A DNA stretch of 64,000 bases, from assembly GCA_022709525.1 (NCBI GenBank), contig JAKLIQ010000006.1:2708-66707 (forward strand), given 5' to 3'. This document shows positions 1 through 64,000 of the stretch, piece by piece. Below the pieces are notes generated by a model. It was not told the DNA's origin. It was given only the letters and a program-made list of their open reading frames with translations, and searched no databases. The DNA is from Candidatus Omnitrophota bacterium (GTDB taxonomy: Bacteria > Omnitrophota > Omnitrophia > Omnitrophales > Aquincolibacteriaceae). Within the stretch, counting starts at the first letter, position 1; each line of letters starts with the position of its first letter. The position numbers and the translations under genes are program-made.

Positions 1-1
1 G

Positions 2-280
2 GGGTTTTTACCGATCGAGCGGGCCTGGATGGACAAGTGGGTTGCCGACGGGCAGGTGGATATTTTCCGCGAATTCCATAAAGAACCGGGGCATTACAGC
101 TGGTGGGACCTGAAATCCGGCGCCCGTGACCGGAATGTCGGCTGGCGGATCGATTATCATTTTGTGACCCAGGATCTTGTCCCGAAGATCAAAAGCGCCA
201 CGATTCTTCGGGATGTGATAGGGTCGGACCATACACCTGTTTTAATAGAATTAAAACCGGGAATCGGGACTCGTTCCTAG
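2..280 (+). CDS. Exodeoxyribonuclease III (EEP family) C-terminal fragment, 5'-truncated by the window edge. The last 5 codons and the TAG stop come from a GGGACTCG repeat.
   Basis: ORF open from nt 2. Tail ...RDVIGSDHTPVLIEL matches the ExoIII/APE C-terminal SDH[AT]PV motif. Ends ...KPGIGTRS* inside repeat 260-337. Confidence 0.55.
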   Translation, partial: GFLPIERAWMDKWVADGQVDIFREFHKEPGHYSWWDLKSGARDRNVGWRIDYHFVTQDLVPKIKSATILRDVIGSDHTPVLIELKPGIGTRS

Positions 281-337
281 GGACTCGTTTGGGCTCCTCG
301 TTTTACAAGGGGCGAGTCCCGAGCTACGAGTCCCTAC
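260..337. repeat. GGGACTCG palindromic miniature element: two direct GGGACTCG units, a spacer, then two inverted CGAGTCCC units.
   Basis: gggaatcgggactcgttcctagggactcgtttgggctcctcgttttacaaggggcgagtcccgagctacgagtccc. Confidence 0.85.
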
Positions 338-345
338 TTTAAAAA

Positions 346-804
346 ATGAATTCACTCAAAAAACAAATACTCATCAACGCTCCGCTTGAAAAGACCTGGG
401 CGATCCTTGCGGATGTGTCGCGGACACCCGAATGGGTGGACGGCGTCAAAGAAAGCGAGCGGACCGGCCCGGTGCGCGAGGGCAAAGGCGCGCGTTGGCG
501 CGAAAGCTGCGTCCTCGACCGTCAACACATCGAAGTCGAGCACGAAATGACCGTTTGGGAGCCCATGAAGAAAGCCGTCATCCAAAGTTCGCTTCCCATG
601 AACGGCTCGATGACGCGGACGCTTGTCCTGCATCAAAAGCCGGAAGGTGTTGAGATCTCCGTGGAATTTGCTTGGGACCTCGGGATCGCCGGGATGATCT
701 TAGGAGAAGAAAAAGTTCGCAAGATCCTCGATCAAAGCTTTACGAATACGCTCGCCAACTGGAAAGATTTAGCAGAAAAACCGGGACTCGGGACTCGTTC
801 CTAG
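346..804 (+). CDS. SRPBCC (START/Bet v1/polyketide-cyclase fold) family protein. C-terminal ...KPGLGTRS* is supplied by a repeat.
   Basis: 152 aa. Bet v1-like pattern (INAPLEKTWAILADVSRTPEW...). Stop TAG lies inside repeat 782-849. Confidence 0.55.
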   Translation: MNSLKKQILINAPLEKTWAILADVSRTPEWVDGVKESERTGPVREGKGARWRESCVLDRQHIEVEHEMTVWEPMKKAVIQSSLPMNGSMTRTLVLHQKPEGVEISVEFAWDLGIAGMILGEEKVRKILDQSFTNTLANWKDLAEKPGLGTRS

Positions 805-849
805 GGACTTGTTTTTGGTTTCTCGTCTTTTTTCGAGGGGCGAGTCCCT
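782..849. repeat. GGGACTCG palindromic miniature element between convergent genes.
   Basis: cgggactcgggactcgttcctagggacttgtttttggtttctcgtcttttttcgaggggcgagtccc. Confidence 0.85.
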
Positions 850-854
850 TTATT

Positions 855-2966
855 TTAAGCGGCTTTTTCGGGAAGTTCCTGCGACAGCATCTCGGAAACA
901 AGATTCTCCAGAAGCGCCAGGAATTCCGGGTTTTTGGCGGACTGGTACAGGTTCGGGTTCAAGGCGATGATCCGGTAAAGAACGAGCGAGATGGGCCGTT
1001 CCGGCAGCACCACATACACACCGCTTTTATAACCTTCCTTCATGATCGCGAACGGGAATTTTTTCGCGAATCGCTGGAATTTCGGGGTTTGGTTCATCAG
1101 CGTATCCAGATCCTCGACCTCAAAACGCTCGATCCCCCGGGAAGCCAGAAAGATCTCGGGAACTTCCGCGAGAGGCACATCCTGGACCAGAACGAGAAAA
1201 TCGTTGCTCTTGACGATCCCTTCGATCAAGCCCGGGACTTTTTCATCTTCGAGAAGTCTCTTTAAAATACTGACCTGCGAGACCAGCATGGCTTTGCCGT
1301 GAACGCCTTGGATCCTTTCAAACCAGCCGCGGACGATACGAAGCTGTTCCGCGCCCCCCAGGAGCTTGAATGATGTCTCGTCGAAGGTTGTGGCGGGAAG
1401 CGCCGCGCGGCGCGTGGCGGTCTGTGAAAGGGGGGAATTTCCGGTGAACGCGGCCACGGCTTTGCGGACATCGTTGGTCGCGAGAAGGACTCCATAGCTT
1501 GCTTGGAACCTATCGTCGAACCACTCAAGCGCATTTCGGAGTTCCGAAAGCGTCTGATCTTTCACCCTGTCGAGACCCGGCCTTAACCCTGTAGAGACCG
1601 GGTCTCTGAGGGGTCCGCCCATTCTTTGGGCGTAAAGCTTTTCATTCATGGAGGCGCCACCAAGGTCCGGGGCGACGGTGATATAAGAGATCCCCGACTC
1701 TCGGAATTTCTGGGACAATCCGTCCGTATGAAATCCGCCCGTGACGACCGCGATATTGCCGGCCAAAGCAGGATCGTTCATGATCTTTTCAAAAAAGATA
1801 TCATCGCGTTTTTTGACCGTGTCGTAGAAATCAAGCGACAAGACAAGCTCCTCGGCCAGACCGATCCCCGCCAGCTCGGGCTCAAGCGCGATCTTTTCAT
1901 TCTCGTAGATCTTAAGGTCTTTCGGCATGGCTTTAAGGAGCAGCAACCGTTCCGCCAGGTAGAACCGTTCGGTCTTATCCCATAGGGCCTGTTCCTCGGT
2001 GGTTTTGATGAGCTTTTCAAGGACGCGGCCGGTCAAAATTTCGATCTGGGACATCAGATCTTCGAGAGAAATACGGTCCTGTAACTGGTAAATGCGGTTC
2101 AGTTTTTTGATCTCGGGGTAAAGGAGCATTTTCTCTTCCGGGATCTTGCCGCCGCGGACCAGCTCCTCGAGATTCCAGGAGGAGTTCTTGTATTTCTGCA
2201 TCAGGTCGCGGACTTCGGCCTCAAGCCGCTCTTTCGAGACTGATTTTTCTTCCGTCATGATCTCCTGAAGAAGCGCGATCTGGTCGAGGTCGGAGTAAAT
2301 GGCGCCAATACTTTCCGCAGTTTTTAAAAGCAAAGGAAAAAATTTGCCAAGGTCCGAAGTTTCGCGGAATTCTCCGAAGGCCTTCCCGAAATTCTGAAGT
2401 TCCGGCCCCCAGACCGATCCCTGGGAATTTTTTAACGAAGCGCCGTAATCAAGGAGTTTTTGGCGGATCTCCGGCTCTTTTTGAAGATGGGCGAGGAATA
2501 GCTGGCGGTTCTTTTCATACAAAGCGGCGTCTTCCATCCCGATGAGCATGATCGGTTCGGGCGACATGATCGCGGCATGAACGGGTCCGGAGATTCTATC
2601 GTCCTCCAACAGTGCATTAGCAAGAAGCATTTTCTCGCGCGAAGTTGGGATCGCATGGCTTTTGGGAAGGGAAGTTGAAGACCAGGCGCCTTCAAGCGCG
2701 GCTTTTTCAACGCCAAAGACGGTTCGCAGCCGCTCTAAAAGCGCCGCGATATTCTGCTGCGCGATCATATGCGCGTGAACATCCTGGATCTGGATGATGA
2801 TCCTCGGGCTCCCGCCGCCAAAACGCTCCTGAACCTTTCCGATCCCTTCAGGCGCCGCAAAATCGGCAAGGTCCGGAAGAGCTTCAGCTGTTTGCGCGCC
2901 GGCGACGGGGGAAAAGATCAAGGAAAGGACAAGCGAGGCAAAAAGAGGTTTGAAGATCATTCTCAT
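855..2966 (-). CDS. Stand-alone paralogue (703 aa) of the giant-protein N-terminal domain. Secreted or anchored TraB/GumN/Tiki-like domain protein plus a C-terminal extension.
   Basis: N-terminal signal MRMIFKPLFASLVLSLIFSPVAGAQT. Motifs IIIQIQDVHAH...LEGAW...VVTGGFHTDG...ISYITVAP are collinear with giant 1 (LIHIQEAHAN...LLEGAG...LITGGFHTDG...SSYIGITP) and giant 2 (LIVHLEDAHG...VEGGLG...LITGGFHSEG...VSYVRIAP). GGAGG lies 5 nt upstream of the ATG. Confidence 0.8.
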   Translation of the reverse strand: MRMIFKPLFASLVLSLIFSPVAGAQTAEALPDLADFAAPEGIGKVQERFGGGSPRIIIQIQDVHAHMIAQQNIAALLERLRTVFGVEKAALEGAWSSTSLPKSHAIPTSREKMLLANALLEDDRISGPVHAAIMSPEPIMLIGMEDAALYEKNRQLFLAHLQKEPEIRQKLLDYGASLKNSQGSVWGPELQNFGKAFGEFRETSDLGKFFPLLLKTAESIGAIYSDLDQIALLQEIMTEEKSVSKERLEAEVRDLMQKYKNSSWNLEELVRGGKIPEEKMLLYPEIKKLNRIYQLQDRISLEDLMSQIEILTGRVLEKLIKTTEEQALWDKTERFYLAERLLLLKAMPKDLKIYENEKIALEPELAGIGLAEELVLSLDFYDTVKKRDDIFFEKIMNDPALAGNIAVVTGGFHTDGLSQKFRESGISYITVAPDLGGASMNEKLYAQRMGGPLRDPVSTGLRPGLDRVKDQTLSELRNALEWFDDRFQASYGVLLATNDVRKAVAAFTGNSPLSQTATRRAALPATTFDETSFKLLGGAEQLRIVRGWFERIQGVHGKAMLVSQVSILKRLLEDEKVPGLIEGIVKSNDFLVLVQDVPLAEVPEIFLASRGIERFEVEDLDTLMNQTPKFQRFAKKFPFAIMKEGYKSGVYVVLPERPISLVLYRIIALNPNLYQSAKNPEFLALLENLVSEMLSQELPEKAA

Positions 2967-3221
2967 GGCGTTCCTCCGTTGGCAAGGATATATATAACGC
3001 AGAACCTGTTTAAAATCAACAAGTTATGCCTATTTTTTCATCCAGAAGCTCTATTTTCTTATATAGCAGAAAATAGCAATATTATCTAATAAACCGCTTC
3101 TGGGAAATATATTGAGCATGGGTTGTTAAATACTTTTTCAACCCCTTGAAATTTGAGAAACTTGTGTTACCTTTCCCATGAGTTTTCTCAATTCCAGGTT
3201 CCGAAAGGGCAAGATCAACGC
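2967..3221. promoter_or_regulatory. AT-rich divergent promoter region between the 703-aa paralogue (-) and giant gene 1 (+). Contains the GTGTTACCTTT motif (3164-3174) also found upstream of giant gene 2.
   Basis: About 35% GC against about 55% for the flanks. Small inverted repeat ctattttcttatatagcagaaaatag. Motif is shared with 36021-36031. Confidence 0.4.
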
Positions 3222-6200
3222 ATGGATTGTCTTAAGAATTTAAGGCGGTTTTTGGCGGGTATTGTCGCCTTCACATTCTTCGCGACGAACACTCTCACCC
3301 CAACTCCGAGCGCCTATGCGGCGAACGTAGAGTCTCCGTCCTTTGTTTCTTCTTTTAAGATCCCCGCAGAATTCGGCAAAGTCACCGATATTTTCTTAGG
3401 GACTCGGGACTCGTTCCTAGGGACTCGTAGCACAAAGAACTCAAACGAGTCCCGCGTATTAATTCATATCCAGGAAGCCCACGCCAATTATGACGCCCAG
3501 AAGAATATCCGGAATATCCTTGAGTATTTATCCCAAAATTACGGTATCAAGCTCGTCCTTTTAGAAGGCGCCGGGAACAAACTCCAGCCCGAACTTTTCA
3601 GGTTTTTCCCGCAGGACGCGGAACTTCAGCAGGCGGTGAATGACAAGCTGATGGAGATCGGCGAACTGAACGGCGCGGAAGTGTTTATGATTGAAAATAC
3701 GGGACTCGGGGCTCGACCCTTGGGACTCGATAAAACTAGGAACAAAAACGAGTCCCTAGTCCCTAGTGACGAGTCCCGCTCCGAAAGCGTTGCCGCTTTC
3801 GGTGTTGAGAATACAGCCGCCTATGTCAAAAATCTCGCTAGCTACCGGGAGGTTTTTGAAGGACGCAAGATCGCGGATGATTTTCTCGGAGCTTTCTATA
3901 CCCGATGGCAGAGATCGGCCGACCTTTCCATGAATAAATCCCTGCGCGAATTCCTGGGCCGCGAGACGGCATTCGAAGAGGATCGCGTTCCGCTCCAGGA
4001 TTGGCTGGAATCCTTGAAGAAAACGGCTTCCCGGGAGCTCGAACTGGACCTTGATAATGTTCGCGTGCAAAACGACTGGCCCGTGCTTGTCCGCTACTTT
4101 CGGCTGAAGCAGATCGCCCCGAAGATCAATGCGGCAAAAGCCCGGCAGGAAAAAGAAGTATTTTTACAGGACCTCAAAGCCCGCCGGATCCCTTCGGAAC
4201 TCCTTCAGGAGATCACAAAACTCCTCGAGCACAAAAAAGACGGGGACCTTCCTCCTTACAAAACCCGTTTTGCCTTCGAAAAACTCATGGATCTTCTGCC
4301 GACGGATTATTCGTTCGAACAATACCCCAATTTTAAGCTGCATCTCCAGCAGTTGATCCTTTTAAGCGAGCTCCAGAGCGATCAGCTTCAGGAAGAGATT
4401 GCGAAGCTCACCGAAAAACTCACAGTCCGTCTTACTCAAACTGAAAATGATAAACAACTCGTCGCGGTTTTGCATGATTACCGCCTTGTTAAAAAATTAT
4501 TTCAGCTCGAATTGAATCGTGGTGAATACCAGCAGCTTTTATCCCGCAATGTTTCACCCGCAAACATTATTAAGGGACTCGGGACTAGTTCCTCGGGACT
4601 CGGGAATCCAGGAAAAACGAGGAGCGAGTCCCGAATGACGAGGCTCGAGCTTCTCTACGGGACGGCAATCCGGTTTTACGAGGGAGCGATCGAGCGTGAG
4701 CATTGGATGATGCAAAAAGCGCTCGAGCGGATGCGGGAACGTAAACAGGCCAAGGCGGTCCTGATCACCGGCGGTTTTCACACCGACGGCTTTAGGGAAA
4801 AGATCCTCGCCGGCGGCAGTTCCTATATCGGGATCACCCCGCGCATCGGCGAGATCACCGCTGATTCTCAGAAGAATTATATTCAAACCTTGTTGGGTTT
4901 GAACGGGACTAGCGCCTCGCACCTCGGGACTCGTAAAAACGAGGAACAAAAACAAGTCCCGAGTCCCGAGTCCCGAGTCCCTGTCGCTGTAAGCGACATC
5001 GCTGCCACCCCTCGCTCTGACATCCGGCTCATGGCGGAAACGGGAGCGCTCGATCACTCCTTAAGCCGCATCGAGGCCGCCTCGATCGACATCGTTGCTT
5101 CTACTCGTCCCGAAAACCGCGAAACCTACCAAGCCCAATTAACCCAAGGCATTCAAACCATTAAAGACGAAGTTTTTAGTGGGCCAACTTCTACCGTACG
5201 CGCCGAAATGCGGAGAGCAATCAGGGTCGAGATTCCGGAACAGGTGAATAACGCCTTGAATTTGGAGCAATACCTTCGCAGTCTTTTGGGTAAAGCGGAG
5301 TACGGAACGCAAAATGTAACGCTCGAAGCGATCGCCGCGGGTGAATGGCGCATTGTCCTCGTTACCCAAAAAGGAGAAACGATCCCTACTTCCAATATGG
5401 CCCTCGCAAGTTCGATTCTTTCCGAGAAGGGCTATCATAACGGCATTCGCGATCTTCAAGCTATTGAATTCCATCCTCGCTCCGAAATGCGGGAGCGGAT
5501 CCTGCTTGTCGATGACAGCGAATCGGACCGCGCGCTCTTTCGGGTTATCCTGGAAAGCAAAAAGTATGAAGTGGTTGTTGTTGAAAGCGCCGAAGAAGCT
5601 CTCGAAGAGTACGCAAGAGCCAAAAAAGAAGGGAAGCCCTTCGCTGCCGTTGTTTCTGATTGGAATATGCCGAAAATGAAAGGCGACGAGCTGGCGCGCC
5701 GGATCACGGACGTGCCCTTTATCCTTCAAAGCTCGAACATCCTTGAGGACGGCACCGCGGAGAACCCCGCCGAACAGAAGATCCTGGATGAACTGGCCGC
5801 CTTAAACCCTTTTTTCAGGACCCATTCCAAAAACGAGCTGGGATTTTTGGCCGAGAAGCTGGCGGGACTCATTTTTGCCGCGAAACCCCCCGTTTTAAGC
5901 TTTTTGGAAATGCACAGCGCATTTACCGCGATCGCCAAAGAAGCCGCCGGCAACGATGATCTTGTCAAATTCATCAATGATAAATGGGAGCCCTTTTTGA
6001 CCACGGGCCCACTCACGAAAACAAAAGAGAAACCTTTAAAAACCGGGCAGGACTGGCAGCAATATTTCCTGAAATTGGGCCGCTTGAACCACGACCCCGA
6101 TATCGCCGCCGAAGCCTACAGACGCTTTCAGGCAATGGTGAAAAAAAATACAGGCAAGGAGTTGCCGCCCTTGCGCGAGGGGCCCCGCCAGCGTTCTGAA

Positions 6201-9200
6201 ATACGCACAACGGCAAAAAAAGCTGCTGATGCAAAACGAACCATCAAAAATATCGCGGATTATGTTCGGCCCGAACAAGGACAGAAAAAAGGGATCGGAA
6301 AGATCACGATACCTTATTACAAAGGCGGTGTCGAAATCAGCTATCGATTCGAACGTCTTAAAGAAAAAAAGAAAGAAATTATCGAAGTTTTCAAGAATTT
6401 GATAGCGGCTTTGGAACTCGAAGCTGAGGAGGAGCCGGAAATAGGCAGGCATTTTGAAGAGGGTATGAGCCATCAGGACCTCGTAGGCGTTTTCCGTTAT
6501 GACTTGGAGCAGAACCATATTTTTATGTTGCTTGCTTGGCTCAAAGCGTTGGGATTTCTGGACCTTTCCCCGACCCAGCAGGCGCTTTTGGAAAAAATGA
6601 AAGAAACTAAAAGCGCAGACAAGATCAAGCTCTACCCTAGAATCTTAAATATTGATTTAAAAGTTTTAAAACCCGAAGTTGAAAAATCGAGCGTCACAAG
6701 AGAAGCCGAAGAAGAGGATCTCGAGCCGGACGCAAACGACCTTGAAGGCGAAGACGCGGAAGCGCGCGCAGAAGTCAGGGCCTCTCAACCTGCCGGGAAA
6801 ACCGGTTTCGGCATCTTTTATCGTTTTAAACTTGCCCTGGCCATCGGGATCATCGGACTCTGGTCCGCGATCATGGCGCGGGCCCAGACCGTATTTCCCG
6901 GCAAACCTTACCTCGAGCATTACGCGGGGCTTTCCGGATCAGGGTCGATCGCGCAATATAGCAGCGCTCATTTCAAATGGAATTTCCGCATTTGGAACCC
7001 CGGCTACTCATTAGCCGTTTATAATTTTGGAACAACCGCTCAAGGCCCGCAAAATCTAAGCGGTTACACCAGTTTTAGTTGGGACGTCCGCTCCTACATT
7101 AACAACACCACAGGCCATCAGGGTGTTTTCCGGGTCGAATTCAAAGACACGGACGGCGATATCGCCAGCAAGACCGTTAGCGGCATTTATAGCAACTATC
7201 AGACCGTTACGATCACTTTGGCGGAACTTCTCGCCAGCAATCCTGCCTACAACCCTCAAAACACCAAAGAGATCGTTTGGGTCGCGGACAGCAATGCTTA
7301 TATGCCAGATGACTATGAAGGGTGGGCTGAATTTAAAACGGGCGGGCTTTTCTTCACCACGAATATTTCTCCCAACGCCTCTTATACCCTTTATGACACG
7401 ACCGAGCTTCCCGAAGGGACCGAAGGCGCGGTGGACCCTGTCACGGTCTATCCCGTCGGCGCGTCGGTGACAGCCAGCAATCAGGACCACGGGATCGCGT
7501 TCACTTATAACACGGGCGGCCAGACATGGGCCGGCGCCGGCATGGCGTTCGATGATTTCGGAACAGTACCTGTCGGCACAGGGGATTTGAGCGGTTTTTC
7601 GAACCTTGTTTTTGGCATTAAGGCCACCGGGACCACGCAGCTTAAGATGGAAATCGTGGATAGCGCCGAGAACAAGGAATATGTCTACTTAAACGGCATG
7701 AATGCCGGGTACCAGACATGGGTCATCCCGATGAGCTTTTTTGCCGGCATCGATCTTGAGAACGTCAAAGTCATTTATTTTATCGTCGAGGGCGCAGGCA
7801 AAAGCGGCACCGTCTCTATTAACCACATTCCCGAGACGATTGACATTACTGGCGTCAGACGTCAGCAAAATAATGATGTCGTCACTTTTTCAAGCATTTC
7901 AGGGCTTACCTATCGCGTGGATCAGAGCGCGGCCGGCCTTGTCAGTCCGAATTGGCAGACAGGCGCCACCACAAGAGCTCTCGGCCCCTCCGCGACGATC
8001 ACCAACAGCACCGGGTCTTCTTCTAATACCGTTGTGACACGGGTGATTTATAACCGTTCTGAGGCGAGGGAAGAAAAAACCCCGGCCTATAAGATCAAGT
8101 CGGAAGAAGTAAGCGTTTATGATCCGTCTAGTCCGAAAAGCGAGCCGTATGCCGTCGCCATGGACCTTGTTGAAGAGGTCCGGATATCCGAGACAAGAAC
8201 AGTTTATTTCAAAAAAGCCGCTTTTGAGGAGGCCTATGAAATTTATCTTAAGGGCGTGCCCAACGCTCTCGGCCTTTTGAAAGAAGGCGTCAGGACCCGA
8301 ATAGGCGATCTTCCGTTCCGTTTTATCGCCCGGGAAGGAAAACTGATCATCCTGGCGGAAAAACCCGGCATTGTTGTGATGAAGAAAATCCCGCAAACAG
8401 AAGCCGCGATAGCCAAGAAAACGCCCTTAGCCGCGAAAGCGCCGCTTCGGATCAAAAAATCCGAACTTACCAAGATCCAGGGAGAGGGAAGGAGCCGCTC
8501 CGAAGCGCGGCTTGATATCGAAAAGGAAATGTTCAAAAGTTTTTCGGAGCTTTCTTCCGACCTGCGGGTAAAGCTCAAGACCGAATGGAGCCGTTTCAGG
8601 CGTTTCGGCGGCAACTCACTTGAAAAAGCGCTGCGTGAAGACAATGAGGCGGGCGTTTTAACCCTCCTGGAATATTACTGGGAATTCGTCGGGGAGAAGA
8701 TCGTGCCTCCCGATGTCCTTTCCGGCAAGGTATCGATGGTGGCCCTGTCGCTGACCGGGGCTTGCGTTATGGGGCTCGTGGGTCTGACAGAAATACCGGT
8801 CCACGCCTTATTGATCAACCTTTCGATCTGGAGTTTTATCGCGGCAAGCGGTGTGTTCGCGGTTTCTTTGGCCGGAAGCCTTATTGGCAATCGGATGAAA
8901 CATAGCGAACTGGCCCGCGTCGATCACCTCATCAAATTAATGAGAGAGCTTATGGTCCGCCGGAACCATCTCCCCCTTTCGACTTTGGAGGAAAAAACGC
9001 TTTCGGGCGCATCTTCCGGCGCTCCCGTCGAAGCGGTTTACCGGCCGCCCCGAATGATCCAATTTTCGGAGCCGTTTGTGGAAGGCGAACGTCCCGGTAA
9101 AAGACCGCCTGAAGTGGAACCGCCTGCCCGTGCCGAACTAAGAGGTTTTGGATTCGATGTTCCGGATTGGGCCGTTGGAAGCGCTTCGAACTACCTCAAG

Positions 9201-12200
9201 CTTCAGGGTTTTGAGGAAACGGATCTTCGCGACGCAAAGGTTTTGGTCAAGAAAAGATCTGACGGAATGGTTTACAATGTCACGCTTCCTTCCGAATTTT
9301 CGCAGCCCTTTGACGCTTTAGACACGCTTCTTAAAGAGATCGAGATATTAGAAGTTTCCCAGATCAGCCACATCGAAGTTGAAAGCCGCGCGTACATCCT
9401 GAAACACTTACTTGCCATAGCCCGGGGGTATGACCAGGAAGCCGCCCAAAAGGCCGGTGCGTTGCTCCGAAGACTCAATAAGCCCCATTCAGCCGCCGCC
9501 GCGATGGAAGAAGCCAAAAAACTTATTTCATCGTCTCGATCCGAAGCAAGAGCCGCCGGAACCGAAGAGAATCCCGCTTTTGAAAAGATCAGAAAGGCCG
9601 TCGTGGAGCTTGCTTTCGAATTGGCCCAAAAGCCGTGGTACAAGGTCCCCAAGGCCGGAGAAGATTTTGACGCGATGGTCAGGATCTTGTCGGAGCACAA
9701 CCAGAAAAGGATCCTCGGGATCGTCGCCTCAAGGATCGAACAATTCGCCGGCGAGATCAGAAGGTCCATGAAAGACGGTTCCACCTGGAAAATGCTCCGA
9801 AGCCGCTATGAGACGGCGCTTGACGCGTCGCGGAAGGTTTCCGGGGCCCCGTCCTCTCTTGAGGAACTTATCACGGAAATGCCTTTTGTTTTTGTGGACC
9901 GTATCGTCCAATTCGGGAAGGCACAAAGGCCTCTCGAAGAAAGATTGGCGCAGGCCGTAGAAGCGCTTGCTGAGATCCAGCGGGGTTCTTACGGATTGGA
10001 GAACGCAAAGACGGCGCATGAGCTCGAAACCAGACTCAGCCGCCGCGGCAGCGAGAGATTTATGGATGTCCTGGAAAGCGCGGAAGATTTCTCTCGCGCC
10101 GTCTTATCCCAGCGCTCCGAAGTCCGCGACAACACCAATACCATTGACGGCTATACGGTCGTCAGCCGCCAACTTGAAGCCGGCCTTGACCGCAGCATTC
10201 TTGAAGCTCTTAACAAAAAACTAAGCCGCCGGTTCCCTAATCTGGGGCATATGATCCGTCGTTATGTGGGGCTTGTCGCCGAAACAACGCTGACGGGCGG
10301 GTTGGGCGCGTTGATGCATGACCTTTTTCCGGCATGGGGGAAGAATTTTGGCTCCCAGGAAAAACGCGAAAAGGACCTTGTGGCGATCAATGTTGTTTAT
10401 GAAAGCATCAAAGGGCAGCGGTATGCGAAGTATTTGCCGGCGGAGATCCAGGAGGGAAGAAAAACGCTCGGGGATTACCTGCGCGGCGTTCTCAAATCCG
10501 ATAAAAGTCTCAGTCTTTCTTTTGAGCTCGAAATAGGGGACGATTTTAGAAGGAAGGCCGCCGACGAAGAGCGTTTTGCCGCCTCGTATGGCAGCGCCGA
10601 ATACCGTGTTTTCGCCCATAAAGCCAAACAGATCATCGGACAAAAGATCTATGTGGAGGTCTATCCGACCGAAACGCATTTTGGCCGTGTTCCCAACTAC
10701 TATGTGGACGCCTATTTTATTGACAACGAAGGCGAAAAAATCAGCATTTTTGACGAGGTCTATCCCGACGCGCCGCATGGGCACCCTAATTTGTGGCGCG
10801 ATGTCCATATGGCCGTTTACAGTTTGGCAAGCCAGCATCTCCTGGAAAAGCTTCGCAGGAAAGGCGTTGTTAAGAGCAAATTCCTTTTTGTGGATAACGA
10901 AGTTTTTGTCAGCACGCCCACGCCCCTTTTCCCCGACGCGATCCATCATCACGTCAACCACACGGTTTTCCGTCCCGGGCTTTACATGCCGGATGAAGCT
11001 TCCTATGAAATGCTCGGATTCCCGGAGGTGCAGCGCAAATACATCGTCAAGGACGGGAAGATCAACATCATTGATGCCGTCGGGATCTCTTCCCATCTGA
11101 TCACCGGGGTCGCCTTGTATGAACACACACCGGTCCTGGCCAAAGACATCATGGCGGCCCATGTCCATAAACTCGAAAGTTACAACAAAGAAGGCGTCCG
11201 CAACACCAACGGGGTTTATCTCGAACAGTGGCAATCGCCCCTTTTGACGGATCTGATCAGCCAGTACAAAGCAAAGATCGGCTTGGAGCCGGAGGATTCC
11301 AACCAGGCGTTCTATCGAGAGATCCAGAAAACCACCCACGCGAGGATCCTGGAAGAATTCGAAGAGAAAGCGGAATTCATCAAGGCGGTCCATGCGGCCG
11401 AACTCCTGCTTTGGCTTAAGGAAGACCAGAATTATTCTCTTTGGTTCGATGAGATGCTCGAAGCGTTTCAGGGCCAGCGCGGCGTTGCGGGCGGGGAATG
11501 GCATCTTGATATCGCTGACGCGGGGAAATTCGTCGAAGGGTTCCGGCAAGCCGTTCAAGATGCCGTCATAGACCCGGCGGGGTGGCAGCACTTCAAGGCG
11601 GGCCCCATGTTCTTCCTGAAAGAACTCCTCTTGCGGGAGCCCATCATTTCCAATGTCCGTCGACAGGTTTCTTATAAAGGGCCGGATAAATGGCTTGAGA
11701 TCTTAAGAAAACTGCAGCGCGATCCTCACGCCTTGGCTCAGTTCAAAGAAAATGCTCCCCGCGTTATTCTGGGCGGACGCGAATTTGGCGAAGAGGCGCA
11801 CGGCATGTTTTTAGAGATCCAAGGCCTCATCAGAGCCCTTGGGTTGCAAGACCGTTTCGCGACCGTCGACGACTACAATAACTACATTGCCCCGATCATT
11901 TTCCAGGGCGTTTCCGGCTCCGTGATGCTTTCCGACGAATTCCTGGAAGCTTCCGCGACCAGCATGATGAAGGCGATTGCGAACGGGGCGGCTCTGATCG
12001 GGGTTTGGGGCGGAGCGGATCCCGAGATCTTCACGATCGTTGATCATAAAACAAAACGCGAGCTGGATGTTTTTAAAGACCATGTCACCCATGACGAACT
12101 CGTTAAAAATCTAAGAACCGGCGCATGGAAGATCACGAACGGTTTTCTGATCGAATATAGCTCTCAAGAGAACAGCACGCAGCCGGGAGGGGGAAGGCGT

Positions 12201-15200
12201 CCGTCCGCCGATTCGCTTCTTCGCGCTCTTTTAGACCTGAACGAGCAATACCAGGATCCGGAAGCGAGGCGCCGGCTTCAATTCAATACGCTCGCATCTT
12301 CTTTAAAGGTCGATATGGCCGAAGGGCAAGCGCTGGCCCACAAAATGTTGTGGGAAGAGGCGATCAGGATCCTTCAGGAAGAGGACAAGGTTTTTGAAGG
12401 GCTGAAGATCTCCCAAGAGGACTCGGAGGCCCTTCTTTCCCGCTCGATCCGCGGCCAAGGTATTGTGGATTTTATCGAGGAATTCCGTTATCTGCGCATG
12501 AAGGGCCGTGAAAGTTACGACCGGGTCGCTTTTTACGCGACACAGGGGCTTCAAGGGAGCATTTTTGGTTTTCTCAATGAATTTTTTAAAGATTTTGACC
12601 ACACGCTCGAACCTGTCATCCGCAAGATCCATGAACTTTCCGTTCGCGCCGAAACCACGACCAACCTTCAGGAGAAAGTCATCGCCAATCTGGAAGCTCT
12701 GGAGATCGTGGAGCGGCTCACGGTGGAAGTTTCCGTCGCTCTTTTTGAGCATTATGTGCTTTCCGGGGATAAGGCGCTCGAACCGTATCTTGCCAAGCCG
12801 ATCATTCGCGAGAATCTGGCCCGCTATTTCGATGAACACGCAGTCGCGCTTGAATCGATCGCTAAAAAGATCCCGGGTTATACCGTTTCAATAGGCGATA
12901 AAAATTACCTCGTGGCACTAAATCTCGGCGAATTCAGTTACGTTGGCCCTTCGGGAGAAAAAGCGCGGGGCGATTTTTACGGCGAAGAAGGCATTAAGGC
13001 CCTTATTGGGGAAGAAGCGGCCAAAAACGATGCGAGCATTTTCCAGCTTGTGGATGCGATCACAGATCAGCGTTACGGCACTTATCCCGTCTGGAAGATG
13101 ATGGAAAGATTTCCGATCGGCGTGCCTTATCCCGGGGTTCAAGTTCTTCGCGTCGAAGATACAGGCCAGCAGTCGGAAGAAAAAGAAACAAGGCTTCGCA
13201 ACGACATTCTGCATTATCTCGAAGCCCTGGCCAACAATCGCCTGGTGAGCGATGGAAAACCGATCACTCAGTTGCTGCTCCAGAAGATCCAGACGGTTGT
13301 GGAGGATCCGGCCAAGCTTTCCAAAATGCTCAAGGTCGTGGCTAACCTCTCTCGCGAAGAGGCCATTGTCAAGTTTACCCGGGGCGGCGTTCCCGCAGTC
13401 ATGGCTTTTATCGCTATTTTGTCGCCGGAACTGCTTGAAGATGTCAAACATTGGAATCCCGATGTTTATAAAAAACTAAATGCGGTGATCCAAGATCCCG
13501 CGTTTGAAAAGAACTTCAAAGAAGGGAAGATCTGGTTCCATAAGGTGGACCGCGACAGCGCCCTTGTCATTTCAAGGAACCTGCCCGGACAGGATATCCC
13601 GCCCGTGATCGTCCCGATCCATTTCCCGGACAGGCCTTACCGCGCCGATGACGGAAAAGCCTGGTTCAGGTTGCTTGATGTGCGGAATTTAGGCGTTGAG
13701 AACTCTGACAAGATCGAATATCAAGTTTATGACGCCATCCTTCAAAAGGCTTATGAGCCGAAAACCGGCGCCAAGCTTCATAGCGAAAAATGGCATTTAG
13801 GCGTTCCCGTTGAGGGCGCGGGGTACCGGTTTCAAATCCTACAGGTCCAACTCGTCAGCGCCGCCCGTTCGGAAACCCGCGGAGTAAGCAATGAAGAAAC
13901 CGAGGAATGGACAAAACATATCAATGACTGGATTAAGCATACCCCTGAAAAAGTACTTATTTTGGGGCTGGGGTTTGTGGGTCTTACAAAGCTTGTACTC
14001 GGAGTGACGGATCATGGATGGGATGCTGTCGGCCTGGAAATCGTTCCCTCCAAAGCGAACATGATCTCGCAAGGCGGAATGCCTTTTTTTGCGGACATGA
14101 TGGAGCCGGAGTATGATAAGGAAGGGAAAATGAAAGATCCAGGCCTGCTTCAAACCGCCATCGAAAGCGGAAGATTTCATGTTACCTCAAGCTACGACGA
14201 AGCTCTGAAAGACCCCGAGAGAGACATTATTTTTCTCGCCGTTCAAACCCCTCAAAGCAACGATGGACGGGCGGATACATTTTATCTTGAATACGCCGTG
14301 CGAGAAGTCGCGCGAAGGACTTTCAGTTATCCCAGAATCATTGTAGGGAAAAGTACGGCACCTCCCAAAACTACCGTGGAAAAACTCAGAATCTCTGTAG
14401 AGGAAGCTCGCGCAGAGAGAATGCAGGAAGTTTTCATCAAACAGCTTCATGACGCATCAATGCAGACAGAAAGATCCGGGGACGAGGCAATCTTCAAATT
14501 AGTACAAGGCTTTCTTTCGGAACAGCTTATAAAACAAAAAATGGTTTTAGATTCCGAAAAATCTTACCTGGAAGCAGTAAGCCGGGAAGACTGGGCGGGC
14601 GACGTCAGACGAACAGAAAAAAAATTAAGAACAATTCATAGGGATAATCCTGAAAATATTAAGACGACCCTTGATTTACTTCGCGAGACAATCGGAGAGG
14701 GGAAATTTAATTCTCTTTTCAACAGCAAGGAAATTTTAGACCAAACAATCCCCATTGAATTTGCTTGGGAACCGGAATTTTTACGTGAAGGAAAAGAGGT
14801 CGTCGACGATCGTGGAGAAGCCGGGCGCATAGTGATCGGAGCCGAAAACCTTAAGGCGGCGCAAAAGGTCAAAGCCCTCTACGAACATTATAACCCCAAT
14901 CTGAATCCCCCTCGTCAGCAAGTTCCTATTGTTATCACAGATCTTGCAAGCGCTCAAACCGTCAAGTATGCCGCTAATACTTACCGCGCGATAAAAATAT
15001 CTTTCATTAATTATATCGGCTGGCTTTGTCAGGTGATGGGTTACGATGTGAATAAGATAGCAGATATTATAGGAATAGAAGGCAATGTTCGAAGGGCGTT
15101 TTTAAATGCAAGTCTTGGTTTTGGCGGATCGTGTTTTCCTAAAGATTTGGCGGCTTTTGTTAAATTATGTAGGGAGCTTGGCCTTTTACCCAATTTGGTA

Positions 15201-18200
15201 TTAGACGCTCTTGCGGTCAATGAAGTTCAGATAAGGAGGTTCGTGAATTTAATTGTCAAACAATTAGACGGCGTCAAAGATAAAACCATTGTTGTGCTTG
15301 GCGGTGCTTTTAAACCCGAAACGAGCGATACGCGAGATTCCAGAGCCGTTCGCGTCATGCAGGATCTGTTGCAAAAAGGAGCCAAGATCAGGGTTGTAGA
15401 TCCTAAAGCTATACCGGAGCTTCAAAGAATGTTTAAGGCGTATCCCCCCGGAGTCATTGAATACTTCGAGAATTTAGATGATTTTGAAAACGTCTTTAAA
15501 GAAGCAGACGGCATTGTACTCGCTACAGAGTGGGAAATATTTAGAGATAAAAGAATAGATCCTAAAAATGGAAAAATGGATTTTGAAAAAATAGCGGCAC
15601 TTTTTACTCATAGACAGTCACTTCCTCATATTTTTGACGGCCGAAACTTATTTGAAAGAAAAGCAGTTAAAGAATTTGGCTTTTCGTATATTGATATTGG
15701 ACGCGCCGAATTACTTAAATCAGACAAAGAACATGTCGCATTTGCAAAACAAGTCAAAGAAGTTTTTCTGGCAGGGAGAGTTTCTCATATCAATGATGTC
15801 GCAGAACTTGCAGAGAAAACCGGAGCCAACGCCTTGGATATCCGAAAAGGATTTGGGTTAGATCCCGTCGTCGGAGAGAGCTATTTAGATCCCGGCATTG
15901 GTTGGGGCGGTCATGACCTTGTGAATTCGCTCCGAGCTCTTGAGAAGCAATCTTGGGATAATATTAAAGATTTGTTGGATGAATATCGCGAAGCCAGGAA
16001 AGATTTTATGAAGCAGTTTGGTTTTAGCGAAAATGAGTTTCCTGATGACGAAAACAGAGTTCCTTTCGTAACAGCTAGCCGCGAAATCAACAAAAAGCAG
16101 ATCGGACTTTATTTAAATAAGGTCAAAACTATTTTAGGCCCTGATCTTAACGGAAAGGACATAACGCTCATCGGTTTGGCCTATAAGATCGGCACTTATT
16201 CTCTCGAAGAATCGCCTTCTATTCATCTCATCGAGGCTCTTTTGCAAGAAGGGGCGATCGTTCATATTGCGGATGAAAATCTTGCTGCTACCGCCAATAC
16301 GAAGGATTATTTTAGCAGATTTCAACACGGAAAATTCGTAGAAAATATTCGCCTTTATAACAATCTTTCCGACGCAATTGTCAATGGGAAGGATTTGCAA
16401 GTTTTAGTGAATCTTTCAGAACGCTACTCTGAAGAATCAGAATGGGCAAAACTCGGATTAAAGAAAGTTTTAGACGCCAGACATTTTTTTAATGATCCGG
16501 TTTCTCTTAAAAAGACGGGTATCAGTTATTTTGCTTTAGGGATACCCGAGGTGAGTTTAGCTGAGGAAGAAGTGTTGAGGCAAAGGGAAATGGAAAGTCG
16601 CGCTGTTCTGAGCCAAATGCAAAAAGCGATTGTCTTTTATAAAGACAAAGTTATGATCGAAGAAAGGGAAGATGAAACATATAAAGTTACCGCATTTGTA
16701 AAAATAGAGGATTCCTGGCTACAAAGAGCCGATTTTTATATTTTTTATGGACCTTATCCCCATGAGCGTCAAACTTTTGATTGGTATGCCCAAGAAGTTT
16801 TGGGCGGGAACATTCGAAAGATAGAACAAACACCCGATTTTTATCAGATCAAACTTATTATCTCACCTAAGAACAATTTTCCAGCTGTTGAGGGGAGGTA
16901 CGGCCTTACCCTTTTTGCCGTTCCTAAAACCATGGCAGAAACGGATCCGGGTTTTCGAAAAGTTCGGTTATGGGCCGCTAAGCCTTTTGACGACACTCCC
17001 TTTATCGTACGTCGTACCGAGCGTTCGGAGCTGCGCAGTCCCGTGGAGGATTTCAGGGCGGAGATCGAAGCGGGCAAAGTCACATTCATCATGTTCAAAG
17101 AAGACGCAGTGAGGGGCCGGAACGAAGAGGGATTGATGGTTCCTCAAATGCTCGAGCGGCTTAGAGACCACGGGTTTGAATTGGTGTATCTTGGCGCTCA
17201 GACCGAATTTACTCAGGAACAGGCCCGGGAGTTTTACGCGGTGCATCAGGGCAAGTGGTTTTATGAACCGTTGGTCCAATACATTACTTCAGGGCCCGCT
17301 ATCCCCGCGTTGGTACGGTATCATGGAGAAGGCCCGGCGGTTCAGGCGATCCGCAGCATTCTGCCGTCGTTGCGCCAGGAGTTCGGGATCGAGAAGGGGG
17401 ATCCGGAGCTCAAAAAAGTTGAACGCAACAAGATCCACGCTTCCGATTCACCCGAGAACGTGTTCTATGAAGGCGCGATCGCTTTCCGCTCCGAGCTCCG
17501 GACGCTGGATGTCGAGGCGCTCGTTGCAACGATCGCCGAACCGGTCTCCGCGATCGATCTTTTCAAGAAAATAGGGCAAAATTCCGCCTTAAGGCAGATC
17601 CGCGCTCTGAAAGAACAAATCATCAAGGCATCTTCCGAGTTCAATCAATCCAAACGCCAGGCCGAAGAAGTCCAGGAGATCGGCGATCTGGGGCTCAAGA
17701 TCGCAAAGCTTCTTTCCCAGGAAAATTATTCTCCCGAAAAGACCCAAGGGATCCTTCAAAAGGCGGTTTCAGAACTTTCTGAGGCGTTGGGGCTTATTCT
17801 TAGATTGCTGACTTACGCGGCAACGGCTAACACCAAAAGTATCCAGCCGTCGGTTTCCGTTGAAGCTCAAAAAATGGTCAAGAAGATCGAAGCGGCGATG
17901 GAGCGGCCTGCGCGCGAAAAGAAAGCTACGGAAACGGCGTCTCCCCGTTCCGAACTGCGGAACGTCGCGGCGCTGATCGCGACAGGAGTTGAGGTCAGGA
18001 CGCCCGAGGAATTCTTCCGGCGCAATCTCGAACAGGGCGGCGGCCATGAACAGGGCGTCCGGAGCGTTACGGAAAAGGTCATGGATGGGATCTATTCGCT
18101 TCTGGCTCATAGCTTTGATGCCGCAAAAGTCATTTCCTCCGCTTTCTTTCCGGAAGCTTATGCTCAAGAGATGTTAACCATGGCTTCCAAGCCCGAAATG

Positions 18201-18698
18201 TTCCTCACAAAGATGCGGTTTGCCGCCGCCAAGGCCGCGCTCGGCATTAAAACATTCAGCGCCGGCGATGTGCTTGTGATCGGGAGGGGATTTGCCCTCG
18301 AGCAGGGCGCGATCGCCGCAGTGCGGACGGTCTTTGGCGATATACCCGTTTTAATTTACACAGATCAAGCGGAGGACGTCGGCTTCCTCGAACAACTCAA
18401 TGTCCAGCTTGCCCAAGCCCATCGGCCGCCAGTCCTGGTGGCTCGGAATCCGGATGAAGCGAGAAAACTCCTGGACGAGGAAGCCGCACGGCTCCGCCAA
18501 GCAGGCGTTAGTTCGATCCATTTTAAGGCCATGGTCTACGAAGCGGAGACCCTGCCTGAAGCTCTCCGGAAGCAGCTTTCCGATGTGACGGTCGTGACAT
18601 CCCGCATGTTCAAGCATTTCCTCAATCTTGCCGGCTCCCGCATTGCCGCGCTGGCGCAGGAAGTCCAGGTCAAGTTCGCCTTCGCGCGGTCGGCATAA
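3222..18698 (+). CDS. Giant multidomain protein 1 (about 5,160 aa; the ORF is open from TTG 3153). Order: N-terminal signal/anchor, TraB/Tiki-like domain, REC, TM, CBM-like beta-rich region, 2 TM, GT35 alpha-glucan phosphorylase, UDP-glucose 6-dehydrogenase, nucleoside-diphosphate kinase, shared C-terminal domain.
   Basis: Single uninterrupted 15.5-kb ORF. The first ATG (MDCLKNLRRFLAGIVAFTFFATN...) is followed by a hydrophobic segment. Domain motifs are listed in the separate features. Confidence 0.85.
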   Translation: MDCLKNLRRFLAGIVAFTFFATNTLTPTPSAYAANVESPSFVSSFKIPAEFGKVTDIFLGTRDSFLGTRSTKNSNESRVLIHIQEAHANYDAQKNIRNILEYLSQNYGIKLVLLEGAGNKLQPELFRFFPQDAELQQAVNDKLMEIGELNGAEVFMIENTGLGARPLGLDKTRNKNESLVPSDESRSESVAAFGVENTAAYVKNLASYREVFEGRKIADDFLGAFYTRWQRSADLSMNKSLREFLGRETAFEEDRVPLQDWLESLKKTASRELELDLDNVRVQNDWPVLVRYFRLKQIAPKINAAKARQEKEVFLQDLKARRIPSELLQEITKLLEHKKDGDLPPYKTRFAFEKLMDLLPTDYSFEQYPNFKLHLQQLILLSELQSDQLQEEIAKLTEKLTVRLTQTENDKQLVAVLHDYRLVKKLFQLELNRGEYQQLLSRNVSPANIIKGLGTSSSGLGNPGKTRSESRMTRLELLYGTAIRFYEGAIEREHWMMQKALERMRERKQAKAVLITGGFHTDGFREKILAGGSSYIGITPRIGEITADSQKNYIQTLLGLNGTSASHLGTRKNEEQKQVPSPESRVPVAVSDIAATPRSDIRLMAETGALDHSLSRIEAASIDIVASTRPENRETYQAQLTQGIQTIKDEVFSGPTSTVRAEMRRAIRVEIPEQVNNALNLEQYLRSLLGKAEYGTQNVTLEAIAAGEWRIVLVTQKGETIPTSNMALASSILSEKGYHNGIRDLQAIEFHPRSEMRERILLVDDSESDRALFRVILESKKYEVVVVESAEEALEEYARAKKEGKPFAAVVSDWNMPKMKGDELARRITDVPFILQSSNILEDGTAENPAEQKILDELAALNPFFRTHSKNELGFLAEKLAGLIFAAKPPVLSFLEMHSAFTAIAKEAAGNDDLVKFINDKWEPFLTTGPLTKTKEKPLKTGQDWQQYFLKLGRLNHDPDIAAEAYRRFQAMVKKNTGKELPPLREGPRQRSEIRTTAKKAADAKRTIKNIADYVRPEQGQKKGIGKITIPYYKGGVEISYRFERLKEKKKEIIEVFKNLIAALELEAEEEPEIGRHFEEGMSHQDLVGVFRYDLEQNHIFMLLAWLKALGFLDLSPTQQALLEKMKETKSADKIKLYPRILNIDLKVLKPEVEKSSVTREAEEEDLEPDANDLEGEDAEARAEVRASQPAGKTGFGIFYRFKLALAIGIIGLWSAIMARAQTVFPGKPYLEHYAGLSGSGSIAQYSSAHFKWNFRIWNPGYSLAVYNFGTTAQGPQNLSGYTSFSWDVRSYINNTTGHQGVFRVEFKDTDGDIASKTVSGIYSNYQTVTITLAELLASNPAYNPQNTKEIVWVADSNAYMPDDYEGWAEFKTGGLFFTTNISPNASYTLYDTTELPEGTEGAVDPVTVYPVGASVTASNQDHGIAFTYNTGGQTWAGAGMAFDDFGTVPVGTGDLSGFSNLVFGIKATGTTQLKMEIVDSAENKEYVYLNGMNAGYQTWVIPMSFFAGIDLENVKVIYFIVEGAGKSGTVSINHIPETIDITGVRRQQNNDVVTFSSISGLTYRVDQSAAGLVSPNWQTGATTRALGPSATITNSTGSSSNTVVTRVIYNRSEAREEKTPAYKIKSEEVSVYDPSSPKSEPYAVAMDLVEEVRISETRTVYFKKAAFEEAYEIYLKGVPNALGLLKEGVRTRIGDLPFRFIAREGKLIILAEKPGIVVMKKIPQTEAAIAKKTPLAAKAPLRIKKSELTKIQGEGRSRSEARLDIEKEMFKSFSELSSDLRVKLKTEWSRFRRFGGNSLEKALREDNEAGVLTLLEYYWEFVGEKIVPPDVLSGKVSMVALSLTGACVMGLVGLTEIPVHALLINLSIWSFIAASGVFAVSLAGSLIGNRMKHSELARVDHLIKLMRELMVRRNHLPLSTLEEKTLSGASSGAPVEAVYRPPRMIQFSEPFVEGERPGKRPPEVEPPARAELRGFGFDVPDWAVGSASNYLKLQGFEETDLRDAKVLVKKRSDGMVYNVTLPSEFSQPFDALDTLLKEIEILEVSQISHIEVESRAYILKHLLAIARGYDQEAAQKAGALLRRLNKPHSAAAAMEEAKKLISSSRSEARAAGTEENPAFEKIRKAVVELAFELAQKPWYKVPKAGEDFDAMVRILSEHNQKRILGIVASRIEQFAGEIRRSMKDGSTWKMLRSRYETALDASRKVSGAPSSLEELITEMPFVFVDRIVQFGKAQRPLEERLAQAVEALAEIQRGSYGLENAKTAHELETRLSRRGSERFMDVLESAEDFSRAVLSQRSEVRDNTNTIDGYTVVSRQLEAGLDRSILEALNKKLSRRFPNLGHMIRRYVGLVAETTLTGGLGALMHDLFPAWGKNFGSQEKREKDLVAINVVYESIKGQRYAKYLPAEIQEGRKTLGDYLRGVLKSDKSLSLSFELEIGDDFRRKAADEERFAASYGSAEYRVFAHKAKQIIGQKIYVEVYPTETHFGRVPNYYVDAYFIDNEGEKISIFDEVYPDAPHGHPNLWRDVHMAVYSLASQHLLEKLRRKGVVKSKFLFVDNEVFVSTPTPLFPDAIHHHVNHTVFRPGLYMPDEASYEMLGFPEVQRKYIVKDGKINIIDAVGISSHLITGVALYEHTPVLAKDIMAAHVHKLESYNKEGVRNTNGVYLEQWQSPLLTDLISQYKAKIGLEPEDSNQAFYREIQKTTHARILEEFEEKAEFIKAVHAAELLLWLKEDQNYSLWFDEMLEAFQGQRGVAGGEWHLDIADAGKFVEGFRQAVQDAVIDPAGWQHFKAGPMFFLKELLLREPIISNVRRQVSYKGPDKWLEILRKLQRDPHALAQFKENAPRVILGGREFGEEAHGMFLEIQGLIRALGLQDRFATVDDYNNYIAPIIFQGVSGSVMLSDEFLEASATSMMKAIANGAALIGVWGGADPEIFTIVDHKTKRELDVFKDHVTHDELVKNLRTGAWKITNGFLIEYSSQENSTQPGGGRRPSADSLLRALLDLNEQYQDPEARRRLQFNTLASSLKVDMAEGQALAHKMLWEEAIRILQEEDKVFEGLKISQEDSEALLSRSIRGQGIVDFIEEFRYLRMKGRESYDRVAFYATQGLQGSIFGFLNEFFKDFDHTLEPVIRKIHELSVRAETTTNLQEKVIANLEALEIVERLTVEVSVALFEHYVLSGDKALEPYLAKPIIRENLARYFDEHAVALESIAKKIPGYTVSIGDKNYLVALNLGEFSYVGPSGEKARGDFYGEEGIKALIGEEAAKNDASIFQLVDAITDQRYGTYPVWKMMERFPIGVPYPGVQVLRVEDTGQQSEEKETRLRNDILHYLEALANNRLVSDGKPITQLLLQKIQTVVEDPAKLSKMLKVVANLSREEAIVKFTRGGVPAVMAFIAILSPELLEDVKHWNPDVYKKLNAVIQDPAFEKNFKEGKIWFHKVDRDSALVISRNLPGQDIPPVIVPIHFPDRPYRADDGKAWFRLLDVRNLGVENSDKIEYQVYDAILQKAYEPKTGAKLHSEKWHLGVPVEGAGYRFQILQVQLVSAARSETRGVSNEETEEWTKHINDWIKHTPEKVLILGLGFVGLTKLVLGVTDHGWDAVGLEIVPSKANMISQGGMPFFADMMEPEYDKEGKMKDPGLLQTAIESGRFHVTSSYDEALKDPERDIIFLAVQTPQSNDGRADTFYLEYAVREVARRTFSYPRIIVGKSTAPPKTTVEKLRISVEEARAERMQEVFIKQLHDASMQTERSGDEAIFKLVQGFLSEQLIKQKMVLDSEKSYLEAVSREDWAGDVRRTEKKLRTIHRDNPENIKTTLDLLRETIGEGKFNSLFNSKEILDQTIPIEFAWEPEFLREGKEVVDDRGEAGRIVIGAENLKAAQKVKALYEHYNPNLNPPRQQVPIVITDLASAQTVKYAANTYRAIKISFINYIGWLCQVMGYDVNKIADIIGIEGNVRRAFLNASLGFGGSCFPKDLAAFVKLCRELGLLPNLVLDALAVNEVQIRRFVNLIVKQLDGVKDKTIVVLGGAFKPETSDTRDSRAVRVMQDLLQKGAKIRVVDPKAIPELQRMFKAYPPGVIEYFENLDDFENVFKEADGIVLATEWEIFRDKRIDPKNGKMDFEKIAALFTHRQSLPHIFDGRNLFERKAVKEFGFSYIDIGRAELLKSDKEHVAFAKQVKEVFLAGRVSHINDVAELAEKTGANALDIRKGFGLDPVVGESYLDPGIGWGGHDLVNSLRALEKQSWDNIKDLLDEYREARKDFMKQFGFSENEFPDDENRVPFVTASREINKKQIGLYLNKVKTILGPDLNGKDITLIGLAYKIGTYSLEESPSIHLIEALLQEGAIVHIADENLAATANTKDYFSRFQHGKFVENIRLYNNLSDAIVNGKDLQVLVNLSERYSEESEWAKLGLKKVLDARHFFNDPVSLKKTGISYFALGIPEVSLAEEEVLRQREMESRAVLSQMQKAIVFYKDKVMIEEREDETYKVTAFVKIEDSWLQRADFYIFYGPYPHERQTFDWYAQEVLGGNIRKIEQTPDFYQIKLIISPKNNFPAVEGRYGLTLFAVPKTMAETDPGFRKVRLWAAKPFDDTPFIVRRTERSELRSPVEDFRAEIEAGKVTFIMFKEDAVRGRNEEGLMVPQMLERLRDHGFELVYLGAQTEFTQEQAREFYAVHQGKWFYEPLVQYITSGPAIPALVRYHGEGPAVQAIRSILPSLRQEFGIEKGDPELKKVERNKIHASDSPENVFYEGAIAFRSELRTLDVEALVATIAEPVSAIDLFKKIGQNSALRQIRALKEQIIKASSEFNQSKRQAEEVQEIGDLGLKIAKLLSQENYSPEKTQGILQKAVSELSEALGLILRLLTYAATANTKSIQPSVSVEAQKMVKKIEAAMERPAREKKATETASPRSELRNVAALIATGVEVRTPEEFFRRNLEQGGGHEQGVRSVTEKVMDGIYSLLAHSFDAAKVISSAFFPEAYAQEMLTMASKPEMFLTKMRFAAAKAALGIKTFSAGDVLVIGRGFALEQGAIAAVRTVFGDIPVLIYTDQAEDVGFLEQLNVQLAQAHRPPVLVARNPDEARKLLDEEAARLRQAGVSSIHFKAMVYEAETLPEALRKQLSDVTVVTSRMFKHFLNLAGSRIAALAQEVQVKFAFARSA
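3396..3458. repeat. In-frame GGGACTCG element inside giant 1, encoding ...LGTRDSFLGTRSTKNSNESR.
   Basis: ttagggactcgggactcgttcctagggactcgtagcacaaagaactcaaacgagtcccgcg. Confidence 0.8.
3700..3780. repeat. In-frame GGGACTCG element inside giant 1 (centre in inverted orientation), encoding GLGARPLGLDKTRNKNESLVPSDESR.
   Basis: gggactcggggctcgacccttgggactcgataaaactaggaacaaaaacgagtccctagtccctagtgacgagtcccgc. Confidence 0.8.
4574..4637. repeat. In-frame GGGACTCG element inside giant 1, encoding GLGTSSSGLGNPGKTRSESRMTR.
   Basis: gggactcgggactagttcctcgggactcgggaatccaggaaaaacgaggagcgagtcccgaatgacg. Confidence 0.8.
4905..4982. repeat. In-frame GGGACTCG element inside giant 1 with 4 tandem CGAGTCCC octamers, encoding ...HLGTRKNEEQKQVPSPESRVP.
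   Basis: gggactagcgcctcgcacctcgggactcgtaaaaacgaggaacaaaaacaagtcccgagtcccgagtcccgagtccc. Confidence 0.8.
5494..5860 (+). other. Response-regulator receiver (REC, CheY-like) domain in giant 1.
   Basis: RILLVDDSESDRALFRVILESKKYEVVVVESAEEALEEY...PFAAVVSDWNMPKMKGDELARRI. This fits the DD ... D-x-x-MP-x-M-x-G pattern of REC domains. An RSEMR motif lies immediately upstream. Confidence 0.7.
6803..8050 (+). other. TM helix (6803-6877) followed by a Thr/Gly/Asn/Tyr-rich beta-sandwich-like extracytoplasmic region, possibly a carbohydrate-binding module.
   Basis: FGIFYRFKLALAIGIIGLWSAIMA, then QTWAGAGMAFDDFG...FSNLVFGIKATGTTQLKMEIVD...VKVIYFIVEGAGKSGTVSINHI. Confidence 0.35.
10150..12120 (+). other. 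Glycosyltransferase family 35 alpha-glucan (glycogen/maltodextrin) phosphorylase domain in giant 1.
   Basis: TLTGGLGALMHD (compare GNGGLGRLAAC) at 10292-10327. SDEFLEASATSMMKAIANGAALIGVWGGADPEI (11930-12030) matches the PLP-lysine signature EASGTSNMKFxLNGALTIGTxDGANVE. Confidence 0.7.
13950..16330 (+). other. UDP-glucose/GDP-mannose 6-dehydrogenase family domain in giant 1 (NAD-binding, central and UDP-binding parts, plus a duplicated C-terminal UDP-binding domain). The region is lower in GC than the rest of the gene.
   Basis: KVLILGLGFVGL (GxGxxG), IVGKSTAPPKTT (compare STVPPGTT), GFGGSCFPKDL catalytic Cys at 15118-15150, KTIVVLGGAFKPETSDTRDS. Second copy DITLIGLAYKIGTYSLEESPS. Confidence 0.8.
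17077..17490 (+). other. Nucleoside-diphosphate kinase (NDK) domain in giant 1, bracketed by RSELR motifs.
   Basis: KVTFIMFKEDAV (compare TFIMIKPD), YITSGPAIPALVRYHGEG (compare YMxSGPVVAMVWEG), RNKIHASDSPENV (compare RNIIHGSDSVESA; catalytic His present). Confidence 0.7.
18000..18695 (+). other. C-terminal domain of unknown function shared by both giant proteins.
   Basis: ...SSIHFKAMVYEA...TSRMFKHFLNLAGSRIAALAQEVQVKFAFARSA* in giant 1 against ...RSVHFKAMAGAN...TERTFENFLNIAGVSALVNAMTVQYKATAKSA* in giant 2. Confidence 0.6.
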
Positions 18699-18745
18699 TC
18701 CAAATACCGGGACTGGGTCTGCCTGCCGGCCAGGCAGGGACTCGT
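18699..18745 (+). terminator. GC-rich hairpin immediately after the giant 1 stop. Candidate intrinsic terminator, merged into the repeat complex.
   Basis: gggtctgcctgccggccaggcaggg (ctgcctgcc / ggccaggcag stem). Confidence 0.3.
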
Positions 18746-18882
18746 TCCTCGCCTGGCTCTCATTAATTCTTTATTGGAAGCCAGCGCAGCGCTTTAGTGC
18801 GGGACTTGTTCGGTCTCTCGTTTTTATTTTACGTTTCCCGAGTCCCGAATCCCGTTTTACGCGAATCGGGATTGCGTTATAA
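18705..18882. repeat. Composite array of GGGACTCG-family units and variants (GGGACTTG, CGAGTCCCGAATCCCG).
   Basis: ...cagggactcgttcctcgcctgg...gcgggacttgttcggtctctcgtttttattttacgtttcccgagtcccgaatcccgttttacgcgaatcgggattgcg. Confidence 0.7.
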
Positions 18883-18892
18883 TCCCTCCCTT

Positions 18893-19774
18893 ATGACTAA
18901 CTTTAAAACAATCCCGATTCGGATAGGCCACAGTCCGGATCCTGACGATGCGTTCATGTTCTACGCCCTCGCGCATGAAAAAATTGATATGCGCGGTTTT
19001 AAAGTAGGGCATGTGATCGAAGATATCGAATCCCTCAATCAGCGCGCGCTTAAGGGTGAACTTGACGTGACGGCGGTTTCCTGCCACGCCTATGCTTATC
19101 TTGCGGACCGCTATGCCGTCATGCGTTCAGGAGCAAGCGTGGGGGATAATTATGGGCCGATTCTTGTTGCCCGGGACTCGTCCCTCGGGACTCGTCCCTC
19201 GTTTTCTGGTAAAAAGATAGCCGTACCAGGCAAGTTGACGACAGCGTTTCTTATTTTCCAACTTTTTCTGGATGATGTTTTTAAAAAAACAAGTCGCGAG
19301 TCCCGAGTCCCGAATTTTGTATTCGTTCCATTCGACAAGATCTTTGACGCCGTAAAGAACGGCGACGCGGACTACGGTCTCATCATCCACGAAGGTCAGA
19401 TCACGTATCAAAAACACGGCCTTGAAAAAACGGTGGATCTTGGAGAATGGTGGCATAAAAGAACAAAACTGCCGCTGCCGCTCGGGATCGATGTGATCCG
19501 AAAAGATCTTGGGCAGGAAACCATAAGGTCTTTCGCGGCGCTTTTTAAGGAAAGTATCGAATACGCCTTGAACCACCGGAAAGATGCCTTAGAATACGCA
19601 AGCCGGTTCGGCCGCGGCATTTCCGAAGACCTGAACGACCGGTTTGTCGGGATGTACGTGAACGATCGGACGGTCGATCTCGGCAAGGACGGCGAGGCGG
19701 GCTTCCGGCGGCTTCTAGATGAGGCTTATCGCGCCGGGATCATCCCGGAGAAGGTGAAGCTGGAATTTATATAA
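18893..19774 (+). CDS. mqnD: Menaquinone (futalosine pathway) MqnD/MqnA-family protein, probably 1,4-dihydroxy-6-naphthoate synthase. Carries two in-frame repeat-arm insertions.
   Basis: IRIGHSPDPDDAFMFYAL, GELDVTAVSCHAYAYL, GPILVA, KIAVPGKLTTAFLIF, DYGLIIHEGQITYQKHGLEKTVDLGEWWHKRTKLPLPLGIDVIRKDLG all match the MqnA/MqnD (PBP-like) family. The start is taken at MTNFKT; the track ORF opens at 18797 inside the repeats. Confidence 0.6.
   Translation: MTNFKTIPIRIGHSPDPDDAFMFYALAHEKIDMRGFKVGHVIEDIESLNQRALKGELDVTAVSCHAYAYLADRYAVMRSGASVGDNYGPILVARDSSLGTRPSFSGKKIAVPGKLTTAFLIFQLFLDDVFKKTSRESRVPNFVFVPFDKIFDAVKNGDADYGLIIHEGQITYQKHGLEKTVDLGEWWHKRTKLPLPLGIDVIRKDLGQETIRSFAALFKESIEYALNHRKDALEYASRFGRGISEDLNDRFVGMYVNDRTVDLGKDGEAGFRRLLDEAYRAGIIPEKVKLEFI
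19172..19205. repeat. Solo left arm of a GGGACTCG element (2 units) in frame in mqnD, encoding RDSSLGTRPS.
   Basis: cccgggactcgtccctcgggactcgtccctcg. Confidence 0.75.
19291..19315. repeat. Solo right arm (CGAGTCCC x2) in frame in mqnD, encoding SRESRVP. About 85 bp of native mqnD sequence lies between the two arms.
   Basis: aagtcgcgagtcccgagtcccgaatttt. Confidence 0.75.
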
Positions 19775-19780
19775 TCTAAT

Positions 19781-19859
19781 GGGACTAGGGACTCGGGACT
19801 GGGGACTCGCTTTGGTTCCTCGTTCATTCGAGTCCCGAGGTGCGAGTCCCGAGCAACGA
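19781..19859. repeat. GGGACTCG palindromic element in the intergenic gap before 19867.
   Basis: gggactagggactcgggactggggactcgctttggttcctcgttcattcgagtcccgaggtgcgagtcccgagcaacgag. Confidence 0.85.
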
Positions 19860-19866
19860 GGGTATT

Positions 19867-20466
19867 ATGGCTAACGACGAATTACGCGCTAAAACACAGG
19901 AAATCGCCAAGAAACACAAAGCTTCCTGGATCGAGCTTGGGCAGTATCTTTTCTCGATCTATAAGAACAAGCTTTATAAGGAATGGGGTTACCAGCAGTT
20001 TGAGACCTATTGCCAAAAAGAGCTGAATATCAGGAACACCACCGCTTCCAAGCTTATCCGTTCCTATTCTTTCCTCGAAAAGGAAGAGCCGCGGATCGTA
20101 AAGCCGGACTTCACGGAAGGAGAAACGCCGAAGAAGATCCCGGATTATGAGGCGGTCAATCTCTTAAGACTTGCCAAAAACAACAAGACTATTCCCGCCA
20201 ACGAATTTGCCGAACTCCGGAACGATGTTCTGAACGAGGGGAAGGAACCCAAAGAAGTGCGGGCCGCGGTCAAAAAGATCCTCGAGACCCATGCGCCGAA
20301 AGAAACGCCGGAGATGAAGGACCAGAAACGGGGTTCGATCTTACGCCGGCTGATCGGATTTCTTAATTCGGCCAAAAGCCAACTTGAGGAAGAGGATCTT
20401 GTGCCGGATTATTTACTCAAACAGATCGATACGCTGACGCAGAAACTCGAAGACCAGCTCAACTAA
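19867..20466 (+). CDS. Hypothetical protein (about 200 aa), flanked on both sides by GGGACTCG elements.
   Basis: Start MANDELRAK with GAGGG upstream. The segment ASWIELGQYLFSIYKNKLYKEWGYQQFETYCQKEL might be a DNA-binding/HTH-like region. The rest is a Lys/Glu-rich helix. No confident family assignment. Confidence 0.5.
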   Translation: MANDELRAKTQEIAKKHKASWIELGQYLFSIYKNKLYKEWGYQQFETYCQKELNIRNTTASKLIRSYSFLEKEEPRIVKPDFTEGETPKKIPDYEAVNLLRLAKNNKTIPANEFAELRNDVLNEGKEPKEVRAAVKKILETHAPKETPEMKDQKRGSILRRLIGFLNSAKSQLEEEDLVPDYLLKQIDTLTQKLEDQLN

Positions 20467-20866
20467 GGACGGGACTCGATACTCGTTCCTCGGGACTCGC
20501 TTTGGTTCCTCGTTTTCTCGAGTCCCTAGTCCCCAGCGACGAGTCCCGCTTTGATCGCTTTTTTGCGACCAAAGCTGCTTTTTTAGAGCGCGGCCACTCT
20601 TTCACTTCGCATTCCCGGATAAGCGCGCGCGACCGGTCGCCGCATGTTTCGGAATAAAGCATTTCTACAGGCCTGCGGGTACGGGTATAACGGGACGCTT
20701 TACCGTCTTGATGCATCTTGAAGCGCCGCTCGATATCGTTGGTGATCCCCGTATAAAACGATCCATCGCAGCATTTCAGAATGTAAAGCGACCATGCCTC
20801 CGCGGTTTTCCCAGCGGTTTTTTCTTTTTTAAGACCCGCGAGCATTCGTTTATAGGTGGGATGCAT
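20459..20866 (-). CDS. GIY-YIG nuclease-family protein (UPF0213/YhbQ-like) with a 30-aa repeat-encoded C-terminal extension.
   Basis: WSLYILKCCDGSFYTGITNDIERRFKMHQDGKASRYTRTRRPVEMLYSETCGDRSRALIRECEVKEW. The tail ...RDSSLGTRDSRKRGTKASPEERVSSPVLS comes from the repeat. Confidence 0.65.
   Translation of the reverse strand: MHPTYKRMLAGLKKEKTAGKTAEAWSLYILKCCDGSFYTGITNDIERRFKMHQDGKASRYTRTRRPVEMLYSETCGDRSRALIRECEVKEWPRSKKAALVAKKRSKRDSSLGTRDSRKRGTKASPEERVSSPVLS
20471..20549. repeat. GGGACTCG palindromic element. It overlaps the 3' end of the GIY-YIG gene and encodes its C-terminal tail.
   Basis: gggactcgatactcgttcctcgggactcgctttggttcctcgttttctcgagtccctagtccccagcgacgagtcccgc. Confidence 0.85.
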
Positions 20867-20875
20867 ATCAACAAC

Positions 20876-20952
20876 CGGGACTCGTTCCTCGGGATTCGTA
20901 CCTCAAAAATGAGAAACCAAAACGAATCCCGAGGGGCTAGTCCCGAGTCCCC
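20876..20952. repeat. GGGACTCG-family element (GGGATTCG variant) between GIY-YIG and the SemiSWEET-like gene.
   Basis: cgggactcgttcctcgggattcgtacctcaaaaatgagaaaccaaaacgaatcccgaggggctagtcccgagtcccc. Confidence 0.8.
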
Positions 20953-21221
20953 CTTTTTTTAAATACATGATGGTACTTCACTGTGACGACCACCACACCG
21001 CTGAAAAAGACAAGATTCATCCAGCCAAAAACGCGGAACGCGAAATCCTGGGATTGTAGGGCGGCGGGCGACATCAGAAGGATGCAGATCCACACCCCGA
21101 AGACCCAAACGAGACTGATGTCATCGGCGGATTTCCGTTTGATGATGCGGATGATCAGGGGAACATTAAAAAGAGGCAGCATCGCTCCCGCCCACGCGCT
21201 GATGTGATGTAGAATTTCCAT
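20937..21221 (-). CDS. SemiSWEET/PQ-loop family small membrane transporter (3 TM). The C-terminal ...KKRGTRD* is supplied by a repeat.
   Basis: MLPLFNVPLIIRIIKRKSADDISLVWVFGVWICILLM aligns with the SemiSWEET FLPQVLRVVMTKQTRDISRNMYIMFFLGVVLW pattern. Confidence 0.55.
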   Translation of the reverse strand: MEILHHISAWAGAMLPLFNVPLIIRIIKRKSADDISLVWVFGVWICILLMSPAALQSQDFAFRVFGWMNLVFFSGVVVVTVKYHHVFKKRGTRD

Positions 21222-21227
21222 GAAATT

Positions 21228-22352
21228 TTAAACCTCAAGTTTCTTTGGGAATTTTGTAAGATTAACACAGCCGGTCTTGGTGATCAAAACAACGTCTTCT
21301 AAGCGCACGCCGCCAACCCCTTGGTAATAAAGGCCGGGTTCCACCGTGACGATTTGTCCCGAGCTTAAAATATCGTCGCCAACGCTGATGCGCGGCGGTT
21401 CATGGACATCAAGCCCCAGTCCGTGGCCCGTGCTATGAAAAAATCCCTGCATGCGACCTTTCCTAAGTCCTGTATTGAAGCCAACTTGTGTAAAATACGT
21501 CCGGATCGCTTCGTGGACCTTTTTGGCGCGGGTTCCGGCGCGCAGCATCTTGAACGCGATTTCCTGTCCTTTTCTGACAGCGGCGTACATTTTTTTAAGT
21601 TTCGTGGAAGCTTTTCCGCGGACCACGGTGCGCGTGAAATCCGCGTAATAAAGCGTTTTTTCGCTGCGCGGAAAAATATCCATCACGATCGGCTGATGAG
21701 CGCGAAGCGGGCCGGATCCCCGGTCATGCGGATCGATCGAATGCCGGCCGCAGGAAACGATCGTGTGCTCTCCCGCGCAACCTTCTTCTAAAAGCGTTTG
21801 GTGGATGACTTTTCTTAAGAATTCGGATGTAAGGACTTTGCCGCGGAAATAAAGTTTATCTTTTCGGATCGCCGAACGTTCCAGGATACGGATGGCTTCA
21901 TGGGCCGCTTTTTCTGTCGCGCGAAGCGCCTGCTTGATCGCCGCGATCTCAAAGCGGTCCTTGATGAGACGTTTTTCAAAAAAGATCCCATGTTTGCAGC
22001 AGATTTTAAGACCGGCGCGTTTGAGAGGTTCATAGTACCGAACGGGGAAACTCCCGGGGACGGTCAGGCGTTTTACTTTTTGTTTTTTCAGGAAATAAAG
22101 AACAAGGTCCGCGAAAGAAGGCGGTTTCCCGTATTTTTGTTTATATTCCGAGGCGAGGCGGGAGGTCGAAAGGACTTGATCAACACAGGCTTCTTTTTTA
22201 GCGCGGTCGATCTCAAGATCGCTTACGAGGATGTATTTTTTTCCGCGGATCCGGGCGAAAGCAAAAGCATCGGGCGCGATGAATTTCGTCGCGTAATAAA
22301 GGTCCGCATCCTTTTCGCTTGAGGCGATGATAAGGAGATTTTCCCGTCGCAT
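21228..22352 (-). CDS. pepP: M24-family Xaa-Pro aminopeptidase/dipeptidase.
   Basis: Creatinase-N-like N-terminus. HGLGLDVHEPPRISVGDDILSSGQIVTVEPGLYYQGVGGVRLEDVVLITKTG (pita-bread fold metal ligands). Confidence 0.8.
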   Translation of the reverse strand: MRRENLLIIASSEKDADLYYATKFIAPDAFAFARIRGKKYILVSDLEIDRAKKEACVDQVLSTSRLASEYKQKYGKPPSFADLVLYFLKKQKVKRLTVPGSFPVRYYEPLKRAGLKICCKHGIFFEKRLIKDRFEIAAIKQALRATEKAAHEAIRILERSAIRKDKLYFRGKVLTSEFLRKVIHQTLLEEGCAGEHTIVSCGRHSIDPHDRGSGPLRAHQPIVMDIFPRSEKTLYYADFTRTVVRGKASTKLKKMYAAVRKGQEIAFKMLRAGTRAKKVHEAIRTYFTQVGFNTGLRKGRMQGFFHSTGHGLGLDVHEPPRISVGDDILSSGQIVTVEPGLYYQGVGGVRLEDVVLITKTGCVNLTKFPKKLEV

Positions 22353-22406
22353 AGGGAAAGAGTATCATGTCAAGGGCGCAGCGCGCAACGCCTGTCTGGT
22401 AAAAAA

Positions 22407-22483
22407 GGACTCGTTGCTCGCCCCTCGGGACTTGTTTCGCTCCTCGTTTTTACGAGTCCCTAGTCCCGAGAAACAAGTCCCGG
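22407..22483. repeat. GGGACTCG-family element in the divergent pepP/tkt intergenic region.
   Basis: aggactcgttgctcgcccctcgggacttgtttcgctcctcgtttttacgagtccctagtcccgagaaacaagtcccgg. Confidence 0.8.
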
Positions 22484-22568
22484 TTTTTATCATTGACGCC
22501 ACCCATGAAAGCCGCTACACTTCCATGTCTTTTCCCCCTATACAAATGAGCCGGAGCCTTCATTTTTA

Positions 22569-23387
22569 ATGGAAAAGCTTTCCATCGAACAACTTAAACA
22601 AAAGGCAAGACTGATCCGCCGTCATATCGTCGAAATGACCGGGGCCGCGGCTTCGGGGCACCCGGGAGGTTCTCTCTCCGCCACCGAAATACTGGTCGCT
22701 CTCTATTTTGACCTCATGAACCACAATCCCCAGGACCCGCAATGGCCGGACCGCGACCGTTTGGTCCTAAGCAAAGGCCACGCCTCACCCGCCCTTTATG
22801 CCGCATTGGCCGAGGCGGGATATTTCGACCCCAAGACACTTAAAGATTTCCGGAAACTCGGCAGCCCTCTTCAGGGACATCCGGACCGGCGTAAACTCCC
22901 GGGCGTAGAAGCCTCCACAGGTTCGCTGGGACAGGGGCTTTCCATCGGGATCGGCATGGCGCTCGCGCGGCGGCTTGATCAAAAGAACTATTACACTTAC
23001 GTGATCACAAGCGACGGCGAATTAAATGAGGGACAAACCTGGGAAGCGGCGGCGATGGCGGCCCATCACAAGGTCGATCACCTGATCGCTTTTCTGGACG
23101 ATAACAAATTCCAGCTTGATGATGCCACGGAGAATATTTGCGACATGAGGCCCGTGGCCGACAAATGGAAAGCTTTCCGCTGGCGGACCTTCGAGATCGA
23201 CGGGCATGACCTTAAGGAGATCCTTAAAACCGTAGAAAAAGCCAAAAAGATCAAAGGCCAACCGGTCATCATCATCGCGCACACGGTCAAAGGAAAAGGC
23301 GTTTCTTTTATGGAAGGGAACAACGCCTTTCACGGCGTCGCGCCAACAGAAGAACAAGTCCAAAAAGCTCTGAAGGAACTCGAGTAA
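22569..23387 (+). CDS. tktA_N: Transketolase, N-terminal (TPP-binding) subunit of a split transketolase.
   Basis: GHPGGSLSATEILVALYF...SKGHASPALYAALAEAGYF...GSLGQGLSIGIGMA. Confidence 0.9.
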   Translation: MEKLSIEQLKQKARLIRRHIVEMTGAAASGHPGGSLSATEILVALYFDLMNHNPQDPQWPDRDRLVLSKGHASPALYAALAEAGYFDPKTLKDFRKLGSPLQGHPDRRKLPGVEASTGSLGQGLSIGIGMALARRLDQKNYYTYVITSDGELNEGQTWEAAAMAAHHKVDHLIAFLDDNKFQLDDATENICDMRPVADKWKAFRWRTFEIDGHDLKEILKTVEKAKKIKGQPVIIIAHTVKGKGVSFMEGNNAFHGVAPTEEQVQKALKELE

Positions 23388-23388
23388 A

Positions 23389-24330
23389 ATGGAAAAGAAA
23401 TTCGGAAAAGCCACACGGGACGCTTACGGGGAAGCTCTTGTCGAGATCGGCGGGAAGGACCCCAGCGTGGTCGTCATGGACGCCGACCTTTCCAAGTCCA
23501 CCAAATCCGCGCTTTTCGGCGAAAAATTCCGGGACCGTTTTTTCAATGTCGGGATCCAGGAAGCGAATCTGGTCGGAGTGGCTGCCGGTCTTGCTTCCTG
23601 CGGGAAGATCCCTTTCATCTCCAGTTTTGCGTCCTTTCTGGTCAGTAAAGGTTTCGATCAATTTCGCATGGCGGTCGCTTTTTCGGAGCTAAATGTGAAA
23701 GTGGTCGGTTCCCACGGCGGGATCACGGTCGGAGAGGACGGCGCTTCCCAGATGTCGATCGAAGATATCGCGCTTATGACAAGCCTTCCTGGCTTCGTCG
23801 TGATTTTACCCTGCGATGAAGTGTCTGCGCGGGCGCTTGTTTTCGAAATGGCAAAACATGTCGGGCCCGTTTATATGCGCACAGGACGGCCCAAAGCTCC
23901 GGTCATTTATAAATCCGGGACCGAGTTCAAGATCGGCAAAGGCGTTCGTTTGCGCGAAGGTAAAGACATCACAATCATCGCCAACGGTTTTGAGGTGTTC
24001 GAATCCCTTGAAGCGGCTGATCGGCTGGCGGACGAAGGCATCAGCGCGAGCGTGATCGACATGCATACCGTCAAGCCGCTTGATACGGATCTGATCCTCG
24101 AAGAAGCCAGGCGGACCGGGCATGTTCTGGTCGCCGAAGAGCATCAGATTTGGGGTGGTCTCGGAAGCGCGATCGCGACATTTCTCGCTAAAAAACACCC
24201 CTGCAAGATGGGTTTTGTGGCCATTCAGGATACTTTTGCCGAATCGGGCAAAGCGGAAGAGCTTTTAGAAAAATACGGGCTGACATCCCCCCACATCGTC
24301 AAAACCGCAAAAAAGATCCTGGGGCGTTAA
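23389..24330 (+). CDS. tktA_C: Transketolase, C-terminal (pyrimidine-binding) subunit.
   Basis: RDAYGEALVEIGGKDPSVVVMDADLSKSTKS...FNVGIQEANLVGVAAGLA...SHGGITVGEDGASQ. Confidence 0.9.
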   Translation: MEKKFGKATRDAYGEALVEIGGKDPSVVVMDADLSKSTKSALFGEKFRDRFFNVGIQEANLVGVAAGLASCGKIPFISSFASFLVSKGFDQFRMAVAFSELNVKVVGSHGGITVGEDGASQMSIEDIALMTSLPGFVVILPCDEVSARALVFEMAKHVGPVYMRTGRPKAPVIYKSGTEFKIGKGVRLREGKDITIIANGFEVFESLEAADRLADEGISASVIDMHTVKPLDTDLILEEARRTGHVLVAEEHQIWGGLGSAIATFLAKKHPCKMGFVAIQDTFAESGKAEELLEKYGLTSPHIVKTAKKILGR

Positions 24331-24362
24331 CGCAACATATTCCCGAAGTTCGAGGTCCCAAA

Positions 24363-26006
24363 GTGCCTCTTAAGAAGATGCTCATTTCCTTCCTGGCCGT
24401 TTTTCTCCTTTCTGTTTTTCCTTCTCTCTTCGTCCAGGCCGCCGAAGGCAAAAAAGCCATGGCAGTCACGCCGGACCCTCGCGCGACGCAAGCCGCCTTA
24501 GAGATCCTGGAAGAAGGCGGCAACGCCGTCGACGCGGCCGTGGCGGCTCAATGGGTCTTGAGCGTTGTTATGCCCCAGGCCACGGGGCTTGGGGGAAGCG
24601 GCCTTTTCCTTTTTTACGACATCGGAACGCGCCGCATTCTTTTTTTTGACGGAAGCGCGGCCGCGCCGGCAAAGAGTTCCGCCGATCTGTTTTTCGATAA
24701 GAACGGCGGTCTCCTTCCGTACGCGCCCGACCGGAATACAGGGGGGGCCTCGGTCGGCGTTCCGGGACTTTTAAAATTGGCCGAAGAAGTTCACGCGAAA
24801 TACGGAACGCGTAAATTCCCGTTCGCGAAACTTTTTGAAAAAGCGATCCGCGAAGCGGAAGACGGAACGGAAATAAACAAGCCGCTTGCTGAAGCGCTTA
24901 AAAAGAACGAACAACGAATAGCCCTTACGGGGCCCTTTCCCGCGGTTTTTTCGGAAGAGGAAGGGGTGATCGTTCAGCATGGTCTGGCTAAGGCGTTCCG
25001 CTTGATCCAAGCCAAGGGAACGGACGTTTTTTATAAGGGAACGATCGCGAAGGCGATTGAAAAAGCGGTGCGCAAGGATGCCTATCGCCCCGCTTCTTTG
25101 ACCGGTCGTGCTCTGGGGTCCTACAGCGTGAAAACGCGCGATCCCGTTCACACCACCTATCAAGGATACGATCTTTTCAGCGCGGGTCCTCCCGCAAGCG
25201 GCGGCATGATGCTTTTTCGCGCGCTTCATGTCCTTTCCCGTTTCGGCATGTCGGGTTTCGGGCAGGCGCCGGAGATGTACCACCTTCTCGGGGAGACGCA
25301 AAAGGCGGCTTTGTTCAACCGTTCCGCCGTTGCGGATCCGGATTTTTTTGATGTTCCTTTCGAAGAGGTCCTTTCGGAGGCGTGGGCTGAAAATCATGCC
25401 GCCTCCATTAAATTCGACCGTGTTTCAAAAGAAGGGGAAGTCCCGAAAGAAACTCCGGAAGAAAGCCCGGGAAGGGACGGCGTTTCGGTCATGGTCGTGG
25501 ATCCCCAAGGCAATATTGCAGCGATCTCGTCGACCCTTGGCGACGCGTTCGGGTCCGGTTTGTTCGTGGCGGAATACGGGTTCTTTTTAAATAATCTTCT
25601 CGCGGGTTTCAGTGAAGGGCGGATCTCCGCGGGAGAAAGGCCGCCCGGAAGAGAAGCCCCGACGCTTGTTTTCAAAGAAGGGAGGCCCGCGGTCCTTCTG
25701 GATGCATATGGCCCCAGCGACCCCGCGGCATTGCTTTTAAATATTCTGGTCCAAAAAATCGATTCCGGAGCGTCGTGCGCCGCCGCGATCGAATCCCCCA
25801 GGTTATTGACCCGCGGCAGGACCCTTTTTTTGGAATCCGGGCTCTACCATCAGGAAACAACGCGCTTGAAGCTGGAGCTTTTAGGGCATGCTCTTGAAAA
25901 AAAAGACCCGATCGGTTTTGCGCAAATGGTTTGTTTTGACGAAGGTTCTGATAGAATAGTGGGCGAAAGCGACCCCCGGGGCGGAGGGGAAGCCGCGGGT
26001 TTTTAA
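24363..26006 (+). CDS. Gamma-glutamyltranspeptidase (Ntn-hydrolase) family protein, secreted. The canonical GTTH autoprocessing Thr is not evident.
   Basis: Signal peptide. ALEILEEGGNAVDAAVAAQWVLSVVMPQATGLGGSGLFLFYD (GGT N-terminal signature). The small-subunit junction reads GRDGVSVMVVDPQGN, whereas GGT has GTTHFSVVDxxGN. Confidence 0.6.
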   Translation: MPLKKMLISFLAVFLLSVFPSLFVQAAEGKKAMAVTPDPRATQAALEILEEGGNAVDAAVAAQWVLSVVMPQATGLGGSGLFLFYDIGTRRILFFDGSAAAPAKSSADLFFDKNGGLLPYAPDRNTGGASVGVPGLLKLAEEVHAKYGTRKFPFAKLFEKAIREAEDGTEINKPLAEALKKNEQRIALTGPFPAVFSEEEGVIVQHGLAKAFRLIQAKGTDVFYKGTIAKAIEKAVRKDAYRPASLTGRALGSYSVKTRDPVHTTYQGYDLFSAGPPASGGMMLFRALHVLSRFGMSGFGQAPEMYHLLGETQKAALFNRSAVADPDFFDVPFEEVLSEAWAENHAASIKFDRVSKEGEVPKETPEESPGRDGVSVMVVDPQGNIAAISSTLGDAFGSGLFVAEYGFFLNNLLAGFSEGRISAGERPPGREAPTLVFKEGRPAVLLDAYGPSDPAALLLNILVQKIDSGASCAAAIESPRLLTRGRTLFLESGLYHQETTRLKLELLGHALEKKDPIGFAQMVCFDEGSDRIVGESDPRGGGEAAGF

Positions 26007-26009
26007 ATT

Positions 26010-26090
26010 TTCCGCCAAACAGCGCGGCGGACCCGTCCGACAAAGCGCTGTTGGGACGGACCCGCCAACGCTTTGTGGCGGGCAAATTTC
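26010..26090. repeat. Second small repeat family (REP/terminator-like hairpin ...cccgccaacgctttgtggcgggcaaattt) immediately after the GGT stop. A related copy is at 27990-28040.
   Basis: Shared cgccaaacagcg...ggacccgccaRcgYtttgtggcgggcaaattt. Stem ccgcca/tggcgg. Confidence 0.55.
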
Positions 26091-26101
26091 AGGTTTCAAA
26101 A

Positions 26102-26611
26102 ATGAAGACGACCCTGCATAAAGGAAAACATCTCGATCTGATCCGGGAGGACAACTGGGAATATGTCCGGCGGACCACCTGCAACGGCATCGTGGTGATT
26201 GTCCCCATGACGGCCGATGGCAAGGTGATCTTTGTCGAGCAGTTCCGCAGGCCCGTCGAAGCTCATGTGATCGAATGGCCGGCCGGGCTCGTCAACGACC
26301 GGATCCTGGCAGATCCGGAAACGATGGAAGCCGCCGCTCGCCGGGAGCTTCTTGAAGAGACCGGTTACGAGGCCGAACATTTTTCATTTCTTGTGCGGGG
26401 CCCCGTCTCAAGCGGCTTGAGTTCCGAGATCATCACGCTCTACCAGGCGCTGGATGTCGTTAAAAAAGGACCCGGCGGCGGCGATGCTACGGAATCGATC
26501 CGGGTCCACGAAGTGCCGCTTAAAGAAGCGGACCTTTGGCTTTATGAAATGGAGAAAAAAGGATTTTTAGTCGATCCAAAAGTTTACGTCGGATTGTATT
26601 TTCTGAAATGA
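26102..26611 (+). CDS. NUDIX hydrolase (ADP-ribose pyrophosphatase-like).
   Basis: Nudix box EWPAGLVNDRILADPETMEAAARRELLEETGY (GX5EX7REUXEEXGU). Confidence 0.8.
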   Translation: MKTTLHKGKHLDLIREDNWEYVRRTTCNGIVVIVPMTADGKVIFVEQFRRPVEAHVIEWPAGLVNDRILADPETMEAAARRELLEETGYEAEHFSFLVRGPVSSGLSSEIITLYQALDVVKKGPGGGDATESIRVHEVPLKEADLWLYEMEKKGFLVDPKVYVGLYFLK

Positions 26612-26818
26612 CGGCATCATTTATGAATGCGAAGCAAACATAAATGATAAGCCGGAATTTCACCCAGCACTAATTTTTCAGAACAGAATCAAATGACTTC
26701 AATAGAAAAAAGCGTAACTAATTTAAAAATGATGGAATGCAGCTTTGAAATTAGTGCTGGGTTTAATTCGCCCAGACAACTTACGCTCACTGCGTTCCGT
26801 AAGTTGAGGGCTCATTAA
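26612..26818. promoter_or_regulatory. AT-rich intergenic region with a 15-bp inverted repeat (cacccagcactaattt / aaattagtgctgggt) flanking a 70-bp A/T-rich core, and a second hairpin (aacttacg...cgtaagtt) just upstream of the RBS of the ArsC-family gene.
   Basis: Sequence inspection. GC is far below the window average. Confidence 0.3.
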
Positions 26819-27232
26819 ATGGCGGAGATCACGATTTATCAAAAACCGTCCTGCACGACCTGCAAGGAAGTTTTTCAGATCCTCAAAGAGGCGAATGTCG
26901 ATTTTGATTCAGTTGATTATTTTGTCGATCCGATCCCCAAGACAAAGCTTCAAGAACTGATCCAGAAACTTGGCGTTCGGGTCGAAGACCTGATCCGGAA
27001 AAAGGACCAGCTTTATGAGGATCTCCGCTTGGGTGAAAAACAGCTTACGGAAGGGCAGTGGCTGGATCTTTTGGCCATTTATCCCGACCTTCTTCAGCGG
27101 CCGATCGTCGAAAAAGGCGATCAGGCGATCCTGGCGCGTCCTGCCAGAAAAATAAAAGAATTTCTTGTCCCGCCCACACCTGCGGATATTCCGGCGTCCG
27201 GCGCGACGGAAACGCCGAGCGCTAACCGTTGA
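26819..27232 (+). CDS. ArsC/Spx/YffB-family (arsenate-reductase-like, thioredoxin fold) protein.
   Basis: ITIYQKPSCTTCKEVFQILKEANVDFDSVDYFVDPIPKTKLQELI. Confidence 0.7.
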   Translation: MAEITIYQKPSCTTCKEVFQILKEANVDFDSVDYFVDPIPKTKLQELIQKLGVRVEDLIRKKDQLYEDLRLGEKQLTEGQWLDLLAIYPDLLQRPIVEKGDQAILARPARKIKEFLVPPTPADIPASGATETPSANR

Positions 27233-27288
27233 GAGACAAAAGGATTTTAGTTAAAATACCGCTCTAAAACATTTTTAAGGAGGCCACG

Positions 27289-27975
27289 ATGAACGACCCG
27301 AAAAATTATCCATACCAGGATTCGCAAGAAGCGGTTTTTTCCAACTTCATGCAGCGCGTGTACCAATGGATGGCCATGGGGCTTGCGCTTACCGGCCTTC
27401 TAGCCTTCATGACGCTTCAGAATGTTCCCCTGATGCGTTTTCTTTTAAGCGGGGGGATGTGGCTTTTCTTCATCGTAGAGCTCGGGATCGTGATCTGGCT
27501 CTCGGCGAGCATCCGGAAAATATCCGCCCAAGCGGCCACCTTGGGATTTTTGATCTACTCGGCTTTGAACGGCGTCACTCTTTCCGGGATCTTTCTTTAC
27601 TATACGGCCGCTTCGATCTCCTCGACATTTTTTATCACAGCCATGACATTTGCCGGCGTGAGTATCTATGGATGGGTGACCAAGCACGATCTGACTTCGA
27701 TCGGAAGTTTTTGTTTCATGGCTCTCATCGGAGTGATCATTGCGAGCGTTCTGAATTATTTTTTCCGATCGCCCGCTTTTTATTGGATCGTTTCCTATGC
27801 CGGCGTCGCGGTCTTTATCGGTCTTACGGCTTATGACACGCAAAAGCTTAAAATGATCCACCAAGGCATGCCGAACGCGCCCGAACAGCTCGCCATCTTC
27901 GGGGCGTTGATGCTTTATCTGGATTTTATCAATATGTTCTTATTCCTCCTGCGCATCTTCGGCCGCCGGCGATAA
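27289..27975 (+). CDS. Bax inhibitor-1/YccA-family membrane protein.
   Basis: 7-TM pattern. The conserved C-terminal ...LYLDFINMFLFLLRIFG is typical of BI-1/YccA. Confidence 0.75.
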   Translation: MNDPKNYPYQDSQEAVFSNFMQRVYQWMAMGLALTGLLAFMTLQNVPLMRFLLSGGMWLFFIVELGIVIWLSASIRKISAQAATLGFLIYSALNGVTLSGIFLYYTAASISSTFFITAMTFAGVSIYGWVTKHDLTSIGSFCFMALIGVIIASVLNYFFRSPAFYWIVSYAGVAVFIGLTAYDTQKLKMIHQGMPNAPEQLAIFGALMLYLDFINMFLFLLRIFGRRR

Positions 27976-27989
27976 CAGATCTCAGATCT

Positions 27990-28040
27990 TTCGCCAAACA
28001 GCGTGTCGGACCCGCCAGCGTTTTGTGGCGGGCAAATTTA
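27990..28040. repeat. Copy of the second REP/terminator-like repeat family (see 26010-26090), after the BI-1 stop.
   Basis: ttcgccaaacagcgtgtcggacccgccagcgttttgtggcgggcaaattt. Confidence 0.55.
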
Positions 28041-28053
28041 AAATTTTAAAACA

Positions 28054-28803
28054 ATGATCGACGTTCAATCGCTTACAATGCATTACGGTTCCGTGACCGC
28101 TCTGGAAAATGTTTCATTCCGGGCGAATGCGGGTGAGATCCTCGGCCTTCTCGGGCCGAATGGGGCGGGGAAGACCACCGCCATGAGGATCCTTACAACT
28201 TACCTTTATCCTTCTTCGGGGACCGCCAAGGTTGACGGATTCGATATTTTGGAAGCCCCCATCGAAGTGCGGAGACGCATCGGTTACCTGCCGGAAACCG
28301 TACCGCTTTATACGGATATGCGGGTTGACGAGTATCTGACTTTTGTGGGGAAAGCGCGTTCGCTTGAAGGCGCGAAACTCGCCGAACGGCTTGAAAAGGT
28401 CCGGGAAGCGTGCCGCCTCAAGCCCGTATGGAAACATCTTCTGGGAGAGCTTTCCAAAGGGTTCGGCCAGCGCGTGGGTCTTGCGCAGGCGCTTATTCAC
28501 GACCCCAAAGTTTTGATCCTTGATGAACCCACTTCCGGTCTTGATCCGATCCAGATCATCGAGATCCGGGCGCTTGTCAAAAGTCTCGCCAAAGAAAAAA
28601 CCATTATTTTTTCCACGCATATCCTTCAAGAGGTGGAGGCGCTTGCCGACCGGATCGTGATCATCAACGAAGGGAAACTTGTCGCCCAAGGGACCCGGCG
28701 CGAATTAGCTGAAAAAGTTCCCGATCCCGGGAAATCCCCGCAGGACCTTACTCTCGAAGAGATCTTTATCGGGCTTCTTAAGCCGCAAAAAGCAGTCTCA
28801 TGA
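28054..28803 (+). CDS. ABC transporter ATP-binding protein (GldA-like).
   Basis: Walker A GLLGPNGAGKTT, signature LSKGFGQRVGLAQAL, Walker B LILDEPTSGLD. Confidence 0.85.
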   Translation: MIDVQSLTMHYGSVTALENVSFRANAGEILGLLGPNGAGKTTAMRILTTYLYPSSGTAKVDGFDILEAPIEVRRRIGYLPETVPLYTDMRVDEYLTFVGKARSLEGAKLAERLEKVREACRLKPVWKHLLGELSKGFGQRVGLAQALIHDPKVLILDEPTSGLDPIQIIEIRALVKSLAKEKTIIFSTHILQEVEALADRIVIINEGKLVAQGTRRELAEKVPDPGKSPQDLTLEEIFIGLLKPQKAVS

Positions 28804-31310
28804 AAAAACTCTCTAATTTCACGATTGTCCTGAACAGGGAAATGGCCGCCTATTTTAATTCCGCCATCGCCTACATTTTCATGATCATTTTTACGCTCCT
28901 CAATAACGGTCTTTTCATGACCCAGTTCTTTCTTACGGGCCGCGCCGACATGCGGGCGCTTTTTTACACGCTGCCGGTCTTCCTTTCGGTTTTTTTGCCC
29001 GCGGTCTCGATGCGGCTTTGGGCGGAGGAAAGGCGCGGAAACACGCAGGAACTTCTTTTGACCTTTCCCCTCGCGCCGCAGGAACTGGTGCTCGGGAAGT
29101 TTTTCGCGAGCTTTCTTTTTTATCTCATGACATTAGCCTGCACGTTGCCGATCCCGGTGATGCTTCTCGCGCTCGGCCGTCCGGATATCGGCGTGATCTT
29201 AAGCGGTTATATCGGCGCTGCGCTGCTGGGCGGTTTTTTTCTCGCGATCGGAACGCTCGTGTCGGGTTTTTGCCGCGACCAGATCGTGGCGTTCATTCTT
29301 TCCATGATGATCTGCTTCGGGTTTTATCTTGCCGGGACGGAATTCGTGGCATCCTCGCTTGACGGATGGATCGCGGGGTTCGGGACCTTCCTCCGGCGTT
29401 TCTTGGGCACCGCAGACCATTACGCGACATTCGCCAAAGGCGTGATCGATATACGCGACGTGCTTTATTTCGTCATCGGCAGCGCTGTGGCTTTGGTGCT
29501 TAACGGATTCTGGATCGAAGGACGCATGCGGCCCAAGGCCGCCTCGATCTTTGCCGCCGCCGCCGCGATCTGCGCCGCGATCTTTCTTTTAAGCAACGGT
29601 TTGGTGGCCGATATGCCGCTTGGCCGGTTCGATATCAGTGAGGGAAAAATTTATACGGTTTCCGAGGCTTCCCGGAAGATCTTAAAAAGCCTTTCGTCGC
29701 CCGTTCTTGCGAAATTGTATATTTCTTCCGTCGACAAGATGCCGACGGCGATGAAAACGCTTGAGCAAGATGTGCGGGATAAGCTGGAAGAGTTCCGCAT
29801 CGCCTCCGAAGGCCGGTTCCAATATAAGATCATCCATATGGATGTGGCCGCAGCGGCGGAGAAAACTAAAAAAGAGGATTCTCAGGAAGAGCAGCTCTTA
29901 CAAAAAGGGATCCGCCCCTTTCAGGTTGAATCCATCCAGGCCGACGAACTGGGCGTTCGTCTTGTTTACTCCGGGATCACGCTTTCCTATAGGGAAAAAC
30001 CGGAGGAGATCCTCCCGCAGATCCATCCCGGGAACCTTGATGATCTGGAATACGCCGTTGTTTCCAAGGTCTATCGCATGATGCTGCCTGAGATCCCGAA
30101 AGTCGCGCTGATGGCCCCCTACCAGGAACGCTCCGTCGACCCTAACCTCATGATGCTGCTCCAGCAACTCGGAGGGCAAGTCCCTGAAAGTTATCGCGAT
30201 GATCCGTATGAATATCTTCAAATGGGCCTTGAAGCGGAGGGCTATCCCGTAACCCGTATTTCGATCAGCGAAAAATCCCCGATCCCGGACGGGACCAAAA
30301 CGCTCGCCGTGGTCGGTCCAGGCGGTCTCAATGAACGTCAAAAATATGAGATCAACCGCTTCCTCTGCGAGGGGGGCTCTGTTTTTATGGCCGTCCAAAA
30401 CTACGAATTCAATTACAAGCCCGAAACGGACGGGTCGATCACGCTGGTCCCGAGCGAAAAAGACCCCGGGGTCAACGACCTGCTTTCGGCCTGGGGATTC
30501 GAGGTGAATACCCGCGTGTTGGCCGACGAACAAAGCGAGGCCATCAGCCTCACGGGCAGCGGCCGCTCCGCGCTTTTAGGCGTTTCGATCCCCGTGAAGA
30601 TGCCGGTTCAGATCCTTTTAACCGGCGCGGAAATGAATGAGAGGGTTTCCATCACTTCGCGTCTTCCCGCATTTTTCTATCTTTGGGGCAGCGCGCTTAA
30701 ACTTGATGAAGCTAAGATCAAGTCCCAAGAGCTTAAGATCGAAACTCTTCTTCATTCAAGCAAGCGTTCTTGGACCGTCCCGTTTAAGCCGGGGAGCATG
30801 ACCTCCGAAGATCTTGAATTCAAAGATAAAACCGCGGCCGGCCCTTTCTCTCTCGCCGTGCTTGCGGAGGGAAAATTTGAGAATGCTTTCAAAGGCAAAA
30901 CAACGCCTGATTGGCCCGCGCAAGAAACTTCCGCCGGCGAGCCTTCTTCTGAAGCCGGCTCAAAAGAAAAAAATAAGGAACCCGCCGGGCCTCTTGAGAC
31001 CAAGCCCGGAAAACTTCTTCTCATGGGGGCTTCCACGCCTTTTCAAAAACAACTTATGCAGAACGGAGCCCATTTGAATTTCTTCTTAAATGCGATCGAT
31101 GCCATGACTTTAGGCGATGTGTTGATCGGGATCCGGTCGAAAGGACAAGCGAATCGCGTTCTTCCCAAGATCTCGGCGCCGGTCAAAGTGGCCTGGCGCC
31201 TTTTTGTCGTGTTCTTCATGCCCGCGATTATCGCCCTGCTCGGATTTTTACGGGCCTACATGCGCCGCCGCGCAAAACAGATTTATTTAAAAAATTTAGC
31301 CACCATTTAG
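28800..31310 (+). CDS. Fused ABC-2 permease (GldF-like, 6 TM) and GldG-like large periplasmic domain with a C-terminal TM.
   Basis: N-terminal polytopic ABC-2 segment, then a roughly 550-aa soluble domain ending in the TM WRLFVVFFMPAIIALLGFL. ATGA overlap with the upstream ATPase gene. Confidence 0.6.
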   Translation: MKKLSNFTIVLNREMAAYFNSAIAYIFMIIFTLLNNGLFMTQFFLTGRADMRALFYTLPVFLSVFLPAVSMRLWAEERRGNTQELLLTFPLAPQELVLGKFFASFLFYLMTLACTLPIPVMLLALGRPDIGVILSGYIGAALLGGFFLAIGTLVSGFCRDQIVAFILSMMICFGFYLAGTEFVASSLDGWIAGFGTFLRRFLGTADHYATFAKGVIDIRDVLYFVIGSAVALVLNGFWIEGRMRPKAASIFAAAAAICAAIFLLSNGLVADMPLGRFDISEGKIYTVSEASRKILKSLSSPVLAKLYISSVDKMPTAMKTLEQDVRDKLEEFRIASEGRFQYKIIHMDVAAAAEKTKKEDSQEEQLLQKGIRPFQVESIQADELGVRLVYSGITLSYREKPEEILPQIHPGNLDDLEYAVVSKVYRMMLPEIPKVALMAPYQERSVDPNLMMLLQQLGGQVPESYRDDPYEYLQMGLEAEGYPVTRISISEKSPIPDGTKTLAVVGPGGLNERQKYEINRFLCEGGSVFMAVQNYEFNYKPETDGSITLVPSEKDPGVNDLLSAWGFEVNTRVLADEQSEAISLTGSGRSALLGVSIPVKMPVQILLTGAEMNERVSITSRLPAFFYLWGSALKLDEAKIKSQELKIETLLHSSKRSWTVPFKPGSMTSEDLEFKDKTAAGPFSLAVLAEGKFENAFKGKTTPDWPAQETSAGEPSSEAGSKEKNKEPAGPLETKPGKLLLMGASTPFQKQLMQNGAHLNFFLNAIDAMTLGDVLIGIRSKGQANRVLPKISAPVKVAWRLFVVFFMPAIIALLGFLRAYMRRRAKQIYLKNLATI

Positions 31311-31349
31311 GCCCTCTTGCAAAAAACCGGGTCTTTATAAAGTGTTCTT

Positions 31350-32405
31350 ATGAATAAAAAACAGATCGTTATTTTAGCGATGATCCTTGGTGTTCTCGCG
31401 CTTGGAACGCTTCTCAAGTTATGGGTCCGTTTCGTGGAAGAAAGAGCGATCTCGGCTCAAAAGACCGGAACTGCGATCATGAAATTCGATCCCGCCAAGG
31501 CGGAGCGTATTTTGATAGACCGTCCCGGAAAACAGACGGAGCAGAAGGCGCAATCTTCTCCGGTAGAATTGACCAAGGAAAACAATGTCTGGAAAGTCAG
31601 AAGCCTTTGGGGTGTTGAAGCGGATCCCGCCAAAGCGGAAACCTTGATCCGGACGCTGGGCGCGCTTTCAGGCGAAGTCCGGGGAACAGGCAAGAAACTT
31701 TTTCCGGATTTCGGGATCCGGGAGGACGATGCCATCTCCATCAAGGTTTTTGACGCAGAGAACCGCCCGCTTTCGGATCTTTGGCTCGGGACAAAACAAG
31801 CCGGTAACGGTTATTTTGTCCGTAAGGCCGCCGGTGAAGAAATTTATTTTGTAGAATCCGATATGCCGGGCCTGCTGGCGATCTACACGGGCTTGGCGGA
31901 GGCGGCCCCTTTAAGCGAGAACTGGGCGGACCTCACACTGTTTAACCTTGATCCGGCCAAAGTCGTCAAGATCACGGCCTCCCAGATCAAAGGCGACGAA
32001 AAGACCCTGGTTCTTGGTTTGATCCTGGAAGCCGATCCGAACGATCCTGGTAAGAAGATCTGGAAATTCATGCGTAAGGATATGAAATTCTCTCCTGATC
32101 CCGAAAAAATCGCCGGGTTTTTCGCCGTTTTAAAGGGAATCAAAGCTCAAAAAGTTATGGATCCCGCCGGGAAAGAATATGGCGTTGAAAATCCCGTGTG
32201 GCAGCTTGCGGTAACGGCAGAAGACGGGAAAACAATCCTTAACGCGAGCGCGAAGGATGCGAAAGAAGAGCTCTGTTATGTCAAACTTTCAAACAAGGTC
32301 ACGGTTTTCGGCTTGGCGGCGCATGATTTTGACGATCTGAATGTGGATGATACGCATTTTGTAAAAGAAGCCGTTTCGAAAAACGCGGAAGGGAACCGCG
32401 CGTGA
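31350..32405 (+). CDS. DUF4340-like protein commonly found next to GldG-type ABC genes. N-terminal TM anchor.
   Basis: [25 protein letters not shown] anchor. The operon context is GldA/F/G-like. Confidence 0.45.
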
Positions 32406-33196
32406 AGACCTATCTGGACCTTTTGCGGCACATTCTGGACCACGGAACCGAAAAAAAGGACCGTACCGGGACCGGCACGATCAGCACTTTCGGTTATCAG
32501 ATGCGTTTCGATCTCGCTCAAGGGTTTCCGCTCCTGACCACCAAAAAGATCTACACCAAAGCCGTGATCTACGAACTCCTCTGGCTCCTGAAAGGGGATA
32601 CGAACATCAAATTCCTCAAAGATAACGGCGTGACGATCTGGGATGAATGGGCGGATGTCAAAGGCGACCTCGGCCCGGTCTACGGGGCCCAGTGGCGCGC
32701 GTGGAAAAGGCCGGATGGGACTACCGTCGATCAGATCGCGCAAGCGGTGGAAATGATTCGGAAAAACCCGGAAAGCCGGCGGATCATCGTAAGCGCCTGG
32801 AACGTCGGGGAGATCGAAAAAATGGCGCTTCCGCCCTGCCACGCGTTTTTCCAGTTCTATGTTCTTGACGGAAAACTTTCCTGCCAGCTTTACCAGCGAA
32901 GCGCCGATGTTTTTCTAGGCGTACCGTTCAATATCGCCTCCTACGCTTTACTAACCTTGATGATGGCGCAAATCACGGGGCTGAAACCCGGCGAATTCAT
33001 CCACACGTTCGGCGATGTGCATATTTATGTCAATCACGTCGAACAGGTCAAACTGCAGCTTTCCCGGACGCCGCGGCCGCTGCCTCAAATGAAACTTAAT
33101 CCGGCCGTCAAAAACATCTTTGATTTCAAATATGAGGATTTTACCCTCGAAAATTACGACCCTCATCCGGCCATTAAAGCGCCCGTAGCGGTCTAA
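32402..33196 (+). CDS. thyA: Thymidylate synthase.
   Basis: IWDEWAD...GPVYGAQWR...[13 protein letters not shown]...[21 protein letters not shown]. Confidence 0.95.
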
Positions 33197-33208
33197 AAAG
33201 GAGAGAAC

Positions 33209-33709
33209 ATGCTTTATCACATTGTCGCTGTCGCGAATAACCGCGTGATCGGAAAAGCGAACCAGCTTCCGTGGCATTTTTCAAAGGACCTTCAGCACTT
33301 CAAGAAAACAACGACGGGCCAGACCGTGATCATGGGCCTGAAGACCTTCGAAAGCCTTGGCTGTAAACCGCTGCCCGGGCGCGAAAATATCATTCTCGAT
33401 CGCAGCGGGCAAAAGCCTTACCCGGGGCAGACGTTTTTCTCTTCGCTGGATGATGCTTTGAAGCATGTGAAGACCGAGCACGCTTTTATCATCGGAGGGG
33501 CCGAACTTTACAGGACTTCGATCGATCGCGTTGACGGTCTTTACATCACCCGCATTCACGCCGATTTTGACGGCGACGTGTTTTATCCCGAGATCCCGCC
33601 CGCTTTCAAAGAAATGTCACGATTCAAACTTCAGGACGATCCCGCGCTCGAAGTGATCTATTACGAAAAAGCTACAGTCCACAGTCATCGGACCACAGAC
33701 CACGGCTAA
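33209..33709 (+). CDS. folA: Dihydrofolate reductase.
   Basis: MLYHIVAVANNRVIGKANQLPWHFSKDLQHFKKTTTGQTVIMGLKTFESLG. Confidence 0.9.
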   Translation: MLYHIVAVANNRVIGKANQLPWHFSKDLQHFKKTTTGQTVIMGLKTFESLGCKPLPGRENIILDRSGQKPYPGQTFFSSLDDALKHVKTEHAFIIGGAELYRTSIDRVDGLYITRIHADFDGDVFYPEIPPAFKEMSRFKLQDDPALEVIYYEKATVHSHRTTDHG

Positions 33710-33712
33710 AGC

Positions 33713-34063
33713 ATGTTTAAATTCGAAAATCTGGAAGTTTGGAAAAAAGCTCTATCTTTGACGAAAGATATTCATGATCTAACTCGAAAATTCCCCAGGG
33801 AAGAACTTTTCGTTCTTACAGCTCAGATCAAAAGAGCGGCAGATTCTGTGGGTCTTAATATTGCGGAAGGATCAACAGGACAAAGCAATGCCGAATTTCG
33901 GCTTTTTGTTGGATATGCTATTCGATCCGCGGTGGAAGTTGTCGCATGTCTTTTTATCGGTGAAAAAAGAAATATCATCAAAAAAGAGGATTTCCAACGA
34001 TTATCAGTGGAATCGGAAACCCTCATCAAAATGCTGCAGGCTCTTCGTAAATCATTGAAATAA
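33713..34063 (+). CDS. Four-helix-bundle protein (TIGR02436 / 23S rRNA intervening-sequence protein family).
   Basis: FENLEVWKKALSLTKDIHDLTRKFPREELFVLTAQIKRAADSVGLNIAEGS. Confidence 0.7.
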   Translation: MFKFENLEVWKKALSLTKDIHDLTRKFPREELFVLTAQIKRAADSVGLNIAEGSTGQSNAEFRLFVGYAIRSAVEVVACLFIGEKRNIIKKEDFQRLSVESETLIKMLQALRKSLK

Positions 34064-34067
34064 AACT

Positions 34068-34688
34068 ATGGACTGTCGACCATTAGCTGTGGACCAACTC
34101 TATTTCAAACAGATCCCCGTCGGCTATATGGGGAATTTTGTGTATCTCATCGGGGATAAAAAGAAAAAAGAATGCGCCGTGGTCGATCCCGCCTGGGACG
34201 TGGACGCGGTGTTAAAAAAAGCCACCCAAGACGGCATGACGGTAACGGCGGGGATCCTGACGCATACGCATTTTGATCACGTGAACGGCGTCGAGGACCT
34301 GATTCGCAAGACCGGTGCGAAGATCTACGTCCATGAACTCGAAGCGAAATATCTTAAAAGTATCCAAAAGCATCTTGTCGAGACCCGGGAAGGTTCCAAG
34401 CTTAAGATCGGGGATATCGAGATGACCTTTCTCCATACGCCCGGCCATACCGAAGGCGCGCAATGTATTTTGGTGGGCGACCGGCTCGTGACCGGCGACA
34501 CGCTTTTTGTCGGGGCTTGCGGCCGCTGCGATCTTCCGGGCGGCAGTGAGCAGAAAATAATGCAGAGCTTGAAACGCCTCGCATCCTTGGACGGATCGCT
34601 TAAGGTTTTTCCCGGCCACGCCTATGGCGACGCGGATTCTTCCACGATCGAACACGAAAAGAAAACCAACCCTTTCATGCGATTCTGA
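34068..34688 (+). CDS. MBL-fold metallo-hydrolase (glyoxalase II-like).
   Basis: LTHTHFDHVNG...HTPGHTEGA...D...FPGH. Confidence 0.8.
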   Translation: MDCRPLAVDQLYFKQIPVGYMGNFVYLIGDKKKKECAVVDPAWDVDAVLKKATQDGMTVTAGILTHTHFDHVNGVEDLIRKTGAKIYVHELEAKYLKSIQKHLVETREGSKLKIGDIEMTFLHTPGHTEGAQCILVGDRLVTGDTLFVGACGRCDLPGGSEQKIMQSLKRLASLDGSLKVFPGHAYGDADSSTIEHEKKTNPFMRF

Positions 34689-34693
34689 GGACC

Positions 34694-35188
34694 ATGGACG
34701 CTTTTGATCCCGCCAACAAAGAGGAAGCCGCCGCGCAGCTTTTGCAACAGGCCTATGACCTTCAAATGGCCGGTAAAGTCGACGACGCGATCGCGCTTTA
34801 TCTGAAGTCGATCGCCTCGCAGCCGACCGCCGAGGCGCATACCTGCCTCGGGTGGGCCTATAGTGTCAAAGGCCGGTTCGGGGATGCGATCCGGGAATGC
34901 GAAAAAGCGGTTCGGCTCGATCCCGGTTATGGGAATCCCTATAATGACATCGGCGCTTACTTGATCGAAACAGGCCGGTGGGAGGACGCCATTCCTTGGC
35001 TTGAGAAGGCCGCCGCTGCGGAACGTTATGACGGCCGTTTTTACGCTTGGTACAATTTAGGAAGAGTTTGGGAGCATCAGGGGGACTGGGCGCAGGCGCT
35101 TGACGCCTACCGCCATGCGGCAGAACTTAATCCGGAATATTCTTTGGCCGCAAAGGCCGTCTCAAGAATGCAGTCGATGCTTAACTGA
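34694..35188 (+). CDS. TPR-repeat protein.
   Basis: Repeated AxxxYxxAxxxxP / W..LG TPR-like pattern. Confidence 0.65.
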   Translation: MDAFDPANKEEAAAQLLQQAYDLQMAGKVDDAIALYLKSIASQPTAEAHTCLGWAYSVKGRFGDAIRECEKAVRLDPGYGNPYNDIGAYLIETGRWEDAIPWLEKAAAAERYDGRFYAWYNLGRVWEHQGDWAQALDAYRHAAELNPEYSLAAKAVSRMQSMLN

Positions 35189-35220
35189 ATTGAAGGGACG
35201 AATCCCGAGTCCAAAAAAAT

Positions 35221-35802
35221 TTACCCTTGTAAATTTTTTTCCACGAAATCCCAATTCACCAGATTCCAGAACGTTTCTACGTATTTCGCCCGCGCATTCC
35301 GGTAGTCGATGTAATAAGCGTGTTCCCAGACATCACAGGTCATAAGAGGCGTCTGTCCGTTCGTCAGGGGATTTCCGGCGTTTGAGATCGCTTCCACCCC
35401 GAGCGTTCCGTCACTGTCTTTGACAAGCCAGGCCCAGCCGGAGCCGAAAAGGCCTACCGCCATCGTGGTAAAAAGCGTTTTAAACTCTTCAAAACTTCCG
35501 AACGAAGCATTGATCGCTTCAAGCAGTTTTCCCGAAGGAAGGCCGCCCCCGTTCGACTTAAGACAATTCCAGCAGAACGTGTGGTTCCAAACCTGGGCTG
35601 CGTTGTTGAAAATAGGGCCTTTGGCGGTTTTGATAAGCTCTTCCAGGGTTTTTGAGGCCTCGGGCTTTCCCTCGGTAAGTTTGTTGAGGTTTGTCACGTA
35701 GGCGTTATGGTGTTTGCCGTAGTGGTATTCAAGCGTTTCCTTGCTGATATGCGGCGCCAAAGCGTCCATAGCATAGGGGAGTTCGGGAAGGGTAAAAGGC
35801 AT
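35221..35802 (-). CDS. sodA: Fe/Mn superoxide dismutase.
   Basis: HHxKHH N-terminal motif (HYGKHHNAYV) and DVWEHAYYIDY. Confidence 0.9.
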   Translation of the reverse strand: MPFTLPELPYAMDALAPHISKETLEYHYGKHHNAYVTNLNKLTEGKPEASKTLEELIKTAKGPIFNNAAQVWNHTFCWNCLKSNGGGLPSGKLLEAINASFGSFEEFKTLFTTMAVGLFGSGWAWLVKDSDGTLGVEAISNAGNPLTNGQTPLMTCDVWEHAYYIDYRNARAKYVETFWNLVNWDFVEKNLQG

Positions 35803-36060
35803 AAAAAACCTCCTTTTTCTTAGCGGTTAGCCAGGCTTTTTGGCCACCGCACTAAGGTTAAAAACAAGGCCGTTATTATATCACGCCGGACCATGCCGTA
35901 AAGTTCCAAAATCCTCACAAAATCGACCCTAAAGACTAGAATTTGATGCTATAAAAAGTTATAAATTGAGCGTCTATTTTTTAAATACATTTATAAGAAA
36001 GTTGCTAAGCAGGATATCAGGTGTTACCTTTTAGGAACATTCAACCTGTTGTCCTGTCTG
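35803..36060. promoter_or_regulatory. AT-rich promoter region of giant gene 2. Contains GTGTTACCTTT (36021-36031), shared with the giant gene 1 upstream region.
   Basis: About 35% GC. caggtgttaccttttaggaacattc here against cttgtgttacctttcccatgag at 3162-3183. Confidence 0.4.
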
Positions 36061-39000
36061 ATGTTAAGAAAAGATGGGAAATCAAAAGTGAAGGGGCTAA
36101 GCGCGGTTTCTAAAATGCCAGACCATAACAAGACGACATTCTCTCTTCCGGTAAGGGCTATCGCCATGTTCGTTCTTTTTGCCTTTACGAGCACGACCAT
36201 CGCCTGGTCTGCGCCTTCAGTCGGGACTGAGGTGAAAGAGCTGAGTCGCGAGATAAAGATCAACCAGCTTGCAGAACGAATAACAGTTCCTTCCGAAATC
36301 GGCATCATCAAAGAAATACACACCGCTTCTCCCGCCTCAGCGCTCAGTCCTCAGTTCTCAGGGCTTATTGTTCACCTCGAAGACGCGCACGGGAGCGTGG
36401 AAGCCCAACTCCACCAGGAAGCAATCCTTCGCCACCTTCGAAAAGAGTACGGCCTGGATACGATCTTCGTTGAAGGCGGGCTCGGCGATCTCCGGCCGGA
36501 GCTTTTGAGTTTTCTAGAAGATGAGAAACGGAATAGCGAACTCATCAACAAACTGACCGAAAAAGGATTGGTCGGAGGCGTTGAGCGATTTTTGGCGACG
36601 AAGTCGCCAGACCAGAGACTACAGACCGCAGACCACAGCCTAAAGACAAAAGATTTTAAAGCAATTGCTCCGGTCTCAAGTCTTAAGTCTTCAGTCCGCG
36701 CTTTCGGGGTAGAAAGCGCAGAGCTTTACCGCCGCGAACTTGAACTTTTCCGGGAAGTCTATGCGCACAAAGCCGAAAGCGATCAATTCCTGAACGGGAT
36801 CCGCCGCCAACTTTTAGCGCAAAGCGCTTCCGGTTTTAACAAAGAACTCAAAGCATTCTTCAAGGAATGGCTCTTTCAAGAAGAGGTCCAGAAAGACATT
36901 CTTTCCCATCTTTCCTTCCTTCAGAAATATGCCGTCGAAACACTGAATCTTGATCTGACGGATGCCCGCGAACAGTACGATTGGCCGCAGCTTGTCAGAT
37001 TTTTCAAGTTGAAAAACCTGGAGGGACTCGTTCCTAGGGACTCGGAACTTGCCAGGGATGAAATGCAAAAATTGGCACAATGGCTGAATGATCAAAAGCT
37101 GGATGATCTCAATAAAGAATTGGAATTATTTTTTAACGAGCCCCGAGGAGCGAGCTTCGAGTCCCGCGGCGAAACTTTCAGGACGAGAATGGAAAAATTC
37201 TATGCGAAAGTTTCGCCACGGGGTTTCCGGTTTGAGGACTATCCCGCTCTTACCAAACGGATCGGTTCGATCATCCTAAGCCAGGAGATCCAGACCGGCG
37301 AGCTCCTTCAGGAAATGGAGCGGCTCAACGCGAAGATCCTCGAAGCGCTCGCTAAAACCCAGGAAGAGAAGCGAGGCATTGCGCAATATCAGGAGTATTT
37401 ACTGCTTAAGAAATTGTTTTCGCTTGAATTGACGAGAGAGGAATTTAAACAAATGGGACTCGCTCCTCGCGACTCGCTCCTCGAAAAAACAAGGGGCCAA
37501 GCCGAGTCCCGAATCCCTAGTTCCGAGCCCCCCGCGAGGGAGGTTTATTCCCGCGCGCTTGAGTTTTATGAAATCGCCCAACAGCGCGAAGAAGCTATCT
37601 TCAAGAATATGCTCGCCAAGATGAAAAGCATCAAACAACCGAACGCCGTCCTGATCACCGGCGGTTTCCACTCCGAGGGGCTTTCGGAATTCCTCAAAGC
37701 AAAAGGCGTTTCTTATGTCCGTATCGCGCCCCGCATTTCCGGGAAGATGGACGACGCAAATTATCTCCGGATCATGACTTTGGGACAGTGCGCACCGGCC
37801 GCTCGGTCTTCTGCCCGCTTCGCAACACTCACCAATGATCCTAAAAGTCTCGATGCTGCCACAGTTGAGTTTATTCGCGCGGAGCTTCGTACTTCTATAC
37901 GAGAAATCGCGGACGATGTGATCCCTTCTAATGAGTGGATTATCTCCAAAGACCTCTTGGGACGGCAGTCCGAAGCTATGGTTCCTCGGGACTCGGGACT
38001 CGGGACTGGTTTTAAAAACGAGTCCCTAGGCACAAGCGACAAGTCCCGCGCCGAAGGACGCTCCGAGGCCCGGGAAGAAGAAAAAGATCCGTCCGCTTTG
38101 GAAAAGGAATTTGAAAGATTGTTTCCTTCAAATAAAGAATTAATGCTGGCTCTGTTCGGGGAAATCGTTCTTCAAAATAAGAATATTGAAAAGTTTTTTT
38201 ATCAGCTCATGGCCATTTATGGTCTTGCATCCTGGGATGGCGAACATTATCAATCGACCACCAAAAGGCCCTTGTCTCCGGAGCAGGCTCTTTATTTTGT
38301 TTCTTTGTTGCGCTTGGAGGGAGGAGGATTTTTAGGGGATGAATATGAATTTATTTATAAAACGAAAAAAGGAAAAAGGACCGTCGAAAAAACCGTCGCC
38401 TACACCGATCTCGATCCGGAATACCTGGAATGGGCCGTAAAATACAAGATTCCCATAGAATATTTTCCCCTCACCTATAGCCTCTTTATCGATAAGAAAG
38501 AAGGCCTTCCTCAAACGGGCACCACAAAAATAGCGATCCGAGCCGGGAATCAATTGGGCGAGGAATTGTTTCGCGAGTTTATCGAAAAGCGCGGGCCGCG
38601 CGTTCGCGAACCTCTTGTTAACGCAAAAGGCGTCGATCCCAAAAATCTTCGATGGTTGAAAATTCATCCCGACAGCCATCTAAGCAAGATCGCCGATTCC
38701 CATGGGATCGATCCCAAGGATTTGAAGTTGGGGTTCGAGAAAGAAGGGGATCAACATTCCGTTTACCTTTTTACGGCAAACGAAACTTTTAACGCCGAAG
38801 CGAGTCGGCGGTTTGATGCTTCTCATGTCGCTTCAATTCCGATCGGTTTTGTTTCGATCCGCTATGACGGAAATACCCCTTTTATTTATGGTTATCAGCC
38901 GAGATTCTTTATTCCTTCTCATGGAAAAGAAGACGCGAACGATGTCGTCGGAAGAACTATCAAGGGCGGTATGCTCTTTCTCGAAGCGTTTTTGGAAAAA

Positions 39001-42000
39001 GAAATTTCAAAAATTGTTTCCGCGAAAAAACCAGTTAAAAAACTTCATTTTCCTACCCCTAGCTGGCATTTGGTAAACAGTAAAGTTGCCGGGACAACAG
39101 CTTTTCGATATTACTACGAATTTCCAAAAGAACAGGGATTTCAGCTTGTTCTCGCCACGCCAGAATCCAAGGCCTTTAATATGGGCAAATCTTGGCAACC
39201 TCATTGGCTTCTGGAAAAACATATCGAAAAAAACCGTTCCGAGATGCGCGGAAGCTCGATCTCGGTGAAATGGAGCGAAAAAATCGCCAAACTCAAACAA
39301 ACCCCGGATTATCGGCTGCTTGCCTACCTTTTAAAAAATACGGGCCTTTCGGAGATCGAAAAAAACAGATATATCACTCTTTGGCTCATGATGGCGATCT
39401 CGGCGCCGCTGACCGGCAGCCTGAAATTTGTTTTTGCCGCCGGGGCCGCCTCGCTTGCGGCCGTTTCGCCCTGGTTCGTTATGGCCCCGCCTCTTGTGGT
39501 GTTGCTCTTAAGCCCCCTCTTCCGGCTCGTGTTCTTTGTGGGGCCTTTCTGGGCCGCTTCCGGTTTTAAAATGAAACTCGATTGGCTGATCCCGGCGAAT
39601 TTTGTGCCCGGTTTGGGCGCTTTTATCGCCGTTCCCGCGCAGATCCTCAAATCCTTAAAAGGCGAATACCGGCAATATCAGAACATGTCGGTCAGAAAGC
39701 TCCGGCAGCTTGTCTATCAACTCGACGGCATTCTCTCCGAACACAGAATGAACCTCCCGCAGGAAGACCTGGACGCCATAAGATCCAGACTGCCCATGAT
39801 GGCTTTTAAGGTGCTGGAATTCCAGGCGGCTCATCCCGGGTTTTCTTTAAAAAAGAACGGAAAAGAAAACCCCGAAGCCATCCTCCATCTCGAAAGCGTC
39901 GATCTTTTGCCCGTCCGTCTCGAGAGTTTGATCCGGGAAAAGACGCCCACGATCTTTTTGGGTTCGGGCCAGGAAAGTTTTAATACTCTGCGGCAAAGGA
40001 TCCCGCCAGACCGGTTGCCCGGCCTGGATTTTTATCAATTTGACCTCAGCCAGGAGCCCGGGATCGAGAAAGATTCGATCCAGCCGCTTGCCGCGAGATC
40101 TGAGGCCAGACACAAAGGTTTATTTTCTAACGTAACACCGTTAGATAAGATCGTTGAGAAACACAAACAATGGAACCTCCATAAGGTAGTCGATGTGTTG
40201 GATCGTAAGGCGAGGGAAATAAAGACTTTTTTTTGGTGGGAGCTTTTAGAGCAATGGCGAACCGATGGCGGCTCTTTTTATTTTACCTCTGAAGAGAAAA
40301 ATTTTTCCGAATCATTACGCCGGGCCAGCGATGATCAATTCAAGGAGCAGGTTGAACGTCTTCTCAGGACCTCTTTTGCAAAAAGAGACCTTATTCTTTC
40401 AAGCAAAAAAGACTATCCGACTTTCGATGAACTCATAAACAGCTTTGAAACCGGATTTTTGTCATTTTATTCCAACCTTTTCGGTGTTTTAGCGGATGAA
40501 GCCGTAAGCGGAAGACTTCCTGCGGCGGAAAAGAATTGGAAAGTTTTGATGCCCGAGCTCATTCGTCGTTGGAATGAGAACGATTCAGCCCGCTCGGAAA
40601 TGAGAAATGATATCGAAAAAAATATTGAAAAGATCCTTGAACAGGCGGATGTCCGGATCCGTTCCGGCGATGAGGTAGAGTCAGAGCCGGGAGTTTACGC
40701 GGCAACGCCCCCAGTTTATTTGACCGCTATTGAAAAAGTGCTCCAAATAGATCCTCGCAAAGAATTAATCTTGATCGAAGCAGGACACGCACAGGGACTT
40801 CTCGCCCTAAGACTTGCCATGAAACATCCTAATCTTCGAATCATCGGCATCGAAGGACGCCCCAGTCTTTACGAGGACAGCAAAAAGATCCTTGAGGCCG
40901 CTATAGAGCTTCGCTTTTTAAGACCGGAACAGGTCCATTTTTATGAAGGTGATTTGAATGATGAAGAATTCAGCAAAGACTATGAAGCCGCGGATATCGT
41001 CTATTACTACAACTATGGCGCGGACGATGAGACAAAATTCGCTCTTACCCTGGCGGATCATTTGAAATATGGTGCGCGCGTTGTTGTTTTTGACGGTTTT
41101 TTAGATGGCGGGGAGGCCGATCATTTTAGCCAGGCCTTGCGGGAGACCGAAGTTTTTGAAGGAACGATTGTTCAGGGGGTCCGTAGCATACCTGTTTTCA
41201 AAAAAACGCTGGACACTCAAGATGTCTCTTTAGAAGGGAATCGCTCCGAGGTCCGGAACGAGGCGGCGACCTCAAGGGCTCTTCCCGGCGCCTCGAAACG
41301 CTTTGCGTACGCCGAAGAAGTGGCCCGCGTGGTCGGTCTTTTAGGAGAGCTCCGGCAGCTGGATAATACCCGCGTTCTAGCTCAAACCGAAAACGGGGTC
41401 GGCGAAGAAAACTGGAGCCGGTGGATCCAACACCATATGGCGGGAAAATTGCACGTTTTCTTCGGCTATTGGAATTCTTTCAATGAATCGGGGGACATCG
41501 AGGATCTTGAGACCGCGGAAAAAGGGTTGCAAGAGGCGGAAAATATTTTTGAGAGCCGAAAATCGTTCAAAGAGGCCCTTCAAAACGATTTTGATCATTT
41601 TCACCTGAATCCTCCTTTGGAAAAGGTCAGGAGCGGAAAACCGCTGTTTCCCCTCGAACTTGTCCATTATTTCCTTCACAAAGTTTTTGTCGAAAACCCC
41701 AATGCGCAAAAAAACCGCGAGGTTTATGCCCGCGTCATCCAGGATCTTGAAGAGGCCTTTTATGAGATGCGGGAGGCTTTTGAGAGGGTCAAGACCGAAA
41801 AATATTTTAAAACGGCGGAAGAACTGGAAAAAAATCCGCCGGCCAATGTTTCTTCTCAAAAAGCTTCTTCAGAGGTTCTGCGTCATTTTCGCGTCTATGA
41901 CGGTATGGATGGGAAACTTTACGCGGATCCGCGCGTCTGGTACCGCGAGAATTTTTCGGGCTTCGACCACTTCGCTGCCATTGGGCCCGGGGAAATTGTT

Positions 42001-45000
42001 TTTCTCACCCTCGATGAAGGAGCGACCGGCGCCGTGGCTTCGCTGGGTCATCACGAGTGTCTCTCGTTGGCGATCCGCGCGCGGGCCGGGAACAAGAACG
42101 TGATCGGCCTCGCCCATGTCTTTTATGACATCATGGCCGGAAACTCCCAGGATTCTTACGTCAAGTACCTCAAGATCCTCGATCATCTCCACGCTCAAAA
42201 AGAGTGGTCGGATATCCAGATCATACTGACCGAAAATAACGTTTTTCACGGTTTTCCGAAAGGTATGAATCTGGATGTTCTCAAGCGGGAAGCCGCCGAC
42301 CGCGGCATCCAGGTTTCTTCCGCCGAGGTCTGGAAATTCGGAACGGATGCCTGGGTGGACATCATTGCCACACCCCAAGAGGTTTTTCTTCGGAAAAGGG
42401 AAGGAACGGCTCCTTTCCGTTATGAACCAAAAGATTGGGGCGCGCCAATTCGGACGGACCCGGGCGATCCTCGCACGGTTTCGTTCATGCCTTCCACGCT
42501 CGTCAGTGAGGATGGAGAGGAATTTGAGGTGTCCTACGAGGACGGATCTGTCGACGGTCAAAGAACGATCAAGCTTTTATACGATGGTCAACCGGTCGCG
42601 ACCGTTGATTTCAGGATCGATCCCAAACAGAATGCGGCCATTCTGGATTACAACAATGATGGTCCCAAGCGCTATGTTGGGATCGAAGTAAATCAGTTTT
42701 TTAGCGAACGTTATTCGGGCATTGGTACTGCGCTCATGGGGCTGGCATTCCGCGTAGCGCGCGATGAAGGTATTCCGGAATTTTATGTTCTACATTCCAA
42801 GGCGGATGGTTTTTATGAAAAGCTTGGCATGATTAAGATTCGCGACGGCGTTTTTCGCTTTCCCTTGGAAGATTCTGAAAGGGAGAAACAACGCCTTTCC
42901 TTTCCTCCGCTTCGCATTCGCTCCAACCCCCGCTCCGAATTAAGAAAGAAAAAAGAGGAAGATCCGAATCAATTAAAACTGTTTGAAGCGTCCGAAACAA
43001 AAGAGCTCGATCCCGAAAATGCCCTCATGAGGCAACTGGGCTATGCCTGGGAGCAGATGAAGCAGGCCATTCAAAGCCCCGAAGAACTTGAAAAAGCTCT
43101 CTATGAAAAGATCCCAGCCGTTAAGAAGGCGGTTGAATTCCTCGGGTTCCAGGTCGTCGAAGAGAACAGGAAGCTTTTTGTCACAGATCCCGTTTTCAAA
43201 CGGAAGATCCAATTCCGCGCTTATCAGGTGCTTCTGGCCGCTCATGCCGCGCGGGGCGATGCGATGGTGATCTTGCCGACCGGTCTGGGGAAAACGATCG
43301 TCGCCGTGCTTGTCGTGGGTTATCTGCTGAAACAAGCCCCTCAGAAAAAGATCCTGATCACGGCGAATTCCAACCTGCTCGTTGAACAGCATGCCGACAC
43401 CTTTGATCAATATTTTGAGTCCGACATTATTGCCAAAATAGGCGAGAGCGATAACGAAGAAGGCCGACGAAGCTTGTGGCGAAGAGCGCGCATCGTGATC
43501 GCCACCAACGACCTTGTAGTTGCCGACCCCGGCGTCTTTTTGATCGACGATATAGGTTATTTGATCGTTGATGAAGCGCACAGGGTTGGTGCGGCTCCCG
43601 ACGACCGTTACGCCGGTACCCGGCTCGTTCAGGCTTATCGCGAAAAAAATCCCGATGGCAAATTGCTCGGCTTGACCGCTTCTCCGCGCCCCAAAAAGGA
43701 ACTGAAGGGGTGGCAGCAAAATCTCCGGCTCAGCGATACGGATTTTTTTGCGGCTTCGGAAGAAGACTCGTGGATCTATCCTTATGTGATCAAGCGCAAC
43801 GCCGAGATTGCTCGAGCCGAACGGGACGCCAAATTCCCCCTTCTTTTCATGATCCTCAGATTCCTGGAAGATGTTTTTAAGGTAGTCAGGACAACAGATA
43901 TTCGGGCCGATTTCGAAGATGCCCGTCAGAAAGTCCTGAATGCATGGCTCGAAGAGAATGACGAAAAGATCCAGAAGGTCTTTGACGGATTTTTGCAGGA
44001 TACCGCTCGTCAAGCGGCTGCAAGCAGCCAGCGCGTGTTAATGCAGGAACAGTACGGGCCGGTCTTGGAGCTTATCCGTAAAGTCCGCACAGAACTCGTT
44101 CCTCAGATGTTCGATTTAAAAGCCTCGAAAGCGGTCCGTATCGCGGAATGGGCCGCTCTTTTTGAAAAACCCGTTTTTTCCGACCCAAAATTTTTAGAAC
44201 TATCTGTCGCCGTTCGAACCTCTTTTGAGACGGAGCTTTTCAGAAAAGCAGCTCAAGACCTCGAAACGCTCATCGACAGGCAAAAATACAGGATCTATGA
44301 GCTTTGGCAGCAAAACCTTCAAAAATCCCTTTTGAATGTCAAAGGCGATATGTCCCGGCTGTCTCATGAAAAGATCGAAAGGCTCTGGGAAAAGACCTCC
44401 GAGGAATTCCGCGACAATCCCGACGATTTTGGAGTGGCTTATAAAGCGGCTGTGGAAGCAAAAAACTGGAAGGAAAAAGACAGGCTGGATGTCCTCGTAA
44501 CGCTCAACCAACTTTGGCATCTAAGGGGCGATTGGATCAAATACGGCCCCGAAAAATTCACAGGAACGATCCAGACAAAAGATTTGGAAGCGAAAGCCAG
44601 CTGGAAAAAAAGGACCCGGCCTGCGCTTGAAAGAACGAGCGTCCTTGACGCGGCAAGCTGGTTTCAAAAGAGCCGCGAAATCTTCCCCAAAGAAAAAATA
44701 CTTTTAGACCTGCTTCGACCCGTCCAGGGAAAACCTCACGACAGGACCGCGATCTTTGTTGATGATAAAAAAATGGCGCGGCGTCTCGTAGAGCTGATCA
44801 AAAAAGAATTTCCGGACCTTCGGGTCGCCATGCTCGTAGGACGCGGCATGGGGGGATCCGACGAAGGAATGACCCCCCGCGAACAAGAACGGGTCAGGGA
44901 TGATTTTAATAAAGGGAAATTGGATATTCTGGTGGGAACCGATGTCATGGCGGAAGGCCTGAACCTCCAGGGCCTTCGCCGCGTTATTGAATATACGCCC

Positions 45001-48000
45001 GCCCGGCGCGCCATTGAAAAGATCCAACGGCAAGGCCGCGTTTCTCGCTTTGAAGAGGGTTGGGTACTCAGTCTCGTGACGCCTTGGGACAGAAGCATTT
45101 ATTTTGGAACGCAGCAACGCGTGGAAGCGACCCGTCGGCTTATTCGGGACCTTCAAAAACGCAACCCCTACACGGAATTCCGTTCGGAGACGCGTATCAG
45201 TCTCCGCACTGAGAGAAACGAAGTTCCCGTACGTGCCGAGATGCGGGCGTCGGTTGCCGAAGAGATCGAGGAACGGGTTAGCAGCATGTATGACAAAGGC
45301 GATCTTGAGGTCGGTTATTGGTGGTTCGATTTCGAAGAATATGACGCCCGGCGCAAAGATCCCGACTATCCCACCCTCCCTACAGATCGTATCTCGAAGA
45401 TCCGTGAAGCTATGGAAGAATTCCGGGATCTTAGGACGGATAAAAATCAGATGATCTATGCGCGGAATATTCATTGGATCCTGGGGGTTCCGTCCGTCGG
45501 GATCATGTTGATTCATCTGCTTCTCCTTGCGCAGGGCGATGGGGAGGTCTACTGGAAGACATCCTTCGGTCTTTTAGGGGCAGTGGCTCTCTTGAATTAT
45601 TTCTTCAGCCGGGTGGTCGACTACACGACCAATGAACATCCTTACGAGAAGATCCTTGATATCTTGGAATCCATCGACAGGCAAGGACCGGACGAATCGC
45701 AGGGACCTTCCGTTCGCTCGGAAGCGCGGGATCGCGTATCCCAGCTTGCGCAAAATTTTGTGATCCAAAACCCGAACGGGATCCATCTGCGGCCCGCGGC
45801 CGGCATTGTCAAAATAGCGCAGCAGATCTTTGCGGCGCTCGGCATTACCGTATGGCTGCAAAAAAGTGGCCAGGGAGAACGGGTCCCGGCCCAAAGCGAA
45901 ACAAAAGTCGCCCTCCTTGGGTTGAGGCAGGGTGATTCAGTAACGGTCATTTTGGATTCGCGAGAAGGCGAATCCTATCCCCGCCGGTTCTTTGAAAAGA
46001 TCATGAAGCTTTGGAAGAAACTTTTTAACGACCCCGAAGCGCTCAAGGCCGGTCTTTCCGGGGAGAAAGGCCTCCCGTATTTTAGCGCCATCACTTCCCT
46101 GGTTCCGGAAAAAGACGCATCCCGTCGTTCCGAGATACGGACAAAACATCCGCCGCAGAAACGTGTTATGAAGTTCCGGGACGTCGCCTATTACTACAAC
46201 AATTTTGACAAGGCCGCCGAGATATTCAAAAAGATCCTCAAGGCAAGCGAAAAGGGCGTGATCAACGCCGGAGACCGCATCTGGCGCGAAACGCTTCCCG
46301 CGATCAAAAGTTATTACGATGCCTACAACAAAAGAGGGGAGATCCCTGAAGATTTCAGGGTCATGGCTATGCTTGTCCGCGCCATCATGATCTTTCAAAT
46401 GCTTATGGGCAAGAAAACTTCGATTCCCCAAACATCCAAGCCCGCGAAAAGAAGCGCCGTTTCAGAAAACCATTTTAAAGACCGGTACCGTTTCTGGTCT
46501 GACGCGGCACTATTCAATAAAATCGCCGAAGTCCTCAAGGCCCTGAAAAACCCGGACATGGCCGCCAAGATCCGGGATCCGAAACTGGGACTTCCCCAAT
46601 TCGACACGCCTCAGATGACGCGCCTCAATGAACTGGCCGCTATGGATCGATTCGTTCATCCCGAAAAACTCGAATTGGAGGATATTTTTACCCGCTTTGA
46701 TCGCCGTCATGCTGCGGCCCGAGGAGAGACCTCTTTTCGTTCGGAAACGAGGGAGCCGCTTCTTCTGGATGGTAATGTCAAACTGACCGCGATCCGGGAA
46801 AAACTCTCTGACATCAGCGAACTTCACCTCGACCGGGATATCCGCAAGGCCGTCGCCATGCAGATCCGCCGTGTCATTTTGGCGAAACAGGACCGGCTGG
46901 GATGGGAGGACCTTCAAAAGATCGAAGGGCTGGAAGATCTGAACCTTTCTGTCTTGAAGGAAAATTTCAAATTGCCCGTCAAAACTCCCGTAAGATCCCT
47001 GAAATACAGCCGCCGCTTCGCATGGGGCTTGGCCGGCCTGCTCGCCGCATCGGCACTTTCGATCGCCGGCTGGTTCAAGTGGGAATCTTCTAGAGCAAGA
47101 CAGTCTTTGACAGCAACATTCCAGAAGGCGGGAGACGTCAAAAGCGAGATTTATCAAGATTTGGAAAAAGTTTATTTTGAAAAAATGCCTCTCTATAACG
47201 TTTTTCCAGCTGCGCTTTATAAAGATCCGCTTTATTTCCCGAATCAGGAATGGGGCAATTATCACCTGACTGTTATTGGCGATATTCACACACATCCGGA
47301 CACCCCCGCGCTGATTTTGGATGCCGCCCGTTTGATTGCTGAAGATCCCCAGCAGTGGGTTCTTTTAGTGGAAGGGTATGAGGAGTGGAAAAAGAACAGA
47401 AATGAGAATGCCGTGGATCTGGTACTTCTGGATGAACTTATCAAGAGAACAAAAGCTCCTGTTCTGGATTTTGTTCCATTGCCTAGCGATGCTGATGTTC
47501 TCGAAGGGATCCAGGAACGTCTCGAATTTTCAAAAGAAGAGATTTTAAATATTTCATGTTTTCTTAAACTTGGTTTTTATTTTACCGTGGCTGATGATTC
47601 CGGTCGCCCTCAGGAGTGGGCCTTGGAAAAAACTCTTAACCTTATGTCATCCCGAACAGGCCTACCCAAAGAATATTTTTTAAACCAGCTCACGGCATTG
47701 GCGCAGTCCCTAAAGGATTTAGATGATGTTGGTTTAAAAAAAGTCTGGGAGAAAATAGTTCGCTTTCAGCTTATAGAAATTGAAGCGCGCAACACAGTGG
47801 GTCAAAAACGTGTTCGGGAATTTTTATCAAAATACCCAAACCGTAAGAATATTTTTGTTATTACCGGATCCTTACATCTCCCCATCTTTGATATTCGCTT
47901 ACCTCCCGAGCATCAACCAATGACATTGCCCTATGATTTTTTTACCGAATCTCTGTCGCGTTATTACAGCGTCTTAGAACTCAATGCATCTTCTTTCCGC

Positions 48001-51000
48001 TCGGAAATCCGCGGCGATACGAAAGATTCCGCGTTAGCGTGGTCGCACAAACGCACCAAAGAGCTTTTGGCGGCGATGTCTCCTGCCGTCCAGGATACGA
48101 TCTCCAAATTCTTGAAGGAAAAGATCCTTCGCCACCGGAACAATCGTTTGATGGAATGGAGCAGATCGCTTAAAAATCAAAGTCATGCTGCAAAAATAAA
48201 AAATGATATAGAGCAATGGTCTGGCGGAATAGAGTCCCCAAAGGGTAAGAAAAACGAAGAAATTATAGCCCTAATCGAGCCTTGGCTTGATGGAGATTAT
48301 TTCTGGTTTGATGAGATTGCCTGGAATCCCATCCAGGTAACTGAGTATATGCTACAAGTTTTTTTAAGCCACACGAGCCCGGCTTTTTCAAATTGGGCAG
48401 AAGAGAAAGCCGCTCAATTCAACATGACCCGTGAAGAATTTTTAACCCGGCTTCTGACGGATATCCGCCTGATCGAGCTTCTCGTCATTGTTTTTATGCA
48501 AAGCAACCTTCACTCGACTTTCCCGGGCATGCCGGTGACAATTCTTACCCTCAAAGACGAGGTTCTGGCAAGCGCGACCCATACGGGAGATACGATCGCA
48601 AACGGACAGAATCCACTCGAAACAATCCCCGAAAAGAAAAAAGAACCCTGGCTCGAAGTTCTGAAACGGTCATTTCAGAAACCGCAGCCTGTTTCCAAAA
48701 AAGAGCCCGAAAAAGTCGCTTGGTATAGGCGCGTGATCGCAGTGAGCGAGGAGAAGATCCGCGGTCTGGTGGATGCGAAAGCGCGCGAAAAGGGGACCGA
48801 GGAGTTCCTCGATAGCTTTATTCCGGAATTGATCCATTTCGTCAAGCATTCGCGGGATTTTAAAGCTTCGGAACATGAACTTGTCAGCATGAAAAAAGAG
48901 CTGGATCGATATGTCGGCCTTAAAAATCTTTTTTCATTCATCCCGCGCTCCGATCCGCCTGCAAGGCAGGACGGATCTCCGACAAAGAACTCGACGGATC
49001 CGTCCGGCCCCGTGGCGGACGTCCTGCTTTCCCGGGCGGAAATGCGGATCTCCGCGGCGGAACTCGTCAAGAGGGAACGCCAATTGGATCAATGGGCGCT
49101 TATGGCGGAAGAACTCAAAAAAATAAAGCGCTTGCAGGATACCTCGGAAAAAGCGTTCCGCAGACAACGCGAAAGCATCGCCGAGCAGGTCATGAATTAC
49201 GCGATGTCGGATGAAGTGTTCATGGACCGTTTGATTACCGCCGATTTTGAGGCCGCGGCCGGTATGTTGACATCATTCCCTTACCTGAAAAAAGAAGACC
49301 AGCCGATTTTAAAAGTCATGCTGGAGATCGTTTTCCCGCCCGAAGCGGCGACGCGGCATTTGAAGGCCTCGTGGCTCCAAGTGATCTGCTGCGGCGTTTC
49401 AGGATTAGGTCTTTTTTTAAAAAACATTTTGCGGCCTAAGAAGACCTTTCAAAACGGAACTCAAGGATCAAAAAGCGAAAGCCCCGCAGTTTTTACCGAT
49501 ACCACTTCTTCGGCTGGCCGGCGTTCCGAAATGCGCGCAGAAGAAAAAAACCTGCCGCAGACCGAAGGAAAGCTCTTCAACAACCTTTCGCTGGATACGT
49601 TGGCGGAGACCCTTGCGCCCGTTGTTTTAGATATGCGGGATAGGCGGGAAAATGTTTATGTTGAGGGCAAAAACAAAAGAAGGGAAGTAATTGGAGTTGT
49701 TCGTTTTCAGCCCGGACTTCAGATCGCTCTGGCGCCAAGGTTTGCTGGCAGATCATTTTATAATTCGCATGACGAGTTCGCTCAGAAAGCAGGTTTTACC
49801 GAAACGGTTGATGAGAAAGGATATGCCCGACTATGGTTAACCTTTAATGAAGAAAAAGAACTGATCAGGATCGGCCTCTCCCCGGATGCGGACAAAATCA
49901 TTTCTTCTGATGAAAAGCGAAAACAGCTTGCCGCTCTGGCGCTTATGACAGCCAAGATCTTAAGAAGTCTCGAAGATCACGATCTCGATTTTAAGCTCGG
50001 AGGTTTTGCTTTGGAGATCGGCGGGAGGACGAGTTTATTGGGTGACCATGAACGCAACGCCGTTTGGGGTCAAAGCCAGTCTTCGATCGAGATGCTGGAC
50101 CGGCTTTCGACGCTTGGAACAACCGAACCCGGGGTCCAAGAAATGCGGAGCGAACTTCGCGAAACAACGGGCGATATTGTGTTAAGACAAAAAGGCCGGG
50201 ACATGTGGGAGACCGAGCGCAAGCCCGATAAGATGGTTTTTCATTTCGAAACGCTCGAGATGCAGAAGCTTCCTAAAGGAAGCCAGCGTTCCCGGGCCTA
50301 TGAATTCCGGACTGTTTTCAAGACGTTATTTCCCGCTCTGGCTTATGAAGCTTATAAAGGTGAACGGAGCTTCGCCTTAAATCCCGACCGGATCAACGTC
50401 CTTCTTCTTTCGGAAGGAAAACCCGCCGGCTTTTACAGCTATTCCAAATTACCTTATCAGCGCAACCAGTTGTTGGGTTTCGGCGTGATCCAGGATTATC
50501 GCGGCACTGGCGCCGAAGACGTGCTTTGGGAAGATATCAAAGCCCGCGTTTTTTACAATAACCCCAAGGCCAGGATCATTGTACCGGATATAGCATTGCT
50601 CAATTCCCGGGCCGCGCCGGGCCGGTTTGAAGGCACGGCTGAAGATTTAAAATCAGCCCTAGGCATTGAAGGCGCTGCTCCAAAAGAGGAAAGCAGTGCC
50701 GGACAAGGTGTAAGAGCCGATGAGACGATCGCTCAAGAGCATGCTTTTGAAGCTTATACCAAAAGGATCTTCACGCCTGAATTCTTGAAAAAATACGAAA
50801 CGAAGCTCGCCGAGATGAGAGATGCGATCGGCCTGACTTTAAGGTCCTATGGGCACCAGCTCGTGAACCGGCAGGAAATGGCCAAAGAGATCGTGGACTT
50901 TTTGGAACAATCCGCCGCTACTACTGAAACAAGGCTTTCTTTGGCGAAGCTGCCGCAAGGCGTCACCCAAGAGGGATCAAAGCGAGCCACCTTCTTCTTT

Positions 51001-54000
51001 TTTATAAATGAAGAATATCTGGAATTTATCGGAGGCGCGCGCTATGACGAGAAAGGCGAAGAATATCACCACGGACGCTTGGCTCAGGCCTTTGAGATCG
51101 ACCTCACTCAATTTGACCATGTGCTTATTTACGGTTCTGCGGAAGGCGCCTCTCCGAAAAACCCGGAAGGAGAGATCAGTTTGACATTCTTAGAGAATCA
51201 TTACCCGCAGGAAAAGGGAAAATTCCTGGCGACGCTTCTTGCGGCAGGCGGGGTCCCGCTTTCGAAAAAAATAAATGTCCGGAACAATTCCGTTCCCGTC
51301 AAATCCATCAAAACCCTCGCTGACATGCTTTCGTTTAATGACGGCTCTTCAGCTCCGCGTTCGGAAACGCGCGCGCCGCTCAACTTGACGATTCGATACT
51401 CCCAGGATTTTTATAATGTGATCGCCCGGATGCAGGCGAATGAGCGGTACGCTTTGATGAACCGGCTATATCGATTCCTGAGAAGCGCTCAGCATACCAC
51501 AAGCACCACGGGAGTCGGCAAGCCCTTGACCGGCGGTTTGAACATGTACAAAGAGTTCCAGTGGGGGGATTACAGGATCCTGTTCATTTATAATATCCAT
51601 CGAAATTTTCCGGAAAATGATCCGGCGCGCCGCGAATTCATCCTTTTCCTCTGCTGGTACAAAAAATGGAGCATTGATAGTCAAAAACCTTTGAATGACG
51701 AAGCCCGTAACAATAAAGCCATTCAAAAAATACTGGATCCGGCTTTGCCGCAGGACGGAGAAAAGATCCAACAGCTCCTCAAGTGGTTTTATGAGGAGCG
51801 CGAAGAAAAACCAATAGCCGATCTGGAAGATTTTGATTTTTTAAATCAGGTTGCGCCTTCGCTCCTTTTTTCCCCCATTCAAAAATTAGACCTTGAAGAT
51901 CTAAGGGGGACCCTTGAAGCCAATCTCAAAGTTAAAGAAAGTTTTACGAATGCTCCCATTTTATACTTTGCCATTCACGACATGCAGGCGGCGCTGGAAA
52001 AAGAACCCGACAATTTAGAAAAAGCCGCGCATCTCTGGCTGGGCAAGAGCGGGACAGTGCCGCGGGAAGAAGCCGAGCGGGCGAAGCAGTTTTTAAGGCA
52101 ATGGACCAGCGCTGAATACCGGCTCTTGGCGTTGATCGAAAATGATTTAAAAGAAAATGAATCCGCTCAAGGTTTTCGCAAGGCGCTTGGTAACATTGCG
52201 TGGGTTTATTTCGAACTCGCGGAAAAACCTTTCAGAAAAAAGATCCAGCAGAAAATAGAAGAATGGGCGCAGCGCCGGCCCGAGACCTCCAAAGGGTTGG
52301 GGCAGATCCAAGCGGCCTATGCTCAATTAAGGAAAGGAAATGCGGGGGAAGATGTTTTTTCGAGCCCTCTCGTTGAAAAAATGATCGAAGCGCGGAAGGA
52401 ATGGCTGCGTTCGCCGCCAGTCGTAAAAAAGCCTGTGTTAAAACCGGAACCGGCCGCTGTATCGCCGGCAGAAGTTACGCCTGTTTTGGCGATTCGCAGG
52501 GAGCCGGAACCGGCTTCCGTTCCACCGTCCATCGAGCGCGAACCTTTGAAACTTCCGGACACGCCGGTTGTTAAGGAAGCGATTGGGAAAGCCAAGAAGC
52601 TTTTTGAAGATTGTAAAATCCGGCCCGATCTAATAACGGACGCCAACGCCGAAACCGCTTTGGCCGTAGCGCTGGATCCCCAATACACGTTCAAAGAAGC
52701 GGGAGCGAAGCTCGAGAAGCTTTTTGAATCTTCAATCGGCGAAAATACGGCTAAGGATCTTCGCAAAGAGCTCGAACAGCTCGGTTTTTTAGCGGCTTTG
52801 CATCAAATGAACCAAATCCGGGCCCTTAAACATTTGACACAAATGTTTAGCAAGGCAGAAGTTTCCTTCGAGTCAGGAGACGTTATTCAAGCCGAAACTC
52901 TTGTAAAGTCGGCTATCGTCGCGGATGGTTACGGCCGGCCCACTGAAGGCAAAAGCTCTCTTGATAGCTTATTGGGGAAAATAAAGGAGCTCGAAGAGTC
53001 GATCAAAGCGTTGAAGAAATGGACGGCGGTTCTGCTCGAAAATCCTGAAACCTCGGCGCCCTTATCAAAAGCGGACCTGGATAAATTGGTTGCTGAGTGG
53101 GATGGTTTTTCAAAAAAACAGCAAAAAGCCGCCGAGCATCTTTTGTCTTCCGAAACAAGCCGGGGCCGCTTGAAGGACAACCTAGCAAACTCCTTTTTTG
53201 TCGCCGCTTTTCTCCTGCCGTTTGTTAGGGAGCACAAGGCCAGTTCCGGATGGGTAGAGATTCTCATCAAGGACCCCGCCATGATAAGAGATATGAACAG
53301 AGAGCTTATAAACCGTGGGGCAAAGGTTTTGACCGAGACGCAACATGTTTTCCCCGTAAGCCCAAAAGGGTCTCTCCGTTCGGAGGTAAGAGGAAAAAAA
53401 GAAGTTACGCTCGTCATGCCAAAGGGTCCGTACGTTTTTTCTGATTTTGAAAGTCAAGAAGACCTGGCGCCGGAGGTCAGGGCTTTTGATTTAAAAGATC
53501 ACGACATGGAGTTAAGTTTTAACTTCGAAGCCTTTGATGCTCAGGGGAAAAGCCGGTTCTATTTCGATCGTATTCACAATATACTTTTTTTCAACGGCGT
53601 ACCGCTTGCTTTCTACGGTAAAGAACGGGACGAGAATTCTCCTCTCGAAGAGATCTATCAAACGCCGGACGAATTGGCGGCAGGCCATTCGCCAAGCAAA
53701 GTCGATGCCATCCTTCCGAGCGGCAATTTGGGGCAAAATGATTGGTTCGTTGCTATTGTGGACGACAAGGTTTACCACTATTCGAAGGACCCGCTTGACC
53801 GAGTTTACGACATGCTTCTTGTCAAAGAAGACGGTACGCTTGAGGTCCGCAGCCTTCGATTTAAAGATCAGAAAGGAATGCGCGGGATTTATGATAAAAA
53901 CTATCGTTCGATCCCTTTCAAGATCCGTTACGGGTTTTACGGGCAGCGCCTCGTTAAAGACAGGAAGCTCAATCTTGCGGGGGTCGCCACACAGTTCGAT

Positions 54001-56841
54001 GATCTCAGGCATCTTTTCCGTTTTCCTAGATTCAAATTTTCGGACGACCGAGAAGTCCATCTTGGATTCAGCGACGACGAGGGCGAACTTTACCGGGACC
54101 CTCATAAGATCGAGAAAGCTTTGCGCGGCGAAACCATCGGCCTTTCCTTAAGGCCCCTCCTCGATATGGGGGTTTCTGTCGACCAGGTCGAAGCTATTTT
54201 TGAGGCGTGGGGTTATATTCGATTGGTAATGCCGGTACCGCTCGCGGAATTCAAACCGGGCGAATATTTCATCAACGAAGAGAAGAACATAATCTGGGTG
54301 AAATTACTTCCCGGCATTCATCCGCACAATTTCTTCGGTTTGGACCAAAACGGAAAATTCCTTACCGGCGCTGTCCCGGGCGACACGCATTTTGAAGGGG
54401 CAACCCTCGAAACCCTCGGGAATCATTTGATCGAAAGATATCGGGCCAGGGATATCTTTATTTGGGGGAACGGTAAGGATTCGGTTCTAAGTCTTCCTCG
54501 GGAAAAGGAGGTTTTTGGCGCGAAACATAAGCGCGAAAAATTCTTAAGCGCCATTTTAGTGGTTCCCAAACAATTCCGTTCCGAAACGCGGGAGTCTGAA
54601 ATCCGCGGAAAAGAAGAACAAGCGGTTCTTGATCGCATCGAAGCTTATCTGGCCGCCATGAAAATAGGGGATGAGCTCGAGCTTGACATCATGAAGGCGC
54701 AGTGGATGGATGAGCTCGGGAGGGCGGGAAGCAGGATGATGTGGAGCGATCTTTACGGGATCCTTTCAGTACAGCTTTTTCCAAAATACGGCATTGTCTA
54801 TGAGCCCCACAAGACCGGCGGGTATTTCAAACGTTTTCCAACCAAAGGGCCGGCTCAAGAAAATATTCGCACGCCTGAACTTGCTCCGGCGGAAGAGTTA
54901 AAAATGCAGGCAGAAGCGGAAATGAACCGAGAAGAGCTTCAAGTGCCGGAGGATCTTAAGGATAAGATTTTTATCCATGACAGTCACCGGTTTGCCTATT
55001 ATCAGATCAAAAAAGCCGTGGAAACCCAGAAGATTCCTAGCGGACTGCCGCTTCTTTTGCTGGACCAGCATAGCGACAATAAAGGCATTATGCTGGAAAA
55101 TGTTGCCGAATGGCATGGCATCACATGGAAAATCCCCGCCGAAATGGACCGCGCTTCCGGACAGAACATCCTCGATTCCGGCAACTGGATCAATTATCTT
55201 CAAAAAGACAAATTGGTTGGGCCGGTTTTCTGGGCTTATCCCTATGGTCGTGAAATTTTTATGGGCGAAGGGCAGCAAGCCTTTGAAGCCCAGGGAGCCA
55301 CTCTGCGCAAGATCTTGAAAGATCATCCGGGATCTTTTCAAGACGGCGTAATCCTTTCCCTGGACCTGGATTATTTTGCTTCTCAAGCGAATGACAAAGG
55401 GGAAAAAGGTTACCGGCCGCCCAAGGGCGAGATCAAACAAAAAATGGAAAATATTTTTAATTTGCTCAGAACGTATGGCGTCAAGATCCGTTTGCTCAAT
55501 GCTGCTTATTCTCTGACGCCGTTTTCTTACGCGCCCTCCGACTATAAACCGGAATTTCAGGAAGCCCTCCGGGAAACCATCCGGGCCAATACCGAACTTT
55601 TTGTTCGCTCGGAAGCGCGGAAAAAAGAAAGTTCACAGGAATATACAGAACAGGTTGAAAAGGTTCTTGATCTGCTGGGTGGCATGAAAGCGAGTAAAGG
55701 CCGGGAGAGGCAAAAAGCCTTTGAAAAAATACAGCAATGGCAGAATTGGGTCGCTCCGGAAGATCAATATGCCGCTGATCGTTTTAAACGAAAAGATGAA
55801 AGGGTGTATGCCCCGCTGGAGATCATCACGGGACATTTGAAGAATCCAAGATTCTATCCCGAATTCGAGCAAGAAATTGTTGAATTCTTGTTTTGGGTCC
55901 ATGCGGACGATCAGCCGCTCTTTGAAAAGACCGTCGAAGTTTTATTTGAAGACGCTGCTTTTCAACGTCAAAGTCCTGATGAAGGAAAGCGCAAACAAGG
56001 CGAGGCGAGCACGGGTCTTCTCCGCGAATTATTGATGCAAGCGAGCAGCCGGGATAATAAAACCTTTTTGCGTTATCTGGAAAAAATGTTCCGTGGCCTC
56101 GGGAAAAACCGTTCTACGGCCGAAAAATTCATCGGGGAACTGATGGTCACCCATAAAAATGACGCCATGGGCAGAGGATTGCGCGACGCCTTGGATAAGG
56201 TTTGGCCCTCAAGAGCCGAAATAAGGGTTTCGATGGATGCGGCGGAGGGGACGTTCCGGCAAAGCAAAGTTTCAAAAATGACGCGCTCGGAGTTAAGAGA
56301 TTTATTGGAACAGGTGATGCCAAACGCTTACCCTGAAAAAACCATACAAGCCACCCGTTTTGCCAAAGCGAGGGAAATGCTTGGCGTCAAAACCGTGGAG
56401 ACCCAAGACGCTCTTATCCTTACCAAGGAATTCGCGTTCGATCGTAAAGCCCTGCTGGCGGTTCAAAAAGTTTTCAGCGGTACGGAGATCGTTGTCTTAG
56501 CCGATGAAGACCAGCTTAGTCAAGCTGACCGTGATTTTCTTGACCAACTTCCTCAAGCCAACCGGCCTTATTTGGTCTCTGCTGCCCTTTTGAATCATCC
56601 GAAAGTCTTTTCGGATGCGCTGAGAAAACTCCTGGGCCGTACAGCCGTCGGCCGCTCCGTTCATTTTAAGGCTATGGCCGGAGCGAACGATCCTGCGGCG
56701 GAGCTTTTGAAATCCCAGTTTGACGATGATGCGATCCTTTTGACCGAGCGGACATTCGAAAACTTCCTCAACATCGCCGGCGTTAGCGCTCTTGTAAATG
56801 CCATGACGGTCCAATACAAAGCCACGGCGAAGTCGGCGTAA
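36061..56841 (+). CDS. Giant multidomain protein 2 (about 6,920 aa; the ORF is open from TTG 36049; an alternative ATG is at 36115). Order: signal, TraB/Tiki-like domain, unknown module, 4-TM cluster, methyltransferase-like, GNAT, Hef/RIG-I-like SF2 helicase, 2 TM, HPr-like, TM plus a second TraB/Tiki-like domain, GNAT-like, RelE/ParE-like, arginase-fold, shared C-terminal domain.
   Basis: Single uninterrupted 20.8-kb ORF. The signal-like MPDHNKTTFSLPVRAIAMFVLFAFTSTTIAWSAP segment. Domain motifs are listed separately. Confidence 0.85.
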   Translation: MLRKDGKSKVKGLSAVSKMPDHNKTTFSLPVRAIAMFVLFAFTSTTIAWSAPSVGTEVKELSREIKINQLAERITVPSEIGIIKEIHTASPASALSPQFSGLIVHLEDAHGSVEAQLHQEAILRHLRKEYGLDTIFVEGGLGDLRPELLSFLEDEKRNSELINKLTEKGLVGGVERFLATKSPDQRLQTADHSLKTKDFKAIAPVSSLKSSVRAFGVESAELYRRELELFREVYAHKAESDQFLNGIRRQLLAQSASGFNKELKAFFKEWLFQEEVQKDILSHLSFLQKYAVETLNLDLTDAREQYDWPQLVRFFKLKNLEGLVPRDSELARDEMQKLAQWLNDQKLDDLNKELELFFNEPRGASFESRGETFRTRMEKFYAKVSPRGFRFEDYPALTKRIGSIILSQEIQTGELLQEMERLNAKILEALAKTQEEKRGIAQYQEYLLLKKLFSLELTREEFKQMGLAPRDSLLEKTRGQAESRIPSSEPPAREVYSRALEFYEIAQQREEAIFKNMLAKMKSIKQPNAVLITGGFHSEGLSEFLKAKGVSYVRIAPRISGKMDDANYLRIMTLGQCAPAARSSARFATLTNDPKSLDAATVEFIRAELRTSIREIADDVIPSNEWIISKDLLGRQSEAMVPRDSGLGTGFKNESLGTSDKSRAEGRSEAREEEKDPSALEKEFERLFPSNKELMLALFGEIVLQNKNIEKFFYQLMAIYGLASWDGEHYQSTTKRPLSPEQALYFVSLLRLEGGGFLGDEYEFIYKTKKGKRTVEKTVAYTDLDPEYLEWAVKYKIPIEYFPLTYSLFIDKKEGLPQTGTTKIAIRAGNQLGEELFREFIEKRGPRVREPLVNAKGVDPKNLRWLKIHPDSHLSKIADSHGIDPKDLKLGFEKEGDQHSVYLFTANETFNAEASRRFDASHVASIPIGFVSIRYDGNTPFIYGYQPRFFIPSHGKEDANDVVGRTIKGGMLFLEAFLEKEISKIVSAKKPVKKLHFPTPSWHLVNSKVAGTTAFRYYYEFPKEQGFQLVLATPESKAFNMGKSWQPHWLLEKHIEKNRSEMRGSSISVKWSEKIAKLKQTPDYRLLAYLLKNTGLSEIEKNRYITLWLMMAISAPLTGSLKFVFAAGAASLAAVSPWFVMAPPLVVLLLSPLFRLVFFVGPFWAASGFKMKLDWLIPANFVPGLGAFIAVPAQILKSLKGEYRQYQNMSVRKLRQLVYQLDGILSEHRMNLPQEDLDAIRSRLPMMAFKVLEFQAAHPGFSLKKNGKENPEAILHLESVDLLPVRLESLIREKTPTIFLGSGQESFNTLRQRIPPDRLPGLDFYQFDLSQEPGIEKDSIQPLAARSEARHKGLFSNVTPLDKIVEKHKQWNLHKVVDVLDRKAREIKTFFWWELLEQWRTDGGSFYFTSEEKNFSESLRRASDDQFKEQVERLLRTSFAKRDLILSSKKDYPTFDELINSFETGFLSFYSNLFGVLADEAVSGRLPAAEKNWKVLMPELIRRWNENDSARSEMRNDIEKNIEKILEQADVRIRSGDEVESEPGVYAATPPVYLTAIEKVLQIDPRKELILIEAGHAQGLLALRLAMKHPNLRIIGIEGRPSLYEDSKKILEAAIELRFLRPEQVHFYEGDLNDEEFSKDYEAADIVYYYNYGADDETKFALTLADHLKYGARVVVFDGFLDGGEADHFSQALRETEVFEGTIVQGVRSIPVFKKTLDTQDVSLEGNRSEVRNEAATSRALPGASKRFAYAEEVARVVGLLGELRQLDNTRVLAQTENGVGEENWSRWIQHHMAGKLHVFFGYWNSFNESGDIEDLETAEKGLQEAENIFESRKSFKEALQNDFDHFHLNPPLEKVRSGKPLFPLELVHYFLHKVFVENPNAQKNREVYARVIQDLEEAFYEMREAFERVKTEKYFKTAEELEKNPPANVSSQKASSEVLRHFRVYDGMDGKLYADPRVWYRENFSGFDHFAAIGPGEIVFLTLDEGATGAVASLGHHECLSLAIRARAGNKNVIGLAHVFYDIMAGNSQDSYVKYLKILDHLHAQKEWSDIQIILTENNVFHGFPKGMNLDVLKREAADRGIQVSSAEVWKFGTDAWVDIIATPQEVFLRKREGTAPFRYEPKDWGAPIRTDPGDPRTVSFMPSTLVSEDGEEFEVSYEDGSVDGQRTIKLLYDGQPVATVDFRIDPKQNAAILDYNNDGPKRYVGIEVNQFFSERYSGIGTALMGLAFRVARDEGIPEFYVLHSKADGFYEKLGMIKIRDGVFRFPLEDSEREKQRLSFPPLRIRSNPRSELRKKKEEDPNQLKLFEASETKELDPENALMRQLGYAWEQMKQAIQSPEELEKALYEKIPAVKKAVEFLGFQVVEENRKLFVTDPVFKRKIQFRAYQVLLAAHAARGDAMVILPTGLGKTIVAVLVVGYLLKQAPQKKILITANSNLLVEQHADTFDQYFESDIIAKIGESDNEEGRRSLWRRARIVIATNDLVVADPGVFLIDDIGYLIVDEAHRVGAAPDDRYAGTRLVQAYREKNPDGKLLGLTASPRPKKELKGWQQNLRLSDTDFFAASEEDSWIYPYVIKRNAEIARAERDAKFPLLFMILRFLEDVFKVVRTTDIRADFEDARQKVLNAWLEENDEKIQKVFDGFLQDTARQAAASSQRVLMQEQYGPVLELIRKVRTELVPQMFDLKASKAVRIAEWAALFEKPVFSDPKFLELSVAVRTSFETELFRKAAQDLETLIDRQKYRIYELWQQNLQKSLLNVKGDMSRLSHEKIERLWEKTSEEFRDNPDDFGVAYKAAVEAKNWKEKDRLDVLVTLNQLWHLRGDWIKYGPEKFTGTIQTKDLEAKASWKKRTRPALERTSVLDAASWFQKSREIFPKEKILLDLLRPVQGKPHDRTAIFVDDKKMARRLVELIKKEFPDLRVAMLVGRGMGGSDEGMTPREQERVRDDFNKGKLDILVGTDVMAEGLNLQGLRRVIEYTPARRAIEKIQRQGRVSRFEEGWVLSLVTPWDRSIYFGTQQRVEATRRLIRDLQKRNPYTEFRSETRISLRTERNEVPVRAEMRASVAEEIEERVSSMYDKGDLEVGYWWFDFEEYDARRKDPDYPTLPTDRISKIREAMEEFRDLRTDKNQMIYARNIHWILGVPSVGIMLIHLLLLAQGDGEVYWKTSFGLLGAVALLNYFFSRVVDYTTNEHPYEKILDILESIDRQGPDESQGPSVRSEARDRVSQLAQNFVIQNPNGIHLRPAAGIVKIAQQIFAALGITVWLQKSGQGERVPAQSETKVALLGLRQGDSVTVILDSREGESYPRRFFEKIMKLWKKLFNDPEALKAGLSGEKGLPYFSAITSLVPEKDASRRSEIRTKHPPQKRVMKFRDVAYYYNNFDKAAEIFKKILKASEKGVINAGDRIWRETLPAIKSYYDAYNKRGEIPEDFRVMAMLVRAIMIFQMLMGKKTSIPQTSKPAKRSAVSENHFKDRYRFWSDAALFNKIAEVLKALKNPDMAAKIRDPKLGLPQFDTPQMTRLNELAAMDRFVHPEKLELEDIFTRFDRRHAAARGETSFRSETREPLLLDGNVKLTAIREKLSDISELHLDRDIRKAVAMQIRRVILAKQDRLGWEDLQKIEGLEDLNLSVLKENFKLPVKTPVRSLKYSRRFAWGLAGLLAASALSIAGWFKWESSRARQSLTATFQKAGDVKSEIYQDLEKVYFEKMPLYNVFPAALYKDPLYFPNQEWGNYHLTVIGDIHTHPDTPALILDAARLIAEDPQQWVLLVEGYEEWKKNRNENAVDLVLLDELIKRTKAPVLDFVPLPSDADVLEGIQERLEFSKEEILNISCFLKLGFYFTVADDSGRPQEWALEKTLNLMSSRTGLPKEYFLNQLTALAQSLKDLDDVGLKKVWEKIVRFQLIEIEARNTVGQKRVREFLSKYPNRKNIFVITGSLHLPIFDIRLPPEHQPMTLPYDFFTESLSRYYSVLELNASSFRSEIRGDTKDSALAWSHKRTKELLAAMSPAVQDTISKFLKEKILRHRNNRLMEWSRSLKNQSHAAKIKNDIEQWSGGIESPKGKKNEEIIALIEPWLDGDYFWFDEIAWNPIQVTEYMLQVFLSHTSPAFSNWAEEKAAQFNMTREEFLTRLLTDIRLIELLVIVFMQSNLHSTFPGMPVTILTLKDEVLASATHTGDTIANGQNPLETIPEKKKEPWLEVLKRSFQKPQPVSKKEPEKVAWYRRVIAVSEEKIRGLVDAKAREKGTEEFLDSFIPELIHFVKHSRDFKASEHELVSMKKELDRYVGLKNLFSFIPRSDPPARQDGSPTKNSTDPSGPVADVLLSRAEMRISAAELVKRERQLDQWALMAEELKKIKRLQDTSEKAFRRQRESIAEQVMNYAMSDEVFMDRLITADFEAAAGMLTSFPYLKKEDQPILKVMLEIVFPPEAATRHLKASWLQVICCGVSGLGLFLKNILRPKKTFQNGTQGSKSESPAVFTDTTSSAGRRSEMRAEEKNLPQTEGKLFNNLSLDTLAETLAPVVLDMRDRRENVYVEGKNKRREVIGVVRFQPGLQIALAPRFAGRSFYNSHDEFAQKAGFTETVDEKGYARLWLTFNEEKELIRIGLSPDADKIISSDEKRKQLAALALMTAKILRSLEDHDLDFKLGGFALEIGGRTSLLGDHERNAVWGQSQSSIEMLDRLSTLGTTEPGVQEMRSELRETTGDIVLRQKGRDMWETERKPDKMVFHFETLEMQKLPKGSQRSRAYEFRTVFKTLFPALAYEAYKGERSFALNPDRINVLLLSEGKPAGFYSYSKLPYQRNQLLGFGVIQDYRGTGAEDVLWEDIKARVFYNNPKARIIVPDIALLNSRAAPGRFEGTAEDLKSALGIEGAAPKEESSAGQGVRADETIAQEHAFEAYTKRIFTPEFLKKYETKLAEMRDAIGLTLRSYGHQLVNRQEMAKEIVDFLEQSAATTETRLSLAKLPQGVTQEGSKRATFFFFINEEYLEFIGGARYDEKGEEYHHGRLAQAFEIDLTQFDHVLIYGSAEGASPKNPEGEISLTFLENHYPQEKGKFLATLLAAGGVPLSKKINVRNNSVPVKSIKTLADMLSFNDGSSAPRSETRAPLNLTIRYSQDFYNVIARMQANERYALMNRLYRFLRSAQHTTSTTGVGKPLTGGLNMYKEFQWGDYRILFIYNIHRNFPENDPARREFILFLCWYKKWSIDSQKPLNDEARNNKAIQKILDPALPQDGEKIQQLLKWFYEEREEKPIADLEDFDFLNQVAPSLLFSPIQKLDLEDLRGTLEANLKVKESFTNAPILYFAIHDMQAALEKEPDNLEKAAHLWLGKSGTVPREEAERAKQFLRQWTSAEYRLLALIENDLKENESAQGFRKALGNIAWVYFELAEKPFRKKIQQKIEEWAQRRPETSKGLGQIQAAYAQLRKGNAGEDVFSSPLVEKMIEARKEWLRSPPVVKKPVLKPEPAAVSPAEVTPVLAIRREPEPASVPPSIEREPLKLPDTPVVKEAIGKAKKLFEDCKIRPDLITDANAETALAVALDPQYTFKEAGAKLEKLFESSIGENTAKDLRKELEQLGFLAALHQMNQIRALKHLTQMFSKAEVSFESGDVIQAETLVKSAIVADGYGRPTEGKSSLDSLLGKIKELEESIKALKKWTAVLLENPETSAPLSKADLDKLVAEWDGFSKKQQKAAEHLLSSETSRGRLKDNLANSFFVAAFLLPFVREHKASSGWVEILIKDPAMIRDMNRELINRGAKVLTETQHVFPVSPKGSLRSEVRGKKEVTLVMPKGPYVFSDFESQEDLAPEVRAFDLKDHDMELSFNFEAFDAQGKSRFYFDRIHNILFFNGVPLAFYGKERDENSPLEEIYQTPDELAAGHSPSKVDAILPSGNLGQNDWFVAIVDDKVYHYSKDPLDRVYDMLLVKEDGTLEVRSLRFKDQKGMRGIYDKNYRSIPFKIRYGFYGQRLVKDRKLNLAGVATQFDDLRHLFRFPRFKFSDDREVHLGFSDDEGELYRDPHKIEKALRGETIGLSLRPLLDMGVSVDQVEAIFEAWGYIRLVMPVPLAEFKPGEYFINEEKNIIWVKLLPGIHPHNFFGLDQNGKFLTGAVPGDTHFEGATLETLGNHLIERYRARDIFIWGNGKDSVLSLPREKEVFGAKHKREKFLSAILVVPKQFRSETRESEIRGKEEQAVLDRIEAYLAAMKIGDELELDIMKAQWMDELGRAGSRMMWSDLYGILSVQLFPKYGIVYEPHKTGGYFKRFPTKGPAQENIRTPELAPAEELKMQAEAEMNREELQVPEDLKDKIFIHDSHRFAYYQIKKAVETQKIPSGLPLLLLDQHSDNKGIMLENVAEWHGITWKIPAEMDRASGQNILDSGNWINYLQKDKLVGPVFWAYPYGREIFMGEGQQAFEAQGATLRKILKDHPGSFQDGVILSLDLDYFASQANDKGEKGYRPPKGEIKQKMENIFNLLRTYGVKIRLLNAAYSLTPFSYAPSDYKPEFQEALRETIRANTELFVRSEARKKESSQEYTEQVEKVLDLLGGMKASKGRERQKAFEKIQQWQNWVAPEDQYAADRFKRKDERVYAPLEIITGHLKNPRFYPEFEQEIVEFLFWVHADDQPLFEKTVEVLFEDAAFQRQSPDEGKRKQGEASTGLLRELLMQASSRDNKTFLRYLEKMFRGLGKNRSTAEKFIGELMVTHKNDAMGRGLRDALDKVWPSRAEIRVSMDAAEGTFRQSKVSKMTRSELRDLLEQVMPNAYPEKTIQATRFAKAREMLGVKTVETQDALILTKEFAFDRKALLAVQKVFSGTEIVVLADEDQLSQADRDFLDQLPQANRPYLVSAALLNHPKVFSDALRKLLGRTAVGRSVHFKAMAGANDPAAELLKSQFDDDAILLTERTFENFLNIAGVSALVNAMTVQYKATAKSA
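37020..37050. repeat. Solo left arm (GGGACTCG x2) in frame in giant 2, encoding EGLVPRDSE.
   Basis: gagggactcgttcctagggactcgg. Confidence 0.75.
37133..37170. repeat. Solo right arm (CGAGYYYC variants) in frame in giant 2, encoding EPRGASFESRGE. It lies about 85 bp from the left arm, the same spacing as in mqnD.
   Basis: gagccccgaggagcgagcttcgagtcccgcggcg. Confidence 0.65.
37452..37520. repeat. In-frame GGGACTCG-family element in giant 2, encoding GLAPRDSLLEKTRGQAESRIPSSEPP.
   Basis: tgggactcgctcctcgcgactcgctcctcgaaaaaacaaggggccaagccgagtcccgaatccctagttccgagcccc. Confidence 0.8.
37978..38050. repeat. In-frame GGGACTCG element (3 tandem octamers) in giant 2, encoding MVPRDSGLGTGFKNESLGTSDKSRAE.
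   Basis: ggttcctcgggactcgggactcgggactggttttaaaaacgagtccctaggcacaagcgacaagtcccgcg. Confidence 0.8.
39380..39640 (+). other. Cluster of about 4 predicted TM helices in giant 2.
   Basis: ITLWLMMAISAPLTGSLKFVFAAGAASLAAVSPWFVMAPPLVVLLLSPLFRLVFFVGPFWAASGF...FVPGLGAFIAVPAQIL. Confidence 0.5.
40765..41110 (+). other. Rossmann-fold, class I methyltransferase-like module (weak).
   Basis: ELILIEAGHAQGLLALRLAMKHPNLRIIGIEG...FYEGDLND...ADIVYYYNYG...GARVVVFDGF resembles motif I-IV spacing of SAM MTases. The glycine motif is degenerate. Confidence 0.3.
42560..42860 (+). other. GNAT-family N-acetyltransferase-like module.
   Basis: VGIEVNQFFSERYSGIGTALMGLAFRVARDEGIPEFYVLHSKADGFYEKLGM (motif A R-x-x-G-x-G and motif B). 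Confidence 0.5.
43200..45100 (+). other. Superfamily-2 helicase of the Hef/FANCM/RIG-I-like type, with a roughly 330-aa insertion between RecA-like domains.
   Basis: Motif I MVILPTGLGKT (43264-43296), motif II VDEAH (43568-43582), motif III GLTASPRP (43671-43694), motif V VGTDVMAEGLNL, motif VI QRQGRVSR (45024-45047). Confidence 0.8.
45750..46000 (+). other. HPr-like phosphocarrier domain (PTS HPr fold), flanked by TM helices and RSE[AI]R motifs.
   Basis: FVIQNPNGIHLRPAAGIVKIAQQIF (compare HPr [23 protein letters not shown], with the His15 equivalent present), ...ETKVALLGLRQGDSVTVILDSREGES. Confidence 0.5.
47240..47900 (+). other. Second, internal TraB/GumN/Tiki-like domain in giant 2, preceded by a TM helix. 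It carries the canonical G-x-x-H first motif.
   Basis: YHLTVIGDIHTHPDTP (47262-47309), VLLVEGYEEW, NIFVITGSLHLPIF (47850-47891). Confidence 0.5.
50300..50560 (+). other. Second GNAT-like module.
   Basis: NVLLLSEGKPAGFYSY...LLGFGVIQDYRGTGAEDVLWEDIKARVFYNNPKARIIV. Confidence 0.35.
51500..51680 (+). other. RelE/ParE-like toxin-fold module (weak).
   Basis: LTGGLNMYKEFQWGDYRILFIYNIHRNF...EFILFLCWYKKW resembles the ...R-[IL]-[IL]-[FY]...H-R-x-x-[FY] arrangement of RelE/ParE. Confidence 0.25.
54950..55560 (+). other. Arginase/deacetylase-fold (UPF0489-like) module (weak).
   Basis: KIFIHDSHRF...LLLLDQHSDN...VILSLDLDYFAS resemble the D-x-H-x-D and S-x-D-x-D metal-binding motifs of the arginase/HDAC fold. 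Confidence 0.3.
56300..56838 (+). other. C-terminal domain shared with giant 1.
   Basis: See 18000-18695. ...RSVHFKAMAGAN...FENFLNIAGVSALVNAMTVQYKATAKSA*. Confidence 0.6.
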
Positions 56842-56887
56842 AAAGCCAAAGTTTTTCACTTCATTCTTCTTGAGGTATAATCCCTTC

Positions 56888-58636
56888 ATGACAGATCGGA
56901 AAAAATTCCTGCCTATTTCCAAAGAAGACCTCGCCGAACGCGGCTGGTCGGAATGCGACATTATCTTGATCACGGGAGATGCTTATGTCGATCATCCTTC
57001 CTACGGCACGGCGGTGATCGGCCGCGTTCTGGAGGACGCCGGTTTCCGCGTCGGCGTCATCGCGCAACCCGACTGGAAAACTTCCAAAGATTTTCTCGCG
57101 CTCGGCCGGCCCAGGCTCTTTTTCGGGGTTTCGGCTGGCAACCTCGATTCGATGGTCAGCAATTACACCGCTTCCAAGAAGCCGCGCCGTAAGGATGAAT
57201 ACGCGCCCGGCGGCCGGGGCGGCCTTCGTCCTAATCGCGCTTCGATCGTCTACACAAGCAAAGTTAAAGAACTTTTTTCCGGCGTTCCGGTGGTGCTCGG
57301 CGGCATCGAAGCCAGCCTGCGCCGTCTCGCGCATTTCGATTACTGGGATGAAGCGGTGCGCCGCTCCATCCTTCTTGACGCCAAGGCGGACCTTTTGATC
57401 TACGGGATGGGCGAAAAACAGATCGTCGAGATCGCGCGCCGCGCCCGGGACGGAGAAGAGATCAGAAAAATGGCCGATATCCGCGGCACCGTAAGTTTGC
57501 AAAGCGACTCCAAGGGCTTTGAAGACGCGGTCAAACTTCCTTCTTTCGAGGAAGTCAGTGCCGACCCGGAAAAATTCAATCAGGCGTTCAAATTATTTTA
57601 TGCCGAAAATGACCCGGTCCGGGGGAGGCCCGTGATCCAGCCTCACGGCGGCCGGTTCGTGATCCAGCAGCCGCCCGCTTTCCCGCTTACCACTGCGGAA
57701 CTGGACCATATCTACCAATTGCCTTTTGCCCGTGATTGGCATCCTGTTTATGGTAAAGAAAAGATCCCGGGGTTTGAGACGACGCGATTTTCCATTACCT
57801 CCCACCGGGGATGCGCGGGGGAATGTAACTTTTGTTCGCTTTTCGCGCATCAGGGGCGGATCGGCCAGAACCGCAGCAGGGAATCGATCCTTCGTGAAGT
57901 AAAACTTCTGGCCGGGCTGAGGGAATTCAGGGGCACGATCACCGATATCGGCGGCCCGACGGCCAATCTCTACGGCGCCGCGTGCGACCAGTGGGAGACG
58001 GCCGGGGCCTGCAAGAACAAACAATGCATGATGCCCGCGAAATGCAAACAGCTGAAGCTTGGATACCAAAAAACAGTCGAGTTATGGCGCGAAGTCATGA
58101 AGGTCCCCGGCGTGAAGCATCTTTTTATCCAAAGCGGCTTGCGTTACGATCTTTTGATCGATAAAGAGTCCGACCCATACCTTCAAGCACTTTGCCAAAG
58201 CCATGTGGGCGGGCAGTTGAAAGTCGCCCCCGAACATGCCGCCGCACCGGTTCTTCGGCTCATGAACAAGCCTTCCGTCAAGGCGTATGAAAAATTCGCC
58301 GAACGCTTTAAAATGCTCAGTCAGAAAGCGGGAAAAAACCAATATCTCGTTAATTATTGGGTCAGCGCCCATCCCGGAGCGACCCTGAAAGAGGCGCGGG
58401 AGCTTGAAAAATATCTTCAAGCGCATCGTCTCAGGCCCGAGCAGGTTCAGGATTTTATTCCGTTGCCGATGACCGTTTCAGCGTGTATGTATTACACCGG
58501 CAAGCATCCTTTTACGGGGGAGGCGGTGCCGGTCGTGAAAACTTACAAAGAACGCGAAGCCCAGCGGCTGCTTCTTCAGCCGAAAAAGACAAAAGGCCCT
58601 CTTTTGCGCCATCGAAAGGACTATGATGCGGTATGA
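56888..58636 (+). CDS. ygiQ: YgiQ-family (UPF0313) radical SAM protein.
   Basis: N-terminal ITGDAYVDHPSYG. Radical SAM cluster motif SHRGCAGECNFCS. C-terminal YgiQ-specific region. Start taken at MTDRKKF, preceded by GAGG. Confidence 0.85.
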   Translation: MTDRKKFLPISKEDLAERGWSECDIILITGDAYVDHPSYGTAVIGRVLEDAGFRVGVIAQPDWKTSKDFLALGRPRLFFGVSAGNLDSMVSNYTASKKPRRKDEYAPGGRGGLRPNRASIVYTSKVKELFSGVPVVLGGIEASLRRLAHFDYWDEAVRRSILLDAKADLLIYGMGEKQIVEIARRARDGEEIRKMADIRGTVSLQSDSKGFEDAVKLPSFEEVSADPEKFNQAFKLFYAENDPVRGRPVIQPHGGRFVIQQPPAFPLTTAELDHIYQLPFARDWHPVYGKEKIPGFETTRFSITSHRGCAGECNFCSLFAHQGRIGQNRSRESILREVKLLAGLREFRGTITDIGGPTANLYGAACDQWETAGACKNKQCMMPAKCKQLKLGYQKTVELWREVMKVPGVKHLFIQSGLRYDLLIDKESDPYLQALCQSHVGGQLKVAPEHAAAPVLRLMNKPSVKAYEKFAERFKMLSQKAGKNQYLVNYWVSAHPGATLKEARELEKYLQAHRLRPEQVQDFIPLPMTVSACMYYTGKHPFTGEAVPVVKTYKEREAQRLLLQPKKTKGPLLRHRKDYDAV

Positions 58637-59876
58637 CGTGATCGTGATTGGCGGCGGCCCCGCCGGGTTGATGGCCGCGATCTTTGCGAAGCGGAAGGGG
58701 AAAAACGTCCTCATCTGCGAAAAAATGCCGAAGCCCGGGAAAAAACTTCTTGTGACCGGCGCCGGACGGTGCAATCTCTTAAACGACACGCTCGACACTT
58801 CTTTTTATCACCCCGGCGCGGAAAAATTGGTCGCTTCTGTCCTTGAAAAATTCGGCAAGGAAGCCATGCTCGGATTTTTTAAAGAGCTGGGCCTCGCGAC
58901 TTATGCGGATGAAACGGGCCGGATCTTTCCCGCGACCAATCAAGCCGCGTCGGTCTTGAAAATTTTTGAAATGGAATTGAAGCGTTTGAAGATTCCGATA
59001 GAGCTAAATTGTGAAGTTAAAAATATTCATGCTATTCAAGACGGATTTGAGCTGAAATTGTCTAAAACAACCCCCTCACCTTTATCCTCTCCCCCTTCCC
59101 AAAGGGGGAGAGGGCAGGGTGAGGGGAAATGCGCGGATATTAAATGCAACAATGTTATTTTGTGCGCCGGAGGAAAGTCCTATCCCGCGCTTGGCGCCGA
59201 CGGGAACGGCTATGCGCTTGCCGCCGCGTTCGGCCATACGATTCTCGAGCCGGTCCCAAGCACGGTCCCGCTGACGGTAAAAGATCCCTGGTGTCATTTC
59301 CTGCAGGGCCAGAAGATCCGCGCGGCGGTCACCAGTTTCATTCAAGGAAAAAAGACGCGGACAGCTTCCGGCGAGCTGCTTTTTACGCAATATGGGCTTT
59401 CCGGTACGGCCATCCTCGATATCAGCGAAGAGATCTCAGTCGCCATGAACCGCGAGCACATCAAAGGCGTTGCCGTGAAAGCCGACATGGTTCCGTTCAT
59501 GGAAGAAAAAGAACTTCGCGCCGAACTTTCTAGAAGGTCAAGCCGCGGTTTTGCCGGAGCAGAGCTCACGGAAGGATTATTGCCGCCTAAAATAGGGGAT
59601 CTTCTCCGGAGGACGCTTAAAACCTCCGATCCCGCTTCGCTTGCGAAGATCCTCAAAGAAAAAGAATTCCAGATCACCGGCACGCGCGGTTGGAATGAAG
59701 CGGAATTCACGGCAGGCGGGATCCCGCCGCAGGAAGTCGATCCCGCCACTTTAGAGTCCAACCTTCAAAAAAGGCTTTATCTCGCCGGGGAGATCCTGGA
59801 TGTCGGGGGAAGGCGCGGCGGTTACAATCTCGCGTGGGCCTGGGCGAGCGGTGCTGTCGCCGGAAGCGAGGCCTAA
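58623..59876 (+). CDS. NAD(P)/FAD-dependent oxidoreductase of the HI0933/BaiN family, with an in-frame 57-bp palindromic insertion.
   Basis: DVIVIGGGPAGLMAA (GxGxxG), ...VILCAGGKSYPALGADGNGY..., C-terminal GEILDVGGRRGGYNLAWAWASG. Confidence 0.8.
   Translation: MMRYDVIVIGGGPAGLMAAIFAKRKGKNVLICEKMPKPGKKLLVTGAGRCNLLNDTLDTSFYHPGAEKLVASVLEKFGKEAMLGFFKELGLATYADETGRIFPATNQAASVLKIFEMELKRLKIPIELNCEVKNIHAIQDGFELKLSKTTPSPLSSPPSQRGRGQGEGKCADIKCNNVILCAGGKSYPALGADGNGYALAAAFGHTILEPVPSTVPLTVKDPWCHFLQGQKIRAAVTSFIQGKKTRTASGELLFTQYGLSGTAILDISEEISVAMNREHIKGVAVKADMVPFMEEKELRAELSRRSSRGFAGAELTEGLLPPKIGDLLRRTLKTSDPASLAKILKEKEFQITGTRGWNEAEFTAGGIPPQEVDPATLESNLQKRLYLAGEILDVGGRRGGYNLAWAWASGAVAGSEA
59071..59127. repeat. 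Nested C-rich/G-rich palindrome (cccctcacc...ggtgagggg and cctctccccc...gggggagagg) inserted in frame in the oxidoreductase, encoding TTPSPLSSPPSQRGRGQGEG.
   Basis: ccccctcacctttatcctctcccccttcccaaagggggagagggcagggtgagggg. Confidence 0.7.
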
Positions 59877-61038
59877 GTTCTAGTAAGCCAGACCAGTACT
59901 TCGATATGCTTTGTGCGGGGGAACATATCGAAGGGAATAATGTCGCGGATCGTATAACCGCCGCCGGCTAAGATGGTCTTAAGGTCCCGGATCAGGATTT
60001 GAAGGTCGCAGGCCAGATAGACGATATTTTCCGCGACATTCTCTTTCGAGAAAAATTCCGCAAGCGACGATGCGATGCCCTGCCTCGGCGGGTCAAGGAA
60101 TACAAAAGTTTTTTCCTTGCGGTGTGGCAAAATGAACGCGGGAAAACGTTTTTCGACTTTTCCTGGATGAATACCTCCCAGAGGAACCCCTAACGCTTTG
60201 AAATTCTTCTCCACGCACGACATGCTGTAGGGATTTTCTTCAAAACAATGGATCTCGGGAACCGCGGAAGCGGCCAAAAGCGAAAAAGTTCCGACGCCGG
60301 AATAAAGGTCAAGGAACCTTACCGGGCCGGTCTCCCGGACCCACGCCTCAAGCTGTTCGGCGATAAGCTCTGTCACCGCGAGATTATTCTGGAAAAATCC
60401 CATCGAATTTGTCTTCAGGGAACAGGAGCCGACCCGCACGCTGTAGATCTTTTCGTTGTCGCTTGAAAAAATGCGGCCTTCCTCATCCGTTTTAAAGACC
60501 CGTTTTTCCTCATTTTTCCCCAAAGTGTGCTCTTCGGTGAAGATCTTTTTTAAAGCGTCTTCGGCAAGGAGGCAGTTTCCGATCAGGATCACGGAACGGT
60601 TATCGCGGCCGATGAAACCGAGCCGCTGCGGTTTGTTGCCTTTTTGCCGGGTCCGGTGAAGCGTGATGCTATTGCGGTAGCCGTATTCCTTCGGCCCGCG
60701 TTGGATGGGGCGGATCATAGACGGGTCAAGTTTCAGCGCCTGCCGGAAGCTTTCTTTGACTTGCTCTTCTTTCCAGCGGAGCTCTTCTTCATAGGGAAGG
60801 TGCTGGTACTGGCAGCCGCCGCAGGCCTGGATATAGGGGCATGGAGGAGCGATGCGGCAAGGCGAAGGTTCCAGGACGCGGATCAGGCGAGCTTTGGCGT
60901 AATTGGGTTTTTCGTGGACGATGCGGGCGAGGACCTTTTCGCCGGGAAGCGCGCCTTCGACGAAACAGGCTTTTTTATCGATAAACCCTAGGCCGTCTCC
61001 GCCAAAGACCAGTTTTTCGATCGTGAGCTCAACATTCA
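59873..61038 (-). CDS. rlmD: 23S rRNA (uracil-5)-methyltransferase RlmD/RumA family (TRAM domain, Fe-S Cys cluster, class I MTase).
   Basis: Start MNVELTIEKLVFGGDGLGFIDKKACFVEGALPGEKV (TRAM). CPYIQACGGCQYQHL. DLYSGVGTFSL. C-terminal catalytic Cys motif. Overlaps the upstream gene by ATGA. The track ORF runs on to 61165. Confidence 0.8.
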
Positions 61039-61923
61039 TTCCGCATTCCGCACTGTGGCGGGCATCTCTTTCCACCGCCGGTGCCCCCAAAGCCACTGTT
61101 CGGGATATTGACGGATCTGGCGCTCGAGGATCCCGTTCAGCTGTTCCGTTAAGACAGTTTCCCAATCCGGGCGGTTCCTATCCCACGCGACGGCTTTCTC
61201 AGCGTGGATCTCATAGCGGCCCGGCTCTTTTCTCAAACAATAAGCCGGAACCAGGGCGCATCCCGTTTTTTCGGCAAGCCGCGCGGGGATCGAAGTGGTC
61301 GAGGTTTTTTCCCCGAAGAATTCCGTCCAAAGGCCCTCCCGGCCGGCCCATTGATCGATCAGGATCGCCACACCGCGCCCCTTTTTTAGTTCGCTTAAAA
61401 CCGTCCTGATCGAACTGTCTTTTGAGATAGGATTCACGGTCATGACACGGCGCATGTCATTGATCGCTTCATTCAGGTAAGGGTTCTTGATGTCTTTAAC
61501 GACGACGGACCAGGGTTGGCCCGTGAGGAAAGGAAGAAAGGAAAGGTATTCCCATGACCCGAGATGGGAGATAACGAGCACGACACCTTTTTTTTCGGCG
61601 AAGGCCTTTTCCAGCGATTCATTGCCGAAAAGCTTGAAACGGTCCCGCGCTGTTTTTTTGATCTTCCTGACCGTGAAAAGTTCTGTCATGGAAAGCGCGG
61701 CGCTTTGAAATGCCGAACGGGTGATCTGTTTTTTTCTGTTGTCCGGAAGGGCGCTGCCGAAAGCGTAAGTTATGTTCTCAAAAGCGATCTTGCGGCGCTT
61801 GCTCAGAATAAGATAGCTCAGGTCCCCGAACCGCCGCGTGACCCAATCCGTCACTTCGACGGGGAAAAGCGTCGCAAGCGCGGCCAGAAGGCGAACAGCC
61901 CAATATTGAAGACGATAATTCAT
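61035..61923 (-). CDS. LpxL/HtrB-family lipid A biosynthesis (lauroyl/myristoyl) acyltransferase. An alternative start is at 61947.
   Basis: MNYRLQYWAVRLLAALATLFPVEVTDWVTRRFGDLSYLILSKRRKIAFENI is a typical HtrB N-terminus. HxxxxD-like VISHLGSWE. Confidence 0.7.
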
Positions 61924-61980
61924 CAAAGGATCCTTTTTGGAACGCATCCCACTTGATACGACTGTCCAAAAAGCTTCGGG

Positions 61981-62280
61981 CTTGAGCCCTCGGCAACACT
62001 TCGGGAATCCCCGGCGCGGATTCCCTCGTTCAGTCTCACTCCTCGCTCCCTGCTTACGCAGGACCATGCCCGCTCGTTCATTCGAACGTGCCTTAAGCTC
62101 AACCCTTCGCCTTTTCTGCAGGAGTGAAGACGGAAAGTGTGTTTAAGCGACGTAAGGAGGCCCGAGCGCCACGGTTCCATCAAGCGAGGACCGACGCCCC
62201 CGAGTGCCGCCACGGCTCGGTGGGCCGTGGCAAACGTTCACGAAACACACTTTCCGGCGGAATAAATATATTGCTTTGAA
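61981..62280 (-). other. GC-rich structured intergenic segment between the Fe-ADH terminator and lpxL. Candidate 5'-leader or small RNA of unknown class.
   Basis: 13-bp closing stem ggaaagtgtgttt ... aaacacactttcc (62136-62148 with 62239-62251). Internal 8-bp hairpin gccacggc/gccgtggc. Direct repeat cccgagYgcc(gc)cacgg. Hairpin gggaatcc/ggattccc at 62004-62030. Confidence 0.2.
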
Positions 62281-62289
62281 AACGACCGC

Positions 62290-62340
62290 AGGAAGCGGGA
62301 GATAACCTTCCTTCTTGTGAATCGTAGCATAAAACCGGAA
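62290..62340 (-). terminator. Candidate intrinsic terminator downstream of the Fe-ADH gene.
   Basis: Minus strand: ggaagg-ttatctcccg-cttcc hairpin followed by a T-rich tract (gcggtcgttttc). Confidence 0.3.
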
Positions 62341-62347
62341 AAGAGCG

Positions 62348-63463
62348 TCAGAAAATCTCGTTTAAAATGTATTCGACATCCTGGCGGGTAATGGGTTTGG
62401 GATTCGCCGCCGTAGAGCCGGATGCGAGCGTTTCGACGATGATCTTTTCTTTTTCGGCGAGAGGTTTTCCCTTAAAAGGGGAGGTGATCTTCAGGGTTTT
62501 TTGCAGTTCATGGACTTTTTGCAGGAGATCCATGCCGACCGCCTGGCTCATTAAAGCGTATTTCTGGTTGCCGATGGCTTCCAAATTCAGCTTAATGGAA
62601 GGCGTGAAGCAGATCGAACAAATAAGCCCGTGCGGCACATCATAAAGAACGCCGAGCGGGTGCGCGATGCCGTGGATCACGCCGAGGCGCGAATGGGAGA
62701 ACGCAACACCGGATAAAAAACTTCCGAGCATCAACCCTTCCAGATCCTCATCCCGTTGGGCATTGAGGGCCGGAACGAGGTGCCGGCTGATAAGCTGCAT
62801 GGCCTTCAGCGCCATGCTTTCGCTGAACCAGCTCGCGTATTTGGAAATGAAGGATTCATAGGCCTGGACCCAGGCGTCCATGCCCGAATGACACATGACC
62901 TCAAAAGGCAGGCCTTTAAGAAGTTCCGGATCGAGAATGACTTTTTTCGCGGTAAAACTTTTATCGCGGATGGAAAGTTTTGATCTTTTTTCCGGGTTAA
63001 TGATCACGGCGTTGGGGGAGGCCTCGGAGCCGCTTCCAGCCGTGGTTGGGATCGCGATAAAAGGGATCCCTTTTTCCTTTAGCGAGCCGCCTTCCTGATA
63101 ATAGGCGGGAGTTTCTTTGGCGTTAAAAAGACCGGCCGCGGCTTTTGCAAGATCCAAAACGCTTCCGCCGCCGATGCCGGCGATCCAATCAATTTTAACT
63201 TTGCGTCCTTGCGCGATCACGGCGCGGATCTCTTCAAGCGTCGGTTCGCCGTGCGTACGAGAAAAAAATTCCGCGAAGATCCCAACATTCTTAAAGTCAT
63301 TCTCGACTTTGCCTTTGAGGCCGTTCTTTTCGAACGAAGCGCCGTGAACGATCAAACCTTGGGAACCCAATTCCGGGACTTCTTTGGCGAGGTCGGCAAG
63401 GCCGCCTTTTTTAAAGAGGATCTTCGGAGGAATAAGGGTTTCCTGCGGGAAGACGGGATGCAT
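62348..63463 (-). CDS. Iron-containing (group III) alcohol dehydrogenase.
   Basis: IAGIGGGSVLDLAKAAA (GGGSxxDxAK), AIPTTAGSGSE, metal-binding His cluster VIHGIAHPLG. Confidence 0.8.
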   Translation of the reverse strand: MHPVFPQETLIPPKILFKKGGLADLAKEVPELGSQGLIVHGASFEKNGLKGKVENDFKNVGIFAEFFSRTHGEPTLEEIRAVIAQGRKVKIDWIAGIGGGSVLDLAKAAAGLFNAKETPAYYQEGGSLKEKGIPFIAIPTTAGSGSEASPNAVIINPEKRSKLSIRDKSFTAKKVILDPELLKGLPFEVMCHSGMDAWVQAYESFISKYASWFSESMALKAMQLISRHLVPALNAQRDEDLEGLMLGSFLSGVAFSHSRLGVIHGIAHPLGVLYDVPHGLICSICFTPSIKLNLEAIGNQKYALMSQAVGMDLLQKVHELQKTLKITSPFKGKPLAEKEKIIVETLASGSTAANPKPITRQDVEYILNEIF

Positions 63464-63810
63464 CAGTATTTGATGATAACTGCGGTCACGACAAGGTCTT
63501 CGTTGCCGGCATTACGGATCGAATGGGAAGCGCCTTGCCCGGTAAGGATCGCGTCGCCGGCCGCGACGGGGAATTCTTTGCCGCCGTCGGTCATGATGCC
63601 GCGGCCTTTTTGGATGATGTAGATCTCATCTTCATCCACATGGTCGTGAACGCCGATGCTTGTGCCGGGAGGGAGAATGAGCTCCGAGCAAAGCCGTGTC
63701 CGCGCCTTGATCTCTTCCGGTTTGAAATAATGCCGGACGGTGATCTCGCCCGTGCCGCCGCGCATGTTCTTGCGGACTTCCGTTTCGCGTTCGGACGATT
63801 TTTTAATCAT
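63463..63810 (-). CDS. Cupin-domain protein.
   Basis: GVHDHVDEDEIYIIQKGRGIMTDGG...GDAILTGQGASHSIRNAGNEDL (cupin motifs 1 and 2). Confidence 0.65.
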   Translation of the reverse strand: MIKKSSERETEVRKNMRGGTGEITVRHYFKPEEIKARTRLCSELILPPGTSIGVHDHVDEDEIYIIQKGRGIMTDGGKEFPVAAGDAILTGQGASHSIRNAGNEDLVVTAVIIKY

Positions 63811-64000
63811 GTCGCACCCAAATCAGCGCCCGGCTCTCGTGAGGGCCGGGCATTGGAAAAGGACCGTTAAGGTTTAAAAAGGAAATTCTTGAATCCCCAG
63901 GGATTTTTCTTATCCAGATGCGAGTTCGGGTTTTCGGGGAAGAAGACCTGATAATTCTTAAAAGGCGTCCAGTCGTAAGCTTCGGAAATGAAGGTGCCAA

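Follow-up and report, generated by a model that had tools for sequence, protein, structure and literature searches.

A heptamer-armed hairpin repeat split around native coding sequence in mqnD and a giant gene of an Omnitrophota bacterium

We found that the two repeat arms within the mqnD gene of a Candidatus Omnitrophota bacterium are, with good support, the 5' purine-rich and the 3' pyrimidine-rich arm of one hairpin repeat whose arms are built from heptamers. In the compact form of this element the arms enclose a 21-nt loop, and it is likewise well supported that, in mqnD, this loop is replaced by 90 nt of mostly conserved MqnD coding sequence. The split form is real and apparently represents an undescribed variant of in-frame palindromic repeats. 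Its best explanation, which we put forward tentatively, is that of an inherited split hairpin repeat whose arms pair to each other, with intrastrand templating both generating the pair and keeping its arms matching. Throughout, the window denotes the whole stretch of DNA that was analyzed (64,000 nucleotides).

The mqnD ORF (18893..19774, + strand) encodes a 1,4-dihydroxy-6-naphthoate synthase of 293 aa (1zbm, E=3e-73; 2czl, E=3e-57; PF02621), and identical copies of the protein were present on 3 contigs. A small GIY-YIG protein is encoded next to mqnD. The initial annotation had described the arms as solo repeat arms that are each in frame, and this was borne out by an ORF that runs uninterrupted from the ATG at 18893 to the stop codon at 19774 with both arms inside, and by the positions of the exact motif GGGACTCG (+ strand at 19173-19180 and 19187-19194, - strand at 19297-19304 and 19304-19311). 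The purine-rich left arm (19173..19200, +) consists of the four heptamers GGGACTC GTCCCTC GGGACTC GTCCCTC and encodes RDSSLGTRP within the loop of residues 94-107. The pyrimidine-rich right arm (19291..19312, +) has three heptamers plus G (AAGTCGC GAGTCCC GAGTCCC G) and encodes SRESRVP within the loop of residues 130-140. Between them, the enclosed 90 nt (19201..19290, +) correspond to a conserved strand and helix, KIAVPGKLTTAFLIFQLF. This segment is genuine MqnD sequence, as the initial annotation had held, since the solved structures 1zbm and 2czl align through KIAVPGKLTTAFLIFQL with gaps at the arms alone (4-5 residues at the left, 10-11 at the right), and 36 aligned Omnitrophota orthologues agree.

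In an AlphaFold2 model, the left arm falls at residues 94-107 and the right arm at residues 130-140 (block-mean pLDDT 64-70), with a strand (residues 108-111) and a helix (117-129) between them; both arms form low-confidence surface loops of the protein. The left arm extends ~2-4 codons beyond an ancestral loop of 13-15 codons, so it largely substitutes for native loop sequence, and the right arm extends ~11 codons beyond an ancestral loop of 9 codons. The mqnD arms are thus not pure insertions. The inverted symmetry also reaches beyond the heptamers (...CTC G TTTT at the left, AAAA C AAG... at the right), into a 5' T-run of the enclosed segment, GTTTTCT, that corresponds to the native D-F codons GATTTT in relatives, and a 3' A-run, AAAAAAAC, that corresponds to native K-K-N codons.

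Inverted repeats around a short intragenic segment are the anatomy of an inverton, and the arms could thus be pictured as recombination sites that flip the 90 nt and switch mqnD off and on, the flipped version truncating MqnD. We consider this highly improbable. The flipped segment contains stop codons and would therefore give no alternative product, each of the 24 loci inspected, like the three assemblies that contain this protein, shows the segment in the forward orientation, and the same arms mostly occur as compact hairpins with 21-nt loops.

The heptamers of the mqnD arms are strongly overrepresented in the window, which contains 47 copies of GGGACTCG compared to 2.56 expected (maximum of 8 in 100 shuffles), and nine heptamer-periodic arrays were detected at lag 7 and none at lags 5, 6, and 8-11. 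The compact element of ~77 bp (4+3+4 heptamers) forms a hairpin and is present in ~14 copies in the window. These are heptamer-built and 55-77 bp in size, with 1 to 4 units per arm and arms separated by 11-35 nt (mode 21), starting with GGGACTC and finishing with GAGTCCC. The window copies share a common arm layout (GGGACTC GGGACTC GTTCCTM GGGACTC) together with a conserved, asymmetric loop of 21 nt. A canonical 77-bp copy at 20471..20547 reads GGGACTC GATACTC GTTCCTC GGGACTC in the left arm, GCTTTGG TTCCTCG TTTTCTC in the loop, and GAGTCCC TAGTCCC CAGCGAC GAGTCCC in the right arm. Most spacers between genes in the first 23 kb contain a compact element. Copies were located at 259..334 (intergenic), 783..848 (right arm short), 18801..18853 (upstream of mqnD, left arm degenerate), 19781..19850 (filling the spacer past the mqnD stop codon), 20877..20951, and 22406..22481 (left arm degenerate), and a solo left-arm fragment, GGGACTCGTTCCTCG, lies in intergenic DNA at 18737..18751 (+). 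The ORFs of the window hold eight compact elements and three wide pairs, all in frame, and no isolated half-arm was found in any of them. Giant ORF 1 carries in-frame compact elements at 3399..3453, 3701..3777 (77 bp), 4574..4632, and 4905..4981 (77 bp), and the right half of the last one (+; CAAAAAC AAGTCCC GAGTCCC GAGTCCC) is a close match to the mqnD right-arm site.

The arrangement seen in mqnD recurs in giant ORF 2 (36049..56841, +; 6930 aa), which has two wide pairs in its first 2 kb, along with three compact elements. One of these pairs (37023-37165) had been recognized in the initial annotation. Its left arm, GGGACTC GTTCCTA GGGACTC G (37023..37044, +), lies 93 nt from a degenerate right arm, GAGCCCC GAGGAGC GAGCTTC GAGTCCC (37138..37165, +), and exact GGGACTCG occurs at 37023-37030 and 37037-37044 on the + strand and at 37158-37165 on the - strand. 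The other pair (36223-36364), newly found here, is a third case; it combines a left arm made of CTGAG-type heptamers, GGGACTGAGGTGAAAGAGCTGAGTCGCGAG (36223..36252, +), with the right arm GCCTCAG CGCTCAG TCCTCAG TTCTCAG GGC (36334..36364, +), and its 81-nt gap encodes the conserved sequence LAERITVPSEIGIIKEI. The compact elements of giant ORF 2, each in frame, belong to a second heptamer family, CAGACCN / GGTCTNN (36607..36700), are of the 77-bp type (37455..37531), or have a short, perfectly symmetric loop, GTTTTAAAAAC (37988..38047); this last variant was counted in favor of templating. Homologues of giant ORF 2 also hold heptamer arms, of other families, at the sites of the 37023-37165 pair, so here too the arms are not pure insertions, and compact elements of other families occupy the 37455..37531 site in orthologues. 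At both sites of the 36223-36364 pair, the relative L095 carries CAGACTA/GGTCTCC arms, and the giant ORF 2 of L096 has heptamers that resemble arms and belong to a further family, with a polarity that was not checkable.

The arms of the split form can base-pair. For mqnD, pairing across the segment was predicted with an MFE of -48.4 kcal/mol (z = -3.3; 0/200 shuffles as good), and the arms pair in both giant ORF 2 cases too, with weak folding z-scores of -1.4 and -1.45. The left/right duplex energy was -32.5 kcal/mol within a gene compared to -25.9 kcal/mol between genes, and the mean number of complementary 6-mers shared by left and right arms was 4.4 within a gene and 1.7 between genes (permutation p < 1e-4). 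Family concordance from shared 6-mers, which was 14/24 for left-right and 11/24 for right-intergenic comparisons, is too close to argue coupling alone, and a peptide-level reverse-complement test in 86 orthologues, whose peptides are too degenerate for this purpose, placed 14/86 above the cross-pair 95th percentile. Together with the retained compact polarity and the usually matching families, the pairing shows that the arms behave as a pair, in partial support of the initial interpretation.

The gaps of the three wide pairs in the window are 81, 90, and 93 nt, and the characteristic spacing of ~85 bp that had been proposed at first is limited to these three cases. In equivalent pairs elsewhere, loops range from 87 to ~130 nt for native sequence and 116-432 nt for other cargo. 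Total pair lengths (139, 143, and 142 nt in the window, 141-177 in relatives) are neither constant nor multiples of 7, and a ruler set by heptamer phase was thereby ruled out. In mqnD, it equals how far apart two loops lie that tolerate insertions and flank one strand-helix unit; more generally, spacing follows protein loops that tolerate insertion, and no strict ruler was found.

How common is the split form beyond these genes? Scanning metagenomes with the left-arm pattern GGGACTCGTTCCTMGGGACTCG retrieved 11 short loci only, and the source contig was not among them. An inverted-repeat census (1.27 Mb of loci) and a census of lag-7 arrays revealed many heptamer families and a few further wide pairs. 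Most of the "solo" arrays have a sub-threshold partner candidate and many are degenerate compact elements, and the thresholds used missed both pairs in giant ORF 2. A strict scan of ~1.2 Mb of relatives' flanks detected no more wide pairs around native ORF sequence outside mqnD. Arms were found to flank a gene in a single case (L087, 4462-4955), and its product is a four-helix-bundle protein of the 23S_rRNA_IVP type (PF05635, E=6.6e-36).

Comparison with relatives indicated that the mqnD arms are not recent events in this genome. They cannot well be fresh insertions, because they are common to relatives at the same sites across the clade. Relatives with 72-87% protein identity share the arms, the same two sites are used clade-wide, and the mqnD genes bearing the right site form one clade. 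Six same-family relatives have the right arm in an unchanged frame, and its nucleotide identity among them is 88-96%, compared to 34-51% at fourfold-degenerate sites in the same pairs of relatives (78% for the closest pair, WIN/L092). The initial annotation had named orthologues that reveal the arms as ancestral sequence as a finding that would refute it; the arms are indeed ancestral within the clade, though not for MqnD as a family. It is well supported that the split form was inherited across the clade, nearly invariant in nucleotides, and was renewed with other families at these two sites in other lineages.

Conservation of the right arm far beyond that of synonymous sites could reflect selection for a long-range RNA or DNA stem, whose pairing would be useful for mRNA stabilization, RNase III processing, or ribosome pausing during co-translational folding. 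The repeat families would then merely supply ready-made complementarity, and such selection could be combined with either origin model. The z-score of the predicted mqnD stem agrees with this, as does the persistence of left/right complementarity through family changes, and an intergenic hairpin is identical between WIN and L092 despite their 78% identity at fourfold-degenerate sites. However, gene conversion by the many other copies could equally give this conservation, Rfam 15 gave 0 matches at gathering score in the whole window, and pairs of mismatched families persist (L003, L012, L013). Clade members without the right arm, such as L004, have an intact mqnD. Selection for pairing would also leave the polarity of the arms unexplained, since inside-out pairs would pair equally well. 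We therefore regard a selected stem as unlikely.

The polarity is strict. Whatever the family, and on both strands, the purine-rich strand points 5' to 3' at the center, and no inside-out pair was found among the three window pairs or the checkable combinations of site and family (five or more in mqnD, two in giant ORF 2). A protein-level cause was rejected, as stop codons and residue types revealed no systematic asymmetry between left and right arms. Microhomology of the T-run/A-run junction was rejected as a general determinant of arm type; it fits the GGGACTC-family mqnD pairs but fails for the GCGCAAC-family pairs and the giant ORF 2 pair at 37023, from which the junction is absent.

Purine-rich strands that face the center on both strands are reminiscent of head-to-head telomere fusions, and would be expected if heptamers were written de novo by a trans-acting templated enzyme (reverse-transcriptase- or telomerase-like, or acting in nuclease-triggered repair) that extends facing 3' ends. 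Compact elements would then arise from double-strand breaks and pairs bracketing host DNA from two opposed nicks, and existing stems would be rewritten in place upon a change of template. Consistent with such writing, the flanks of 11 compact copies contained no consistent direct repeat that could represent a target-site duplication, the number of units per arm varies, and compact, wide, and intergenic copies alike change family while staying in place. On the other hand, the fixed arm layout and the conserved asymmetric 21-nt loop suggest that a master sequence was copied and speak against free addition of repeats, no enzyme emerged as a candidate, and opposed nicks should mostly yield single arms, which were not seen in ORFs. 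De novo writing therefore appears quite improbable to us.

Families turn over at fixed sites. The mqnD sites hold at least five heptamer families, all with the polarity of their own compact elements, and the arms in other lineages are of other families, usually matched between left and right. The site of the 19781..19850 hairpin holds at least eight different heptamer families across the clade. Conceivably, though we rate this as unlikely, Omnitrophota stems at fixed positions are periodically overwritten with a new heptamer family by a trans-acting templated activity in a structure-directed process, which may also rewrite stems that have essential coding sequence as their loop. The families at the two mqnD sites are mismatched in L003, L012, and L013 and, as judged from peptides, in ~12-15/86 orthologues (about 15-30% of orthologues overall), so that the two sites can change independently. 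This independence was counted against templating, as were complete right-site elements in P0047 and P0052.

Several orthologues combine complete and half elements. In L006, L009, L015, and L026, the left site holds a full compact element and the right site a right arm alone; P0047 and P0052 have a left arm alone, followed by a full compact element where the right arm would be. The left site is, moreover, a hairpin hot spot even where lineages have nothing at the right site. These intermediates, the hot spot and the mismatched families would all be expected if the brackets arose from two separate insertions, with compact elements filling every tolerated loop during bursts of a heptamer family and their inner halves being deleted by slippage between T/A-runs of the element loop and the native T-run (left) or A-run (right), so that the outer arms are left; pairing would in this case be a by-product. 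Permissive sites indeed look saturated, with five elements in 2 kb of giant ORF 2 and most early spacers filled, and the junctions coincide exactly with native runs, GATTTT and AAAAAAA. Nevertheless, other families and the giant ORF 2 pairs lack such microhomology, and the required starting state, in which a full element stands on either side of the segment, was not seen among 86 orthologues. Separate insertions would also demand an unexplained bias towards outer halves, given that all checkable pairs have the standard polarity, and isolated halves are lacking in the window ORFs. We therefore consider this origin possible but doubtful. Simple rearrangements (inversion, unequal crossing-over, or slippage between two full elements) were rejected as a source of the bracket, because none offers a one-step route from two compact elements to the order left arm, segment, right arm that spares the essential segment from deletion or inversion.

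In the templating model that we prefer, a compact element would first land in the left loop, the hot spot. Replication would switch strand across the short native T-run/A-run inverted repeat that flanks the segment, write the arm in inverted form into the next downstream loop that tolerates it, and later correct this copy, and the inner half at the left site would then be lost. The two arms of the split form would pair in single-stranded DNA or mRNA, forming a long-range stem around the host segment. In favor of this model we count the left/right complementarity within a gene, the polarity shared with compact elements, the lack of isolated half-arms in the window ORFs, and the inverted symmetry that reaches past the heptamers. 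The spacing of ~27-31 codons would follow from two limits, namely, the loops that tolerate extra residues and a pairing distance of up to ~130 nt. The model is inferred from end states, and no template-switch event was observed. In L006, L009, L015, and L026, a right arm adjoins the native T-run, so a simple switch would write a left-type arm downstream, and such an arm was never seen. The pairs that lack the T-run/A-run junction, the weak folding z-scores of the giant ORF 2 pairs, and the negative result of the strict scan of relatives' flanks also speak against the model. Template-switch insertion, already raised in the initial annotation, stands as a candidate, but separate insertions also explain the relatives with compact and half elements and the mismatched families, and the bracket may have originated either as a templated inverted copy or as two trimmed insertions.

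Several known repeat systems share features with these elements. Rickettsia palindromic elements (RPE), reportedly described by Ogata et al. in 2000, are small palindromic repeats that lie in frame in protein-coding genes, where they add surface-loop peptides while function is kept, and related species share their insertion sites. They are ~100-150 bp long, form the families RPE-1 to RPE-8, and are inserted whole. Like RPEs, the Omnitrophota elements are palindromic, lie in frame in ORFs at surface positions, and occupy sites common to relatives. Unlike RPEs, they measure 55-77 bp, consist of tandem heptamers, belong to an unrelated host phylum, and occur also as halves bracketing host sequence, with family replacement at one site; we know of no RPE site that is occupied by unrelated families in different species. 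In quasipalindrome template-switch mutagenesis of E. coli, an imperfect inverted repeat is perfected by copying one arm, which resembles the writing and matching proposed here for the right arm. The known cases concern a few corrected bases in stems with short loops, whereas an arm of 21-28 nt copied across ~90 nt would be an extreme, and here putative, case.

REP/REPIN sequences are short, abundant inverted doublets that form hairpins, are genome specific and are mobilized by RAYT transposases; REPINs show long vertical persistence with singlets regarded as remnants, and they are extragenic, with a GTAG or CGTC tag, a fixed doublet spacing and no heptamer arrays (PMC3116915, PMC3733652). The compact Omnitrophota copies are similarly inverted doublet hairpins of characteristic spacing (mode 21 nt), but they often lie inside ORFs, and the ends of the copies inspected have neither a GTAG nor a CGTC tag. 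Bacterial MITEs (e.g., Correia, Nezha) have terminal inverted repeats, a short non-coding core and a high copy number, with occasional in-frame insertion (PMC10969869). The Omnitrophota elements share the terminal inverted repeats and can flank larger cargo, as with the PF05635 gene of L087, but they lack target-site duplications, their arms are tandem heptamers, and their split form around native host sequence is foreign to MITEs. No transposase was found by a Pfam scan of seven window ORFs and one L087 protein, and no cognate transposase of the MITE kind is known for these elements; the arm-flanked PF05635 protein of L087 is not a known transposase. STRR / TAACTGA heptamer repeats of cyanobacteria and Beggiatoaceae form mainly intergenic direct arrays (PMC4679880, PMC4692102). 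The Omnitrophota units are likewise seven-base, tandem, lineage specific, and common in particular bacterial lineages, but their short arrays form inverted hairpin pairs, many of them within ORFs. No published description of the split form or of these elements was found in the literature searched.

Few features of bacterial genomes are as common, or as poorly understood, as small palindromic repeats. Those described here are unusual in that the heptamer sequence differs between related genomes and even between sites of one genome while architecture, polarity, and position are kept, in that many copies lie in frame in genes, including that of an essential menaquinone enzyme and giant genes, and in that the hairpin is split around 27-31 functional codons and recurs in this form at the same sites with different families. 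Many Omnitrophota proteins gain from the arms peptides with a period of seven residues (GTRDSGL / SPESRVP or similar), and these will confuse alignments and domain calls. If templating or rewriting is true, the repeats would propagate without moving a unit from place to place, and stem rewriting in particular would be a previously unknown form of repeat propagation, distinct from cut-and-paste of a unit. If, instead, saturating insertion and trimming is true, the elements would provide a natural map of insertion-tolerant sites in proteins and would show how strongly repeats influence the proteins of an uncultured phylum.

The motif GGGACTCG occurs as 47 exact copies in the window, compared to 2.56 expected and a maximum of 8 in 100 dinucleotide-preserving shuffles. 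The underlying 7-base periodicity was specific: at a threshold of 16 of 21 matches at a given lag, nine segments were periodic at lag 7, whereas lags 5, 6, and 8 to 11 gave none. The motif makes up a small hairpin repeat family, whose canonical compact copy measures 77 bp (11 heptamers). Its left arm reads GGGACTC GGGACTC GTTCCTM GGGACTC, and its right arm likewise has four units, beginning with GAGTCCC; the 21-nt loop between them (GYTTTGG TTCCTCG TTTTTAC) is asymmetric and conserved, and occurs in either orientation. The window contains 13 compact copies of this GGGACTC family and one of a second family, CAGACCN (CAGACCA GAGACTA CAGACCG ... GGTCTCA AGTCTTA AGTCTTC, 36607-36700, in frame in the second giant ORF, giant 2), so that at least three heptamer families occur together within giant 2 alone. 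Their arms are separated by 11 to 35 nt (mode, 21), and one variant, at 37988-38047, is perfectly symmetric. Six copies are intergenic and eight are in frame in the two giant ORFs (3153-18698, 5181 aa; 36049-56841, 6930 aa), whose repeat insertions all fall within the N-terminal ~2 kb. No target-site duplications were visible at the compact copies, and no Rfam family matched anywhere in the window.

Several other features were noted near these elements. A solo left-arm fragment (GGGACTCGTTCCTCG, 18737-18751) lies just past the first giant ORF, with 49 nt between it and the next compact element downstream; insertion of this 49-nt sequence may have divided the element's left arm. Between the compact elements at 20471-20547 and 20877-20951 is a small GIY-YIG nuclease-domain ORF (20462-20866, minus strand, 135 aa; PF01541, E=1.5e-16), also found at the same syntenic place in the relative locus L094; speculatively, its product might act on hairpin DNA. 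Upstream of mqnD, L094 has a giant ORF (6642 aa) that is the counterpart of those in the window, with Pfam matches to domains of metabolic enzymes and of RNA polymerase, among them UDPGP, ribose-5-phosphate isomerase, thioredoxin, glycogen phosphorylase, and the RNA polymerase alpha C-terminal domain. Long-range inverted repeats unrelated to the heptamers were found at 26655-26676/26748-26769 (22 nt, 71-nt loop) and 62131-62144/62243-62256 (14 nt, 98-nt loop).

The initial annotation had described in-frame solo arms on either side of genuine MqnD sequence, and both parts of this description held. The left arm has four heptamers (19173-19200) followed by GTTTTCT, and the right arm has three (AAGTCGC GAGTCCC GAGTCCC, 19291-19311) just after AAAAAAAC; GGGACTCG lies at 19173 and 19187 (+) and at 19297 and 19304 (-). 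Both arms, 90 nt apart, are within the open frame 18893-19774. The solved MqnD structures 1zbm (E=3e-73) and 2czl (E=3e-57) aligned without a break through KIAVPGKLTTAFLIFQL, with gaps at the arms only, and the 36 aligned Omnitrophota orthologues gave the same picture. An identical MqnD protein is recorded from three contigs, indicating that the arrangement is not a one-off assembly artefact. Ancestral loops in Poribacteria and distant Omnitrophota have 13 to 15 residues at the left site and 9 at the right, compared to 17 and 20 in the window, suggesting that the left arm mostly replaces loop sequence and that the right arm adds ~11 residues. In an AlphaFold2 model (mean pLDDT, 85), the arms occupy loops 94-107 and 130-140 (block-mean pLDDT, 64-70), surrounding strand 108-111 and helix 117-129.

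The inverted symmetry of the mqnD arms continues beyond the heptamers into T and A runs. Since same-family relatives have GATTTT (native D-F codons) directly 3' of the left arm, and the right site of insert-free orthologues reads GAA AAA AAT (E-K-N), the arms immediately flank a weak inverted repeat of native T and A runs. The arms, which are halves of a hairpin repeat able to pair across host sequence, paired around the segment in the RNA minimum-energy fold (-48.4 kcal/mol, z = -3.3; 0 of 200 shuffles as good). That the bracketed segment is invertible is very improbable, since it gains stop codons when flipped.

Two further features of the gene were seen. A 13-nt inverted repeat (18862-18874, CGAATCGGGATTG; 18909-18921, CAATCCCGATTCG) flanks the start codon at 18893 and might occlude this codon or the ribosome-binding site; its right copy lies within the conserved TIPIR codons, and its unit resembles a GGGATTC heptamer variant. 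A third insertion hot spot follows NQRAL (window aa ~53), with complete hairpins in L006, L022, L051, and many other proteins, including non-heptamer perfect palindromes (e.g., GTAGGGGCCGTTCGCGAACGGCCCCTAC in L051) and adding up to ~70 residues in some orthologues.

Comparison of 80 mqnD loci from species-representative genomes placed every sequence with a right-site insert in one clade of an NJ tree, which also contains L004, yet without such an insert. The middle segment is native, as proposed; the arms are shared across the clade, and the pair is old. The closest relatives (L092, L093, L094, L001, and L008; 71-91% pairwise protein identity to the window) have the same heptamer family as the window at both sites, with the right arm in the same frame and the left arm always of four heptamers, starting 4 or 5 nt past the GPILV valine codon. 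Among these six sequences, window included, the right arm is 88-96% identical in nucleotides, far above the identity at fourfold-degenerate sites (34-51%; 78% for the closest pair, the window and L092). The arms are thus inherited and maintained at the nucleotide level, whether through selection or through conversion by other copies.

The arrangement also recurs in giant 2, as first reported, with arms at 37023-37044 and 37138-37165 (GGGACTCG at 37023 and 37037 (+) and 37158 (-)) that pair in the predicted fold, and a third pair, of a different heptamer family, was found at 36223-36252/36334-36364 around the conserved segment LAERITVPSEIGIIKEI. The three enclosed segments comprise 27 to 31 codons, and no isolated half-arm was found in any window ORF. 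The characteristic spacing of ~85 bp, however, was not borne out as a strict rule: gaps are 90 nt in mqnD and 93 and 81 nt in giant 2, the L095 equivalents of the giant-2 pairs enclose ~87 and ~128 nt, and mqnD loops in relatives span 90-132 nt, varying with other content of the left loop. Elsewhere, arm pairs surround other cargo, in loops of 116 and 130 nt apparently outside long ORFs (L051), 150 and 191-193 nt with a nested second hairpin repeat (L029, L081) and 432 nt at L087 4462-4955, where GGGACTC-family arms enclose a complete gene with its own ribosome-binding site, encoding a 23S-rRNA-intervening-sequence protein (four-helix bundle; PF05635, E=6.6e-36). This last arrangement resembles a full-length form of the element, or one that carries cargo. 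The nested repeat (L081 5161-5409, L029 12421-12620) is of a TGTCATTCCCGC...GCGGGAATGACA type unrelated to the heptamers, also seen in the mqnD left loop of L038. A heptamer-phase ruler was rejected, as the total lengths of the pairs are not divisible by seven. Spacing therefore obeys no strict ruler. In mqnD it reflects how far apart the two tolerated loops on either side of a strand-helix unit lie; native loops may have a ceiling of ~130 nt, though the sample is too small to establish one.

Other clade members have different heptamer families (GGATGGA, GGGGAAC, GTACGGC, GCGCAAC, and GGAGTTT) at the same two mqnD sites. The arms are usually complementary within a gene (duplex of -32.5 kcal/mol, vs -25.9 between genes; permutation P < 1e-4); families change at fixed positions and usually together. 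Arm polarity matched that of the family's own compact element in all five checkable families, GGGACTC included; GGAGTTT has no compact reference and falls outside this comparison. Likewise, L095 has CCACGAA/CGTGGCC arms at the 37023/37138 sites and CAGACTA/GGTCTCC arms at 36223/36334, L096 has heptamers of yet another family at the 37023/37138 site, and the compact sites of giant 2 are occupied by other families in orthologues. Directly 3' of the mqnD stop codon, ~21 of 25 clade loci examined have a compact hairpin, from at least eight families; L005 and L021 retain short remnants only, L004 has a short hairpin, and this spacer is identical between the window and L092. In contrast to this turnover, six lineages share an almost identical GTACGGC-family array (CGGTACTCCGTACGGCGTACGGCGTACGGAG) ~10.6 kb downstream of mqnD (L001, 19111; L004, 20570; L008, 20605; L013, 20609; L015, 12228; L019, 20609), with nearly the same locus coordinate (20570-20609) in four of them. 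On both strands, and in all families, the purine-rich strand is directed towards the centre, as would be expected from templated writing of heptamers at opposed 3' ends; the fixed arm layout and conserved loop argue against such writing, which we regard as improbable.

The suggestion that the element brackets host DNA was supported in part, in that the arms behave as a pair, but the pair is old and follows no strict spacing rule. Our preferred, tentative account of its origin has four steps. A compact element would land in the left loop; a strand switch across the native T/A-run inverted repeat would place an inverted arm copy in the next tolerated loop, later corrected likewise; the left site would lose its inner half; and the split form would result. 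This would explain why the polarity is kept and isolated halves are absent, why the symmetry reaches into the runs, and why a perfectly symmetric compact variant exists. No strand-switch event was observed, the account predicts the wrong arm type for left sites with a full element, and the T/A runs are absent in other heptamer families. Two full insertions followed by loss of the inner halves are a possible but less likely origin. Consistent with these, the left site often has a complete compact element where the right has a right arm only (L006, L009, L015, and L026), the right-site element is complete in two orthologues (P0047 and P0052), and the left site is a hot spot for hairpins also in lineages with an empty right site. 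Families are also mismatched between sites in L003, L012, and L013, and by peptide judgement in roughly 12 to 15 of 86 orthologues. Double insertion, however, needs an unexplained bias for outer halves. Among 86 orthologues, 84 have only a right arm at the right site, and none has a left arm by itself there. A selected RNA or DNA stem, compatible with strand switching and double insertion alike, seems unlikely.

The closest analogues are Rickettsia palindromic elements, REPINs, and MITEs. The heptamer elements share the in-frame palindromic habit of the Rickettsia elements but differ in size and build; they resemble REPINs as hairpin doublets with genome-specific families, but lack the defining GTAG or CGTC tag of REP/REPIN sequences and are not extragenic; and they lack the target-site duplication that defines MITEs. 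Heptamer tandem repeats are known in cyanobacteria and Beggiatoaceae (PMC4679880, PMC4692102), and no description of the present elements was found in the literature searched, including a preprint on Omnitrophota giant genes. The finding is more general than the initial annotation had seen, with orthologous pairs built from other repeat families in other genomes and arms conserved in nucleotide sequence. The 7-base unit turns over, but its positions, architecture, and polarity are kept.

Follow-up and report, generated by a model that had tools for sequence, protein, structure and literature searches.

Layout of the locus

The window that we analyzed is a stretch of 64,000 nt from a Candidatus Omnitrophota bacterium, and all positions are given within it. 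On its forward strand, an ORF at 36049-56841 with a TTG start encodes a protein of 6,930 aa (hereafter giant 2); the JGI call begins at the ATG at 36061 and yields 6,926 aa. The ORF is real: three independent assemblies of a Candidatus Omnitrophota MAG each carry a call of the same gene (6,926 aa), and its annotation on record is 'helicase-related protein [Candidatus Omnitrophota bacterium]'. It is a cellular, chromosomal gene with housekeeping genes around it.

Giant 2 is a membrane protein in which unrelated enzyme modules follow one another in a string, with a pentapeptide, R-[S/A]-E-x-R, at every junction. A predicted hydrophobic N-terminal signal-anchor (aa 33-51, 36145-36201), preceded by a Lys/Arg-rich stretch, leads into a conserved N-domain (aa 60-600, 36226-37848). 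Variable cargo modules follow, and the chain closes with a conserved C-terminal domain (aa 6751-6930, 56299-56838) that ends in -KSA, shares 35% identity with that of giant 1 and has RSELR (aa 6746, 56284-56298) at its upstream edge. The cargo comprises a methyltransferase-like module (a reading of the sequence alone), GNAT, a Hef-like helicase, transmembrane (TM) hairpin modules that recur along the chain, HPr, a second TIKI-like domain and many unknowns. The first-pass annotation, which covered 43200-51680 (aa 2385-5210, within this single ORF), correctly recognized very different modules within one giant membrane protein, and its helicase and HPr assignments hold; it missed the punctuating motif and the shared terminal domains.

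Giant 1 (5,181 aa, 3153-18698, forward strand) belongs to the same family, with an N-domain, 14 copies of the pentapeptide and a C-terminal domain, which in the giants closes in Ser/Ala-Ala. Among its cargo are REC, two UDP-glucose dehydrogenases and an NDK module (aa 4629-4783) bounded exactly by two motifs. Adjoining it on the reverse strand (855-2966) is a cargo-less family member of 703 aa, divergent from giant 1, which carries a Sec signal peptide and an N-domain with all conserved residues and ends in -KAA. Its N- and C-domains are fused, with no motif separating them.

A pentapeptide at module boundaries

We counted 22 R[SA]ExR sites in giant 2, where 0.39 are expected, and 14 in giant 1, where 0.29 are expected; no other real gene in the window contains one. 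The x position is aliphatic or small. In both giants the sites always fall between domain-sized modules, and the HPr, helicase, REC and NDK domains identified by Pfam are never split by one. Both arginines use CGN and AGR codons, serine uses TCN and AGC, and the glutamate codon also varies, so selection acts on the peptide.

Sites at the edges of named modules are given with those modules. The others in giant 2, all on the forward strand, are RAELR (aa 610, 37876-37890), RAEGR (aa 667, 38047-38061, overlapping an RSEAR), RSEMR (aa 1063, 39235-39249), RSEAR (aa 1350, 40096-40110), RSEMR (aa 1515, 40591-40605), RSEVR (aa 1732, 41242-41256), RAEMR (aa 3062, 45232-45246), RSETR (aa 3564, 46738-46752), RSEIR (aa 3984, 47998-48012), RAEMR (aa 4329, 49033-49047), RSEMR (aa 4492, 49522-49536), RSELR (aa 4700, 50146-50160), RSEVR (aa 5777, 53377-53391), RSETR (aa 6177, 54577-54591), RSEAR (aa 6520, 55606-55620) and RAEIR (aa 6722, 56212-56226). 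Those of giant 1 start at 4620, 5199, 5478, 6192, 6765, 8055, 8496, 9129, 9537, 10113, 13866, 17022, 17487 and 17946. In the searchable literature we came across no account of this motif.

The motif across Omnitrophota

In 34 related giants scanned for k-mers without bias, RSE.R came first, with 238 observed occurrences against 2.4 expected. Across 80 related loci from named Omnitrophota genomes, motif density was 1.59 per 1,000 aa in ORFs headed by the N-domain and about 0.055 in ordinary ORFs, an enrichment of about 29-fold in family members. Four genomes lack R[SA]ExR and instead carry [GA][AQ]SLG at 1.0-1.5 per 1,000 aa (background 0.0036); the two motifs never occur together in one genome, and for both the first site lies directly past the N-domain. 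The paralog groups of the N-domain do not track motif type, which makes the embedded N-domain unlikely to be the specificity determinant.

The motif forms a conserved island inside gappy, variable linkers, and the median interval between motifs is 220 aa. Alignments between giants hold 77 motifs, compared with 189 expected. The modules are cassettes shuffled between relatives: one relative carries four giant-2 modules in changed order, and other family giants hold housekeeping-type modules, also shuffled (NDK, UDP-glucose dehydrogenase, CMP kinase, NUDIX and a PEP-utilising domain).

The beginnings of modules resemble the N-termini of proteins. At 34 of 317 sites, the 45 aa that follow the motif contain a hydrophobic h-region, compared with 9 of 317 on the preceding side (Fisher p = 1e-4), and modules often open, 2-10 residues past the motif, with a predicted signal peptide of the Tat, lipoprotein or Sec type. 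Canonical Tat signals lie 2-5 aa downstream in P0008, L067 and L077; in L062 and L031 the motif precedes a lipoprotein signal that has a lipobox; and of the Sec signals with AxA|Q, one is in the window itself (giant 1, aa 1205). Methionine is about as frequent behind the motif as chance predicts (38 against an expected 38.1).

Modules of giant 2

The helicase module (aa 2300-3044, 42946-45180; Pfam and NCBIfam) lies between RSELR (aa 2295, 42931-42945) and RSETR (aa 3045, 45181-45195). Its DEAD/ResIII lobe (aa 2386-2547, 43204-43689) and Helicase_C lobe (aa 2881-3001, 44689-45051) both score above the Pfam cut-off, with E about 1e-17 for the SF2 lobes, and an insertion of ~330 aa separates them. 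The top NCBIfam model is the Hef nuclease NF010337 (E 1.7e-56), bearing out the earlier description of a Hef/RIG-I-like SF2 helicase with a large insertion. In the TM hairpin module that precedes HPr (aa 3067-3222, 45247-45714), where two helices had been proposed, we found one strong hydrophobic helix (aa 3143-3161) and a weaker second one (~3172-3190).

Other assignments fared less evenly. The significant GNAT acetyltransferase domain (aa 2169-2261, 42553-42831; PF00583, 24.5 bits, cut-off 20.7) lies just upstream of 43200-51680, where GNAT modules had been noted, but the GNAT-like stretch within that range (aa 4772-4821, 50362-50511) reaches only 17.6 bits against the same cut-off. A 'toxin-like' RelE/ParE fold was proposed for aa 5109-5210 (51373-51678), just past RSETR (aa 5104, 51358-51372). 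A sequence pattern fits it, and a model of low confidence (pLDDT 46) shows the order beta-alpha-alpha-beta-beta-beta; Pfam, PDB-sequence, homolog and fold searches gave it no statistical support.

The N-domain, with a small alpha/beta core and a ~300-aa helical insert, contains D-x-H, a Glu 28 residues on, an Arg and GGFH; the His-28 residues-Glu pair, the Arg and the distal His are invariant between giants 1 and 2. The second TIKI/TraB-like module (aa 3569-3983, 46753-47997), recognized at the motif level, has an HhH-like stretch and a single TM helix (about aa 3650-3672), followed by a core (aa 3690-3990) in which H, W, EG, RN and GxxH are invariant across 10 homologs. The TraB domain proposed here retains its residue pattern (H...EG...RN...GxxH), but PF01963 touches only one of the 10 members, below threshold (E 0.072). 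Both domains share with the TIKI/TraB/PrgY/GumN/ChaN/erythromycin-esterase superfamily the strand-end His, the Glu exactly 28 residues later and the distal GxxH; the His-Glu spacing equals that of Bcr135 (H85/E113) and RRSP (H3902/E3930), and, like the Tiki and PrgY proteins, both have a membrane anchor ahead of them. Unlike members of that superfamily, they match Pfam (ChaN, TraB) only below threshold, with the ChaN matches in 4 of 11 N-domains tested (E 0.0042-1.1, all sub-threshold). Foldseek gave no significant PDB match, for which the 300-aa helical insert may be responsible. We regard the N-domain as TIKI/TraB-like and possibly a hydrolase.

The HPr module (aa 3228-3359, 45730-46125) lies between RSEAR (aa 3223, 45715-45729) and RSEIR (aa 3360, 46126-46140). 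Its PTS-HPr domain (aa 3235-3304, 45751-45960) scores 42.1 bits against a Pfam cut-off of 23 and falls below the cut-off of NCBIfam TIGR01003 (36.1, cut-off 47.9). The equivalents of His15, the phospho-acceptor (aa 3246, 45784-45786), Arg17, Pro18 and Ser46 are retained; the first reading had noted the context of the acceptor His. The signature with His15, Arg17 and Ser46 is shared with PTS HPr and its fusions (FPr, DhaM, multiphosphoryl transfer proteins); one such fusion among the matches, P0015 (821 aa), has an HPr-like stretch upstream of a PEP-utilising-type C-terminal part, as judged by reading its sequence and not by a Pfam scan. Unlike in these fusions, the neighbours of the giant 2 HPr are a TM hairpin on one side and a module of unknown kind on the other, not PTS partners.

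From this HPr and the REC of giant 1, the first-pass annotation had suggested control of the giants by phosphotransfer, each a single signalling/toxin protein. The retained HPr residues, the acceptor Asp kept in REC and a PEP-utilising (enzyme I / PPDK-type) domain in another family giant fit that model. However, enzyme I, HPr kinase, EII and histidine kinase are all absent from the genes of the window; HPr and REC are two isolated cassettes among about 35 unrelated cargo modules, each bounded by R[SA]ExR; and a search of 1.84 billion representative proteins turned up no other giant with a close counterpart of the HPr module. We consider phosphotransfer control very unlikely.

What the motif may do

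We propose that the motif probably marks cut sites, which would make each giant a mosaic polyprotein processed by a lineage-specific protease; we put the probability of this reading at about 0.5. The cleavage itself, its position and the enzyme are what we infer. Viral polyproteins (picornavirus, flavivirus and coronavirus type) likewise have a short, recurrent, lineage-specific motif at domain boundaries and internal signal peptides; unlike them, the giants have no detected chymotrypsin-like or papain-like protease module, their modules are shuffled cassettes without fixed order, and the gene is cellular and chromosomal. Several observations count against cleavage. Giants 1 and 2 contain no classical protease motif, and a rough topology count places motifs on both membrane sides, so that a single compartment-bound protease could reach all of them only before or during insertion. 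In an uncut chain, internal signal-like segments could serve as start-transfer helices, the 703-aa member joins its N- and C-domains uninterrupted, and the suggested link between the N-domain and TIKI peptidases consists of sub-threshold matches and a residue pattern.

Giant 'multi-enzyme' proteins have been described in this phylum, with unrelated Pfam domains (REC, NUDIX, kinases and sugar-nucleotide enzymes) tiling a membrane-anchored chain and TM helices every few hundred residues, as here (West-Roberts et al. 2023, 10.1101/2023.11.21.568195; Nielsen & Lui 2026, 10.64898/2026.06.07.730766). Post-translational cleavage of such proteins has been suspected before, and the 2023 paper stated the cleavage points to be unknown; neither paper mentions the junction motif, the shared TIKI-like N-domain or the C-terminal -[S/A]-A signature. 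Our giants (5.2 and 6.9 kaa) are shorter than the proteins of at least 10 or at least 30 kaa in those papers, and Pfam reported here none of the C39 peptidase, S8 peptidase and SecA-DEAD domains named there.

An uncut, membrane-tethered multi-enzyme scaffold, anchored at intervals by TM hairpins, is a less probable alternative, in which R[SA]ExR would be a linker element that serves co-translational folding or is bound by one shared partner, such as a chaperone, an insertase or a scaffold. The repeated hairpins and the missing protease motif agree with it, as does the 2026 preprint, which interprets almost half of the long Omnitrophota proteins as cytoplasmic enzymes anchored in the inner membrane (bioRxiv 10.64898/2026.06.07.730766), and a genome-specific alternative motif is compatible with any trans-acting reader, protease or other. 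Yet Tat and lipoprotein signals right behind the motif make little sense without a free N-terminus, and HPr and NDK usually work as small soluble proteins. We know of no binding motif that occurs 22 times in one chain without conserved flanks. MARTX toxins also place conserved terminal regions around a strain-variable effector mosaic that is cut in inter-domain linkers; those linkers are cut after Leu and are not known to carry a five-residue consensus. The giants share this layout and might, improbably in our view, be exported or inserted into the cells of prey or hosts. The conserved ends would then deliver effector cargo that a prey-activated or co-delivered protease would release at the motif, a special case of the cleavage model. 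Omnitrophota are reported to be predatory or host-dependent, with giant proteins, the signal-anchor would put the N-domain outside the cytoplasm, and the TIKI superfamily counts RRSP, a MARTX effector and TIKI-family endopeptidase, among its members (PMC6254334). Against this, Pfam found neither RTX repeats nor the inositol-phosphate-activated C80 cysteine protease domain in giant 2, the annotated window genes include no type I secretion system, the cargo is housekeeping-like rather than toxin-like, and bacterial Tat, Sec and lipoprotein signals on many modules point to use in the producer's own envelope. Finally, the motif might act at the level of the nucleic acid, as a site of recombination or cassette insertion, of internal ribosome binding or of RNA processing, with the peptide as by-product. 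This would suit the position at cassette junctions and the GGAG inside a few sites, but the codon variation largely refutes it: the 15 nt are not conserved beyond the needs of the peptide. The lack of methionine enrichment and another paper's report of such ORFs without catalytic RNA also speak against it.

Giants 1 and 2 are best read as members of an Omnitrophota-wide family of membrane-anchored mosaic proteins. Under the polyprotein reading, the pentapeptide would direct processing by a single protease, of which each genome encodes one copy, and a cut at or just after it would set individual modules free. Giant 2 would yield a free HPr of ~130 residues with intact His15 and Ser46 and a 745-residue helicase, and giant 1 a 155-residue NDK; in relatives, cutting would unmask the signal peptides that many modules have directly past the motif.

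The giant 2 gene and its modules

The segment between positions 43200 and 51680, which the first-pass annotation read as a mixture of nucleic-acid, signalling and toxin-like modules, lies entirely within one open reading frame, giant 2 (36049..56841, + strand, 6,930 aa). Because gene calls for a 551-kb JGI contig and for two ENA assemblies give the same gene (6,926 aa from an ATG at 36061), giant 2 is not an assembly artefact. NCBI labels it 'helicase-related protein [Candidatus Omnitrophota bacterium]'. Together with giant 1, a member of the same family (3153..18698, + strand, 5,181 aa), and a 703-aa relative (855..2966, - strand), it takes up 60% of the window. The remaining genes are all housekeeping genes (MqnA-like, M24 peptidase, transketolase, GGT, NUDIX, ABC/GldG, ThyA, DHFR, SOD, YgiQ and others). 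Among them, between the two giants, are genes for a 23S rRNA-intervening-sequence protein (PF05635, 33713-34063, + strand) and a small GIY-YIG nuclease (20459-20866, - strand).

Profile searches partly confirmed the earlier module assignments. Both lobes of the superfamily 2 helicase pass the Pfam cut-offs (DEAD/ResIII, aa 2386-2547, E = 3e-17; Helicase_C, aa 2881-3001, E = 1.3e-17), and its description as Hef-like with an inter-lobe insertion also stands: the top NCBIfam model is the Hef nuclease NF010337 (E = 1.7e-56), matched in two stretches, with about 330 aa between the lobes. The score of 191.8 bits stays far under the 610 needed for the full-length Hef equivalog, and Pfam reports no XPF-type nuclease domain beside the helicase. 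A PHROGs search of giant 2 returned helicase matches and added nothing else. Of the two transmembrane helices placed after the helicase, one is strong (aa 3143-3161) and the second is weaker. The HPr domain is well supported by PF00381 (aa 3235-3304, 42.1 bits against a cut-off of 23) and falls short of the stricter TIGR01003 (36.1 against 47.9). Its phospho-acceptor context is kept, in that NGIHLRPAA and QSETKVALLGL align with His15, Arg17, Pro18 and Ser46 of stand-alone HPr, represented by two reference sequences. One GNAT module passes PF00583 (aa 2169-2261, 24.5 bits against a cut-off of 20.7) but lies just outside 43200-51680, while a second candidate (aa 4772-4821) stays under that cut-off at 17.6 bits.

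Two further proposals found no support. For the RelE/ParE-like fold (aa 5109-5210), Pfam gave no match at E ≤ 10, a PDB sequence search gave none, no homolog appeared at E ≤ 0.01, and Foldseek returned no fold support and no meaningful result. A tblastn search of this stretch against plasmids gave five matches, with E values of 4-8, of which one falls in a RelE/ParE gene. A single-sequence AF2 model has its elements in beta-alpha-alpha-beta-beta-beta order at a pLDDT of only 46; this order is compatible with RelE/ParE and proves nothing. The suggestion that the giants are regulated by phosphotransfer was likewise not borne out by the genes of the window, which include no PTS component; the partners sought (enzyme I, HPr kinase, EIIA) are absent from the 64 kb and from the 10 kb downstream.

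Several other modules were observed along the two giants. A stretch of giant 2 (aa 1520-1731, window 40606-41241) resembles a class I SAM-dependent methyltransferase (…LIEAGHAQGLLALRL…IIGIEGRP…), and Pfam gives no match over it at E ≤ 0.1. Over aa 3594-3642 (window 46830-46974), ahead of the transmembrane helix of the second TIKI-like module, the ComEA-like helix-hairpin-helix model NF045978 of NCBIfam matches weakly (E = 0.0019). Giant 1 contains a complete NDK domain (PF00334, E = 1.4e-15) in a 155-aa module (aa 4629-4783, window 17037-17501) bounded exactly by two RSELR pentapeptides, and the two modules preceding it hold two copies of UDP-glucose/GDP-mannose dehydrogenase.

A pentapeptide at module junctions

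Reading the translation of giant 2, we found the pentapeptide R-[S/A]-E-x-R at nearly every switch between recognisable domains. Giant 2 has 22 copies of this junction motif, against 0.39 expected from shuffled sequences (at most 3), and giant 1 has 14, against 0.29 expected; no other gene in the window carries it. The HPr module (aa 3228-3359) and the helicase module (aa 2300-3044) each lie exactly between two motifs, and Pfam domains are never broken by one. In a logo of 70 sites the x position is Val, Leu, Met, Ala, Thr, Ile or Ser, and the flanks are without conservation, with Ser, Pro and Gly enriched upstream. The codons of the motif vary freely (Arg CGN and AGR, Ser TCN and AGC, Glu GAA and GAG); the constraint therefore acts on the peptide, and a signal at the DNA or RNA level was rejected. 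In having a recurrent short motif at their module boundaries, the giants resemble processed multi-protein precursors (polyproteins).

The modules change order between relatives. Locus L005, whose N-terminal domain is 56% identical to that of giant 2, carries four giant 2 modules in a different order. Alignments between giants hold 77 motifs against 189 expected, and the motifs that do fall inside them are islands of identity in gappy linker. The median interval from motif to motif is 220 aa, with an interquartile range of 132-409. Cargo in other family members includes (d)CMP kinase, REC, ABC1 kinase, NUDIX and a PEP-utilising domain. The last was seen in P0011, a 2,515-aa fragment of another giant, as a PF02896 domain of the enzyme I / PPDK type (E = 1e-16) in one chain with R[SA]ExR motifs and the second TIKI-like module; more than one giant therefore carries cassettes of the PEP or PTS type.

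Distribution of the motif in Omnitrophota

We searched species-representative genomes by alignment with the conserved N-terminal part of the family (the N-domain, giant 2 aa 60-600), which gave at least 544 loci. Among the 80 loci listed, several of them from one genome, organism-level names are all Omnitrophota or a candidate genus that the literature assigns there, and the others read 'uncultured bacterium'. The open reading frames headed by an N-domain in these loci contain 309 junction motifs in 194,000 aa, or 1.59 per 1,000 aa, against about 0.055 per 1,000 aa in the ordinary open reading frames of the same loci, with a few neighbouring giant fragments set aside. In an unbiased k-mer scan of 34 giants, RSE.R ranked top (238 observed, 2.4 expected). 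The junction motif is over-represented about 100-fold.

Giants that lack R[SA]ExR show another recurrent pentapeptide, [G/A][A/Q]SLG, and the two motifs exclude each other by genome. R[SA]ExR occurs at 0.5-3.9 per 1,000 aa in 34 genomes, where SLG is essentially nil. Four genomes (ASOC01, JAKQXH01, JAJDCD01 and JACROU01; loci L030, L043, L066, L068, L074 and L080), with Omnitrophus fodinae among them, have zero R[SA]ExR, and SLG at 1.0-1.5 per 1,000 aa against a background of 0.0036. In both types the first motif site comes directly after the N-domain. A third group of giants, from other metagenomes (P0009, P0010, P0017), has neither motif and carries many HEFxH peptidase-like modules, with 15 HExxH sites against 0.44 expected. 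Hydrophobic segments of these proteins contain repeated 'SLTARY...HEFFHALADGFRG' modules, which look in sequence like embedded membrane metallopeptidases.

The N-domain, its relatives and the C-termini

Giants 1 and 2 have in common the N-domain (about 550 aa, 29% identity) and a C-terminal domain (about 170 aa, 35%). An AF2 model of the N-domain built from 15 sequences (pLDDT 78, pTM 0.71) has a small alpha/beta core split by a helical insert of about 300 aa. Foldseek with this model found no PDB match of significance, with ChaN at rank 37. Four residues, His1, Glu, Arg and the His of GGFH (His2), are invariant in 93/93 sequences; the distance from His1 to Glu is 28 residues in 87 of the 93, and the position two before His1 is acidic in 67. 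These residues agree with a catalytic pattern of the 2His/2Glu type. The same His-Glu spacing is found in the TIKI-superfamily enzymes Bcr135 (H85/E113) and RRSP (H3902/E3930) (PMC6254334). Only one family, ChaN/Tiki (PF04187), turns up repeatedly in N-domain scans, always below threshold, with E values of 0.0042-1.1 in 4 of 11 sequences.

The first-pass annotation also proposed a second TraB domain, which corresponds to aa 3690-3990 of giant 2. The catalytic pattern of His, Glu and distal GxxH, read against reference residues from PMC6254334, supports it, with H58, W, E86-G87 (28 residues on), R225-N226 and G251-x-x-H254 invariant in homologs, but the PF01963 profile does not, being touched by only one of ten homologs at E = 0.072. 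A PDB profile search with this domain found nothing, and hhalign against the N-domain aligned the H...EG motifs at a probability of only 4.6%. The homologs lie mostly within other giants; a few are short open reading frames, which are probably fragments. A JAB/MPN reading of 'HTHP' (aa 3747) was rejected since the second His is not kept in homologs. On these grounds the N-domain and the second TIKI-like domain are both likely TIKI/TraB-like hydrolases, with family membership unproven.

The 703-aa neighbour of giant 1 (855-2966, - strand) is a family member without cargo. The protein combines a Sec signal peptide with an N-domain in which every conserved residue is kept, and it ends in -KAA; Pfam gives no match and the junction motif is missing. 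In nine other Omnitrophota loci, short genes of this kind (714-793 aa) lie upstream of giants in divergent orientation. A profile of the C-terminal domain did not pick up the 703-aa paralog or distant giants. We surveyed the C-termini at window positions 56830-56838 and 18687-18695 and in loci L009-L083: of the 43 complete proteins that begin with an N-domain, whether short or giant, 38 have [Ser/Ala]-Ala as their last two residues (-KSA, -RSA, -KAA, -VAA and others). Such ends are reminiscent of the small non-polar C-termini that tail-specific (Prc/Ctp-type) proteases or ClpXP recognise.

Cleaved polyprotein or uncut array

Module starts look, in their sequence, like protein N-termini. A hydrophobic h-region lies within 45 aa downstream of 34 of the 317 motifs and upstream of 9 of the 317 (Fisher p = 1e-4), against a rate of 4.5% at random positions. 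Canonical twin-arginine signals lie 2-5 residues past the motif in P0008 ('RAEVR-QNM-TRRALVKGG...'), L067 ('ET-NRRGFLKAG') and L077 ('TSSVM-SRRNFLKG'), lipoprotein signals with a lipobox follow it in L062 ('...LVSMAGC') and L031 ('...YLALGC'), and Sec signals with AxA↓Q follow it too, among them one in giant 1 ('RAEVR...RFKLALAIGIIGLWSAIMARA↓QTVFPGKP'). Such signals, Tat above all, normally act at a free N-terminus; their position is the strongest indirect argument for cutting at or just past the motif. The giant 1 site (aa 1205-1250, window 6765-6900; RAEVR, then ...GLWSAIMARA↓QTVFPGKP) has the same layout in its L065 ortholog, with a conserved AxA↓Q (...AVSAKA↓QTVLPGKP).

The motif and the modular architecture are observed directly, and the explanation best supported is a mosaic polyprotein: the cassettes of giant 2, HPr included, would be set apart by a lineage-specific processing motif. 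That the chain is cleaved there we infer with a probability of about 0.5. The main rival, which we consider unlikely, leaves the chain uncut, as an array of enzymes tethered to the membrane whose motif serves for recognition or as a linker. Giants 1 and 2 contain no classical protease motifs (HExxH, GDSGG and similar). Whether such products remain one chain or are cut was already raised as a question for Omnitrophota giants (10.1101/2023.11.21.568195). The change of motif between genomes speaks for a single trans-acting reader in each lineage. Paralog groups of the N-domain cut across motif types, so specificity is probably set by something other than the embedded N-domain, and its candidacy as a cis-acting, specificity-determining protease is weakened. 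Internal translation starts past the motif were rejected, as Met is not enriched there. Under the polyprotein reading, the embedded HPr is probably a releasable cassette, as opposed to a domain that regulates a giant machine.

Relation to known systems

Since membrane-anchored multi-enzyme giants of Omnitrophota have been described before (10.1101/2023.11.21.568195; 10.64898/2026.06.07.730766), the kind of protein is known. Many distinct Pfam families tile a polypeptide bearing transmembrane helices or signal peptides, as in class 1 of Nielsen & Lui 2026, although the giants here are shorter than the 10 kaa threshold of that catalogue. The earlier proposal of cleavage was based on C39 and S8 domains, neither of which Pfam reports here. 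The 2023 preprint noted that the cleavage points are unknown, which stands in the way of structural analysis (10.1101/2023.11.21.568195). Neither preprint mentions the junction motif (10.1101/2023.11.21.568195; 10.64898/2026.06.07.730766), and literature searches for the motif strings, or for polyprotein with Omnitrophota, found nothing relevant. The closest systems in logic are MARTX toxins and viral polyproteins. Unlike MARTX, giant 2 has no RTX repeats or C80 cysteine protease reported by Pfam or NCBIfam, and its neighbours are housekeeping genes instead of type I secretion genes; unlike in viral polyproteins, viral-type proteases were not found in these giants.

Significance

The giant genes of Omnitrophota are still a puzzle, for which the junction motif provides a concrete map of candidate cut sites that can be tested. 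It lets any such giant be split into modules for structure prediction, it tells proteomics which neo-termini to seek, and a comparison between genomes of different motif type should lead towards the protease responsible. It also changes the meaning of the 'embedded HPr' that was first noticed. If cleavage were confirmed, this would be large-scale polyprotein use by a cellular organism.

More tentatively, Omnitrophota may encode a share of their proteome as cellular polyproteins with a lineage-specific 'cleavage code', R-[S/A]-E-x-R in most lineages and [G/A][A/Q]SLG in others, with embedded HEFxH peptidase-like modules in their place in a third group. One chain would then contain membrane hairpins, cytoplasmic enzymes and Tat, Sec and lipoprotein substrates, all split apart afterwards by a dedicated protease. 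If this is true, the giant genes would be operon substitutes and not single giant machines, and the motif would be the long-missing map of their cut sites.
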